Positions 1 through 64,000 are shown, counted from the first letter of the stretch. The stretch is DNA of 64,000 nucleotides from Macrostomum lignano (GCA_002269645.1 NIVC01000070.1:434001-498000); one strand, 5' to 3'. The notes: generated by a model not told the origin, from the sequence alone. A program made the numbers and translations.

Positions 1-880
1 TCAAACATTAAAGAGCCACCATGTCAAACATTAAAGAGCCACCCTGTTAAACATGAAAGAACCACCATGTCGAGTATTAAAGAGCCACCATGTCAAGCAT
101 AAAAGAGCTACCATCTCAAACATAAAAGAGCCACCATGTCAAACATATACGTGACTCCATGTCGAACATTAAAGAGCCACAATGCCAAACATATACGTGA
201 CTGCATGTCTAACATTAAAGAGCTAGCATGTGAAACATAAAAGAGTTACCATGTGAAACATAAAAAAGACATCATTCCAAACATAAAAGAGCCACAATCT
301 TAAACATATACGTGACTCCATGTCAAACATTAAACACATAAAAGAGATACCATGCCACACAAAAGGGAGCCACCATGTCAAACATGAAAAAGTCACCATG
401 TCGAACATTAAACAGCCACCATATCAAACATAAAAGAGCCACCATGTTAAACATATACGTAACTCCATGTCAAACTTTAAAGAGCCACCATGTCAAACAT
501 TGAAAAAGTCACCATGTCGAATCTTAAAGAGCCACCATGTCAAGCATAAAAGAGCCACCATGTCAAACGAGCCACCATGTCAAACATTAAACATTAAACA
601 GAAAAGAGGCACCATGTCAAACATAAAAGAGCCACCATTTCAAACATAAAAATGCTACCAAGTAAGACATATAAGAGCCACCATGTCAAACATAAAAGAG
701 ACACCATGTCAAACATAGAAGAGCCACCGTGTCAACATAGAAGAGACACCATGTAAAAAATAGAAGAGCCACCATTTCAAACATAAAAATGCTACCAAGT
801 AAGACATATAAGAGCCACCATGTCAAACATTAAAGAGCCACCATTTCAAACATAAAAGAGCCACCGTTTCAAACATAAAA
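1..880 (+). repeat. 23-bp minisatellite (AAAGAGCCACCATGTCAAACATT/A), degenerate
   Basis: Direct tandem units; translations repeat every 23 aa (3 units). Confidence 0.95.
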
Positions 881-949
881 ATGAGTGTCATGCCAAACAA
901 AATGGAGCCACTATAAAGCTATGGAAGTTTTTGCACTAGCTACTTGCTA

Positions 950-1460
950 TCAGGTGGATGCTTGCTTTCTGAGGGATGCTTGCTATCCGAGAGATGCTTG
1001 CTACTGGGGTTACCTGCCATTGGGAGATGCTTGCTCTTGGGGGGTGGAGGGTACTTGCTATCTGAGAGCGGGTTGCTAGATATCTATATGGTCTCTTTTT
1101 ATCCAGGTTATGCTTGCTATCTGGGGTTGCTTGCGGTCTAGAGGATGCTTGCTATATGGGGGATGCTTGCTATTCGGGGGGATGCTTGCTATTCGGGGGG
1201 ATGCTTGCTATCTGGGGGATGCTTGCTATCTGGGGGATGCTTGCTATATGGGGGATGCTTGCTATCTGGGGGATGCTTGCTATTTGGGGGATGCTTGCCA
1301 TCTGGGGGATGCTTGCTATCTGGGGTCTGGGGATGCTTGCTATCTGAGGGATGCTTGCTATCTGGGGTTTCTTGCTATCTGGGGGATGTTTGCAGTCTGG
1401 GGGATGCTTGCTATTTGGGGATCAATGCTTGAATGCTCTCTGGGGATGCTTGCTGTATTG
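950..1460 (+). repeat. 18-bp minisatellite (GATGCTTGCTATCTGGGG)
   Basis: Direct tandem units; produces DACYLG / GGCLLS / MLAIWG pseudo-ORFs. Confidence 0.95.
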
Positions 1461-1483
1461 GGATGTTTTGTTTTTAGAGGGAA

Positions 1484-4400
1484 CTAGCAATCTTCGCCCC
1501 CCGATGGGGGACATCTGGATAGAATCTCTGTTTTCTAAAGTAACAAAAAGACAGCCAAAAATCCTTCAAAAAGACAACAGACAAACTGCTCAAATGAAGT
1601 GCATTGCAAAAAGAAATCATCCCAAGACTGCAAGCATCCCCAGATAGCAAGCATCCCCTAGATAGCAAGCATCCCCAAGATGGCAAGCATCCCCCAGATA
1701 GCAAGCATCCCCCAGATTGCAAGCATCCCCCAGATAGCAAGCATCCCCAAGATAGCAAGCATCCCTCAGATAGCAAGCATCCCCCAGATAGCAAGCATCC
1801 CCCAGATAGCAAGCATCCCCCAGATAGCAAGCATCCCCCAGATAGCAAGCATCCCCCAGAAAGCAAGCATCCCTCAGATAGCAAGCATCCCCCAGATAGC
1901 AAGCATCCCCCAGATAGCAAGCATCCCCCAGATAGCAAGCATCCCCCAGATAGCAAGCATCCCCCAGATAGCAAGCATCCCCCAGATAGCAAGCATCCCC
2001 CAGATAGCAAGCATCCCCAGATAGCAAGCATCCACCAGACAATAAGTAGCTAGTGCGACAATTTCCTTAGCATTATAGCGGCTCCTTTAAAATTCGCTTA
2101 CTTTTACGTTTGAAATTGTGTGTCTTTTTATGTTTAACAGGGTGGCTCTTTTATGTTCTACGCTCGTACATGGTAACTCTTTTATGTTTGATACGGTGGC
2201 TTTTCAATGTCTGACATAGTGGCTCTTCTATGTTTGACATGGGGGCTCTTCTATGTTTGACATGGGGGCTCTTCTATGTTTGACATGGGGGCTCTTCTAT
2301 GTTTGACATGGGGGCTCTTCTATGTTTGACAAAGTGGCTTTTTAATGTTCAAAAAGGTGGCTCTTTTATGTTTGACATGGTGGCTCTTTAATGTTTGACA
2401 TGGTGGCTCTTTAATGTTTGACATGGTGGCTCTTTAATGTTAGACAAAGTAGCTCTTTAATGTTTGACATGGTGGCTCTTTAATGTTAGACAAAGTAGCT
2501 CTTTAATGTTTGACATGATGGCTCTTTAATGATAGACATGGTGGCTCTTTAATTTTTGACATGGTGGCTCTTTAATGTTGGACATGGTGGCTCTTTAATG
2601 TTAGACATGGTGGCTCTTTAATGTTCGACATAAAGTCACTTATATGTTTGACATGATGGCTCTTTTATGTTTAACATGGTGGCTCTTTAATGTTTGACAT
2701 GGTAGCTCTTTTATGTTCGACATGGTGGCTCTTTAATGTTCGACATGGTGGCTCTTTTATGTTCGACATGGTGTCGCTTCAATGTTTGACATGGAGTTAC
2801 GTATATGTTTTACATGGTGGCTCTTTTATGTTCGACGTGGTGGCTCTTTAATGTTTGACATGGTGGCACTTTCATGTTTGACCTGGTGGCTCTTTAATGT
2901 TTAACATGGTGGCTCTTTAATATTTGACATGGTGGCCCTTTTATGTTCGACATGGTGGCTCTTTAATGTTTGACATGGAGTCATGTATATGTTTGACCTG
3001 GTGGCACTTTCATGTTTGACCTGGTGGCTCTTTAATGTTTGACATGGTGGCTTTTTAATATTTGACATGGTGGCACTTTCATGTTTGACCTGGTGGGTCT
3101 TTAATGTTTGACATGGTACCTCTTTTATGTTCGACATGGTGGCTCTTTAATGTTTTACATGGTGGCTCTTTAATGTTTGATAAGGTGGCTCTTTAATGTT
3201 TGACATTGTGGCTCTTCAATATTTGACAAGGTGGCTCTTTAATGTTTAAAATGGTGGCTCTTTAATTTTCGAAATGGTGGCTGTTTTATGTTTGACATGG
3301 TGGCTCTTTAATGTTCGACATGGTGGCTCTTTAATGTTCTTAATGGTGTCTGTTTTATGTTTGACCTGGCGGCTCTTTAATGTTTGCCATTGTGGCTCTT
3401 TAATGTTTGACATGGTGGCTTTCTAATGTTTGACATGGTGGCTCTTTAATGTTCGACATGGTGGCTCTTTAATGTTTGACATGGTGGCTTTTTAATGTTC
3501 GACATGGTGGCTCTTTTAGGTTTGAAATGGTGGCTCTTTAATGTTTGACATTGTGGCTCTTTAATGTTCGACATGGTGGCTCTTTAATGTTTGACATGGT
3601 AACTCTTGTATGTTTGATATGGTGGCTCTTTTATGTTCGACATGGTGGCTCTTTAATGTTTTACATGGTGGCACTTTCATGTTTGACCTGGTGGCTCTTT
3701 AATGTTTGACCTGGTGGCTCTTTAATATTTGACATGGTGGCTCTTTAATGTTCGACATGGTGGCTCTTTAATGTTCTTAATGGTGTCTGTTTTATGTTTG
3801 ACCTGGCGGCTCTTTAATGTTTGACATGGTAACTCTTTTAGGTTTGACCTGGTGGCTCTTTAATGTTTGACATGGTGGCTCTTTAATATTTGACATGGTG
3901 GCCCTTTTATGTTCGACATGGTGGCTCTTTAATGTTTGACATGGAGTCATGTATATGTTTGACCTGGTGGCACTTTCATGTTTGACCTGGTGGCTCTTTA
4001 ATGTTTGACATGGTGGCTTTTTAATATTTGACATGGTGGCACTTTCATGTTTGACCTGGTGGGTCTTTAATGTTTGACATTGTGGCTCTTTAATGTTTTA
4101 CATGGTGGCTCTTTAATGTTTTACATGGTGGCTCTTTAATGTTTGACATGGTGGCTCTTTAATGTTTGATAAGGTGGCTCTTTAATGTTTAAAATGGTGG
4201 CTCTTTAATGTTTGACATTGTGGCTCTTCAATATTTGACAAGGTGGCTTTTTAATGTTTGCCATTGTGGCTCTTTAATGTTCGACATGGTGGCTTTTTAA
4301 TGTTCGACATGGTGGCTCTTTTAGGTTTGAAATGGTGGCTCTTTAATGTTTGACATTGTGGCTCTTTAATGTTCGACATGGTGGCTCTTTAATGTTGAGA

Positions 4401-4982
4401 ATTTTGTGTTTTTTAACGTGTTTTAATAAAAAAAACATTTTTCACCACTAAGATTCGAACCAAGGTCGCTACATTAGCATTCCAGTCTGTTTGCATCCGG
4501 CTATCTCTTTTCAATTGGAGAACATGACTTGTGGCCCTTATAATTCAATACTTATAGCAAGTCGGTTAGAGTAAAAAGTTATGACATAATCAATTTCTCA
4601 GTCAGCCAGTATCAGTCTCAATTCAAGTTAGCAATATGGTTACGCAATTTCAATGAAGTCTTGTGTGCGTTTCTGTGGCACTGTTTTCAACTTGTTGTGA
4701 TGCAATCTTTATCACAATCGTAATTCAGCCAGTCAGTTTTTTCTCTAGCATTCTTACAATGCATTTCAAGTCAAAAATTTGGCTTGACCTTTGCAAAAAA
4801 GCATGTTTTTCGAATATTTAATCCCTTTAACATTGAGCAATTTCTTAGCCAAGATACATGTACCGTCCCAGGAACATTTCTGATCGAATGGTGCAAGTTT
4901 GAAGAAAATCGGTTGAGCCATTTTTTCTGAAATCTATCGCATAGCTAGTTAGTTACAGACATTTCATTTTTAGTATATAGGA
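1484..4982 (-). mobile_element. Non-autonomous Helitron copy 1, with internal 23-bp (2190-4395) and 18-bp (1630-2035) arrays
   Basis: On the minus strand it starts TCCTATATACTA (4982) and ends with a GC hairpin (CCCCC-ATC-GGGGG) followed by CGAAGATTG-CTAG (1484-1487), then T. Termini match copy 2 and 8621-9300. Confidence 0.85.
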
Positions 4983-7900
4983 CTAGCAATCTTCGCCCCC
5001 CGTTGGGGGACATCTGTATAGAACCTCTGTTCTCTACAAGTAACAAAAAGATAGCCAAAAAAGGCCTTCACAAAAAAAAACAGACAAAATACTCAAAGGA
5101 AGCAAAAAGAAATCATCCCAAGACAGCAAGCATCCCCCAGATAGCAAGCATCTTCCAGATTACAAGCAACCCCAGATAGCAAGCATCCCCCAGATAGCAA
5201 GCATCCCCCAGATAGCAAGCATCCCCCAGATAGCAAGCATCCGCCAGATAGCAAGCATCTTCCAGATAGCAAGCATCCGCCAGATAGCAAGCATCTTCCA
5301 GATTACAAGCAACCCCCAGATAGCAAGCATCCCCCAGATAGCAAGCATCCCCCAGATAGCAAGCATCCCCCAGATAGCAAGCATCCCCCAGATAGCAAGC
5401 ATCCGCCAGATAGCAGGCATCTTCCAGATTACAAGCAACCCCCAGATAGCAAGCATCCCCCAGATAGCAAGCATCCCCCAGATAGCAAGCATCCGCCAGA
5501 TAGCAAGCATCCCCTACATAGATAGCATCCCCAAATAGCAAGCATCCACCAGACAATAAGTAGCTAGTGCGATAATTTCCTTAGCATTATAGTGGCTCCT
5601 TTAAAATTCGCTTACTTTTATGTTTGAAATTGTATAAATTTTATGTTTGACATGGTGGCTGTTTTAAGTTCTACATGGCAACTGTTTTATGTTTGAAACG
5701 ATGGCTTTTTAATGTCAGACATGGTGGCTCTTTTATGTTTGACATGGTGCCTCTTTATTGTTTGACATGGTGGCTCTTTAATGTTTAACCTGGTGGCTCT
5801 TTTATGTTTGAAACAGTGGCTCTTTTATGTTTGACACAGTGACTCTTTAATGTTCGACAAAGTGGCTATTTAATGTTTGACAAGGTGGCTTTTAAATGTT
5901 TGACATGGTGGCTCCTTAATGTTCGAGAAAGTGGCTCTTTAATGTTTTTCATGGTATAGCTCTTTTATGTTCGACATGGTGGCTCTTTTAGGTTTGACAT
6001 GGTGGCTCTTTTAGGTTTGACATGGTGGCTCTTTTAGGTTTGACATGGTGGCTCTTAAATGTTTGACATGGTGGCTCTTAAATGTTTGACATGGTGGCTC
6101 TTAAATGTTTGACATGGTGACTCTTTAATGTTTCAAATGGTGGCTCTTTAATGTTTTACGTGGTGGCTCTTAAATGTTTGACATGGTGGCTCTTAAATGT
6201 TTGACATGGTAGCTCTTTAATATTCTACATTGTGGCTCTTAAGTGTTCGAAATTGTGGATCTTTTAGGTTTGACATGATGGCTGTTTAATGTTCAACATA
6301 GTGGCTCTTTTATGTTTAACATGGTGGCTCTTAAATGTTTGACATGGTGGCTCTTTAATGTTCGAAATGGTGGCTCTTTTGTTTTACATGGTGGCTCTTT
6401 AATGTTTGACATGGTGGCTCTTTAATGTTTGACATAAAGTCACTTATATGTTCGAAATGGTGGCTCTTTTAGGTTTGACATGGTGGCTCTTTTAGGTTTA
6501 ACATGGTGGCTCTTTTAGGTTTAACATGGTGGCTCTTTTAGGTTTAACATGGTGGCTCTTTTAGGTTTAACATGGTGGCTCTTAAATGTTCGACATGGTG
6601 GCTCTTTAATGTTCGACATGGTGGCTCTTTAATATTCTTCATGTTATAGCTCTTTCATGTTTGACATGGTGGCTCTTTTATGGTCGACATGGTGGCTCTT
6701 TAATGTTCGAAATGGTGGCTCTTTAATGTTCGAAATAGTGGCTCTTTCATTTTCGACATGGTGGCTCTTTATGTTTGACATGTTGGCTCTTTTATGTTTG
6801 ACATGTTGGCTCTTTTATGTTTGACATGGTGGATATTTAATGTTCGAAATAGTGGCTCTTTTATGGTCGACATGGTGGCTCTTTAATGTTCGAAATGGTG
6901 GCTCTTTAATGTTCGAAATAGTGGCTCTTTTATTTTCGACATGGTGGCTCTTTTAGGTTTGACATGGTGGCTCTTTTATGTTCGACATGGTGGCTCTTTA
7001 ATGTTTGACATGGTGGCTCTTTAATGTTTTACATGGTAGCTCTGTTATGTCCGAAATGGTGGCTCTTTAATGTTTGACATAAAGTCACATATATGTTTGA
7101 CATGGTGGCTCTTAAATGTTTGACATGGCGGCTCTTTATGTTTGACATGTTGGCTCTTTTATGTTCGAAATGGTGGCTCTTTTTTGTTCTACATGTTAAC
7201 TCTTTTTATTTGATACGGTGGCTTTTTTAATGTCTGACATGTTGGCTCTTTAATGTTCGACAAAGTGGCTCCTAAATGTTTGACATAGTGGCTCTTCAAT
7301 GTTTGACAATGTAACTTTTGAATGTTTGACATGGTGGCTCTTTAATGTTTGACATGGTAGCTCTGTTATGTTCGACATGGTGGCTCTTCTAGGTTTGACA
7401 ATGTGGCTCTTTAATGTTTCACATGGTGGCTCTTTAATGTTTTACATGGTGGCTCTTTTATGTTTAACTTGGTAGCTCTTTGTTATTTTACATGGCAGCT
7501 CTTTTATGTTCGACATGGTGGCTCTTTAATATTCTTCATGTTATAGCTCTTTCATGTTTGACATGGTGGCTCTTTAATGTTCGAAATGGTGGCTCTTTAA
7601 TGTTTAACACAAAGTCACATATATGTTTGACATGGTGGCTCTTAAATGTTTGACATGGTGGCTCTTTATGTTTGACATGTTGGCTCTTTTATGTTTGACA
7701 TGTTGGCTCTTTTATGTTTGACATGGTGGCTCTTTAATGTTCGAAAAAGTGGCTCCTAAATGTTTGACATAGTGGCTCTTTGATGTTCGAAATAGTGACT
7801 CTTTTATTTTCGACATGGTGGCTCTTTAATGTTCGAAATGGTGGCTGTTTAATGTTAGAAATGGTGGCTCTTTTATGTTTGACATAAAGTCACTTATATG

Positions 7901-8620
7901 TTTTATATGGTGCCTCTTAAATATTAGACATGGTGGCTCGTTTAGGTTTGACATGGTGGCTCTTTAATATTCGATATGTTAGCTCTTTTATGTTCGACAT
8001 GGTGGCTCTTCTATGTTTGACATTGCGCTTCTTTTATGTTTAGAAGTTTTGTGTTTTTAAGGTGTTTTAATAAAAAAAATCTTTTTTGCCCTACTAAGAT
8101 TCGAACCCAAGTCGCTACATTAGCATTCCAGTCTGTTCGCATCTGGGCTATCTTTTTCAATTGGAGAACATAAATTGTGGCCCTTATAATTCAATTCTTA
8201 CAGCAAGTCAATTGGAGTAAAAAGTTATGACATAATCAATTTCTCAGTCAGCCAGAATCAGTCTCAATTTAAGTTGCCAATATGGTTACGCAATTTCATT
8301 CAAGTCGTGTGTGCATTTCTTCGGCACTGTTTTCAACTTGTTGTGATGCAATCTTTGTCAGAATCAGAATTCAGTCAGTCAGTTTTTTCTCTAGCATTCT
8401 TACAATGCATTTCAGGTCGAAAGAGCTGCTTGACCTTTGCAAAAAAGCATGTTTTTCGAATATTTAATCCCTTTAAAATTGAGCAATTTCTTAGCCAAGA
8501 TGCATGTACCGTCCCAGGAAAATTTCTGATCGAATGGTGCAAGTTTGAAGAAAATCGGTTAAGCCGTTTTTTCTGAAATCTATCTCACAGAGACACACAT
8601 TTCATTTTTAGTATATAGGA
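4983..8620 (-). mobile_element. Non-autonomous Helitron copy 2, with internal 23-bp (5640-8040) and 18-bp (5120-5550) arrays
   Basis: On the minus strand: A^TCCTATATACTA at 8621/8620, 3' hairpin CCCCC-AAC-GGGGG plus CTAG at 4983-4986. About 580 bp of 5' non-repetitive sequence is closely similar to copy 1. Confidence 0.85.
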
Positions 8621-9300
8621 TGTCTGTTGTTTTTCGAACATAAAAGAGCCACCATGTAGAATATTAAAGAGCAACCATGTCAAACATTTAAGAGCCACCA
8701 TATCAAACATTTAAGAGCCACCATGTCAAACATATAAGTGACTTTATGTCAAACATAGAAGTGACTTTATGTCAAACATTGAAGAGCCGCCATGTCAAAC
8801 ATAAAAGAGCCACCATGTCAAACAATAAAGAGCCACCATTTCGAACATAAAAGATGCACAATTTCAAACGTAAAAGTAAGCGAATTTTAAAGGAGCCACT
8901 ATAATGCTAAGGAATTGTCGCACTAGCTACATATTGTCTGGTGGATGCTTGCTTTTTGGGGATGCTATCTATCTGGGGGATGCTTGCTATCTGGAGGATG
9001 CTTGCTATCTGGGGGATGCTTGCTATCTGGGGGATGCTTACTATTTGGGGGATGCTTGCTATCTGGGGGATGCTTGCTATTTGGGGATGTTATCTATCTG
9101 GGGGATGCTTACTATTTGGGGGATGCTTGGTATCTGGGGGATGGGGGTCCAAGTCTTGGGATGATTTCTTTTTGCATTGCACTTCATTTGAGTATTTTGT
9201 CTGTTTTCTTTGTGAAGGCTTTATTTGGCTATCTTTTTGTTACTTGTAGAGAACAGAGATTCTATACAGATGTCCCCCAACGGGGGGCGAAGATTGCTAG
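8621..9300 (+). mobile_element. 3' part of a same-family Helitron (23-bp array 8630-8860, 18-bp array 8945-9140, 3' hairpin + CTAG^T)
   Basis: TGTCCCCCAACGGGGGGCGAAGATTGCTAG^T at 9271-9301; reverse-complement match to the 3' ends of copies 1 and 2. Confidence 0.85.
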
Positions 9301-9344
9301 TATAAAAATCTAAAAAGCACAGCCCTTTTATACACTAATCGCAG

Positions 9345-12300
9345 GCTTCAAGCCCAATATGAAGCTGGGATTCAACGCACCCTACGGCTACAAAACTTCT
9401 GCCCAGGTAACAGCCGAGACCGTCACCAAAGTCAACCGCAAAGGCACACCGTGCAGCAGTAAACTGCCGAATGTCACCTACACGATGAACTACTCATGGC
9501 CTGGAAACCTTGAGAATCAGAGCTTCTTGAGCAGCACAGAAGACTGTGTGACGCGGCTCAAGCAGGAGGAGTTCAAGGAGACGTGTGGCTGCCTCAGCGC
9601 GAAGCTGGCTCTGCCCAGCGATCTCATGGATGGCACGAAAATTTGTCATAGCCTGCCGGAAGAGGCAAGTCCTAGTAGCTCGTACCATTTTTCTGCATGA
9701 GAAGGCTTCTATTGCTTTTGATAAATACATCTGAAATACGATAATGCTTTGAGTCTGTCTCAGTGGCGTCCTGTTTAAAGTAGTCCTCTGAATCAGACGT
9801 GCCAACTCACTTCCGGTGCCAACCTAAACTTGATTTTTCAGTATTTAATGAAGAGCCGCCGCTACCAACGCAACAAGTTCGGTCTGATTGAGTACGTCAT
9901 AGCACAAAATGAGTCATTAATATACGAGTCACTCACCGAGTACGTCCTTAAGCACTGGCGCTTATTCAACAACACCAAAAATCTCGTCGACTGCTATCAC
10001 CGCGTCGATGACCGCCAGAATGCCGATGGAGTTCGAGCTAACCAGTGCCCAGTTCGCTGCAGCAACACCCGCTACAAGGTAGTCACTACCCTGACCAACT
10101 GGCCAAAGAACGTGACATTAGCAAGGGACATTCTTAGACGCAGCGCGAGCGCGATCCTTGCACGAATTAACGGCACAGGCCTGTCGGGACGTCGACTGGA
10201 AGTGTTGCGGGACTCTGCACACGCATCCATGAACCAGATGGTCAACCTGTCTGCTAATGATCTTCAATCGTCCAGGGACTTTATCAGCGTGCTGGACGTG
10301 TACCCAGCGTCCACCAAGACCAGCGTCTTCACTGAGTCGTTTGCCTACCAGCTACGGAGCCTGTTCTCCGACCTGGGCGGCATTCTGGGTGAGTCCTGGT
10401 ATCTTATTATCTTATGGAGTTGCCAAAAAGATGTCGCATACACTAGTGTTACAGTAGCTTCCATGGACTACTAGGAGGACGGGCAACTACATTTCTTGGA
10501 AGATTTCAGAAGACAGGTTTCACCGAAAAATACATTACGGAGAAAGGAGGTATTTCTTTTTCAACACAAAATTGTTATCGCTTTTGATAGGAGGCAACTT
10601 TTGATATGTTTCGCCTTTCTTAGAGGTCTATTGCTATTCATAGAGCTTTTCGTTCAGAAAATATCCTACGTATGCATCCAGTGCCTCAAATAATAAAAAT
10701 GGCCACAGCTGGACTCAGTGGTTTTTAAGTCGATGCGAATTATTCAACTATACCCAAATACCACTGTAGTATAACAGGACGTAAAACTCAAAGAAGCAAT
10801 TTTATTGTATGAAAAATCAAATTCCTTTTTCTTGATTCATGAAGGAAACAGCATAAAAAGGAAAACTTCACTGCACAACTATATAAAATACGAGTGATAA
10901 AGAGTAACATGCCGTGCATTCTAAATTAAGGGAATGGTAATCTTGATTGCCCCAGATCAAATGCAACTATTGATTTTGTGAGGAAACAATGAAAATTTTC
11001 TATATCCACAGTGCATTTTTTTCGGGAAATCCATATACTAAAAATGGTCTGTCGGTATATGTGTGTGTGATCGATTTTAGCAAAAATGGCTCAACCGATT
11101 TTGTTCAAACTTGCACCATTCGATCAGAAATTTTTCCGTGACGGTACATGCATCGTGGCTAAGAAATTGCTCGATGCTAAAGGGATTAAATATTCGAAAA
11201 ACATGCTTTTTTGCAAAGGTCAAGCAGCTATTTCGACTTGAAACGCACTGTAAAAATGCTAGAGAAAAAACTGACTGGTTGAATTCTGATTCTGAAATAG
11301 ATTGCATCACAATACACTTTATTTATCGTCTGTGTACTGGCTGAATTTGACACTCAATTGAATTGCGTCACAGCTTTGAGTGTGAAAGTATAGTGCAGTA
11401 CTGAATTTATATTACGTAACCATATTGTTAGCTTTCATAGACACTGGTACTGACTTGCCTAAGAAATTGATTATGTCATAACTGCTTCGCGTGACTTTTT
11501 ACTCTACCTGACTTGGTGTGAGTGTTGAATTATATAAGTGGTACAAATTCACTGATAACTTCGATGAGAGCTAGCCTAGAGCTGAGCAGACCAGACTGCT
11601 AATGCAGCGACCTGGGTTCGAATCTAAGTAGTTTAAAAGTAGTAGTGTAAAATTTTTTATTAAAAGCTTTTATTAAAGGACTAAATAAAAACACTTAGAT
11701 TACTGCACTCGATAAGCTAAGGATTATTGCTCTTGGCAAACCAAGGAATACTGCACTCGATAAGCCAAGGATTATTGCTATTAATAAACCAAGGATTACT
11801 GCACTCAATAAACCAAGGACTATTGCTATTAATAAACCAAGGATTACTGCACTTGATTAATCAAGGATTATTGCTATTAATAAACCAAGGATTACTGCAC
11901 TCAATAAACCAAGGACTATTGCTATTAATAAACCAAGGATTACTGCACTCAATAAACCAAGGACTATTGCTCTTGGCAAACCAAGGATTACTGCACTCGA
12001 TAAGCCAAGGACTATTGCTCTTGGCAAACCAAGGATTACTGCACTCGATAAGCCATGGATTATTGCTATTAATAAACCAAGGATTACTGCACTCGATAAG
12101 CCAAGGATTATTGCTATTAATAAACCAAGGATTACTGCACTCAATAAACCAAGGATTATTGCTATTAATAAACCAAGGATTATGCACTTGGCAAACCAAG
12201 GATTACTGCACTCGATAAGCCAAGGATTATTGCTATTAATAAACCAAGGATTACTGCACTCAATAAACCAAGGACTATTGCTATTAATAAACCAAGGATT

Positions 12301-15300
12301 ACTGCACTCAATAAACCAAGGACTATTGCTCTTGGCAAACCAAGGATTACTGCACTCGATAAGCCAAGGACTATTGCTCTTGGCAAACCAAGGATTACTG
12401 CACTCGATAAGCCATGGATTATTGCTATTAATAAACCAAGGATTACTGCACTCGATAAGCCAAGGATTATTGCTATTAATAAACCAAGGATTACTGCACT
12501 CGATAAACCAAGGATTATTGCTATTAATAAACCAAGGATTATGCACTTGGCAAACCAAGGATTACTGCACTCGATAAGCCAAGGATTATTGCTATTAATA
12601 AACCAAGGATTACTGCACTCAATAAACCAAGGACTATTGCTCTTGGCAAACCAAGGATTACTGCACTTGATTAATCAAGGATTATTGCTATTAATAAACC
12701 AAGGATTACTGCACTCGATAAGCCAAGGATTATTGCTATTAATAAACCAAGGATTACTGCACTCGATAAGCCAAGGATTATTGCTATTAATAAACCAAGG
12801 ATTACTGCACTCGATAAGCCAAGGATTATTGCTATTAATAAACCAAGGATTACTGCACTCGATAAGCCAAGGATTATTGCTATTAATAAACCAAGGATTA
12901 CTGCACTCGATAAGGCATGGATTATTGCTATTAATAAACCAAGGATTACTGCACTCGATAAGCCAAGGATTATTGCTATTAATAAACCAAGGATTACTGC
13001 ACTCGATAAGCCAAGGATTATTGCTATTAATAAACCATGAATTACTGCACTCGATAAGCCAAGGAATATTGCTATTAATAAACCAAGGATTACTGCACTC
13101 ATAAGCCATGGATTATTGCTATTAATAAACCAAGGATTACTTACTGCACTTGGCAAACCAAGAATTACTGCACTCGATAAGCCATGGATTATTGCTATTA
13201 ATAAACCAAGGATTACTGCACTCGATAGCCAAGGACTATTGCTCTTGGCAAACCAAGGATTACTGCACTCGATAAGCCAAGGACTATTGCTCTTGGCAAA
13301 CCAAGGATTACTGCACTCGATAAGCCATGGATTATTGCTATTAATAAACCAAGGATTACTGCACTCGATAAGCCAAGGATTATTGCTATTAATAAACCAA
13401 GGATTACTGCACTCGATAAGCCAAGGATTATTGCTATTAATAAACCAAGGATTATGCACTTGGCAAACCAAGGATTACTGCACTCGATAAGCCAAGGATT
13501 ATTGCTATTAATAAACCAAGGATTACTGCACTCAATAAACCAAGGACTATTGCTCTTGGCAAACCAAGGATTACTGCACTTGATTAATCAAGGATTATTG
13601 CTATTAATAAACCAAGGATTACTGCACTCGATAAGCCAAGGATTATTGCTATTAATAAACCAAGGATTACTGCACTCGATAAGCCAAGGATTATTGCTAT
13701 TAATAAACCAAGGATTACTGCACTCGATAAGGCATGGATTATTGCTATTAATAAACCAAGGATTACTGCACTCGATAAGCCAAGGATTATTGCTATTAAT
13801 AAACCAAGGATTACTGCACTCGATAAGCCAAGGATTATTGCTATTAATAAACCATGAATTACTGCACTCGATAAGCCAAGGAATATTGCTATTAATAAAC
13901 CAAGGATTACTGCACTCATAAGCCATGGATTTTGGCTATTAATAAACCAAGGATTACTTACTGCACTTGGCAAACCAAGAATTACTGCACTCGATAAGCC
14001 ATGGATTATTGCTATTAATAAACCAAGGATTACTGCACTCGATAGCCAAGGATTACTGCGCTTGATAAGCTTGGCTACATGTATAGGATTATTTCTATCC
14101 AGGGATGCTTGCTATTTAGGGATTCTTGCTATGTGCAGGATGCTTGCTATCTGGAAGGATGCTTCTACATTATTTGGGGTATGCTTGCTATCTGCAAGAT
14201 GCTTGCTATCTGCAAGATGCTTGCTATCTGCAGATGCTTGCTATCTGCAGATGCTTGCTATCTGGGTGGATGCTTGGTAGGAGTATTAGGGGATGCTTGC
14301 TACTGGGGGGATGCTTGCTGTCTTGGGAATATTTTCTATTTAGGGGTAATGACTAAAATTCATGAGAGCTAGCCTAGAGGTAAACAGACTAAACTGCTAA
14401 ATGCAGGGACGATGGTTCGAATTTTTAGACAGTAGAGTTTTTTTAATTAAAGCTTTTTAACGCCAAGACAAAAAAAAATTATGGAAGCGTCATGTAAACA
14501 ATCATAGAAGCGTCATGTAAAAATCATAGAAGCGTCATGTAAAAATCATAGAAGCGTCATGTAAACAATCATAGAAGCGTCATGTAAACAATCATAGAAG
14601 CGTCATGTTAAAATCATAAAAGCGTCATGTAAACAATCATACAAGCGTCATGTAAACAATCATAGAAGCGTCGTGTAAAAAAATCATAGAAGCGTCATGT
14701 TAAAATCATAAAAGCGTCATAAAAAAATCATAGAAGCGTCATGCAAACAATCATAGAAGCGTCATGTTAAAATCATACAAGCGTCATGTAAACAATCATA
14801 CAAGCGTCATGTAAACAATCATAGAAGCGTCATGTAAAAAATCATAGAAGCGTCATGTTAAAATCATAAAAGCGTCATAAAAAATCATAGAAGCGTCATG
14901 TAAACAATCATACAAGCGTCATGTAAACAATCATAGAAGCGTCATGTAAAAATCATAGAAGCGTCATGTAAACAATAATAGAAGCGTCATGTAAAAATCA
15001 TAGAAGCGTCATGTAAACAATCATAGAAGCGTCATGTAAACAATCATAGAAGCGTCATGTAAACAATCATAGAAGCGTCATGTAAACAATCATAGAAGCG
15101 TCATGTAAAAAATCATAGAAGCGTCATGTAAAAATCATAGAAGCGTCATGTAAAAATCATAGAAGCGTCATGAAAAAATCATAGAAGCGTCATGTAAAAA
15201 TCATAGAAGCGTCATGTAAAAATCATAGAAGCGTCATGTAAAAAATCATAGAAGCGTCATGTAAACAATCATACAAGCGTCATGTAAACAATCATAGAAG

Positions 15301-17026
15301 CGTCATGTAAACAATCATACAAGCGTCATGTAAACAAGCATAGAAGCGTCATGTTAACATAGAAGCGTCATGAAAAAATCATAGAAGCCTCATATAAAAA
15401 CTAATGAAAGTGTGTCATTTAAAAAATTAAGAAGCATCATGGAAGAATAAAAGAAGCGTAACGTAAAAATCAAAAGAAGCGTCATGTCAGACATGAAACA
15501 AGTGTCATAAAAATTAAATGAAGCTATAGTGCTGTGCTGGGGAGAATCACTGAGACGTCAAGGCTCACAGAGAATAACTGAGATTACAGGGGGGTTTCTG
15601 AGATGTTAAAGCAAAAGTCAGAAGCTACTTCAAAGTACATGTACTTTACTTAAGTTTTTTTATTGCATTCTTTGTTGGCTTGCCACGGTGGGGGGGGGGC
15701 GCTGATAGAAGAAGAGTCATGTAAAAATAAAAGGAGCACTATGTATACATAAAATAAAAGTCATGTCAAAGTTAAAAGATTCATTTGGGAATTGCTACGA
15801 TGTCAAAGCTTGGAGGGAATCGTTATAGTGCTGTGATTCTTAAAGAAGGAATCACTTAATGCCAAGGCTTAGGGAAGAAGAATTGCTGTGATTTCAAGGC
15901 TTTAGGTTGGGTGAAAGTTAGGTTTACGTCAGGTTTGGGTTGAGGGTTAGATTTTAGCGCGTTTCAAGGTTAACAGGGGATTTTTTAGATTTCAAGGTTT
16001 ATGGGGGGCATCGCTGACATGTCAAGGCTTACGAGGGGAATCTATCTATCTATCTATCTATAGCTGAGATGTCAAGGCTCACGGGGGAATAAATGAGATG
16101 TCAAGGCTAATGTCAGAAGCTACATGTAGTTTATTGGAAAAAAGTTATTACATTATTTGTTGGCTCCTCACGGGAGGGATCGCTGATAGAAAAAGCGTAA
16201 TGTAAAAAAAAAGAAGCTTCATGTCGAAGTTAAGAGATTCATTTGGGAATCCCTACGATGTCGAGGCTTGCAGGGAATCGCTATAATGCTGTAGTAGTGC
16301 TATAGACTCTTAGAGAGAATTACTGAAATTTCAATGCTTTAGGGTTAGGGTTAGGGTTAGGGTTAGGGTTAGGGTTAGAAAGTAGACAGATTTTTTAAGA
16401 TTTCAAGGCTTATGGGAGCATCGCTGAGATGTCAAGGGGGGAGTTGATATGTTAAGGCTTGTGGGGGGGGGATTGCTGACATGTCAAGGCTTACAAGGGT
16501 ACTGGTAGCGTACTGAAGCATACTGGTAGAAGTAGCTCTGAAAGAAGGCAAGTATGGTTGAATTTCAATGTCTGTTATAAAATTCTGCACAAACATGTTT
16601 TATTGGTACATAAGCCTGGAATTAAAATGAGAATTCGATTCCTAGCCCCCCTCCCTAAGAATTTTTTTTCATTTTAAAGGATTCGTCCCTTGCTTATTGG
16701 CCACCCCGAAGGGGGGCGCTAGATTGCTAGTCGGCCTCCTAAAAATTGCACGATCTTTGAGTTTTACGTCCTACTATACGTACTACAGTGGTGCTTGTCT
16801 CCAGATGGCTTGTGCTGAAAAGTTCCGACCACAACCAAATGCAGGCCTGTGGGTCGGAGTGTCAATCATCACCCTGCTAGAGGTGCTGGAGCTCGTCATT
16901 CATCTGGTCCAACTGGCAGCGCTGAAACTGACGGGAACGGCGAAAAAATCACCCCGGAGCACCGAAATCCAACTGCAAGCGGACAACGGTGCAGTCAGCA
17001 AGTCCGAAGTGTCGATATCCTTTTAA
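9345..17026 (+). CDS. DEG/ENaC (amiloride-sensitive sodium channel) family protein, 3' exons only: 9345-9664, 9842-10388, 16845-17026; upstream exons outside the window
   Basis: Cys-rich thumb (EDC...ETCGC...CPVRC). Spliced pre-TM2/TM2 reads SDLGGILG|LWVGVSIITLLEVLEL with a GxS filter. Phases match across a GC-AG intron (phase 0) and a 6.5-kb GT-AG intron (phase 1). Confidence 0.9.
11700..14058 (+). repeat. 24-bp minisatellite, two alternating variants (CTGCACTCGATAAGCCAAGGATTA / TTGCTATTAATAAACCAAGGATTA) forming 48-bp dimers and larger blocks
   Basis: Direct tandem units; pseudo-ORFs repeat every 16 aa. Confidence 0.95.
14100..14320 (+). repeat. Degenerate 18-bp GATGCTTGCTATCT array
   Basis: Same core as 950-1460. 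Confidence 0.8.
14480..15390 (+). repeat. 22-23-bp minisatellite (AATCATAGAAGCGTCATGTAAAC)
   Basis: Direct tandem units. Confidence 0.95.
16339..16378 (+). repeat. Interstitial telomere-type tract (TTAGGG)6 TTAG inside the Helitron
   Basis: Six perfect TTAGGG units read directly. Confidence 0.95.
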
Positions 17027-18365
17027 CAGAGTCGAAAATGCTTCGCAGCTGCACAGAGCACCAACTGAGTTCGATAAATTCTGGTAGCCCCCTTGTGTAA
17101 AATTAAAAAAGCAGCAAAAATACTCAGAGATTTATATAATGTTGTTGTAAGCAGTCTTTTACAGTCTGTCAAAAGAGCCCCTGAGATACCGCGATCACAA
17201 TGAGTAAGTGGCAAAATATGAGCGTACTTGTACAGTTTTTCTAGTCTTAAGAACAAATTGTTTCAATTTTCCTACCGTTATGCCTAGCTACTGATTTTTT
17301 AGACTTTATTTCTATTTTTATTACAATTTCTATATTCATAGAATTGCATATTTCGAGCGATACACATGTATGAGCATATCCTCTACAAATCTTATATTAT
17401 ACAGTACACCGATGCTAAACTCAATGCTACACATTGAGCTACACTCGATGTTACATTCTGTGCTACACTCAACGTTTTACTCTCTGCTAAATGCTACAAT
17501 TTAGTTTACATTCTACGCTACACTCTGTCGCAGTCCATGCTACACAAACTACACTGCATTCTGTTGTTACACTCTGCCCATATCTATCCGCTTGCATATG
17601 AAGCTACTCTGCACTACTTTTTATGCACTAATTGGAATTGCCTTTGGCAGTTATTCATACCCTAACTAATCAGTTAGCATGATGACTGGCTAAATCCTAT
17701 GAAGCTACAAAGCAAATGCTTATTACTAAACGACAGAGGTTAATACCGCTTGAGCAGCCAACCATCTGAGGTGCCTACTGCCGGGCTGATGCATCTCTCT
17801 CTCGATGTCGGAAGGCTAGTTTACTCTGGTCCAAAACCATAAATTTTATTCCGTTTAGCCTGAGCCCACAAAGGAGTGACTCCAGCCCGCCTCTACGCGC
17901 TAAAACTATAAAAGCTTTGGTCAGGAGTTGCTTCTCCCAGCTTCTGGTTTAAGTTCTCCTTGGGCTGGTCCACTAATAAATGCCGACAAAATCCCGGATA
18001 TTTGGCCAGTCTGCTTCTATCCCTGACTTTGCCTCTCCCCTCCCTCCGGTTGCTCCGCTCATTAAACGTGTCAAAGGGCTCCTAGTTTTGTCCTCTAAAA
18101 TTCCACTAATGCCACCAAGTTGTTACGGGGGTTTTATTTTAGAGCATAGATCTTAGAATAAGGACTGCGTGTTGTTCTTAGTAGATATCTGATTAATTTA
18201 CTGAGTATATGCCTGAGTAGTATCTGTCTGAGTATATATCTGCGATTTTTCGTTCTTTATTGGTAGCGTTCCTATTATGCACTGGTAGCGTTCCATGTAA
18301 ATCTAAGGGATACAAGTTATAAGAGATATAAAAGCACTCTTGTATTGCAAAAATAGTGGAGAAAT

Positions 18366-18556
18366 CCCTAACTTTTTTATCGTTAGGCATGTACACTTCC
18401 TGTGCCTTGTGAGTTAGTCCTCAAGGGCGTTAATTTCTCGAGCAGAGCGAAGCCGAGATTCCAATTTAGCCCCAAATTAATGCGACTGCACTGGGAATCG
18501 AGCCTGGGTCGCCGGCACATCAGAGCGCCGCGCTGGACCACTGGGCTACGGCTCCC
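18366..18556 (-). mobile_element. tRNA-derived SINE, family A (partial copy)
   Basis: Reverse complement matches 37582-37790, including A-box- and B-box-like motifs. Confidence 0.75.
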
Positions 18557-20121
18557 TCAAGCCCTAAAGAACGTGCATAGACGCTCGTGAAATTTCGAGC
18601 TTGTGGATTTTTAAGCTTGAGAATGCAACCTCATGAGCTACTGACTCATCGGGTTAAGGTTAGCGATTGTTGTGGACCTTGATCAATTCTTGCACAACTG
18701 GGGGATCGTTCCGTACCAGTCTGTAAATTTTAAAGAAACTGACACTGCTGATGCTATCAACATCGGATTGCGAAGCCAGTGCTATAATATTAACTTGTTC
18801 CAGAATATATTTTAACTCGTGAAATCTTATATGCTCCAGACAATGAACTACAGGAGTCCATGTCTATGCTCATGGTTTCAAATAAAAAATTACAACAAAA
18901 ACAAGAATACAGCAAATCAGTTTTCTGAGTTTTGCTCCTACTATAGCTGTTAAAATTGTGCCGATCGCGCTTCAAACACTGCAGCTCCGACTGCGACTTG
19001 CAGCTACTTGCACCGATTTTGCGGTCAGATGCGAAGCCTCGAGGACGAGAACACAAATCGACGCTTCATAGCCAGCATAAAAACGTTTCTCAGAATCTCC
19101 TTTTGCACAAACTGGTCAGGATAACCTGGAGCAGCTTCAACAGGTAAGAAGTTGCGCTCCTCGACTGCATCTGGCTGGGCCGTCTTGTCTTCCATCTGCT
19201 CCGGATAGGCTTGAACAGAATGACTCTCTGAAATGTTTTTTCGAATATAAGATTGCATGTAAATTCATGTTGACCATTTTACACCTGATGCTCATACATG
19301 TAGATAGTACATGTATATCTGAGATAGTCGTAAAGACTGCTTCTCTATACAACGCCGATCGTCCCGTAGGACGCTGGCTGAGGCCCTCAATTCTGTAATG
19401 TACTGTACAAGCGAGCGCAACTGAGACTATCGTCATAAAACCATGCGGGATGGCTGCGGAACTGAATATCCTGCTGCTGAAGTTGCTCTTTGAAAGTGCG
19501 ATGCGATACCCCGTTAGTTGTAGTTAATATCTGTAAATATACTCACGGTGTACCGGAGCAAGCAGAAGGAGGCCGACCAGAGTCCACCAAATCCAACGGT
19601 GACTGTCCGTTTGGTGCATAATGTCGATTCAATGGAGAATTATTGATATTTTCTGAACTGTTGAACCTGATTTCAGAACGAGATAGAAATTTCCACCCCA
19701 GCTCGATGCCTTTCTCTTATATAGAGTACCGCGGTTGAAAATTGGCCTGTGCGCCAGTTCGACGCACAAAAGAAGCCGATGTTTGCACCTGGCATCCATG
19801 CACAAGGCCACTTCTTTGACTTTGATGCCCTCTCGCTGTTTGATGGCTCAGGTGATCGAGATGCTGAAATCATTTTAGCAAGGGACCATTTCAACGGGTA
19901 GCATAATTGCAAGTACATATGCAATTGGTGCAGCTGGCTCTTCCTTCGCAATTGGGATCGTCTGTGCAGGAGCAGAAAATTGGCTACCTAACAACCGACA
20001 AATCCTGCCGGTCTAACAGCCTTTGCGTCATCAGTATGACTCAGAAACGCTAGGTGAAAATTTTCAGAAGCCAGGATAGAAGCCACTTCTAGAGTCCTGA
20101 AACGCATCGCGGCCATGCGTC

Positions 20122-20390
20122 AGGGTCCGTAGCCTAGTGGTCAAGCGCAGCGCTCCTATACTAGTGGCCTATATGCTTAATTCCAAGTGCAATCACTTTT
20201 CTTTGGAGCTAGGATTTGAATCGCGGCTTGTTGGATCTGTTCGTGAAACTAACGCCCTTGATGGCCAACCCCCCAAGGCTGTACACTCCTGTGCGTGTGC
20301 CTACATGTACGTGTACGTATCCGCGCGTTTGTGTGCCTGATCAGGGGAATCGGCGGAATGGACAGTAATGCCTGTCGCCGCGGTTGTGTG
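20122..20390 (+). mobile_element. tRNA-derived SINE, family A (diverged copy)
   Basis: GTAGCCTAGTGGTCAAGCGC head; shared body GCTGTACACTCCTGTG...GTATCCGCGCGTTTG...GGCGGAA with 37582-37900. Confidence 0.7.
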
Positions 20391-20639
20391 ACAATGTGGC
20401 CTCAAGTGCGCCAGGGTGCACACAGCCCCTGACTCTATTCGAAGAAATGGATTAGGAAGCTTGTTTGAATGACTTGTTTAGCAAAATGAGTAACTTACAT
20501 TTACATATGTATTACTTGCACCCAGATCGAAATGAATTCATAGAGTTATAAATCGACATCAAGGTCAGCATCGTCGTTAAAGAAAAGGCTGCCTTTTGTT
20601 GTGCTAAATCAGTCCTGCTGCAATTCGAGACCCTACTGT

Positions 20640-21530
20640 TTCTGTTGCGCCGATGCGTGGGTTGACGTCAACCGGAGAGGCGGCTCAGCGTGCTTGGCTA
20701 CGCCAACAATCTCGCCCTTCTGTCTTCAACTGTCGAGGGCGCCCAGCGACAACTGGACAAGCTAGTTGCTGTTTCGGCGAGTGTTGGCCTGGTGGTCAAC
20801 ACGCAGAAAACAGTCGTGCTCTGCGTGCCGGACGACACCGAGGCTTCAAATTTGTGCCGAGGCGCTGATGGACAGGTGACAGAGCTTCCGCTTTGTCAGC
20901 AGTTCATCTACCTCGGCGGTCTGGTTCCCGGCATCGCCGTGGGCTTGCTTTTGCTGCTTTTCGTTCTGTGAGGGCAGTCCTGCAGTCCGAGGCCTTATAC
21001 CCGACCGCCAGAGGGCGGCGTTGTTCCTAGCGGTGATCGAGACCTTACTGTTGTACAACGCCGATCGAGACCTGGACGATGACGGACTTGCTCGAGCAAC
21101 AGGTTGACGCAGCTCACACTGGCCTGCAGCTGCGCGCCACCTTCAAGATCGCGGCTACGAGCGAGTAGCCAACGCGGCTTTGCATTACTGCGCCGGCCTG
21201 GTCTGTCCAAGTGCCCTAGCTGTTGCGCCGTCGGCGGACTCCAGCTAGCAGGCTACATCATCCGCGGTGAGTCGTACTGCCCAGAGCCGGTGCAGGAGGT
21301 ACTTCTGCTGACGCTGCAGACACCCTATCGGCATGGGGGAGGCCCGAACTCGGCGCTTCGTCGACTGCCTGCTGGCTTACGCTGGCGCCCCGGATTCGGT
21401 CGGTGGCGTGGCGTTCGTTCGCGACCTGGCCCTGAGGCGCGACCTGTGATGCTGACCGCGTATTTTTGTGTTTTTGAGGCCCAACATGACCGCCAGTGCG
21501 ACAGTCGAAGAGACCGATCTGTTGTTGTTT
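20640..21530 (+). mobile_element. Decayed 5'-truncated non-LTR retrotransposon (LINE, RTE-like) reverse transcriptase C-terminal remnant
   Basis: LGYANNLALLSSTVEGAQRQLDKL...VGLVVNTQKT...FIYLG: the YADD motif is mutated to YANN. Downstream frameshifted ETLLLYN-type segment and a short (GTT)n tail near 21520. Confidence 0.75.
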
Positions 21531-22690
21531 GGTGTTGCTGTAAAAAGAGTTGGCGTTGTTTGAGGGATATTTAAACAATTAAGGTGAACTAAAGACTAAC
21601 ATTAGACCTTTGAGTTGATTAAATTCCTACCATATTGCAGCCGACAGACATGCCTGTGGTGCATTTAAATTCTAAAAGAGTCTATGTTATCTATATACAT
21701 ACATAACGTAACATGTTATATTAGTGGAGGAGTGTGAGTTAGCTACACGTACTGGTAGGAAAGGATGGAGGCGGAACTGAAGAAGGTTAAGACTGGAAGA
21801 AACCAGCGACGACGGAGAGAAAGGTATAAGAATACCAGATTGAGCTTATACACGTGCAGAGAGAGAAAACTAGCTGTAAACAAGAACGAGCTGGACATAC
21901 AATGTATCTAAAAGAGAGATACAAATGAATCATCTTTTCTTTATCGCAGTTGCTATTATACATGTACATGCGCATGTATGTACGGTGTTACTGTTACATT
22001 GTATACTTAATAAACTTGTACTTTCTATGCATTATCCAAGGACGATAGCTGAAGTTACTGCTGTCTCAGGACGTACATGTACGCAACACTATACTCGTAT
22101 AAATATTTCATTTTTTAAGACTCATTTGGTCAAAAGACTCATTTATTACTTTTTGCTTCCTTGCAACTCTTTTGAAAATTTTTTAGCAATATATACATGC
22201 ACATACCTGTCCGTACATTTACATGCATGCCTACAATAAGCTACTGTACGGGTACATGTAGCTTTTTCACATATTGCTGGGATGTTTCAGAAAGGACTGA
22301 GGGCTTTAAATGACTTTTTCCTTAAAGAATATAGCTACTTCAAAGAAAACTGAGTCGAATTCCACTATTCAGATTAGAAATTGCCGCTCTAGTAGCAGAT
22401 ACAGTTCTTCTTTCTAAATCTATCGGTGTGCCCATGCGCCGATAGGTGTTCATTAAAACAAAAATAAATAGCTTTTATCACATTCACTGTGAGTTAATTA
22501 TTTAAATGACAATTATTGTAACTAAACTAACACTTTTATCTAACCTACAAAATAAGTTTTACCAATAAATATAACAGTTACTTTACATAAAACTGATATT
22601 TTCTAAGAAATATTCATGCGCTATTTTCGAACGATTATTAGTAGTGCGAATATAATATTTAGTTAGTCAGATCTCCTTAACATATATGCA

Positions 22691-25600
22691 ATGGAAGATC
22701 TAAGATCAAATATCCTAGCGTATATTGACAAGCATGAAACTTGTTCGTCCACAGAATTATGTAAGGAAATGAATGTTGAGCACCAAAAGATAGTAGGAGC
22801 CTTGAACAGCATTCTTGCCTTTGGAGAGGTAATTTTCTGGTGCTTACCAAGTTCTTTTATAAATTTTTCCCAACCTGTATTTGTTTCTATCTATTGTTTG
22901 AGTTGGCATAATCTTGTCTATACAATAAAAGACTGTTTAACAAGTTATTTACTATGATGGTTACTGGTCAGCTTGGTGACAAGAAATTTTGTCATTCTCC
23001 TCGAATTGTTCGTTAAACTATTTTTTCAATGTTTTTCGCATTTTCTCTGATGATTTTAGCTGATTTTAGCATGTTTGGACATTCCTCAAGCTAAAACAGT
23101 TAAAGTAACAACTTTGTTTTATTCAAGCACTTTTTCCATCGTTATTCCTAACATTCCTAAAAATTTGAGGATGGCCTCTTGGCATGGTGTTGATAGACTG
23201 AATGGTTAGTTAATGGTCTTAGCGAGAACTAATTAGCCAAAAGAACATAAGTCTTAGTGTTCAGACTTCCCATCCCTCTAACCAACTCATCCCTTTGGGC
23301 CAAAGACACTTCCAACAAGTATCAGTGCTACATCAGACAATAGTCATTTCATCTGGCACCGCCTTTTTGTCTGCTGGCAGATGAAACAACTTTTTGAAAA
23401 TAAAAATTTAAGGTATAGCTATATAGCTAGCAAAGCTAATTTTTCCTAAATATATATTGCAAGGCATGCAAAAAGGATATTAGTTTTTTTAAGTATAATT
23501 TTGTTTATTGCAATATTTCAAAGAAATATAATATTAATTTTCAACATTCATTGAAAAAAGAACTTGTGGATGGGAAGCTGCTGCAGTTACAAATATTGAA
23601 GGCAAATACAAAGTTCACTGTTGAATATGATTGGCCAGCTATTATGAGCATTGTTATTATAATCTCATCCAATGATAATAATGCATTTTCATTATGAACA
23701 ATTATTCAGCTTACAAATTCTATATACAAGAAGTTAGTATATGTGTACATTACTATTCTCTTAAGAAAACCTTTTTTAGATTCTATGCTTGTGCTTCTAA
23801 CCGAATGAGTTCTTTATATTCACTATAGGCTTAAGTACTTTTTAAGATATACAGATATTTTTTTCATTATTTATTTATGGTGTCATACTTAGTCTTAATA
23901 TTTGTGGTAGACAAAATGACTGCATTATATTTTTGCAGACAAGAATGGTAGAAACTGGCAGCAAACAAAATGACCATCAACCCAGACAACATGTGTTGGA
24001 TTTTTATCCTTCAAAAATTTTTACTTTCTTTTTTGTAACTCAGCTGAGTCATACTTTTCAGTTAGCCAACTCCCTTTGTCTACCATGCTCTTTCCCATAG
24101 AAAATCCTAGCTATTAATTTACCATAGATATTTCAGCTAACCTGTTTGTTATGTTAGTAAATACAAGTTTAAATTGTAGCCTAGGCCCTTCACTTCTTTT
24201 TTGCCCCATTATAGAGATGTAAAAAGTGCTTAAAAAACAACGCTGTTAATTTTATTGTTTTAATAGCTCCGGGGATGTCCAAACATGCTAAAATACGCTT
24301 CTAAAATGGAGAAAATGCAAAAAAACATTGAAAAATAGTTTAATGAATGATTCGAGAATGCCAAACTTTTGGTTACAATACAACCACTGGGAACAATTAC
24401 AGATACTTTAGTGACAAATTCAGATGCTTTGGTGTCAAATTTTGTCTAGTTGGTGATATCTTCAATGCAGTCAGCTTGGCGATATCCCCATTTTTATATA
24501 TAATCTAAATATACTAAATTATATACTATCCATAGTCTAGAAGGTGGCCTTTATTCCAGAAAATTCCAGCATATTTTGCCCCTCAGTGACAATCTTGGTA
24601 TACACTGGGTATAAATAATTTTAGTACCAAGCAAGCTTAACAAAGTTAAGGCCCTAGATCCATAATCAATAAGATGGCCTAATTAAAATATATTAACATT
24701 ATATTTTGTATAAAAAAGATTCAAATATAAGTTTCACCAGTATTTTTCAAATGAAAAATATTGATTTGTGTTTTTGTTTCATTTTAAAAAAGATCTGACA
24801 TATAGTGCAAGCAAACTTATTAGAATAAGAATAGTTCCGGCAGTGTATAGCGCAACAAAACTTTTTGATAAGATTTGTTCTAGTACAGGGGTGAGCTATA
24901 ATCCTGACTGTAGCCTTAGTTTATTGCACTAAATTATAATTTAGTTTTTTTCAAACTTTTTAGCAAATTTGCCAACTCTGCAATGATTAGAAAACATTGG
25001 AAAACATTGTCCCTGAAAACAACTGCTAAGTTTATTAATATCAGCATCAACCTGACAATTTTTTAGGCCTTCCAACCATTTGTAGAGGTTTCAGTTTCTA
25101 TTTCCACGTCCAGTTTCCAAAGAAGTGTCTGGGAAAGGTCTTCAATTCTTCAGAACTTCCTATACTGGGTGACTCAATAGTACTAATATTATTAACTCAT
25201 CTAACACTTACCTGACACTTATAATATGCCTGCTACTCATATTACACCTGTTCTGAGGATCTCTGTGTGAAAAAAAATTCATGTAGCACACTAAAAGATT
25301 GCCACTAGAGTCTAGATGTGCATAAAAAAGCTTTTTTAAAAATATATGGAAACAAAACAGAAAATAATAACTTAATAATACAATTTGCAAAGAAAATAAA
25401 AGTTAAACAAAGAATTGAAAATAAGTTATAAGTTATGTTTACAGTCTTTATACTTATCTGCAATAACAACAAATTTTTAGACTTAGAATTATTCCTAGTG
25501 ATTTTGCTTTTACCCAAGCCTTAGTGGTTTGTTGCTACCAAGATTAAGGAACCAGGACAGAAGTACAAGGGATTCTTCATTCAAAAGATATAAATCAATA

Positions 25601-28600
25601 GAAAAAATGCAAAATATACAATCGGTTTATAAGTATTCGTCTCTTAGATACAAAAGTATACTAGGACTAAGTATACTAGTAGGATAAAAGCATATCTGTT
25701 TTATTGCGTATGTTGCCAAATATTGCCAAATCTTGTCCTGTCTCTGGTTTACAATGAAAATTTGCCAGCCCACCCCCTCTAACACAGATCATCTCTGCTC
25801 AGCCAGAGGTGACAAGCCGTCTCGAGCTGACTGATGAGGGTCGCCAAGTTGCCGACCATGGCAGCCACGAGGCTGTGCTGTTTGCCAGCGTGCCAGCTGG
25901 CGATGGCGCACCGCAGAGCGAGCTGATGAAGTCTGTGCCCAATGCGAAAATCGGGTTTAGCAAGGTTTGTTTAACCCAAGTTTAACTTGGCTTTTTTAAC
26001 TACAGGATCAGATATAGAAATCTGATCAGATATAGGAGAGAGGAGAGGAGAAAGGTAAGGAGAGAGGAGAAAGGTAAGGAGAGAGGAGAGGAGAAAGGTA
26101 AGGAGAGAGGAGAAAGGTAAGGAGAGAGGAGAGGAAAAAGCTGAGAAGAGACAAACCTTTTGGCCCTCAAGCCGGATTTTGCCGAGCCCTGACTTGAATA
26201 TATCTACATCATTTATACTCGTACAGGCTACTTATAAATAGAACTTAGCACTATTTTGGGTTTTAAATAGCTCAGCTCTCTTTTAGACAGAGGATGCTGG
26301 CCATGACTTTGTATCCGAGGTGTCGTTCTCTATATAATAATTTTAAGTATTATTCTGAACCCTAAAAGTTTGAAACATTATCCCCTGGGCTTTGCCAGGC
26401 CCTGGCTAACAGATGGATCCGCCTAGACAAATCTGCTCAGGGTGGACCGCGAGTTTATCGCCAAGTTGAGTCCGTGTCCGACCGAATCCGTCACTGCCTA
26501 CAGATGGTTGCCGCTCTTAGCCTTGACAGCTTGACAGCCGAGGAGCGAGCCGAGCTCAAGAAGCGCAAACTGGTGCAGGAGGGCCGGGTTACAGTCTATA
26601 GGGTTGCTAAGTGAGCTGAGTACTGTTGCTGTTCGGGTTGCTATGGGACTGTTTGGTTTAGTTAGCCTGTAGACTGTAGTCTAGTCTGTATTGTGCTGTA
26701 GCCTAGTCTGTAGTTTGCTGTAGTCTAGGCTGTATTTTGATTTAGTCTAGGCTGTAGTTTGCTGTAGTCTAGCCTGTAGTGTGATGTAGTCTAGCCTGTA
26801 GTGTGATGTAGTCTAGCCTGTAGTGTGATGTAGTCTAGCCTGTAGCCTGCTGTAGTCTAGCCTGTAGCCTGCTGTAGTCTAGCCTGTAGCCTGCTGTAGT
26901 CTAGCCTGTAGTGTGATGTAGTCTAGCCTGTAGCCTGCTGTAGTCTAGCCTGTAGTCTGCTGTAGTCTAGCCTGTAGTGTGATGTAGTCTAGCCTGTAGC
27001 CTGCTGTAGTCTAGCCTGTAGTCTGCTGTAGTCTAGCCTGTAGTGTGATGTAGTCTAGCCTGTAGCCTGCTGTAGTCTAGCCTGTAGTCTGCTGTAGTCT
27101 AGCCTGTAGTGTGATGTAGTCTAGCCTGTAGCCTGCTGTAGTCTAGCCTGTAGCCTGCTGTAGTCTAGCCTGTAGTCTGCTGTAGTCTAGTCTGTAGTCT
27201 AGCCTGTAGTCTGCTGTAGTCTAGCCTGTAGCCTGCTGTAGTCTAGTCTGTAGTCTGCTGTAGTCTAGCCTGTAGTGTGATGTAGTCTGGCCTGTAGTCT
27301 GCTGTAGTCTAGCCTGTAGTGTGATGTAGTCTAGCCTGTAGTCTGCTGTAGTCTAGCCTGTAGCCTGCTGTAGTCTAGTCTGTAGTCTGCTGTAGTCTAG
27401 CCTGTAGTGTGATGTAGTCTAGTCTGTAGTCTAGCCTGTAGTGTGATGTAGTCTAGCCTGTAGTCTGCTGTAGTCTAGCCTGTAGTCTGCTGTAGTCTAG
27501 CCTGTAGTGTGATGTAGTCTAGCATGTACTGTAGACTTTTGGACTCCTTTACGGTCTGAAAGTTAAGGCTAACTGAAAAGGAATTGAAGATCGAAGATGA
27601 TAAATCGACCAACTCTGAGCAACACTACCGCCTCACCAAATCCGCCACACAGAGGCCCAGCCTTCACCCTAACCCTGGCCAAGGAGGAAACCGAACTCAC
27701 CGCCGAGATGCTGGCCACCGGCGTCTGGCAGACTCTGACATTCAAAGCGTACAATTTCAAAGCTCTGGGCCAGCAACCCGACTGCGGTCATCTGCATCCT
27801 CTGCTGAAGGTTCGCGCCGAATTCCGACAGATCTTCTTGGAGATGGGCTTCCAGGAGATGCCCACCAATCGGTACGTTGAGAGTAGCTTCTGGAATTTCG
27901 ACGCGTTGTTCCAGCCACAGCAGCATCCGGCTAGGGACGCTCACGACACCTTCTTCCTAACTGAGCCGGCCGCCTGTCGGCTGGATGCTGAGCAGGCCGA
28001 CGGCTACCTGGCCAGGGTCAAGGCTGTGCATAGCAACGGCGGCTACGGCTCGATTGGCTACAACTACGATTGGAAAGAGTCGGTGAGTGAGGGGGTGTTA
28101 GGAGGCTCGCAATTCCCTGATTTTCAACCTGGGATCCCCAATTTACCAATTTATGATCCTCAACCTGTGATCCCCAATTTTTGATCCTCAACCTGTGATC
28201 CCCGATTTATGATCCTCAACCTGTGATCCCGATTTATGATCCTCAACCTGTGATCCCAAATTTATGATCCTCAACCTGTGATCCCCAATTTATGATTCCT
28301 CAACCTATGATCACCAATTTATGATCCTCAGTTATGACCCCAATTTACGAGCTATTGTCCCCTATCTATGATTCCCTTATTTATAATCCCCTATCTGTGA
28401 TCTCCAGTATCTTATTAATTTGTAATCCACGATCCCACTAGTTGGTCTCCAAAACTCCTTTCCCCGACTCTCTGATTCCACAAGTCACTTTAACTTGAAT
28501 ACTCATGAGTACTCCTAAGGTGTAAAATATGTTGTAAGTGGCATGTTATAAGTTCAACTTTCTTCATCTTATATAATTTTCTATTTTCCAACTCCAGGAG

Positions 28601-29140
28601 GCCCAGAAGAACATACTCCGCACGCACACCACCGCAGTGAGCGCCCGGATGCTGTACCAGCTGGCCCAGCAGCCCCAGTTCCAGCCGACCAAGTACTTCA
28701 GCATCGATCGGGTGTTCCGCAACGAGTCACTGGACGCTACGCACCTGGCCGAGTTCCATCAAATTGAGGGCCTAGTAGCGGATTACAATTTGAATCTGTG
28801 CCATCTCATGGGCATTATTCGTGAATTCTTTCACAAGCTGGGGATTCGGCGCCTGCGATTCAAGCCGGCTTATAATCCCTACACTGAGCCTAGCATGGAG
28901 ATTTTCTCTTATCACGAGGGTCTGGGCAAGTGGGTTGAAATTGGCAATTCCGGCGTGTTCAGGCCCGAGATGCTATTGCCCATGGGCCTGCCGGAGTCTG
29001 TGTCCGTCATCGCCTGGGGCCTGTCGTTGGAGCGGCCAACTATGATCAAGTACGGTATTAATAACATCAGAGATCTGATCGGGCCGAAGGTCGATTTGAA
29101 GATGGTCAGTGTGGGACCGATCTGTCGGCTGGATAAATAA
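22691..29140 (+). CDS. FARSA: Phenylalanyl-tRNA synthetase alpha subunit, cytoplasmic; exons 22691-22828, 25788-25964, 26399-26610, 27653-28082, 28598-29140 (~499 aa)
   Basis: Motifs [82 protein letters not shown]. All four GT-AG introns are phase-consistent (0, 0, 2, 0). Confidence 0.97.
26036..26140 (+). repeat. Purine-rich GAGAGGAGAAAGGTAAG repeat in FARSA intron 2
   Basis: About four direct units. Confidence 0.85.
26665..27530 (+). repeat. Compound TGTAGTCTAGCC / TGTAG(T/C)CTGC / TGTAGTGTGA minisatellite filling FARSA intron 3
   Basis: 10- and 12-bp subunits alternating into ~22-bp dimers. Confidence 0.95.
28125..28400 (+). repeat. ~28-bp minisatellite (ATTTATGATCCTCAACCTGTGATCCCCA) in FARSA intron 4
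   Basis: Direct tandem units, decaying rightwards. Confidence 0.9.
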
Positions 29141-30267
29141 CTGATTTGTTGTTGATTCGTTTAAACCATCTAGTTTGCGCCGTCTTGACTCTGCAATCTT
29201 GAGGAATGGCCGTGGTATAGTGGCGTAGGAAATTTGGGGTGGTGGCGTTTGAGAGGCCGGTCATAAAATCTGCAGGGCGAGCGGTCAAGTGGGGTAGGAA
29301 ATTTGGGGTGGTGGCTTTGAGAGGCCGGTCAAAAAATCCGCATTAGTAGTACGTCGTATTATTAATAAAAAGAAGCTAGCATTAATCAGTGAAGTTTTTC
29401 AGATCTGTGACTCGTGACAACGGGCACTTAAAGTAACTGATAACAGCTTATTCAAATATTAGCTTGTTTTCTTATTAGGAAAAATGCTTTTACTGCCGCT
29501 TATAAGTAGTATAATAAGCCATGTTTGTTCTCTGTTGTTTAAAACATTAAATTAGAAATCTATTGAACTGTGGCCTCTGATGTTCTATCTAAAACTGGCA
29601 AACGGTACGTCTGACAAGTTTTGATGCACTTGTTTTCTGAGAAATAAATTGTTGTTGACTTGTAAACAAGTTTATTGACGCGAACGGATGGCGGCTGGGG
29701 TGGAACTTTGTCTTGGTCTTAGCTGTCATTTCATTCTACTTTACCTTTAGTTCTTATATCCTAATTAGCACAGCATGTTGTCTTCCTCTGCTTTGATCGC
29801 CTACCTAAGAATGAAAACTTAAATCCCGATTCTTAATTAGGGAGCTACAGATGAAGCGGAGGCTGACTTCAATTCTGTGGTTAGATGTTTGAGTTCTTTT
29901 TAATTCCCGGCGAGCCCATAGCAACGCCAGCGCAGCTATCCCGCCGCAGATGAGCTAGATAGATGGGCTGTTGCCTCTTTCTCTGCTTCCTGATTTGCAT
30001 TTTTGCTGCTCAAAAATACCCTGAATCTCCCTGAACTGAAATTCTGCAACGGTAGACGGCAAAGCGGATTGTAGAGATGTCTGTCCTGCTCTGTAAATTA
30101 TTTTTCTGACATTATTTATTACAGGAGATACTCAGTGCAATATAGCTTTGCTGCTGTCTAGTAGCTCTGGGGCTAATATTATGATAACAACTGCTATCTC
30201 AGTCTAACACGCGTTCCTAAGACTGAAATTGAAGGCATCTTGTGCTCTTGTACTTTGGATCGTTTGC

Positions 30268-30895
30268 GATCCTGAGTCGTGTCATTTGTGATCCTGAGTC
30301 GAGTCATTTGTGATCCTGAGTCGAGTCATTTGTGATCCTGAGTCGAGTCATTTGTGATCCTAAGTCGTGTCATTTGTGATCCTGAGTCCAGTAATTTGTG
30401 ATCCTAAGTCGTGTCATTTGTGATCCTGAGTCCAGTAATTTGTGATCCTGAGTCGAGTCATTTGTGATCCTGAGTCGAGTCATTTGTGATCCTAAGTCGA
30501 GCCATTCGTGATCTTGAGTCGAGTCATTCGTGATCCTGAGTCGTGTCATTTGTGATCCTGAGTCGTGTCATTCGTGATCTTGAGTCGAGTCATTCGTGAT
30601 CCTGAGTCGTGTCATTTGTGATCCTGAGTCGTGTCATTCGTGATCTTGAGTCGAGTCATTCGTGATCCTGAGTCGTGTCATTTGTGATCCTGAGTCGTGT
30701 CATTTGTGATCCTGAGTCGTGTCATTCGTGATCCTGAGTCGTGTCATTTGTGATCCTGAGTCGTGTCATTTCTGATCCTGAGTCCAGTAATTTGTGATCC
30801 TGAGTCGTGTCATTTGTGATCCTGAGTCGAGTCATTTGTGATCCTGAGACCAGTCGTTTGTGATCCTGAGTCGAGTCATTTGTGATCCTGAGTCG
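30268..30895 (+). repeat. 22-bp minisatellite (TGTGATCCTGAGTCGTGTCATT)
   Basis: Direct tandem units. Confidence 0.95.
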
Positions 30896-31254
30896 ACTGA
30901 TTTTGCATGCCAACGGATTAGTGTAATTAGCAATTTCTCTGAAACCCCGTTTCCATCAAAGGTGGATTCATTTTTTGCTTTAGATTTGCTGTTTCCCACT
31001 GTCAATGGGCTGCTGTGTGATGCGTTTTTTTTAAATTGCAGTTCGGGACTTGGCCGCAAAAAATCTACCGACTATCAATTAAAGTTGAGTTCTCTCTATT
31101 GAATTCCTGTTCCATACTGATTGCCAATAGGATGTACTTTAACCTTAGTTGACTTGTTTACTACATATCCAGGCGGTTTCAGTTCGAGATTTACTGTCTC
31201 AATTTCGTATTCGCTAATGCCTCTATATTTTACACTTAGGATATATGACTATGT

Positions 31255-31520
31255 ACTATGAACTATGAACAGTTACATAATCTAGGCTGTGAACAGTTGC
31301 ATAATCTAGGCTATGAACAGTTGCATTATCTAGGCTATGAACAGTTGCATTATCTAGGCTATGAACAGTTGCATTATCTAGGCTATGAACAGTTGCATAA
31401 TCTAGGCTGTGAATAGTTACATAATCTAGGCTGTGAATAGTTGCATAATCTAGGCTGTGAATAGTTGCATAATCTAGGCTGTGAACAGTTGCATAATCTA
31501 GGCTGTGAACAGTTGCACAT
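31255..31520 (+). repeat. 24-bp minisatellite (CTATGAACAGTTGCATTATCTAGG)
   Basis: About 11 direct units. Confidence 0.9.
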
Positions 31521-32089
31521 TTAGGGGATTAGTTGAACCCTGAACTAAAATGGGATTTACTTTAGATTTTGTGTCAGTTTGTACGAGTTTTCGGTATGTG
31601 GAGAGGCTTGGGCTTAGGAAGCGAAATCTATCAACAATAATGCATATATTGTATAAGTTTGCTGCCAAGATTATCACTATAATTACTTTCACTATCTTGC
31701 GCCACTCGGGCAGTCCGCAGTCTTCATCTTATAAGGCCTTTGGTTTTGTAATTAACTGTGCAAATTTCGCTAGCAGAGCCCGCTGCAGCCCAGTTGCTTC
31801 GCTGCGCCCAAATTGACTTTTTAACGAAGCGTGCGCTGGGTTCGATATTTCGGATTGCTGCTTTCTTAGCTGGGATTGCCTCAGTTTGTGTCTTGGGCTG
31901 CTTCGATTGTACTTTTATGTCGGTCAAATTCTTTTGTAGAAATTAATGAGCGCGAGAGCCGTTCCTTTTTGACTGAGCAAAAACTCGTAAAACTTGCAGG
32001 CCCGTGTGGAGAATCTTAACGCAATAGTTGCGTAAATTGCTTGGCTTCTTTTTATCAAAATTTCAGTTTTTTCCTTTTTCTGAGCTACT

Positions 32090-32540
32090 TTCATCTTCTC
32101 TGTCCTGCACTTTTTCTGCTCCCTTCCTCTCACAGCTTCTCCACTCTAACCTCATCTCACCCTCCTACCCACTTCACCCTCATCTCAGCCTCCCCACTCC
32201 ACCCTCATCTCACCCTCCTACCCACTCCACCCTCATCTCACCCTCCTACCCACTCTACCTTCATCTCAGCTTCCTCCTCACTCTACCTTCATATCACCCT
32301 CCTACCCACTCTACCCTCCTCAGCCTCCCAACTCCACCCTCATCTCACCCGCCTCCCCTCTACCTTCATCTCCTCTCCCCTTTCCTCCTTTTTCCTTAAT
32401 CCTATCATCTACCGCTTATCCCCAACCCTCTCCTAGCTATCCTCTGTTCCCTTTTCTTGTTTTTTCTCTCTTTCCATTACAGCCCTACTCTCAGCTTTCT
32501 TTGTTCCACGGCACCTTCTGTCTGCTTCTCACTTTTTATC
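32090..32540 (+). repeat. Pyrimidine-rich low-complexity tract upstream of the CISD3-like gene
   Basis: CT-rich, with recurring CCTACCCACTC(C/T)ACC units; ends at the acceptor-like TTTTCAG (32551-32557). Confidence 0.8.
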
Positions 32541-32664
32541 CCCTTGTATTTTCAGACGCATTATGAGTTACAATCGCAATCTTGTTGACAAATAGCGACT
32601 AATCTTGAATTGATATTTTTAGGATTTTAGGAGTTTCAGGGTCCCTATCTTGAGTTAATGAAAA

Positions 32665-33183
32665 ATGCTCAAACCGATTCATGCCGAGATGCAGAAAGCA
32701 TTTACAATCTGCTGCGGCAGAACTGGCCACAGCCTGTTCAGCCAGCCTGTCCGTCACGGCCGCTACCTCATGCCCGGCTCGCTGCACCTGCCATTTCACC
32801 AGCGATTCGACGTCAACACCGGAGACCGATTGCCAAACCCGCACCCGGAGACTCCCCGCTACAAGTCCCTGTCGCCCAGCAGGCCGCCGGCCATCCAGAA
32901 GACCAAGCCGTTCCGTTTCGAAGCCAAGGCTGGCAAAACCTACTGGTGGTGCAGCTGCGGTCTGTCTCACACGCAGCCGCTCTGCGACGGGCATCACAAG
33001 CGGATTAATAAGCTGATTGACGCCGGTCACTACACTGTCAACTATCCGAATTACCGACCAGTTAAACTCTGCTTAGATGAGGACAAGGCCGTGTGGCTGT
33101 GCCAGTGCAAGCGGACTAAATCGCCACCTTATTGCGATGGCAGTCACAGAAATCCTGAGGTGCAACAGGTTAAAGAGGTCTGA
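32665..33183 (+). CDS. CISD3: CDGSH iron-sulfur domain protein with two 2Fe-2S motifs (CISD3/MiNT-like), single coding exon, 172 aa
   Basis: WWCSCGLSHTQPLCDGHH and WLCQCKRTKSPPYCDGSH; the N-terminal extension is compatible with mitochondrial targeting (inference). Confidence 0.88.
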   Translation: MLKPIHAEMQKAFTICCGRTGHSLFSQPVRHGRYLMPGSLHLPFHQRFDVNTGDRLPNPHPETPRYKSLSPSRPPAIQKTKPFRFEAKAGKTYWWCSCGLSHTQPLCDGHHKRINKLIDAGHYTVNYPNYRPVKLCLDEDKAVWLCQCKRTKSPPYCDGSHRNPEVQQVKEV

Positions 33184-33344
33184 TAAAGTAGATTTGGATG
33201 CTGGCTGACTGTGTGTGACTTCTTATTTTGTCATCTTGAATCACTTTTAATGTCTGGTGCTTGTTTCGCGTTGGCAACGGGTTCTTTAGATCCAATTGTT
33301 AGTATATTAGATTTAATTAGCTGCCTTTTAACACTCCTTGAGGC

Positions 33345-33957
33345 CACCCCCTCCCTGAGAATCGGCCACCACCCCTCTGAGAATCGCCCATCACACACCT
33401 CCCTGAGAATCGCCCATCACACCCCTCCCTGAGAATCGCCCATCACACCCCTCCCTGAGAATCGCCCATCACACCCCTCCCTGAGAATCGCCCATCACAC
33501 CCCTCTCTGAGAATCGCCCATCACACCCCTTCCCTGAGAATCGCCCATCACACTCCTCTCTGAGAATCGCCCATCACACCCCTCCCTGAGAATCGCCCAT
33601 CACACCCCTCCCTGAGAATCGCCCATCACACCCTCTCTGAGAATCGCCCATCACACCCCTCCCTGAGAATCGCCCATCACACCCCTCCCTGAGAATCGCC
33701 CATCACACCCTCTCTGAGAATCGCCCATCACACCCCTCCCTGAGAATCGCCCATCACACCCTTGAGAATCGCCCATCACACCCCTCCCTGAGAATCGCCC
33801 ATCACACCCTTGAGAATCGCCCTTCACACCCTTGAGAATCGCCCTTCACACCCTTCGGTATCGCCCTTCACACCCTTCAGTATCGCCCTTCACACCCTTG
33901 AGAATCGCCCTTCACACCCTTGAGAATCGCCCTTCACACTCCTGAGAATCGCCCATC
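33345..33957 (+). repeat. ~26-bp minisatellite (CCCTGAGAATCGCCCATCACACCCCT)
   Basis: Direct tandem units. Confidence 0.95.
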
Positions 33958-34387
33958 CTGCTGCCGGGAATTTGTATTATAAAAATTTGCTTCAAAAAAC
34001 TTGCAATTCAACTTGTTAAAATTGTCACCACTTCCTGCATTGTTTCAGTTTTTGCTTATGTGGAGTTTTTTTGGCTATGGCCGATTTTATTCAAGCCATC
34101 CTGAACCAGCATTCAGTGCTTTAATCCATCCGGAATTCAATGTCTGAATTGCATTCATGATTTGAAAAGATTTGAACGGAAGGCTAAAGAAAGATATTCG
34201 CTTTTCCATGTTGCATTAGGAATACGCATTGGCCATTGTCATCAGCTTCAAATTAATACAACAGACAAGTCGCTTAAGAAATTAGTTTTGTCAATTATAA
34301 TTAATCTTATACGGCAGCTTTCTGTTGAATTAAAATTATTTTAGTCTCCGAAGGCATTTTTTATATGACGTCTTCTATATGCTTTAC

Positions 34388-34778
34388 CTTCTACTATTTA
34401 TATCTTAGCTCAGCCAGTCTACCGCCTGTCTGGCATCCCACTCAGCCAGTCTACCCGCGGTCTGGCATCTCACTCAGCCAGTCTACCCGCTGTCTGGCAT
34501 CTCACTCAGCCAGTCTACCCACTGTCTGGCATCTCACTCAGCCAGTCTACCCGCGGTCTGGCATCTCACTCAGCCAGTCTACCCGCTGTCTGGCATCTCA
34601 CTCAGCCAGTCTACCCATTGTCTGACATCTCACTCAGCCAGTCTACCGGCTGTCTGGCATCTCACTCAGCCAGTCTACCGGTTGTCTGGCATGTCACTCA
34701 GCCAGTCTACCCGCTGTCTGGCATCTTACTCAGCCAGTCTACCCGCTGTCTGGCATCTCACTCAGCCAGTCTACCCGT
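34388..34778 (+). repeat. 32-bp minisatellite (CTCAGCCAGTCTACCCGCTGTCTGGCATCTCA)
   Basis: About 12 direct units. Confidence 0.95.
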
Positions 34779-35289
34779 TGACTACCCTTTCAATGTGCAT
34801 TTCAAGCATGTCCTGCTACCTTATAGAACCCTCTGTACAATCCAAAAACAGACAGACAGACAAAAGTCTCATGGTTGTGCCCTCAGCTGCACATTATTCA
34901 GTCCTATTCTTTTCTCGCGTGTAAGCAAATTGCTTGTGAATGAAAGCAAGCTTTGTAAGAGGTGTTGTGTTGTAAGTGGTGATTAGCCGAGCCGAGCTAA
35001 TCACCACCCTGTCTGTGTCCAAATTGCACACCTCGTGATGGCCAGGCCATAGGTAATGCTTTTTCTACGAATTCACTTGCCTATCTTCACCTATATCTGC
35101 CGAAATTATTGTTTTTGTTTAAAGAGGGAATTCCAAGCCATTAGGGAGAAGGCGAGATGGAAGCCATGCATATATCTGACGCCCATAAGTCTGGACTAAG
35201 ATTTGTACTTTTGGACAGGTTGACCTCGCCAAATTGCACTTTTAATTGCATAATAAAAGGTTTTTAGAACCCGAAAATTTGAAGTATGA

Positions 35290-36230
35290 CAAGCGATCTA
35301 CGCCCCTCGTTGGGGAGCAAAGAAAGAATGTAATAATTTAAAAAAAATAAACTACACATAGGTTCTGACCTTAGACTTTGTAAGCCTTGCCATCTCAGCA
35401 ATTTTCCCTAAGCCTTGACATCTCAGCAATTCCCCCCAAGCCTTGACATCTCAGCAATTCCCTCCCCAAGCCTTGACATCTCAGCAATTCCCCCCCAAGC
35501 CTTGACATCTCAGCAATTCCCCCAAGCCTTGACATCTCAGCAATTCCCCCCCAAGCCTTGACATCTCAGCAATTCCCTCCCCAAGCCTTGACATCTCAGC
35601 AATTCCCCCCCAAGCCTTGACATCTCAGCAATTCCCCCCAAGCCTTGACATCTCAGCAATTCCCCCCCAAGCCTTGACATCTCAGCAATTCCCTCCCCAA
35701 GCCTTGAAATCTCAGCAATTCCCCCCCCCCAAGCCTTGACATCTCAGCAATTCCCCCCCAAGACTTAACATCTCAGCAATCCCCCCAAGACTTAACATCT
35801 CAGCAATTCCCCCAAGACTTAACATCTCAGCAATTCCCCCTCAAGACTTGACATCTCAGCAATTCCCCCTTAAGACTTGACATCTCAGCAATTCCCCCTC
35901 AAGACTTGACATCTCAGCAATTCCCCCTTAAGACTTGACATCTCAGCAATTCCCCCTCAAGACTTGACATCTCAGCAATTCCCCCTCAAGACTTGACATC
36001 TCAGCAATTCCCCCTCAAGACTTGACATCTCAGCAATTCCCCCTCAAGACTTGACATCTCAGCAATTCCCCCTCAAGACTTGACATCTCAGCAATTCCCC
36101 CCCCCCAAGACTTAACATCTCAGCAATTACCCCAGTAAGCTTTGAAATCTCAGCAATTCCCCCCAAGCGCTGACGTCTCAGCAATTCCCCCCAAGTCTTG
36201 ACATCTCAGCAAATCCCCCCCAAGACTTGA
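35290..36230 (-). mobile_element. Helitron 3' fragment carrying a ~28-30-bp array (AAGCCTTGACATCTCAGCAATTCCCCC, 35385-36230)
   Basis: Minus strand ends CTCCCCAACGAGGGGCGTAGATCG-CTTG^T, a CTAG-to-CTTG variant of the family 3' end. The array core GCTGAGATGTCAAGGCTT also occurs at 15550-16490 in the Helitron at 11030-16730. Confidence 0.65.
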
Positions 36231-36932
36231 AATATGATTGACTTTGTGAGGCTAATTGAGAAGTGCCCTAAAGCTCAACCATGGACTGCAAAATACATTT
36301 GCAGGGCAGGAATTCTATCAATTTGTAGTATCGCAGAGTTTTGCGCAATGTCAGTCGAGAGAAGAGAGATAGAAGGAACTTAAATTTCCCTGGAACTTTG
36401 CTTGCTTGATTGCTTGCCAGTTTCCGATAGTGTTTATGAAAAATCGCTTCAAAAACATGTCAACTAACCTTGGACAAAACACATCCACGAGGAGTCCACA
36501 AGGAGAGATATTGCACCGAAAACCGGTCTCCCGTCCTGCTTTAGCTTTTCATGAGCTTTGACCATAGACTAAACCACAAAGAAGAATCGTTAAATATCTC
36601 GACGGTCCGGAGGGCTGGCGACTTGATTCCTGTTTGAGAGGATGCGCAACAAAAAGTTAGGCTGCGTTATTGACGTCTGCTTGCGTTGCTCCGTTCCGGC
36701 GCAACAAAAATTGCCAGGGAAAATCAATCACCCTCTCCCTTTGGTAGTTCAACATGACATACTTAAGTTATCCTTACTTATTAAGAATACTCGCAGTAAA
36801 TTGATCCTAAATGCATTATTAGCGTCATACTTGCAAACTGACAATGACTCATCATTTTGCATCTCATTAACCTGCACGCAAATGTATGTTAACGCTCGTA
36901 CTGCGTGTTGCGGTCCTTCCTACATATAAAAA

Positions 36933-37409
36933 TCTAAATATACTAAATCTCTAAGGTTTGTATGCTTGAATGTCCATAACGCTCTAGAGACTGCAATTCT
37001 TCACCGATTTTGATCGCGTTTTCGCCAAAATTTATATACTAAATATTTAGATAGAGCATACCTCTCATAGTAGCTATGCTAAATACTGAGAAAGAAAACA
37101 TCTGTCGACGATAGTATTTGGTTTGAGCACTGGGTGCAGAAGCTAAGAGTATTTTTGAAAATAGGCAGAAATAAGCTTTGCACACAGAACTGATGAAGAA
37201 CATCTTACGGATCGAATTGCCCCACGGACATCTGCTGTCTCTTTTTTAAAGACTGATCATGCGTCGACAGATTCCTATGGGGAGAATGTAGCAAACTTTA
37301 AGGGCATATCTTGACCGCAGGCGCTTCAGATGGGTGATAATTAGTATAGTCTCGCTTCATCATCGTCTATTACGCAATTACGCGAGTTCTGATCGCGTCA
37401 TCAAGCTAG
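36933..37409 (+). mobile_element. Possible short Helitron-like element of another subfamily
   Basis: A^TCTAAATATACTA start; ACGCGA-7nt-TCGCGT hairpin 7 nt before CTAG at 37406-37409. The 3' flank is A, not T, which weakens the call. Confidence 0.35.
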
Positions 37410-37581
37410 AACTAGCTTACTGTGCACATGGAGCGTCATTACACCTGTTCGTACCTTTTGATAACACTTGGGTTCAGCACCCGAACGGACCCCAGGTTCT
37501 GCAGTTTTAAAATTCTGAAATTCGGTTGCTAATTAATAAATTGTCGATTTAATGGTAATAGTTTGTATCGAAAACCTGGGA

Positions 37582-37900
37582 GGGGGCCGCAGCGCAGTGG
37601 TCCAGCGCGGCGCTCTGATGTGCCAGCAGCCCAGGTTCGATTCCAAGTGCAGTCGCATTAATTTGGGGCTAAATTGGAATCTCGGCTTTGGCTCTGCTCC
37701 TGCAATTAATGCCTTTGAAGGCCTCCCCCCAAAACACAGTGAAGTGTTCATGCCTATAACGATAAATAAAGTTAGGGCCGCTGTACACTCCTGTGTGAGT
37801 GTGTTCCCGGGCGTATGACTGCGTACGTATCCGCGCGTTTGAATTGTGTGTCTGCTCAGGGGGGTCGGCGGAACGGGCAGCAATGCCTCTCGCTGGTTCT
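37582..37900 (+). mobile_element. tRNA-derived SINE, family A (most complete copy)
   Basis: GGGGGCCGCAGCGCAGTGGTCC A-box-like head, GGTTCGATTCC B-box at 37634-37644; three other copies in the window. Confidence 0.8.
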
Positions 37901-38301
37901 GCCATGCCTCGAATTGCATCGAAAACAGTATTTTGCGAGTGTCATCTATAAGCCAAACTGCAAAGGTAGTTTCTGCGTTTATTCACGTCTAAGTGTCTCC
38001 TACATGGAAACTATACAGTGCTCATACGCTCGTAAAGACAGTCTCCAGGCTGCCAGTTACTTTCGCAATCGGGAATTCTCCCGAGCAGCCATGCCACTGC
38101 ATCGTGATTGGCTGCCTCTATGCAGCTTCTCGAACTCCTCATCCGCTTTTGAGAAACCTTGTTATTAACAAGACTTTAAGACAGAGCAAATCAGCAGGTC
38201 TCGCTCGAATTCAACTGGAATCAACTTCATCTAAGCTTGGTTGACTAAAGCAGAAATTTTCCCTGAAAACAGCTATCGTGTTGTTCGATTCGAAAATAGA
38301 A

Positions 38302-40374
38302 ATGGAGCAGCAAATCTCGGACAGCTCACGATCTGCTTGGCTGAGTGTCCAGCTAGTTGTTAACGTGGTGTCCACCTGCGCCAACCTATGTGCCGTGCAC
38401 CTGTTCCGTCGGCTGTTCTCGGCGTCCAGAGCTCCATCTCTGCTGGGCCTGCTGCTGTTGTCCGCTAGCGAGTTTTTGTTCGATTTGAGTCACCTGGCCT
38501 TCACCGTGAGCAACCTGGTGAGTCGCGTGTGCGAGGGCTCCGTCGTCGGGACGACCGTCGGAGACGCAAACGTAACGGCAGCCGATTTAAGCAACGACAG
38601 TTGGCTGGAAAATGTCAACAACGAATCTGCACCGGCTCTCCTGTGGCTCTGCGTGGCCACCTTCGCGCCATCGAATGCCGGTCTGTTTCTCAGAAACTGG
38701 TGGATCGCTGCCTTCACCCTGGCCCGCTGCGTAGTGATCCTGTGGCCGTTCACTGCCAGGACTATGTTTACTAAGAAGCTCTACATGAGGTGGGTGAACA
38801 CTTTTGATAGGAGTTGAGAATCCTAAAAGTACATCCTGAATATCTTGAATAATCATCCTGAATATCTCTCACAACTCAACCGGATAACCTGCGACACCGT
38901 CAGATGCTTCTGCGCCTGCGCCGCTCTGAGCATCTGCTTCACCGCACTTCGAGTTTTCGCTGCATTCGCTCCCAGCCGCCTGCTAACCAGACTCGTCATC
39001 ATAGTCCAGGCTCCCGTGCCCAGCCTCCTGGTCTTCGCCGCGTCGCTCGTGATGTCGGCTGATCTCGCTCGAAACCGCTGGTTCAACTCGAGAAGGAGGG
39101 CTCCTTCGGCTGGCGCGGCTACGACCTCGGCTGGGGCTGCCCTGACGGCCCAGCTGCCCGTCAGACGGCGCCAGGCGCCGCTGATGCCAGCTCGTCAATC
39201 GTCCTCGGTGGTCTGGGAGCTGCAGCAGCGGCAGGTGCGGGAGCCGGAAACGCGGGAGCCCATCAGGCAGACGGAATTTCGATGCTCCTCTTTGACCAGG
39301 TGAAGTTTCAAGTCGTGCAATGTTGATAAATGAAATCAGCCTCTGCTTTTCAGGTCACGCACTGCCGTAATTACGGGTATCTGCAACCTGATTAGGGCAG
39401 AGCCTGCCCTCCGAACCGGCAACCAATTCTTTGATGTGACCATTAATACAGGATGTTAACGACATCTATCCACTCTCTATCCTCTCTCTATCCACTCTCT
39501 ATCCACTCTCTATCCAATCTCTATCCACTCTCTATCCTCTCTCTATCCACTCTCTATCCACTCTCTATCCTCTCTCTATCCACTCTCTATCCACTCTCTA
39601 TCCACTCTCTATCCAATCTCTATCCAATCTCTATCCACTCTCTATCCTCTCTCTATCCTCTCTCTATCCACTTTCTATCCTCTCTCTATCCTCTCTCTAT
39701 CCACTCTCTATCCACTCTCTATCCACTCTCTATCCACTCTCTATCCAATCTCTATCCTCTCTCTATCTAATCTATATCCATTCTCTATCCACTCTCTATC
39801 TAATCCATATCCACTCTCTATCCACTCTCTATCCAATCTCTATCCACTCTTTATCCACCTGACCCCCGGGCTCAATTCATTCATCTGTCAATGCTTTAAC
39901 CTTTAACCTATTATTTTATTAGGACTGTCAATTCTAACTTGATTGATCTACTGATATGACTACCAAAACTTCAAAATCTGCTCTGACTCATACTCGCATC
40001 AATACAGGAACGAGCAAAGGCAGCACCAACAGCAGCAGCAGCAGAGCTTCGGCTCTCTCAAGTCGCAGTCGACCCGGAGCTACCAGCGGCACCAGCACAG
40101 GCCCCCGCTGAACTCTAGCAGCAGCAACAGCAACAGCAGCAACGCTGTACTCAGAGCTACAATCACCATCGCGTCAGTTGCCGCCCTGTTTGTACTTTTA
40201 GAGACGCCCTGCAGCATTTTTGTCCTGCTCGGCCTTGAAAGCTCGCTGTCAGAGCACATCAGCAACACTCTCATTGGCGTGGACTCAATGCTCAACTTTG
40301 TCATCTTTTTAATCACTAGCGGCACCTTTCGGCGAGAGTTTCTCGCCCTGAGCGGCTGCTGTCGCAGCTGTTAA
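38302..40374 (+). CDS. Divergent rhodopsin-class (family A) GPCR, neuropeptide/FMRFamide-receptor-like orphan; exons 38302-38789, 38904-39299, 40008-40374 (~416 aa)
   Basis: Seven hydrophobic segments across three phase-2-consistent exons: TM1 STCAN, TM2 LSASE, TM3 WWIAAFTLARC..ILWP, TM6 LETPCS, TM7 VDSMLNFVIF, helix 8 TFRREF. Confidence 0.85.
39465..39860 (+). repeat. 11-bp minisatellite (CTCTATCCACT) in GPCR intron 2
   Basis: Direct tandem units. Confidence 0.95.
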
Positions 40375-40574
40375 AAAGTACATGAAGAACTTTACGTGTA
40401 ACTAAAGTACAGCTGACGTACTTCTTACAACGCAAAATCGAAAAATATACACTTTTGCAACAGCAATTGACGCTTCAGAAGCTGGCGCCCATCGCACTGG
40501 CGCCAAATTAAATTATATGACGCCCCTCAGATGCAAAAAGCGCCATGAAATAAAATGAAGACCTGTATCCACTG

Positions 40575-40690
40575 TATCCACTCTCTATCCACTCTCTATC
40601 CACTCTCTATCCACTCTCTATCCACTCTCTATTCACTCTCTATTCACTCTCTATTCACTCTCTATTCACTCTCTATCCACTCTCTATGCA
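40575..40690 (+). repeat. Second CTCTAT(C/T)CACT 11-bp array, 3' of the GPCR
   Basis: Same unit as 39465-39860. Confidence 0.9.
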
Positions 40691-41605
40691 CCTTCATTTC
40701 CAGAGTGAGATTTTAGTTTCTGACCATACCGGTAGACTTTAGCCGGAAACCAAGGAAAACAGCTGTTTATGACTGATAACACACTCAAAAGTGCAATTTG
40801 CAAGTCATAACTAAGAAAGTGGCGCTGCATGGGCCTCTGGTGTTTGTGACTATTGAGCAAACAAAACTGTTTTGAGTCAATCAAACGAGCGACTTCATTA
40901 CTGAACGTGCGAAAATGATGGGAAAAGTGCGCTTGTACTCAAGTTATTATTTGTTAAACAAATAATGCAACAACTATCTACTGCAAGTAGCGCTGCAAGT
41001 TTTTTTATGAATAGTTGCAAATAATACCACAAATTTAGTTTAGCCCTGCTCCAAAGAAAGCAACTCTGGTTCCTGCTAAGCTCTCTCCTGGCTAAGCCGG
41101 AAGTCATGTCTTCACGACACGATCGCAGCAGAGTATCACTATTCAGCTCTTAAAAGATGTTAAGCAGTCACCATAGCAGGGTCTATCGCTGCAACTTTTC
41201 CTTCATAGCGTCTCCTGTACTCAGCTGCGTGCTCACAGTTCTGTTGACCCAGAGCCACGGATTTCTCTGTAACTTCCTGGTTACCGGCTGAGTGTATTGT
41301 GCAACCCATCCCGTGTGCGCATTGTGGCGGCTGGGCTCTGCAATCCCTATGGGAATGCTTTATGCGGTTAGCCTTATGACTGTGAACTCATTGACGCTCA
41401 ATTCTCGTGCAGCTTTGGAGCTTTTGTGCACACGAGGCCTTCACAGCCTCTCTTTTGTGAGAGAGGAAAACCGGCTCCGAGAGCCGTGCGGGAAGAGAAT
41501 CAGGCTCTGGCGATCAAAATTTGACTCAGCCAGCTATATATGCAGCTTGCAGTTGTTGGCTGCCAGCAGAGCTGATTTTCAGCAGCGAGCGCGTCTCTCT
41601 AGGTC

Positions 41606-44978
<3,373 letters not shown>

Positions 44979-46321
44979 ACAGCACCAATCGATAAAGCAA
45001 CTGAATTGCGTTGCCATTGGTTACGAACTCATGCTCGCAACCACTCAGCAAAGATATTTTAGACACTGTATTATGCCGGAATACATGACAGTTTTTTTAT
45101 ATTAATAGACGACTTACATTGTAGACGTTCATACGTTTAGTTTTAGCAGTGCAGTAAAGCTGCCCGAAGTGGTTTCACTTCCCAATTTTTCTGGATGGGT
45201 TCAAGGCCACAAAACGGCGTCGGCGTCGGTATGGCGTTTTGTGGCCACTAGCTGACTTTGCGTTCCACATTTTTGCATGTTTTGGCTTTGGTGAAGGTCC
45301 AAAAAGTTTTAATTCACTTGACAAGTTACAACGACCCTGACTTTCTCGTGTGCCCACTCTGTGCCTTCACATGTGTGGCCGCACTTGTAAATGAAACCCA
45401 GCATATGGACTCTCCTCGAGAGTCTGCATGACGTCAGACGTGTCGCCGCTGAGCTGCTCTAGTTTGAATTGCATTATGAAAATTAAAAAAGCTAGTATTT
45501 TGAGAAAACTCGACCTCATGACGGTCAAAAATGAACGAACTAAAACTGGTCTAGGGTTATTATTGCTATATTTTTTGGAAAGACTTGTAATTGTGCTCCT
45601 GCATTGCTCCATTCGGACAAAAATGTTAAATGGACCGGGAGTTTCTTGAGTCCTGTGGAGTCTCTTACATGTATGGTACATTTGGTGGGAATTTTTTTTC
45701 ATTTTTAATATTCAATTTCCTGATCACTGACAAATAATTAATATTATAAGGATGTTACATTTATATAGCTATCGTCTCTTAAATCGTGTCTATAAAACAT
45801 TATGTTAATATCTTTATATTTCATATACATAAACAGTTAAGCTCGCTTTGCAATTGTGTGCAATAGTTAGTCCATGTGGTGTAAAATGCTGTGTCTCCTT
45901 TCAAATGGAAAACGGACAGCCGCAGCACCCACCCCCAGTAACGATCGATAATTAGGGTAAAGTTTCTCTACTTATTCCCATTCGAACCACCAGAATGGCG
46001 GCAAAGTGTCGGTGGAGCTTTTCAGCGTACTGCAAAGTTCACTGCGTTTTCACTGATAATAAAAACTGCAAGCAATGTACGCAATTTTTCGGAATTATGA
46101 ATATCTGCTTAGCACACTTAATAAGCAAATTGTCAGTTAGCTACACAGCATTTTGGGAGAAGTCGGAATGTTGCACGCTGGTTTCTGTATGAAGGTCGGA
46201 GGAACCACTTTTCCACTGTCGTTCTGTAACAAGCAATCAGACAAACAAATGTGGAATGCGCGGTTGATAAGCAGTTATACTTGTTAGTCTGCGATGTACA
46301 TTGTGCATGTATATGTCGCGT

Positions 46322-46519
46322 CGGGGGCGTCGCCATAGATTTTATGGTGGGGGGGGACAAAGCCAACAATTATACATGTACATGTACATGTACATGACTT
46401 AATTCCTACATGTACATTATTTTCAGAATCGGTGTTGTCAGCACTTATTTTAGCGCCGCATAAAAGATATTTTACTGGGGGGACATGTCCCCCCTGTCCC
46501 CCCGTTAATGACGCCCCTG
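46322..46519. mobile_element. Short MITE-like element with C(G/A)GGGGCGTC...GACGCCCCTG terminal inverted repeats
   Basis: Terminal inverted match and an internal GGGGGGACATGTCCCCCC palindrome; no clear TSD. Confidence 0.5.
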
Positions 46520-46679
46520 TGTCATGTTTATGAAGTCTACTCTAACTTACAAGACATGTTGTACTTGTACGCTCGTGTATCAAATGTAATTTTGTATGCG
46601 AGCTATTAAATATCAGCAGTTTCGCGGTATTTATTGATAATAATTTAATTCTTAGAAAATTTGAAATAGCTTTTTTAGC

Positions 46680-46835
46680 TACAATTCTTAGCCAAGATGC
46701 ATGTACCGTCCCAGGAAAATTTCTGATTGAATGGTGCAAATTTGAAGAAAATCGGTTGAGCCATTTTTTCTGAAATCTATCGCATACCTACCTACCTACA
46801 TGTACCCACAGACAACTCATTTTTAGGATATAGGA
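46680..46835 (-). mobile_element. 5' fragment of the Helitron family seen at 1484-8620
   Basis: Close match to 4840-4981 and 8490-8620; minus strand starts A^TCCTATATCCTA at 46836/46835. Confidence 0.8.
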
Positions 46836-46871
46836 TTTATTTAATCAAACTCTACTAAAACACTTGGATGG

Positions 46872-47072
46872 TGTAGTGTGCGTACGCACGGTATGCTAGC
46901 CCAACGTGTACGTCCGGCAGGTCTGATTGGCTACAGAGCGGGGTGGGTACCGCCACCCCAATTATAGCTCTGCGCTCATAAATATATAGATGTGGGCCCA
47001 GCGCGGCGAGAGTGTAAGAGTTTCGTGAGTTTCGGCTACACAGCAAACACGGCCTCTGTCTCAGATACTACA
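46872..47072 (+). repeat. 5' LTR (201 bp)
   Basis: TGTAGTG...TACTACA; TATA-like ATAAATATATA at ~46978. Confidence 0.93.
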
Positions 47073-47103
47073 ATGGCGTCGCAAGAACCGAACCCTTAAA
47101 ATC

Positions 47104-50100
47104 ATGACTCAGCAAATCACACTCACGCCACCCGACCCGTTTACAATCAATAGCGATTGCCACTCCACTGCACAGCGCTGGGCTGCATGGATTCGTCGCT
47201 TCGCCACGTACATCATTGCAGCTGGAATCACCGACAAGATTCGAGGGCAGCAGCTGCTGCTGTACGCCGCAGGAGAGGAGCTGCAGGCTGTTGTCGAAGA
47301 GAACGAGATTGTCTCTGGAGAGGACCACAACAGCCTCGCGAAAAACATCCAGACGTACTGGGATGGAAAGAATAACATTGTGTTCCTGCGTTTCAAGTTT
47401 GAGACCTGCAGACAGCAGCCTGGCGAGCCGATCGACCAGTGGTATCAGCGTCTGCGCAAGGCGGCGGAGCCGTGTGAGTTTGGGACCCTCAGAGACTCTC
47501 TGATCCGAGACAAAATAGTCGCCTACTGCGAGTCCGAGAGACTTAGGAGAGACTTCTTGTAGACCAACAACATCTCCCTGGCGGATGTGCTCAAAAAGGC
47601 GAGGGCGAAAGAAATCGCGAAGCAGCAGGCCACCGCGATGGAGAGCGACAGACCAGGAGAACCGCAGCAGACCGCAGCAGTCAGAAAAGACTGGCAGCCG
47701 CCAAGACCGCAGGCACCGACGCAGCGCGTATCCTGCGATCGCTGCAGCAGATCGGGGCACCCCATGTGCACCGCAGCGCAGGGCAAGAGCTGCAGAAAGT
47801 GCGGGAAGCCGGACCACTTCGCACAACCCTGCAGGTCCAGGCAGCACGCCCCGCAGAGCGGCGCCAACGCCGTCGCAACGCTGCAAGGCGAGACCAGCTA
47901 CCAGAAGGTGGACGACCCGGACTCCGGCGTGTTCGAGGTCGACCAGGGAGAGCAGTCGGCCCACACAGTAGCCGAGATCAACGGCTCCAGACTCTCTGTG
48001 TTGATTGACAGCGGCGCGGCTCGAAATGTGATCAACCGGGCCACGTTCGAGAGTCAGAGACAGCGGCCGCACCTGCAGACCACCTCGGACAGGCTGTTCG
48101 CGTACGGGTCAGACCGGCCGATGCATCTGCTGGGCAAGGCGGCGATGGCCGCTCGCATTTTCGGCCGGCAGGCAGTCGCCACGTTCCACGTTGTAGAACA
48201 TCACCCTCATCGGCAGGCAGACAGCCACCCAGATGGACATCCTGCGTGTCGGACCACCTCCGACTGCCGGCCAGCAGGTGCTGCAGGTCGCTGAAGCGGA
48301 GGCGGCGGTCGACACCCTCCTCAGCGGCACGAGATCCAGGGGAGTACCTCAAGAACACGTAGAGGACATCGGCGGGGTGCTGCGCAAGTATGCCAGCGTG
48401 TTCAGCGGCGTCGGCTGCTTCACCGGGCCGCCTGTCGACATCCACCTCACCGACAGCGCCCGCCCGGTCTGCCACGCACCTTTGAAGGTGCCGATCCACC
48501 TGGCAGGCGCGGTGGACAAGGAACTGCAGCTTCTAGAGCAGCTCGGGATCATTCGGGTCCAGCGCCGTGGGTTGCTCGGATGGTCGTCGTGCCCAAGAAA
48601 GAGCTTGGCGAGGTGCGCATCACACAGGACCTCCGCGATGTAAACCGCTACGTCATCCGCGAGCGGCACCAGATTCCGACTTTCGAGGAGGTGACCGGGG
48701 ACATGGCCGGCAGCACCGTGTTCTCGGAGCTGGACATCGCGAAGGCGTTCTACCAGGTGCCTGTGGCCGAGAAATGCCGCAAGCTGCTAACATTCTCGAC
48801 GCCTCGCGGACTTCGCCGTCTCACCCGGCTGTGCATGGGCCTGTCCACCTCCCAGGAGATCCTGCAGAATGTGATGAGTCGAGTGCTGGCAGGCCTGCCC
48901 AACGTCAAATGGATCCACGACGACGTGGTCGTGTTCGACTGCACGATGGCGGAGCACAACAGCAGCCTCGAGGCATGTCTGGCCCGCCTGGCGTAGCACG
49001 GCATCACGCTGAACGCTCGGAGGTGCCGACTGGCGCGCAGCAGCATCGAGTTCATGGGATTGCGGCTCACGGCGGAAGGAGTCCAGGCCAGCGAAAGCAA
49101 GGTCGCCGCCGTTCAAGACTTCAAGGAGCCCGAGACGATTTGACAGCTTCGCTCATTCCTAGGCCTCGTAAACTACCTCGCCGTGTTCACGCCACAGCTA
49201 GCCAAGGTGGTGGAACCGCTGCGGCGTCTGACCAGGAAGGGCGTCGACTGGCAGTAGGGCGCCGACCAAGCCAGCACCTTTGAGCAGCTGAAGCGCAGCA
49301 TCGCGGAGCCGAAAACGCTGGCTTTCTACGACAAGCGGCTGTGCATGCAGCTGATCGTGGACGCGGGGCCGACCGGACTGGGCGCCATCCTGGCGCAGGT
49401 ACAGCGCGACGGCAGCTCGAGGCCGGTCGTATACGCCAGCCGAGCCCTATCCGACGTCGAGCGGCGATACTGGCACTGGCCGTGAAGTTCGGCTGCCTGA
49501 AGTTCGAGTACTACCTGCATGAATCGCCCAAGTTCACAGTGGTCTCCGATCACAAGCCGCTGACGGCCATGTTCGCGCCTGGGTCGCGGCCGCCTCCACG
49601 AGTCGAGCGAATGATGCTGAGGATCCAGCACCTAAGGTCGAGTACCAGCCGGGAGCCTCCAATGCTGCAGACGTACTCAGCAGGCAACCCATAAGCGCGC
49701 ATGGCGGAAGTTTTGGCGACAAGCGGAGGGAGGCCTACATCAACGAGGTGACGCAGGCGGCTGTGCCGATGGCGCTGACACTCGAGGACAACCGCAAGAG
49801 CTCTGCCAGCGACCCAGTCATCCGGGTGGCGATAGCGGCGACTCAAGGCGACCGGTGGGATTGCTCCAACGCCGAGATACGTTCGCTCCATGCGCTGCGA
49901 GAGGAGCTGTCTGCGGTGACGGGGTCCTCCTTCGGCACCAGCGAATCGTCGTGCCAGCTGATCTGCGGCAGCAGATGCTCGAACTGGCGCACCAAGGGCA
50001 CCAGTGCTCGCAGACGACGATCGCGAGGCTCGCCACCAAGGTCTGGTGGCCGAGGATGGCAACTCAAGCGGAGGAGTTCGTCAGTCGATGCCGCAGCTGC

Positions 50101-50900
50101 GCCGTCACGTCACACACACCAGCCGTCAGGGCCACGCCTTAGCAGCCGACGCCGATCCCCGCGGGCGCCTGGCTGTCGATCGGCGCCGACTTCGTGGGAC
50201 CCATCAACAACAACATGCTGCTGGTGTGCGTGGACCGCTACTCGAGGTTCCCGGAGGTGCAGCTCATGCAGACGACGACGACTGAGGCACTGATTCCCCG
50301 CCTACGAGAGATGTTCGCTCGCTTCGGGATCCCGCAGGAGCTCGTGACAGACAATGGACCGCCCTTCTCGTCCAAGGAGCTCGGCCGGTTCTTGGCGAGC
50401 TACGGGATCAAGCACCGCCTCATCACGCCCTACTACCCAGCGGCCAACGGCATGACGGAGCGGCTGAACCGCTCCATCAACAAATTCGTACTCGCAGCCA
50501 ACGAGGAGCGGCGGGACTGGAGAGCTGCTCTGGATGAGTGGCTGCTGGCCTACAGGAACACGCCGCACACGGCTACCGGGCGCGCACCAGCCGAGCTGCT
50601 GATGGGCCGGCGGCCAAACGACGTCATTCCCACCGCCCGGCCGTCCCAGCGGGTCCGCATCAATGAGCAGCGGCTGAGAGACGCGGACGCCGGCGCTAAA
50701 GAGGCCATGAAGCAGCACGCGGACGTAAAAAGGCGACCACGGCGGCACGGCGTCCAGGTCGACGACACGGTGCTACGACGGCGGGTCGGTGCCAGCAAGA
50801 CGCAGACGCCGTTCGAAAGCGGTGCCTGGACGGTCCAGCGGCATCTCGCTGCTGCTACGCCGCGATGGCTCAACCTGCTGGCGGCACTGAACGGCGGTCA
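47104..50900 (+). pseudogene. gag-pol pseudogene of the Gypsy element
   Basis: Gag with CX2CX4HX4C knuckle (CRKCGKPDHFAQPC); protease LIDSGA (~48000); RT WIHDDVVVF (~48910); RNase H DAGPTGLGAIL; integrase HHCC plus DFVGP / TDNGPPF / NGMTERLNR. In-frame stops (e.g. 47560, 48994, 49141, 49255) and several frameshifts. Confidence 0.92.
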
Positions 50901-51426
50901 AGGTCGTCAGCCCCGACTTGGCCGACGCCGTCGCCCATCCGCAAACCGCTGCACCGAGAGCTCCAGGCGAGGCCAACCGAGACCCACCCGCCTCCCCGGT
51001 GGCACTGCGCCCGCACCCCCGCGATGCTCGGGGCGGCTTGAAAATCTACAAGGACTGAATTTTGAATCCAGTGACTGACATAAACTGACTCTTTCCTGAA
51101 ATATGCGGACTAAAGTTTTTTTAAGCATTGTCGCTGCTGAAATCGATTCAAGTATTTTATTTCCTCAATGTGGCAGCCAGCCGCTTTAGTTTCTTATTCA
51201 TGCATAAATTATTGTCTATGGACAAACTCAAATATACTTGTAAAGGGTGTGTGGCTGCGCCCACAGTCTCCCCAAGCGCGAATACTCCCAATACATTCAA
51301 ACACGCAACACTCAATATTTTAAAATCCGTTTTCAATGCGCATGATCGCAGTTTCGAGTTTTGTATTTTCGAGTTACGTTTAAATCGATTTTTTTGTCTC
51401 GCAGTCTCTATTCGAAGGGGGAGAGA

Positions 51427-51601
51427 TGTAGTGTGCGTACGAACGGTATGCTAGCCCATGCAACGTGTACGCCCGGCCGGTCTGATTGGCTACAGATTCT
51501 AGTCAAGCTCTGCGCTCATAAATATATAGATGTGGGCCCAGCGCGTCGAGAGTAAGAGTTTCGGCTACACAGCAAACACGGCCTCCGTCTCAGTTACTAC
51601 A
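51427..51601 (+). repeat. 3' LTR (175 bp)
   Basis: TGTAGTG...TACTACA followed by the TSD GATGG. Confidence 0.93.
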
Positions 51602-53290
51602 GATGGTTCGGCTATAATTACTCCCGTACATGTAGCTATCAATTCATAAGCGAGTACATACCTGTACGTATTAATTTTCGAGCTTTCGATGTGTACAAAA
51701 AATACAAATACGCAATTGTGGGGTATAACGGTCTCGTCGCCGAATTAGCGGCAAAATGCTTCACCGCCGAGAATAAATCAGCAGAGAAAATTTTTGGCGA
51801 AACTTGACTAGATGGAGTTACAGCCGTACATTTGCGTGTTACGTTCAGGAATTTGAACACGTAGTATACACTTTTCATCTTATTTAAGTAAGATTCAGAG
51901 CCTTAGAATGAGTTTTTTCAAGCATTGACTGTGAAAATTACAACTGTGAATCTGTTTGCAAAGATCTTATAGACACTTCTTTTTTGCGTCACGGAACAAA
52001 TGTGTAATTTATTTACATTTTCGAGAGAAATATAAGAAATTATTATGTATGACTAAAAGTTTGTACTGTCGTTTAATTTGTTTATAAAAGACAGCAAAGT
52101 TAACTTCACTTTAATCTTAATACCAGTAATTTTTGTCACTTGTTATAACTGGTTAACACGAAACCGTAGGTTTTTTAATTCGCTGAAGTTTTTTTCCGTT
52201 TCTATAGTATCAGTATGCTAAGCGCGGATTCAAATAAAATTACATCAAGGAAGGATCTGCCAGTCAAATCCTCAGTTCCAAAGATCTGTCGGACATCACG
52301 AATAATTAGGATTATAAAATTTATATGCTATAAAAAGCTATAAGTGCAGTCTGTATTAGATTTATATTTGTGCTAGTGTAATGGTAGGTTACAGTACGAT
52401 GTTTGTGAAATATCATTACGAACAAATATTCTAGCTTTACGCATCTGATTTTATGGACAGTATCCACAGTTGTAATATGCATGTAGTAGGATGGTGATTT
52501 AGCATATAGCAGCACTAAAAACTTGTATTTATATGTATTTCCGCAATAAAAACTGTTACTAATAAATGTGATAATTATTTCACTAGTGGTATAAGCCTTT
52601 AAAAATATAATATTCTGCTTTGTCTGCCTTTTAAGCTATTTATTCAAAGTGAACATGTTAGCTAAATAAACTTATGTATATTTTTACAAATATTTTAGTT
52701 CCAAAGTCAACGCTTAATATTTTCAGTTCATTTTTCATTTTTCTAATTATCATTTATATCATATGATAAAAGTACTTTGGCAGTTGTTTGCAACTTAAGC
52801 AATATAAATGCTTCTACATGGTCTGATTTATTAATGATATTATAATATATTTAGTTATTTAGTGTCTTGCATAACTATTCACTTTTTGTTAATTAATTCC
52901 CTTTAATTTAGTTTCAATGCTACTGCTCCAATTCAAGCATTTAGACATTTAAAAACTCATAATAGGATTTCTGATTAGAATTCTATCAACTCTCTTATCA
53001 AACATCTACGTGCGATCGTGACGTTGTGAGCAGATCACTTTGCATCTATCAACCTTTGCCATGCTTATCCAATGGCTCTTCACTGCCCTTCGTCTCGACA
53101 ATTGTAGTAATTTTCCAAATTTTTCTTGGGGTTATTTTTTGACTTTCCACCTTTTTTACCTGTTAGCCATTGTGTTAGGGAATTAGTTTTGCGCGCCACA
53201 ATCTTGTGGGTGCCGTCTTTTCCGAATCTAGATTTGATAATGCGCTTTGCTAAAAAAAGGACTTTAACCACTATTTTTAATTTTTTTAGC

Positions 53291-53795
53291 ATGAGTAACA
53301 CTAAGTGCTACACTTACGTAGCAAAGCGCAGCCATCCAGCTTCTGAAGATGGCGAAGTCCGAAGTTTGCGTCCAGGAGACCTTGTTGTATCCACAGAGTT
53401 GCCTAAGTTTGACACAGAATATATCAAAGGTCGCAATGAGTCGACGCTTGAGACGGGCTTGTTCTCGAGCAACTGTCTCGAGCGATGCATCCGAGCTCGC
53501 TTGCTCCGTAACTTCAAACAGTTGAGAGCTGGCGCTGAAGCGCTCATTACTGATCTGAGCTTGCAACATCCGGGTTGCTCGTTCTACTGCAATGGAAATA
53601 GATACACACAACCAATTGAAATGTTTTACTTTGAGCGCGATGATGATTTGGCCGTTGTGATTGGCTCATACTCTCCCACAAATGATGACGAGCTTACCCT
53701 TACTGTGGGACAGATTGTATGGATGGATACTTTACAGGCATACCGACAATGCAGATTCTTGTCACTGGTGGGTTGGCGAGGTCGATGGTCAACGG
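53291..53795 (+). CDS. Exon encoding tandem SH3 domains (two clear, one possibly degenerate between them); 3' boundary uncertain (53767, 53780 or 53795)
   Basis: YVAKRSHPASEDGEVRSLRPGDLVV...YIKGRNESTLETGLFSSNCLE and AVVIGSYSPTNDDELTLTVGQIV...GWRGR follow the SH3 pattern. Acceptor TTTTTTTAG lies 1 nt before the ATG. Confidence 0.7.
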
Positions 53796-54300
53796 GCAAG
53801 TTACTTTTGTAGCGACTACGTTTGGCCATTAAAAAAGGTAAATCATACACATTTTGGCAACTGTTACTTATAGCATCAACAGTAGCATTGTATTACAGGG
53901 TCTTGCAGGACAACCCTGATACAAAGCCTTCGTTGGCATATCGTCACACTGCAGCTGGTGAGGCAATGGTCTCATTGTGGCAACTGCCCGCCTAATTGTT
54001 GCAGTCCCTTAGAGCTTTCAAATGCCAATAAATTAAACTTGACTGCCTTAGAATTTGAACAATCTATCCCGATATTTTGAGATATAGTATCCTACTACTA
54101 AATTCAATGCATGGTTGAAGATTACAGCTATTTAGCTGGGGCGCCCAGACGAGCAGCTCAAATAATTGAAGTTGTGATTGCACCCAAAGTCTAGTTTTGT
54201 TTCATGGCAAAAACGTTTTTAGCAATAATAAGCATGCATTGTAAAAACTCATAAAATCAAGAAATGCTTTTAGAAGACTCGAAACAACTTTCAATTGCAG

Positions 54301-54812
54301 GTCATGACTGTATTGTCTGAACACGTAATCCAAGGCGATTTCGAAAGAGTTCGCCAACTAGCTAGCAGGGAGCTGATGATGATGCATGGTGATCAAGGCC
54401 GCAACGTATTGATGCTAGCAGCCGAATCAAAAAACAGCAGCCCAGGGACCGCTAAGTGTATACATTATCTAGTACACCTAGGATGCTGCACGTATTCCAT
54501 AGATGCAAAGGGGAACACAGCAGCACATCTCGCAGCCCAAAACGACAACCTTCGATTTCTCACCGCGCTGACTCACGTAACCGCTGTGCCATTTGACTGG
54601 AAGTGGCAGCAAAATGACCAGGGACGCACGCCTCTAATGGAAGCCGCAAGGCTGGGCAACTGGAAGTGCGCGAAGCATCTGCTGCACCTGTTTCGGCAGC
54701 AAAGGTACTATAAAATGAAAGGTTTTGTTGCAAATAATGATCGAAACGGTTTAACTGCGTTCGATATTGCAAAGGAAAACGGGAATGAGGAAATTGGAAA
54801 TCTAATAGAAAT
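54301..54812 (+). CDS. Ankyrin-repeat exon, block 1
   Basis: GRNVLMLAA, DAKGNTAAHLAA, NDQGRTPLMEAARLG, DRNGLTAFDIA; acceptor TTGCAG at 54300, donor GTAAGT at 54813. Confidence 0.85.
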
Positions 54813-55132
54813 GTAAGTTACGAGTAATTATTTTTCAATAGTCTAGCAAATATTAAAGCGATTGAGAGAGTCTTAGAACTGCTTCATACGATTTCATTCC
54901 AGTGAATGGCAAGCAACTGTGTCTTGGGCGAGGAACTGCCCGCTTACTAAAACCGTTTGCATAAGCAATGAATTGGTGAATCTCTTAACTTCTGCTCTAA
55001 CTATATAGGATTTTTTCATTGTGCAATGGTTGGTGCATTTAGCCTGAAACAGACAAAAAATACGTAAATAAATAGATAACATAGATAAAAAGAATAAATT
55101 AAAATTCAAGTTTGAGTCTTCAAACTCTACGA

Positions 55133-55632
55133 AATGGCGTACGCACAGCGAAGTCCATGGTGGGGAGGCCCCTCCCCCAAGTGGCTCCTCCAATCACTCT
55201 ACAAAAAGTTATACTTCTCCAAAAACTAATTTAAAAAGTAACCGACCTCGACCAATGACAGGAGCTTAACTTTTGCCATCTTTTGAGCATTGCAGCAACT
55301 GGCCTAAGAGACAGGAATAGTGGGCGCCCACCAAGAGACAGGGGCGCCCACCAAGAGACAGTGGTACCCACCAAAAGAGATCGTGGCACCCACTAAAAGA
55401 GAGCTTAAAAGAGAGCTTTGGCGCTTACCAAAAGAGAGAAGGGTACACACCAAGAGACAGTGGTACCCACCAAGAGACAGTGGTACCCACCAAGAGACAG
55501 TGGTACCCACCAAGAGACAGTGGTACCCACCAAGAGACAGTGGTACCCATCAAGAGACAGTGGCACCCACCAAAAGAGAGAGGAGTGCCCACCAAGAGAC
55601 ATTGGCACCCACCAAAAGTTTCTACGCCACTT
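55133..55632. mobile_element. MITE-like element (TGGCGTA...TACGCCA termini) enclosing a 20-bp array (GGTACCCACCAAGAGACAGT, 55317-55615)
   Basis: Imperfect terminal inverted repeats flank the array; no TSD identified. Confidence 0.45.
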
Positions 55633-55741
55633 TCCAAAAGCATTCATTGCCCAGTTTTTTTCATAGTTTAGCTAAAAAGACTCTATTTTGGACCATTTAT
55701 TAATGCTATGTTTGCAATACATAACTCATATGAAACCATAG

Positions 55742-56226
55742 GGAGAAGTTCGAAACCAGCTTATGCGGTTTTTCCAATCCAACAACGTATCGGCACTGCA
55801 ACAAAAATTGACGATTGGCAACTGCGACTTACCAGATATACACGGGAGGACGATTCTGTGGCAGTGCGTCCAGGACAACCAGAGCAATGAATCCCTACTG
55901 CGCCTTCTGATGAGCAAAGCTGACCCAACTTGTGCCGACGTAGCTGGCAGCAGCTGCTTGCATGCGGCGGTGCGTAAAGGCAACGAAGAAGTCATAAAAG
56001 CGCTCATTGACGCAGGAGTAAACGTGAACGAGCGAACTGAAGACGGCGTTACCGCTTTAATGCGCGTGGCAACCAGCTCAGAACTCTCGGACAGCGAGTC
56101 AGTAACAATTGCTGATCTGCTTCTGGATGCAGGTGCGGACTGGACGATTGAGAGCAATAGCAGCTCTACGGCCCTGAAATTCGCTGTTGAGCACGGAAAG
56201 AACAGTCTTGTCAAGCTTCTTTCGCA
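55742..56226 (+). CDS. Ankyrin-repeat exon, block 2
   Basis: DIHGRTILWQCV, DVAGSSCLHAAVRKGNEEVIKALIDAGVNVN, EDGVTALMRVA, SSTALKFAVEHG; donor GTGAGA at 56227 (phase 2). Confidence 0.85.
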
Positions 56227-56783
56227 GTGAGAATTATTTTTGCGAATCAAAAATTATTCATTAAAGCTTCGTTGCTTGATTACAGCAAGTACTAAAGTAA
56301 GCACTAAAGTGGCACTAAAGTAAAACTAGATCATTTGAAGTCGGCCAACATCTAAACATACGTTTTGGAGGGTACCATTAGCAAAAATTTGTTAATAGGT
56401 TAACTTAGGACTAGGCTGTACAATTTATGACTTTAAAGCACTTTAAATGATCTGAATTGTTAATTAAAATCTTAGGACTTTTTGAAGATATTAAGTATTA
56501 TGTTTTGTTTTCGAAAATCGATGCACTTTCTTCTTACTCTTAACTTTGTGCATTATTTTCCTCCATTTTAGATATGAAGGGAGATCGTATTTCGAAGTGG
56601 CTGGGTAAGGCTCGAAACTAGCTAGCTACTGTAGTTGCTTGCTTTTTCTATAGCTACTTTATTGTTTTCTTGAATCGTACGAGCGTACGGCACGGAAAAC
56701 CCGTGAAGGTCATTTACCGATTTAAAACTTACTGGTATTAGGCTGAGAAATACGCGGTGACTGTACCGGCCACCAAACGTTGT

Positions 56784-57015
56784 CACAGACAGTCCCATAG
56801 ACCATCCTTGCCACAGACATTCCCGTAGACCATCCTTGCCACAGACATTCCCGTAGACCATCCTTGCCACAGACATTCCCGTAGACCATCCTTGCCACAG
56901 ACATTCCCGTAGACCATCCTTGCCACAGACATTCCCGTAGACCATCCTTGCCACAGACATTCCCGTAGACCATCCGTGTCACAGACATTCCCATACAAAA
57001 TCCTTGCCACAGGCA
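56784..57015 (+). repeat. 28-bp minisatellite (CACAGACATTCCCGTAGACCATCCTTGC), intronic
   Basis: About 8 direct units. Confidence 0.95.
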
Positions 57016-57287
57016 GTCACCTGCATAAAAACAAATATCAAACAGTACCATAGACTATAATTGCTACAGAGAACTAGTACAGAAACCACTTTTTAACAAA
57101 GTCTGAATAATTCACACTCTGAATGTTGCTTTTGAATTACAACATTCGAGAAAGAAACCCAACTGGAAGAACCAATGATTCACGATCAGCGCAAACGTTG
57201 TTATTCATATAGTCAAACCGTTACTAAAGTAAAATTTCCGGCATTTATTATATTAAACAAACATGCTTCTACAACACAATATTTTAG

Positions 57288-58754
57288 AGCAAGTCAAGCA
57301 AGACACTCTTTAACAAGCATCGTTACTGCCTCAGCTCCAGCCAAAGCCCTTGAGTACTCAATGGTGCAACTCCAGAAGACGCAGCCTCCAAAAAGACATC
57401 TTGAAGGGTCCATGAAGGAAGATATTCTGCGAAAGTCTGAATCCTCTGAAGCTACTAGTTTAAAATATGAGACGGAAAAAATAAAGAAGCGCATTCATCC
57501 TCAAGGTCCTTCACACCGCCCGAAAGCGATTTTGGAAGAAAACACAGATTTTTCGGGTTTAAGACAATTAGAAGAATCAGGAAATGAACGACAACTGCTT
57601 CCTTCACACAGTGCAGTTCACACTGAAGAATTAGATGAAGAATCTCGTGACATTGGTGCGCCGACTTCTGCTGACACTGAAGGATCAGACAGAGAATTTT
57701 GTGATATTGGTGCACCGACCTCAGCTCACACTGAAGAAGCAGACAAAGACTCTCTCACTAATCGTCCAGTGTCGTCAATTAATCCGAAGAAAAAACAAGA
57801 GCAATGCTTTATCACTACTCCGCTTATCCGTGCAGCATCTTCAATTCACCCTGAAAGAGTAGAAGGAGAATCCAATTTTGCTTTAACGCTGCAACAAATT
57901 CGTTCGGAAAGAGAAAAAAGGGCAAGCAGAATTGATGAGTCCGATCTAGAGTCGGAACAAGAAACGAGTACTCCTAAACGACAGCAATCTATTTCCGCTG
58001 AGGAAATCGAGCGCTTGTTCGATGCGGAAGAGCCGGACAAAGTTCTGAATGAGAAGTGGAGCCGGGGCACTAACGAGACTCCTCTCATGCTATTGGCAAA
58101 AAGCGATGCAGACCCCGAACTGGCTGTTAAATTATTGAAAGCTGGCGCCTCAATTCGGGCTAAAAATTCACTTGGACAGACGCCGATTTGCATGGCCAGC
58201 ACTCAAGGGAACAATAAGTTACTTAAAATTTTTACAAACAAGTCACATATAAAGCATCTTAACGTGGTCGAAGAAGTCAACAAGCCAGACAACTCTCTTT
58301 CGACGCCTCTGATGCACGCGGCCGCGAATAACCATCCAGATACGGTGAAGTTGCTGCATAGCATGGGAGCCGATGTAAAGAAAGTGGTAAGAACTTATTG
58401 ATGCTTACATAACTATGATTTAAGTTGCGTCCAGGCCCATCTCGCCTATTGCGTCCTCGCCTCAAATTACTAATAGGACCGGTGCAAGCTTACCGCCCTA
58501 GCGCACGCCGCCAAGCGGGGGTCGCAAAACTGTGTGGCCATTCTGATCGATATCGGAGCCGAGGCAAACACCAAAGACTTCTGCGACAACACGCCTCTAA
58601 TTTGGGCCGCTAGGGGAAATTACCTGGAAGTGATCAAGGAATTGAGTCGAGTTCCGGAGCTTGAGTGGACTCATCGAGGGGAGTACAAGATGACAGCGTT
58701 GGAATGGGCCAAGTTCAATAAATTTCAGGACTGCTGCGATCTCATCCAACAGAG
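57288..58754 (+). CDS. Acidic linker plus ankyrin-repeat block 3; exons 57288-58386 and 58477-58754
   Basis: Phase-2 acceptor at 57287 matches the donor at 56227; the phase-0 junction 58386/58477 gives KKV|DRCKLTALAHAAKRG. Repeats NETPLMLLAK, GQTPICMAS, LSTPLMHAAANNH, DNTPLIWAARG. Confidence 0.85.
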
Positions 58755-59333
58755 GTAAATGCAACAATTCTTCCAGGAAACTTAACTTGCGTCACGGATA
58801 TTTTAGATCTGTAATTTTTAGGAGCGTAGGCTACAAGAGTCCATTAAGTCGAGCCATGTAATTATTCGAGTCGATTTACGCAGAAAGAAGATCGAACTTA
58901 AGTGATTTTTGTCATAAGGACATTCGAAAATTTTCATAAATGAGGTCAGTATTACCTAACTAGCTCATACTATTAGGAACTTCTTTCAGCTTCACGCTTT
59001 GTACAACCCGCTTTTTAAGCATGTAAGCCCCTGGCAAAGACCAGTTATTTGAACAGTAGCGTCTCTACGCTAGTAGTGGACAATGTGATACAATTTAGCT
59101 AGCCACTGTCATCAATAAACGTAAGCCCCCGAACCCATTTACGTGACCGCTCGTAATAAAAGATTTCAGAGCAATAAGCTAGTAGAGTTGCTCACGAATT
59201 TGAAAATTAATCCTAATTAATTTTAGAGCATAAATGCAAAAAACATTTATTTTAGTATGCCAAAAAGTTACCAAAGCGACGCTAGAACATTGGCTACAAG
59301 TGCCAGAGGAAGCACTGCTGAGGCTGGAGATGA

Positions 59334-60131
59334 GAACGGGCTCCGTGGAGCGAAGCTACTGCGGCGGCTGCTCCTTCCGTCGTTCCTCCATCGCTACCGC
59401 CAACAGCACCGCCAATGCCGCTGCCTCCCAATCGATACTCCATGGACAGACCCACAAGAGGCATTGCAATTATAATAAACAATGTTAACTTCAACACTGC
59501 GAGTCTACCTCGAAGGCATGGAGCAATGAACGATAGCCACGAGACGGGGCTGACACAGGCGTTCGAGAGGTTGGGACTGGAAGTAGAAATTCACTGCAAC
59601 CTGACAAGTCACTTCTTTACGCACTACCTGCCCGCTATAAACAGGCCTGTGACACAATACCAGCAGCATGATGTTTTTGTATTGTGCGTCATGAGCCACG
59701 GCCATAACGGCTGCATATTCAGTACAGACGGCCACAGAATCGAACTGGAGTCTTTGTTCAGCCAGGTGCGCGAGTGTCCCGGCCTCCGTGGCAAGCCGAA
59801 GATTTTTATTGTCCAAGCTTGCCGAGTAGTGGATGGGCCTGTGGCGCCGCGAACTCGGGTGCAATGTCTGGAAGACTGCCTGTACATCTACAGCACTTCC
59901 GAGGGTCTGGGGTCGGAGCGAAGTGGTTCAACTGGCGGCATTTTCACTAACATATTCCGTGACGTCATCATGGCGGCCGACCTGCGGTCCGAAGACTTCA
60001 ACAACCACCTGTTGCTGCAAGTTGCTAATCAAGTTAATCAAGCAACAGGGGGCCGACAGGTAGTCGAATGGGTAGTTACTCTGCAGAAGCATCTCTACTT
60101 TCCCCCAATTAGAGTTCAAAACAGAAATTAA
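59334..60131 (+). CDS. Caspase (peptidase C14A) domain, p20+p10 in one exon, preceded by a Pro-rich linker; frame open from 59334, first ATG 59415
   Basis: RGIAIIINNVNF, RRHGA, FVLCVMSHG (His codon 59697), GKPKIFIVQACR (Cys codon 59820), DCLYIYST, GGIFTNIF, LQKHLYFPP. Confidence 0.92.
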   Translation, partial: ERAPWSEATAAAAPSVVPPSLPPTAPPMPLPPNRYSMDRPTRGIAIIINNVNFNTASLPRRHGAMNDSHETGLTQAFERLGLEVEIHCNLTSHFFTHYLPAINRPVTQYQQHDVFVLCVMSHGHNGCIFSTDGHRIELESLFSQVRECPGLRGKPKIFIVQACRVVDGPVAPRTRVQCLEDCLYIYSTSEGLGSERSGSTGGIFTNIFRDVIMAADLRSEDFNNHLLLQVANQVNQATGGRQVVEWVVTLQKHLYFPPIRVQNRN

Positions 60132-60709
60132 AAGCTAACTGTTGTGTATTGCACACCTTTTCTGTTCGCATCCTCGTATCGCTGTCCTTTGTGTCCACGT
60201 TTGTCCGGCTTGAGGTGAGGTGTCTGCTTACACGCATATTTGCTGATACTTTAAAGTTGAATTGAAGAATTAATGTAAAGTTAAATGAAAAATTCTTGTG
60301 TATTCAAGGCGCGTTTATAACCTCATCAGAATTGAGGTGTTACGCAGCTTCTACATACGATTTCGTCAGTTCGTGTCCTGAATCCTAACCAAACCATAAC
60401 CCCATCCTAAATCTTAATCCTTATTCTAACCCTAATCATTAGAAACTGCGTAACGGTGTATCGTACTGAATTTATCTACAGTTACTACTGAAAGTATTTA
60501 AGATATTATTTAAGACACAAATAGTTTAGTTTTCGGTGTTTGCCGGACTTGCCTGATTGAAACAAACGATAAAGGTGGAAAATTTTGTGGTGCTTTTGAA
60601 AGGAAATTTTTCGTGTAACATTTATATGCATGTACGAGGGTTGTCCCAGAAATAGCGGGAAAACCGGCACAGAGGCTGACTGTGATATTCGAATTTGATG
60701 CAACTTGCG

Positions 60710-61629
60710 CAGTGTTGGGCAAAGTTCCGGCACTTCTGGCATTTTTAGTACCGGAAGTTACTTTTTTTAAAGCGGCACTTTTTTCCGGTTCTTTTTTTAG
60801 AATGCCGGACTTCGGTAACGGAAGTTACTTTTTGATAAGTCCGGTCCTCCGGTACTTAAACATGAAATTTTAGGTGCCAAACAGTCAATTTAGCACTAAA
60901 TAACAACTCCTTTGCAAGTTTTCTAACAAGCATAACTAGCAGTACACCAGGACGCTGCACTCGTTATTCGTGGAACATCTTTTGAAGGCCGATTTCTTCA
61001 TTTTGATGTTCGTGCAGGACGACACGAGTGATAAATTCTAAGAAGGTTTTGAGTTTTAACTCCTTGAGGCTAATTTTCATTTTCTAATTGCAGCGCAAAG
61101 ACACTATAATCAAGTTATTTTAAAGTCTTGCGCATTGGTCCATCTATAAAATTCCAGCCATAATTTGTTGTCCGGTATCTTCTTTGTTAACTGTTAACTG
61201 GCATTTCTAAGGCTCCCAGAATATTATTATTGTTGATTCTAAATGAGTCAGCAGTACAAAAGTACTGCTGACTACTGTAAAAGTACAATACTATACATGC
61301 ACAATACTATATACAAGTAGGGCGAGTGTTATTTATTCACTCAAATTTTGGACGCGATAATAACAAAAAAACATGTAGCATCTTTATTTGAGAAATAACA
61401 TCATGTTTAACTCTAGACCAACACATGTTTTTGTTTTTTTCACGAAGACATGTTTAAGTAATTTTTAATTGGCAGTTCTTTAAAATTAGAAAGGACCGGT
61501 AACGGAAGTACCGGAAGTTACTTTTCTTTAAAAGTACCGGTACCGGAAAAAGTGCCGGAAGTTCCTTTCCTTGGAACCGGAAGTTACTTAATCGGACGTT
61601 ACTTTTTCAGAGTAACTTGCACAACACTG
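60710..61629. mobile_element. Non-autonomous hAT-type DNA transposon (920 bp)
   Basis: TIRs CAGTGTTG(G/T)GCAA(A)GTT; perfect 8-bp TSD AACTTGCG (60702-60709 and 61630-61637); subterminal ACCGGAAGT repeats at both ends; no ORF. Confidence 0.9.
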
Positions 61630-62377
61630 AACTTGCGTCATAAGTATAAAAAAATCCAACGGTTATTTTGCTTTTTAAATGGGGTAAAAATGTCAATTCA
61701 ATTCAAAATAGACTAGATTTTTCAGGTGTAATGTAGTGTTTGTTTTAATAAGGTAGAATTTTTACGCTTGACGCTCTAAAGTGAATTAACATTCTGCATC
61801 CGGTTTGCACCCGGGGTTTAAGCCTGCTTAAACTCGTTCTTAAAATAAACCGGAAGCAAACCGGAAGGACGCGGATGGGACGATACCTCAACCGGATTGG
61901 ATCCCGATGATTTTAAGCTATAAATAGCTATCAATATGCATTACTGTCTTAAATGTAAATCACAAAGCAAGACAAGTTCTGAAGTTTTGCTGCTTTTTTT
62001 TTAATTTTTTAAATCGTTGAGCTGAACTTTCCTCTCCAGCTTTTCGCCCATTTTTTGCAGAATCTCGCGAGAGTATCAGGAATTAAATCTAGCCTTTCAT
62101 GACGTTCCAACGATTATTTAACGAATGTCCTATTTTATAGATAGCTAGCTAACTGCTTGTATCACTTTTCTGACAATTTTACAAATATTTTTTATATTTC
62201 TCATTTTTTAAGTGCCATTAAATGCCAATTTTTACTCTTAACAAATATTTTTAAATCTTTCCGACCATTTTGTTTAATTTGTTACAACGAATCAATTAAT
62301 TTCTGGAGTTTTTGCTGAGATCTTGATAAAAAATTAAATAAAAACTTTGCTTTATAAAAAATGATAAATTCTTATTT

Positions 62378-62675
62378 TGTGTTTTATTTTACGCTTCGAT
62401 CGATCCGTCCGTGCGGACCGCGCATACGGGGTGATCGGGGTTTGGGTACGGGACTGCCCAGAGCTTGCCGGGTATATAAGCGGGAGAGCGGCAACCCCCT
62501 AGGCGTACTTAGGGGCGCAAGTGGAGGGCTGAGAGCGTACAGACACTCAGCAGCAGCAGAGGTTTCTGGAGGTTCCAGGTCTCTGGAGGCGTACACGGAC
62601 ATTTCGCAGACCCGAATAAAGACTATGACGAGAGAAGAGAATACTTGGAAGACGAAAAATAAATGAAGAACAACA
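62378..62675 (+). mobile_element. Possible solo LTR
   Basis: GC-rich ~300-bp island bounded by TG...CA, with TATATAAG (62473) followed by AATAAA (62615); no TSD or PBS found. Confidence 0.3.
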
Positions 62676-63864
62676 CTCTGTACTTCCGGGATGGGTAACT
62701 CTCGCTGCTGCGCTTATGCAGTCTGGCTTTGCCTTGTCGCTTTAATTCGTTTTGCTCTGACTATGTACTAAGTACGTAGTGGTAGAGGGAGCAGAAGAGG
62801 CTAGAGGCATGGGGAGGGCGAGAGCCGGGCGAGGGCCGTGCGCGCACGTAAATACTTGGTGAGAGCAAGGGGTTGGGTGGGCTAAGCCACGCAGGGCTGG
62901 GGACGGGGGGTGGGGGCAAAACTCACAGTGTTGAAGAGCGAGAGAGAAAGAATTGGGGGAAGGCTGGCCAATCAGGGGCCTGCGCGGCGAGAGACATGAT
63001 TGGACTGGCCCAAACGGGAGAGAGACAGCCAGCCAGTAAAAATAAAAACAAAAAATAAAATGAAGAATGGCAGCTTAAGACAGGGGGGCAGAACAGAATG
63101 TAAACCAGCGGCAGGGAGAGGAGAGGCGGAGAGCACAGTAGTCGGGGCAAGGGCATTGTAAGGCGCAGCTCACAACATATGCACTACATTTATATCGGTG
63201 CCAGCATTTTGGCGAATCCCTGCATGGTATTGGCTGAAAGTAGCACCGTTTCAGCGCAGTTTTAAATGGGATTTTCGCATGCAATATGTCAATTGATATG
63301 CGCTCTGTTAACTAAATTTACGCCACTGTTGGTGCAGGAAAACCTATATGTACGAGTATTTAGTGGTTTCATAAAATTACAATTATATTAAAGCAAGCAT
63401 TAAGCGTATAGTATAGGATAAGTCTGGTCGGAACTTTATAATAGCTCGTTAGTTTTCCCCCACACAAACCCTTCAAAATGTTCGCATCAAATAATAAATA
63501 ATGCGCCGCTCCCAGACTCGCAATCCTGGCCGATTCTCACGGACCTTCCTGCTGGACGTGCTGGTGCGTCTTCTGAATTATCTTAGTATTGGATGGACAT
63601 GTAGTTGAATCCCCGTCCCAAATAAAAGACATAAGACCCTTAAAGTGGAAACAGACTTTTAGGGCGGCCTGTACTCACTATTTACAATGCCCGTCATCAA
63701 GCACTTGTGGCTTTTTGTAAGGGTGCAGCTGTTAACAATTCTGCTACACGCCACGCTCTGATACATTGCAATTTCCTAATTTCCTCCATAACCTAACCTA
63801 AATCCTATTCATAATAGTCTCTAAAATAGTTCCTAAATAATATTGGATTAAATACGATTCTTAA

Positions 63865-64000
63865 GCGCACAAGCGCGCGGATACATACGCAGTCATACGC
63901 ACAGGCACACACACACAGGAGTGTACAGCGGCCCTATCTTTATTCATTGTTATGGCAAGTACATTTCACTGTGCCTTGGGGGTTGGCCCTCAAGGGTCAC
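63865..64000 (-). mobile_element. SINE family A body, truncated by the window end
   Basis: Reverse complement matches 37700-37840 (GCCGCTGTACACTCCTGTGTG...GTATCCGCGCG). Confidence 0.75.

Follow-up and report, generated by a model that had tools for sequence, protein, structure and literature searches.

A locus on the plus strand at 53291-60131 of the window (the whole 64,000-nucleotide stretch of Macrostomum lignano DNA that we analyzed, GCA_002269645.1 NIVC01000070.1:434001-498000) is probably one copy, here called paralogue B, of a long-prodomain ankyrin (ANK) caspase family of M. lignano, and a recently disabled duplicate. From 5' to 3', the locus consists of an SH3-like head, four ankyrin blocks with an acidic linker, a Pro-rich stretch, and a C-terminal caspase. 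Judged by sequence comparison, the view that the SH3-like, ANK, and caspase exons form a single gene holds at the family level, because the paralogous model A0A1I8G2I6 has the same order in one predicted protein and three intron positions and phases match. The window copy as assembled cannot encode the full fusion: two frame breaks and one phase-mismatched junction (ANK1/ANK2) stand against an ORF of ~1,280 aa. The original prediction of one ~1,280-aa protein is thus upheld for the family as a single gene, but not for the window copy, which has no uninterrupted ORF. Since this family member has an interrupted reading frame, annotating it as a 1,280-aa protein is unwarranted without transcript and read support. 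What is modestly new is the SH3-like head, so far without annotation, and the occurrence of ANK caspases in a free-living flatworm, against a published statement that they occur only in parasites.

Paralogues of the locus in M. lignano

Paralogue A is represented by A0A1I8G2I6 (P0005, 856 aa), which is a computational model, and by BOX15_Mlig004809g2 (P0001, 356 aa). Its modules follow the same order (SH3-like head, ANK1-4, caspase), and in P0005 the SH3-like head, ANK repeats, and Peptidase_C14 domain are collinear with the window exons within one predicted ORF. The window and paralogue A are roughly 50% identical (44-56% per exon), with the same intron positions and phases where comparable. 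A paralogous locus in the PacBio-based Mlig_3_7 assembly (L001) is also collinear with the window and matches it in intron position and phase at the SH3/ANK1 junction, the ANK1 donor, and the ANK4/caspase junction. Unlike the window copy, paralogue A has a direct, in-frame junction between ANK4 and the caspase, and the model gives it a far shorter linker. L001 has damage of its own: a retroelement fragment in place of its 5' end, no ANK2, and a frameshift relative to P0005.

ANK repeats precede a caspase within one polypeptide in P0001, P0005, P0003, P0014, and P0019; the corresponding junction in the window is homologous, with the caspase out of frame. The BOX15 proteins of Mlig_3_7 are TransDecoder ORFs from genome-guided transcripts (PMC5730564). 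P0001, P0003, P0014, and P0019, each with ANK and caspase in one ORF, are BOX15 proteins and so provide transcript support for this arrangement. The next-closest caspase domains after paralogue A belong to kinase-ANK-caspases (PAA89054.1, which is P0003, and P0004; 35-40% identity, E = 1e-44 to 1e-50). As in the window, ANK repeats lie directly upstream of an active caspase in these proteins and are joined to it by a similarly organized linker, but their head comprises a protein kinase and a degenerate caspase-like domain (QTHRD for QACRG) rather than SH3-like modules. The N-terminal heads seen on M. lignano ANK caspases are of the SH3-like, protein kinase plus pseudo-caspase, and Mab21/cGAS-like kinds.

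Domains and exon junctions of the window copy

Exon 1 (53291..53837) begins with an ATG at 53291, directly after a tttttttag acceptor, and ends at a phase-0 donor (AAG/GTAAAT) that is also found in L001. It encodes a head of ~180 aa with two divergent SH3-like modules, module 1 at about 53303-53488 and module 3 at about 53639-53837, on either side of a conserved Cys-containing segment (about 53489-53638). Over their first 122 aa, the M. lignano UniProt models P0160 and P0161 (ML2 gene models) are 98-99% identical to the exon, which is also 44-50% identical to the head of P0005; database searches with the head matched only M. lignano proteins. The head had been described as tandem SH3 domains. 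Profile comparison bears out two SH3-like modules, both of them below the Pfam cut-off. SH3_9, with a cut-off of 30, scored 21 bits in the raw exon; once the frame had been corrected by 1 nt, the last module scored 27.9 bits (E = 2e-6), and SH3_1 and SH3_2 were likewise under their Pfam cut-offs in the frame-corrected head. The paralogue head gave no Pfam SH3 match. In a PDB profile search, nearly all of the ~60 matches to module 3 were SH3 domains (positions 119-172, best E = 0.005), while module 1 returned two weak matches. Aligned with hhalign to a hand-entered reference set of nine SH3 domains, module 3 reached 96.9% (P = 1.7e-10 over 56 columns) and module 1 reached 88% (P = 3e-6); the middle Cys-containing segment gave nothing against this set. 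The similarity spans the whole SH3 profile, with an ALYDY-like start, the WW, and a G-x-(F/Y)-(P)-x-x-Y end.

Structure prediction and Foldseek were uninformative for the head because only 2-3 homologues exist: AlphaFold2, with alignments of only 2-3 sequences, gave a mean pLDDT of 35 for the whole head and 47 for module 3, and Foldseek searches of these low-pLDDT models against the PDB returned meaningless matches (best E = 2). An integrase fragment abuts the head in L001, which raised the possibility that the head is an integrase tail of retroviral origin carrying a frameshift. This reading was rejected, since the integrase homology stops where the conserved head starts and the window has no integrase there.

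Pfam Ank_2 was detected in all four ankyrin blocks (E = 9e-7 to 3.5e-28), which confirms the ankyrin repeats originally predicted. Exon 2 (54301..54812; acceptor ttgcag/GTC, phase 0; donor AT/GTAAGT, phase 2) encodes ankyrin block 1 (54295-54816, E = 1.3e-18) and is 48% identical to L001 1564-1908, where both acceptor (phase 0) and donor (phase 2) agree with those of the window. Exon 3 (55742..56226; phase-0 acceptor; donor CA/GTGAG, phase 2) encodes block 2 (55763-56230, E = 3.5e-28) and is 43% identical to residues 295-443 of P0005; its acceptor is used by P0161. The predicted acidic linker is present in exon 4 (57288..58386; acceptor ttttag/A, phase 2; donor GTG/GTAAGA, phase 0), where a serine/acidic segment containing an 18-aa (54-nt) repeat at 57614-57754 (TRF) precedes block 3 at about 58084-58380 (E = 6e-13, in the C-terminal part of 57175-58401). 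Exon 4 is 45% identical to L001 9157-9396, and its junction with exon 3 reads ...LLSQ/ASQ..., where P0005 reads ...VAV/ASS.... Exon 5 (58477..58754; phase-0 acceptor; donor AG/GTAAAT, phase 2) encodes block 4 (58534-58758, E = 9e-7), is 55% identical both to L001 9965-10240 and to P0001, and shares the position of its phase-2 donor with L001. The junctions 56226>57288 (phase 2) and 58386>58477 (phase 0) are canonical and phase-consistent, as predicted.

The mismatch noted earlier between ANK1 and ANK2 is real: a phase-2 donor at 54812 faces a phase-0 acceptor at 55742. Neither an ANK2 acceptor of compatible phase, nor an ANK1 donor of phase 0, nor a convincing bridging exon turned up in our search, and comparing the ANK1-ANK2 intron with the paralogous locus by tblastx gave nothing convincing. 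The paralogue seems to have the same mismatch, with the P0005 model keeping frame by omitting a conserved ANK1 tail; for this reason, a small unrecognized exon, rather than damage, may account for the mismatch. Two intronic minisatellites were identified with TRF, one at 55327..55615 (20-nt unit, ~14 copies) and one at 56780..57012 (28-nt unit, ~8 copies). The first resembles coding sequence because all three of its frames are open, and nothing similar turned up in the paralogous locus. We discarded the tandem-repeat ORFs at 55.3-55.7 kb as possible coding sequence, since this minisatellite is open in every frame.

Exon 6 (59256..60131) contains linker sequence in frame 1, the predicted Pro-rich stretch (59385-59429, including PLPPNR), and a caspase domain in frame 0 (59457-60098; stop codon at 60129-60131). 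The predicted caspase was fully recovered: Peptidase_C14 (PF00656) matches 59415-60131 over profile positions 1-233 with 108.7 bits against a cut-off of 21.4 (E = 4.8e-31), and with 104 bits in the conceptual full-length protein. Both catalytic motifs are intact, SHG at 59694-59702 (His at 59697-59699) and QACR at 59814-59825 (Cys at 59820-59822). The residue after QACR is V rather than G, and the paralogue reads QACRL. The domain looks catalytically competent. It is 56% identical to P0001 and has no rate acceleration relative to the paralogue. When the conceptual protein of 1,263 aa was scanned with Pfam, the only matches were to ANK families and Peptidase_C14, plus a weak one to SH3_9, in keeping with the predicted absence of a CARD or DED prodomain.

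Frame breaks and the status of the window copy

Frame break 1 (53723..53759, plus strand) lies inside the second SH3-like module, which is in a single frame throughout in the paralogue. Read from the DNA, the window passes here from frame 2 (...TLTVGQIVW) to frame 0 (CHWWVGEVDGQRASYFCSDYVWPLKK), a +1 shift equivalent to one extra base or two missing, outside any homopolymer. P0160 and P0161 both splice out just ahead of the break, after ...DDDLAV. Between SH3 and ANK1, the junction that the paralogue shares is 53837>54301, which needs frame correction to be reached; the originally proposed route through 53899-53957 was dropped in its favor.

Frame break 2 (59290..59348, plus strand) separates homology in frame 1 (SYQSDARTLATS; paralogue, SLQTDARAQEAA) from homology in frame 0 (SEATAAAAP...PNRY). 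The acceptor at 59256 is strong (tttattttag/T), yields the Ser junction codon that the paralogue also has, and shows junction homology with L001. The predicted join 58754>59256 is phase-consistent, but because this conserved acceptor opens frame 1, with a stop at 59473-59475, the caspase in frame 0 is out of frame. Frame 0 has its own TGA at 59331-59333. The sole in-frame alternative acceptor, at 59351, lacks a polypyrimidine tract. A micro-exon at 58822-58857 that had been placed in this intron was discarded, since it leaves the phase unchanged and is missing from the paralogue, where ANK4 is joined straight to the caspase exon.

Either the window copy is a recently decayed duplicate or it carries assembly indels, and both breaks could be assembly indels or haplotype-specific. 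That the gene is intact and functional, encoding ~1,260 aa, with the breaks being long-read indel errors or spliced around and a small exon bridging ANK1 and ANK2, is unlikely in our judgment. In its favor, the six exons have no in-frame stop across ~1,260 codons, including a 421-codon open stretch, the catalytic motifs are undamaged, and the caspase has stayed about as close to the outgroup paralogues as P0001 (identity to P0003, 39.7% for the window copy and 41.4% for P0001). L001, in a PacBio-based assembly, likewise has a frameshift relative to P0005, and use of 59351 would restore the frame. However, neither break lies in a long homopolymer, Illumina and RNA-seq data went into the polishing of Mlig_3_7 (PMC5730564), and two independent ML2 models splice around break 1. 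The weakness of 59351 beside the strong, homologous 59256 likewise argues against an intact gene, as do the adjoining PheRS-alpha gene, which splices cleanly without a frameshift, and the absence of any annotated protein with the window copy's caspase. Searches for near-identical annotated M. lignano proteins with the window linker, ANK3, and ANK4 returned only generic ankyrin proteins, and an exact-sequence look-up of the caspase ORF and P0160 in assembly collections found no record.

Several observations could instead point to at least two separate products, a short SH3-like plus ANK adaptor and an ANK plus caspase or caspase-only protein, for instance through spliced-leader trans-splicing of a polycistronic precursor. 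P0160 and P0161 join 56226 to an acceptor at 57770, out of frame and with an immediate stop (...LLSHVVN, then stop); the transcript-derived P0001 begins within ANK4; an ATG comes directly after the acceptors at 53290 and 59256; and polycistronic precursors for trans-splicing make up ~7% of M. lignano transcripts (PMC5730564). We nevertheless regard this arrangement as quite improbable. Exon order and phases are conserved between the paralogues as in one ORF, P0005, P0003, P0014, and P0019 are single ORFs from ANK through caspase, the ATG at 59257 opens only an out-of-frame 72-aa ORF, and the P0001 locus is damaged upstream (retroelement fragment, ANK2 lost, frameshift). We consider the window copy most likely to be a duplicate that was disabled recently, in a genome where duplication has been recent and extensive (180-312 Mb of the assembly is duplicated; PMC5730564). 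The lack of in-frame stops and of rate acceleration relative to the paralogue suggests that the decay is recent.

Possible mechanism and comparison with known systems

An intact protein of this family may act like an initiator caspase: ANK and SH3 contacts, rather than CARD/DED death folds, would gather it with partner proteins or further copies of itself, and induced proximity would then activate it. Immediately upstream of the protease, the PxxP-rich stretch with PLPPNR is a candidate binding partner for the SH3 of the same protein; such contact could be autoinhibitory in cis or lead to head-to-tail oligomerization in trans. The original suggestion that ligands are sensed by the ankyrin repeats or SH3s is speculative. 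More speculatively, and with little expectation that it is right, M. lignano ANK caspases could form a modular cell-death or innate-immunity family with a common ANK plus caspase effector, interchangeable heads, and no death-fold adaptors, in which the window gene or an intact allele works through SH3-PxxP oligomerization. If true, this lineage-specific system would couple its protease straight to a sensor or an adaptor. FADD has been lost in flatworms and DED caspases in the parasitic ones, with ANK caspases as a proposed replacement. Since RNAi and transgenesis work in M. lignano, it offers an experimental system for caspase recruitment without CARD or DED.

Like the CARD/DED initiator caspases (caspase-2, -8, and -9, Dronc, and CED-3), the window gene has a long interaction prodomain before a p20/p10 protease with a His-Cys dyad, and their induced-proximity activation is a natural working model for it too. 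It differs from them in having no detectable death-fold domain and in its pentapeptide, QACRV rather than QACxG. ASPP/iASPP, SHANK, CASKIN, and OSTF1 also combine SH3 domains and ankyrin repeats as protein-protein interaction modules, but searches with the head detected no sequence relationship between them and the window gene, their domain order and number are different, and they have no protease.

ANK caspases were reportedly first noted in Schistosoma, by Lee et al. in 2014. The original prediction did not recognize the architecture, but the literature already describes ANK caspases as a class in platyhelminths (Lee 2014; Krasovec 2024, PMC11463336). Krasovec et al. defined the ANK-caspase clade in 2024 and reported it as limited to parasitic flatworms (PMC11463336). 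Its members share with the window gene an ankyrin prodomain before the caspase instead of CARD/DED, as well as a flatworm lineage, and an initiator-like role through ANK protein contacts has been proposed for them. The window gene, unlike them, belongs to a free-living macrostomid, and the likeness is drawn from domain layout; parasite ANK caspases were absent from the best 150 of 3,909 matches. The link to the parasite clade is indirect, since the next-closest M. lignano kinase-ANK-caspase, termed a "protein kinase pro-domain caspase," was placed as sister to the ANK caspases (PMC11463336). Compared with the parasite clade, the window gene has far more ANK (four blocks), a long acidic linker, and an SH3-like head, which goes unmentioned in PMC11463336. 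The presence of the ANK-caspase layout in a free-living, genetically tractable flatworm, in several paralogues with different heads, corrects the parasite-specific view of these proteins.

Domain content and paralogy of the window gene

The features listed in the original prediction are carried by six open stretches of the + strand within 53291-60131. Pfam placed ankyrin repeats (Ank_2) at 54295-54816 (E = 1.3e-18), at 55763-56230 (E = 3.5e-28), in the C-terminal part of 57175-58401 (E = 6e-13), and at 58534-58758 (E = 9e-7). Within 59415-60131, the caspase domain is matched over its full length (PF00656, 108.7 bits, E = 4.8e-31), with intact catalytic motifs SHG (59694-59702) and QACR (59814-59825). 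The Pro-rich stretch is read at 59385-59429. Neither a CARD nor a DED was found in the gene product. Within the acidic linker, a coding unit of 54 nt (18 aa), HTEE(L/A)D(E/K)ESRDIGAPTSA, is present in about 2.6 tandem copies (57614-57754).

A search with the head exon (exon 1, 53291-53837) returned two M. lignano UniProt models, P0160 (266 aa) and P0161 (287 aa), whose first 122 residues are 99% and 98% identical to it, respectively. This identity assigns the window to M. lignano or to a relative nearly identical to it. The window is eukaryotic and repeat-rich, and no tRNAs were found in it. Exons on the + strand encode an amiloride-sensitive (DEG/ENaC) channel (9359-10474), a CDGSH iron-sulfur protein (32665-33183), and a Spec3 ectodermal-ciliogenesis-family protein (43699-44226). 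An LTR-type retroelement, GC-rich (up to 64%), occupies 47068-51078 and ends about 2 kb upstream of the ATG of the window gene; its gag-like zinc knuckle, protease, RVT_1, and rve integrase lie in several broken frames. Large minisatellite arrays (1100-2050, 5100-5560, 8945-9310, and 11700-13970) can be read through in several frames on either strand and give rise to numerous spurious long ORFs, among them GDACYL and NQGLLHSI repeats.

The caspase exon matches best to another M. lignano protein, P0001 (BOX15_Mlig004809g2, ANK + Peptidase_C14), which is diverged from it (53-56% identity). The window therefore holds a paralogue (B) of the gene encoding P0001 (A). An exhaustive HMMER search, with the caspase domain as query, also recovered P0005 (UniProt A0A1I8G2I6, 856 aa), a model of paralogue A. 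Its N-terminus aligns to exon 1, and ANK1 to ANK4 and the caspase then follow in the order seen in the window, each block at 37-63% identity. The acidic linker spans approximately 270 aa in the window gene, whereas it is very short in P0005. The genomic locus of P0001 (L001) carries the head (836-1147), ANK1 (1416-1908), ANK3 (9157-9396), ANK4 (9965-10240), and caspase (10865-11638) on one strand in the same order. Intron positions and phases coincide between the window and L001 at three sites: the head-ANK1 intron (window AAG/GTAAAT ... ttgcag/GTC, 53837>54301; L001 GAG/GTAAGA ... ttgcag/GCC; both phase 0), the ANK1 donor (window AT/GTAAGT; L001 TT/GTAGGT; both phase 2), and the ANK4-caspase intron (window AG/GTAAAT ... 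ttttag/T; L001 AG/GTAAAG ... tccag/C; both phase 2, with a Ser codon in each).

L001 is itself a visibly decayed copy of paralogue A. In L001 (NIVC01000713.1) 1-1040, a piece of retroelement integrase lies directly against the head at ~836, which costs the copy its first ~35 codons. Its ANK1 carries a frameshift with respect to P0005, and no ANK2 exon is present (1908-9157). The locus still has the transcript-annotated ANK4 + caspase ORF of P0001. Since the Mlig_3_7 "BOX15" proteins are TransDecoder ORFs from genome-guided transcripts (PMC5730564), the combination of ANK and caspase within one ORF is transcript-supported for P0001, P0003, P0014, and P0019. The proposal that these domains belong to one protein thus holds at the family level, through P0005, the collinearity of L001, and the shared intron phases; it fails for the window copy as assembled, where the frame is broken.

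Frame breaks in the window copy

At the first break, homology to paralogue A follows frame 2 as far as GQIVW (53720-53722) and frame 0 from CHWW (53760 onward). In L001 and P0005, a single frame covers this whole module, the last SH3-like one. Only frame 0 leads to the conserved donor at 53837. P0160 and P0161 both exit exon 1 just upstream of the break (after ...DDDLAV), which is predictor behavior at a broken ORF.

The phase mismatch between ANK1 and ANK2 that had been flagged originally proved real. ANK1 ends in phase 2, whereas ANK2 can be entered only through a phase-0 acceptor (55742, which immediately follows a TAG). A search of the gap found no acceptor of matching phase, no other donor, and no bridging exon that was credible, and the intron has nothing conserved with L001. 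Because the P0005 model likewise omits the conserved ANK1 tail, keeping frame, the mismatch may reflect a shared unrecognized small exon rather than damage.

At the second break, the strong homologous acceptor at 59256 opens S-MPKSYQSDARTLATS..., matching S-INSLQTDARAQEAA in the paralogue, and the frame it opens runs into a stop at 59473-59475. A TGA at 59331-59333 shuts the frame of the caspase, where homology picks up again at SEATAAAAP...PNRY. The sole in-frame escape is an acceptor at 59351, which has no polypyrimidine tract. A 36-nt micro-exon proposed between ANK4 and the caspase is phase-neutral, has no counterpart in the paralogue, and does not remedy the break. As assembled, the window copy does not encode the SH3-like-ANK-caspase fusion.

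The first ATG of the gene (53281-53293) and an out-of-frame ATG at 59257 (59246-59259) each lie 1-2 nt past a strong tttt(t)ag acceptor. Such an arrangement would fit spliced-leader trans-splicing, a common process in M. lignano.

The window copy is either recently disabled or mis-assembled. Recent disabling is the likelier reading, with mis-assembly keeping a substantial share of the probability. Neither break lies in a long homopolymer, and the first is avoided by models from an independent assembly. The linker, ANK3, ANK4, and caspase of the window copy are absent from every annotated protein in the collections searched. As an internal control for frameshift-free assembly, the neighboring gene for the phenylalanyl-tRNA synthetase alpha subunit (27597-29140, +) has two core exons (28094/GT ... 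AG/28598, phase 0) spliced in phase, with no frameshift. Redundant gene copies are also expected, since 180-312 Mb of the M. lignano assembly is duplicated (PMC5730564), and L001, with an integrase fragment in place of its 5' end, ANK2 missing, and ANK1 frameshifted, provides a decayed copy of A. Old damage is countered by the lack of any in-frame stop in ~1,260 codons, by the unbroken catalytic motifs, and by a caspase domain whose divergence from outgroup paralogues is no greater than that of P0001 (identity to the kinase-ANK-caspases P0003/P0004 of 39.7%/35.3% for the window versus 41.4%/36.5% for P0001). Recent disabling is therefore the form of damage we favor.

The SH3-like head and a model for activation

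Uncorrected exon 1 yields only a 19-residue SH3_9 fragment (Pfam, 21 bits) because its last module is divided between two frames. When frame 2 (...TLTVGQIVWMDTLQAYR) was joined to frame 0 (...CHWWVGEVDGQRASYFCSDYVWPLKK), SH3_9 reached 27.9 bits (E = 2e-6) and SH3_1 and SH3_2 also matched, all under the curated Pfam cut-offs. A profile of the head yielded approximately 60 matches to PDB sequences, nearly all of them SH3 domains at positions 119-172 (best E = 0.005), and two weak SH3 matches on module 1. Using hhalign against a hand-compiled set of nine canonical SH3 domains, module 3 scored 96.9% (P = 1.7e-10) and module 1 scored 88% (P = 3e-6); the conserved Cys-containing segment between them had no match in this set. 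AlphaFold2 models of the whole head and of module 3, built from alignments of 2-3 sequences, had pLDDT values of 35 and 47, respectively, and Foldseek on this output was uninformative. Standard Pfam annotation gives no SH3 match in P0005. Two divergent SH3-like modules, invisible to standard annotation, are thus a credible but unproven reading of the head: the tandem SH3 domains originally proposed are retained as profile-level similarity of modules 1 and 3, with every Pfam score below cut-off. Among all collected proteins, this head is confined to paralogues A and B.

The long pro-domain consists of protein-interaction modules. Given such a pro-domain and the lack of a CARD or DED, a natural model would be a caspase of the initiator type that binds a partner via the ANK or SH3-like modules and is activated there by induced proximity. 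A candidate ligand of the protein's own SH3-like module is the PxxPxR motif (PLPPNR) that immediately precedes the protease; contact could act in cis, giving autoinhibition, or in trans, giving head-to-tail oligomerization. The counterpart in paralogue A, LPALLPNDR, is loosely conserved.

Relation to known ANK caspases

ANK caspases were first seen in Schistosoma (Lee et al. 2014) and form a maximally supported platyhelminth clade (Krasovec et al. 2024), both as given in PMC11463336. There they are described as restricted to parasitic flatworms, and the only caspase given for M. lignano in this connection, placed as sister to the clade, is one with a "protein kinase pro-domain". The ANK-caspase core of an architecture that was not recognized originally has therefore already been published. 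No mention of an SH3 + ANK + caspase protein was found in the literature searched, and no parasite sequences were among the best 150 matches of the caspase-domain HMMER search.

Several M. lignano proteins combine ANK and caspase domains. P0003/P0004 (PAA89054.1 and relatives), the next-closest relatives of the window caspase after paralogue A, are built of four parts: a protein kinase, a caspase-like domain that is degenerate (QTHRD for QACRG), ankyrin repeats, and a caspase that is active. ANK repeats and an additional degenerate caspase-like domain thus also belong to the protein published as a kinase pro-domain caspase. P0014, P0019, and P0158 (PAA93319.1, PAA59752.1, and PAA80948.1) join ANK and caspase to a head positive for Mab-21_C, which scored 26-27 bits on the isolated head segments (cut-off 24.1). 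By eye, these heads show a GS...EG...DxD nucleotidyltransferase-like motif; the P0019 head had zero matches among PDB sequences. These features suggest a cGAS/Mab21-like + ANK + caspase fusion.

By domain layout, the window gene is a variant of the ANK caspase and not a new kind of protein. The architecture is real for the family, and its ANK-caspase core was already known. In contrast to the published ANK caspases (PMC11463336), the M. lignano proteins come from a free-living worm rather than a parasite; the modestly new points are the SH3-like head and the existence, in a free-living flatworm, of ANK caspases whose heads vary.
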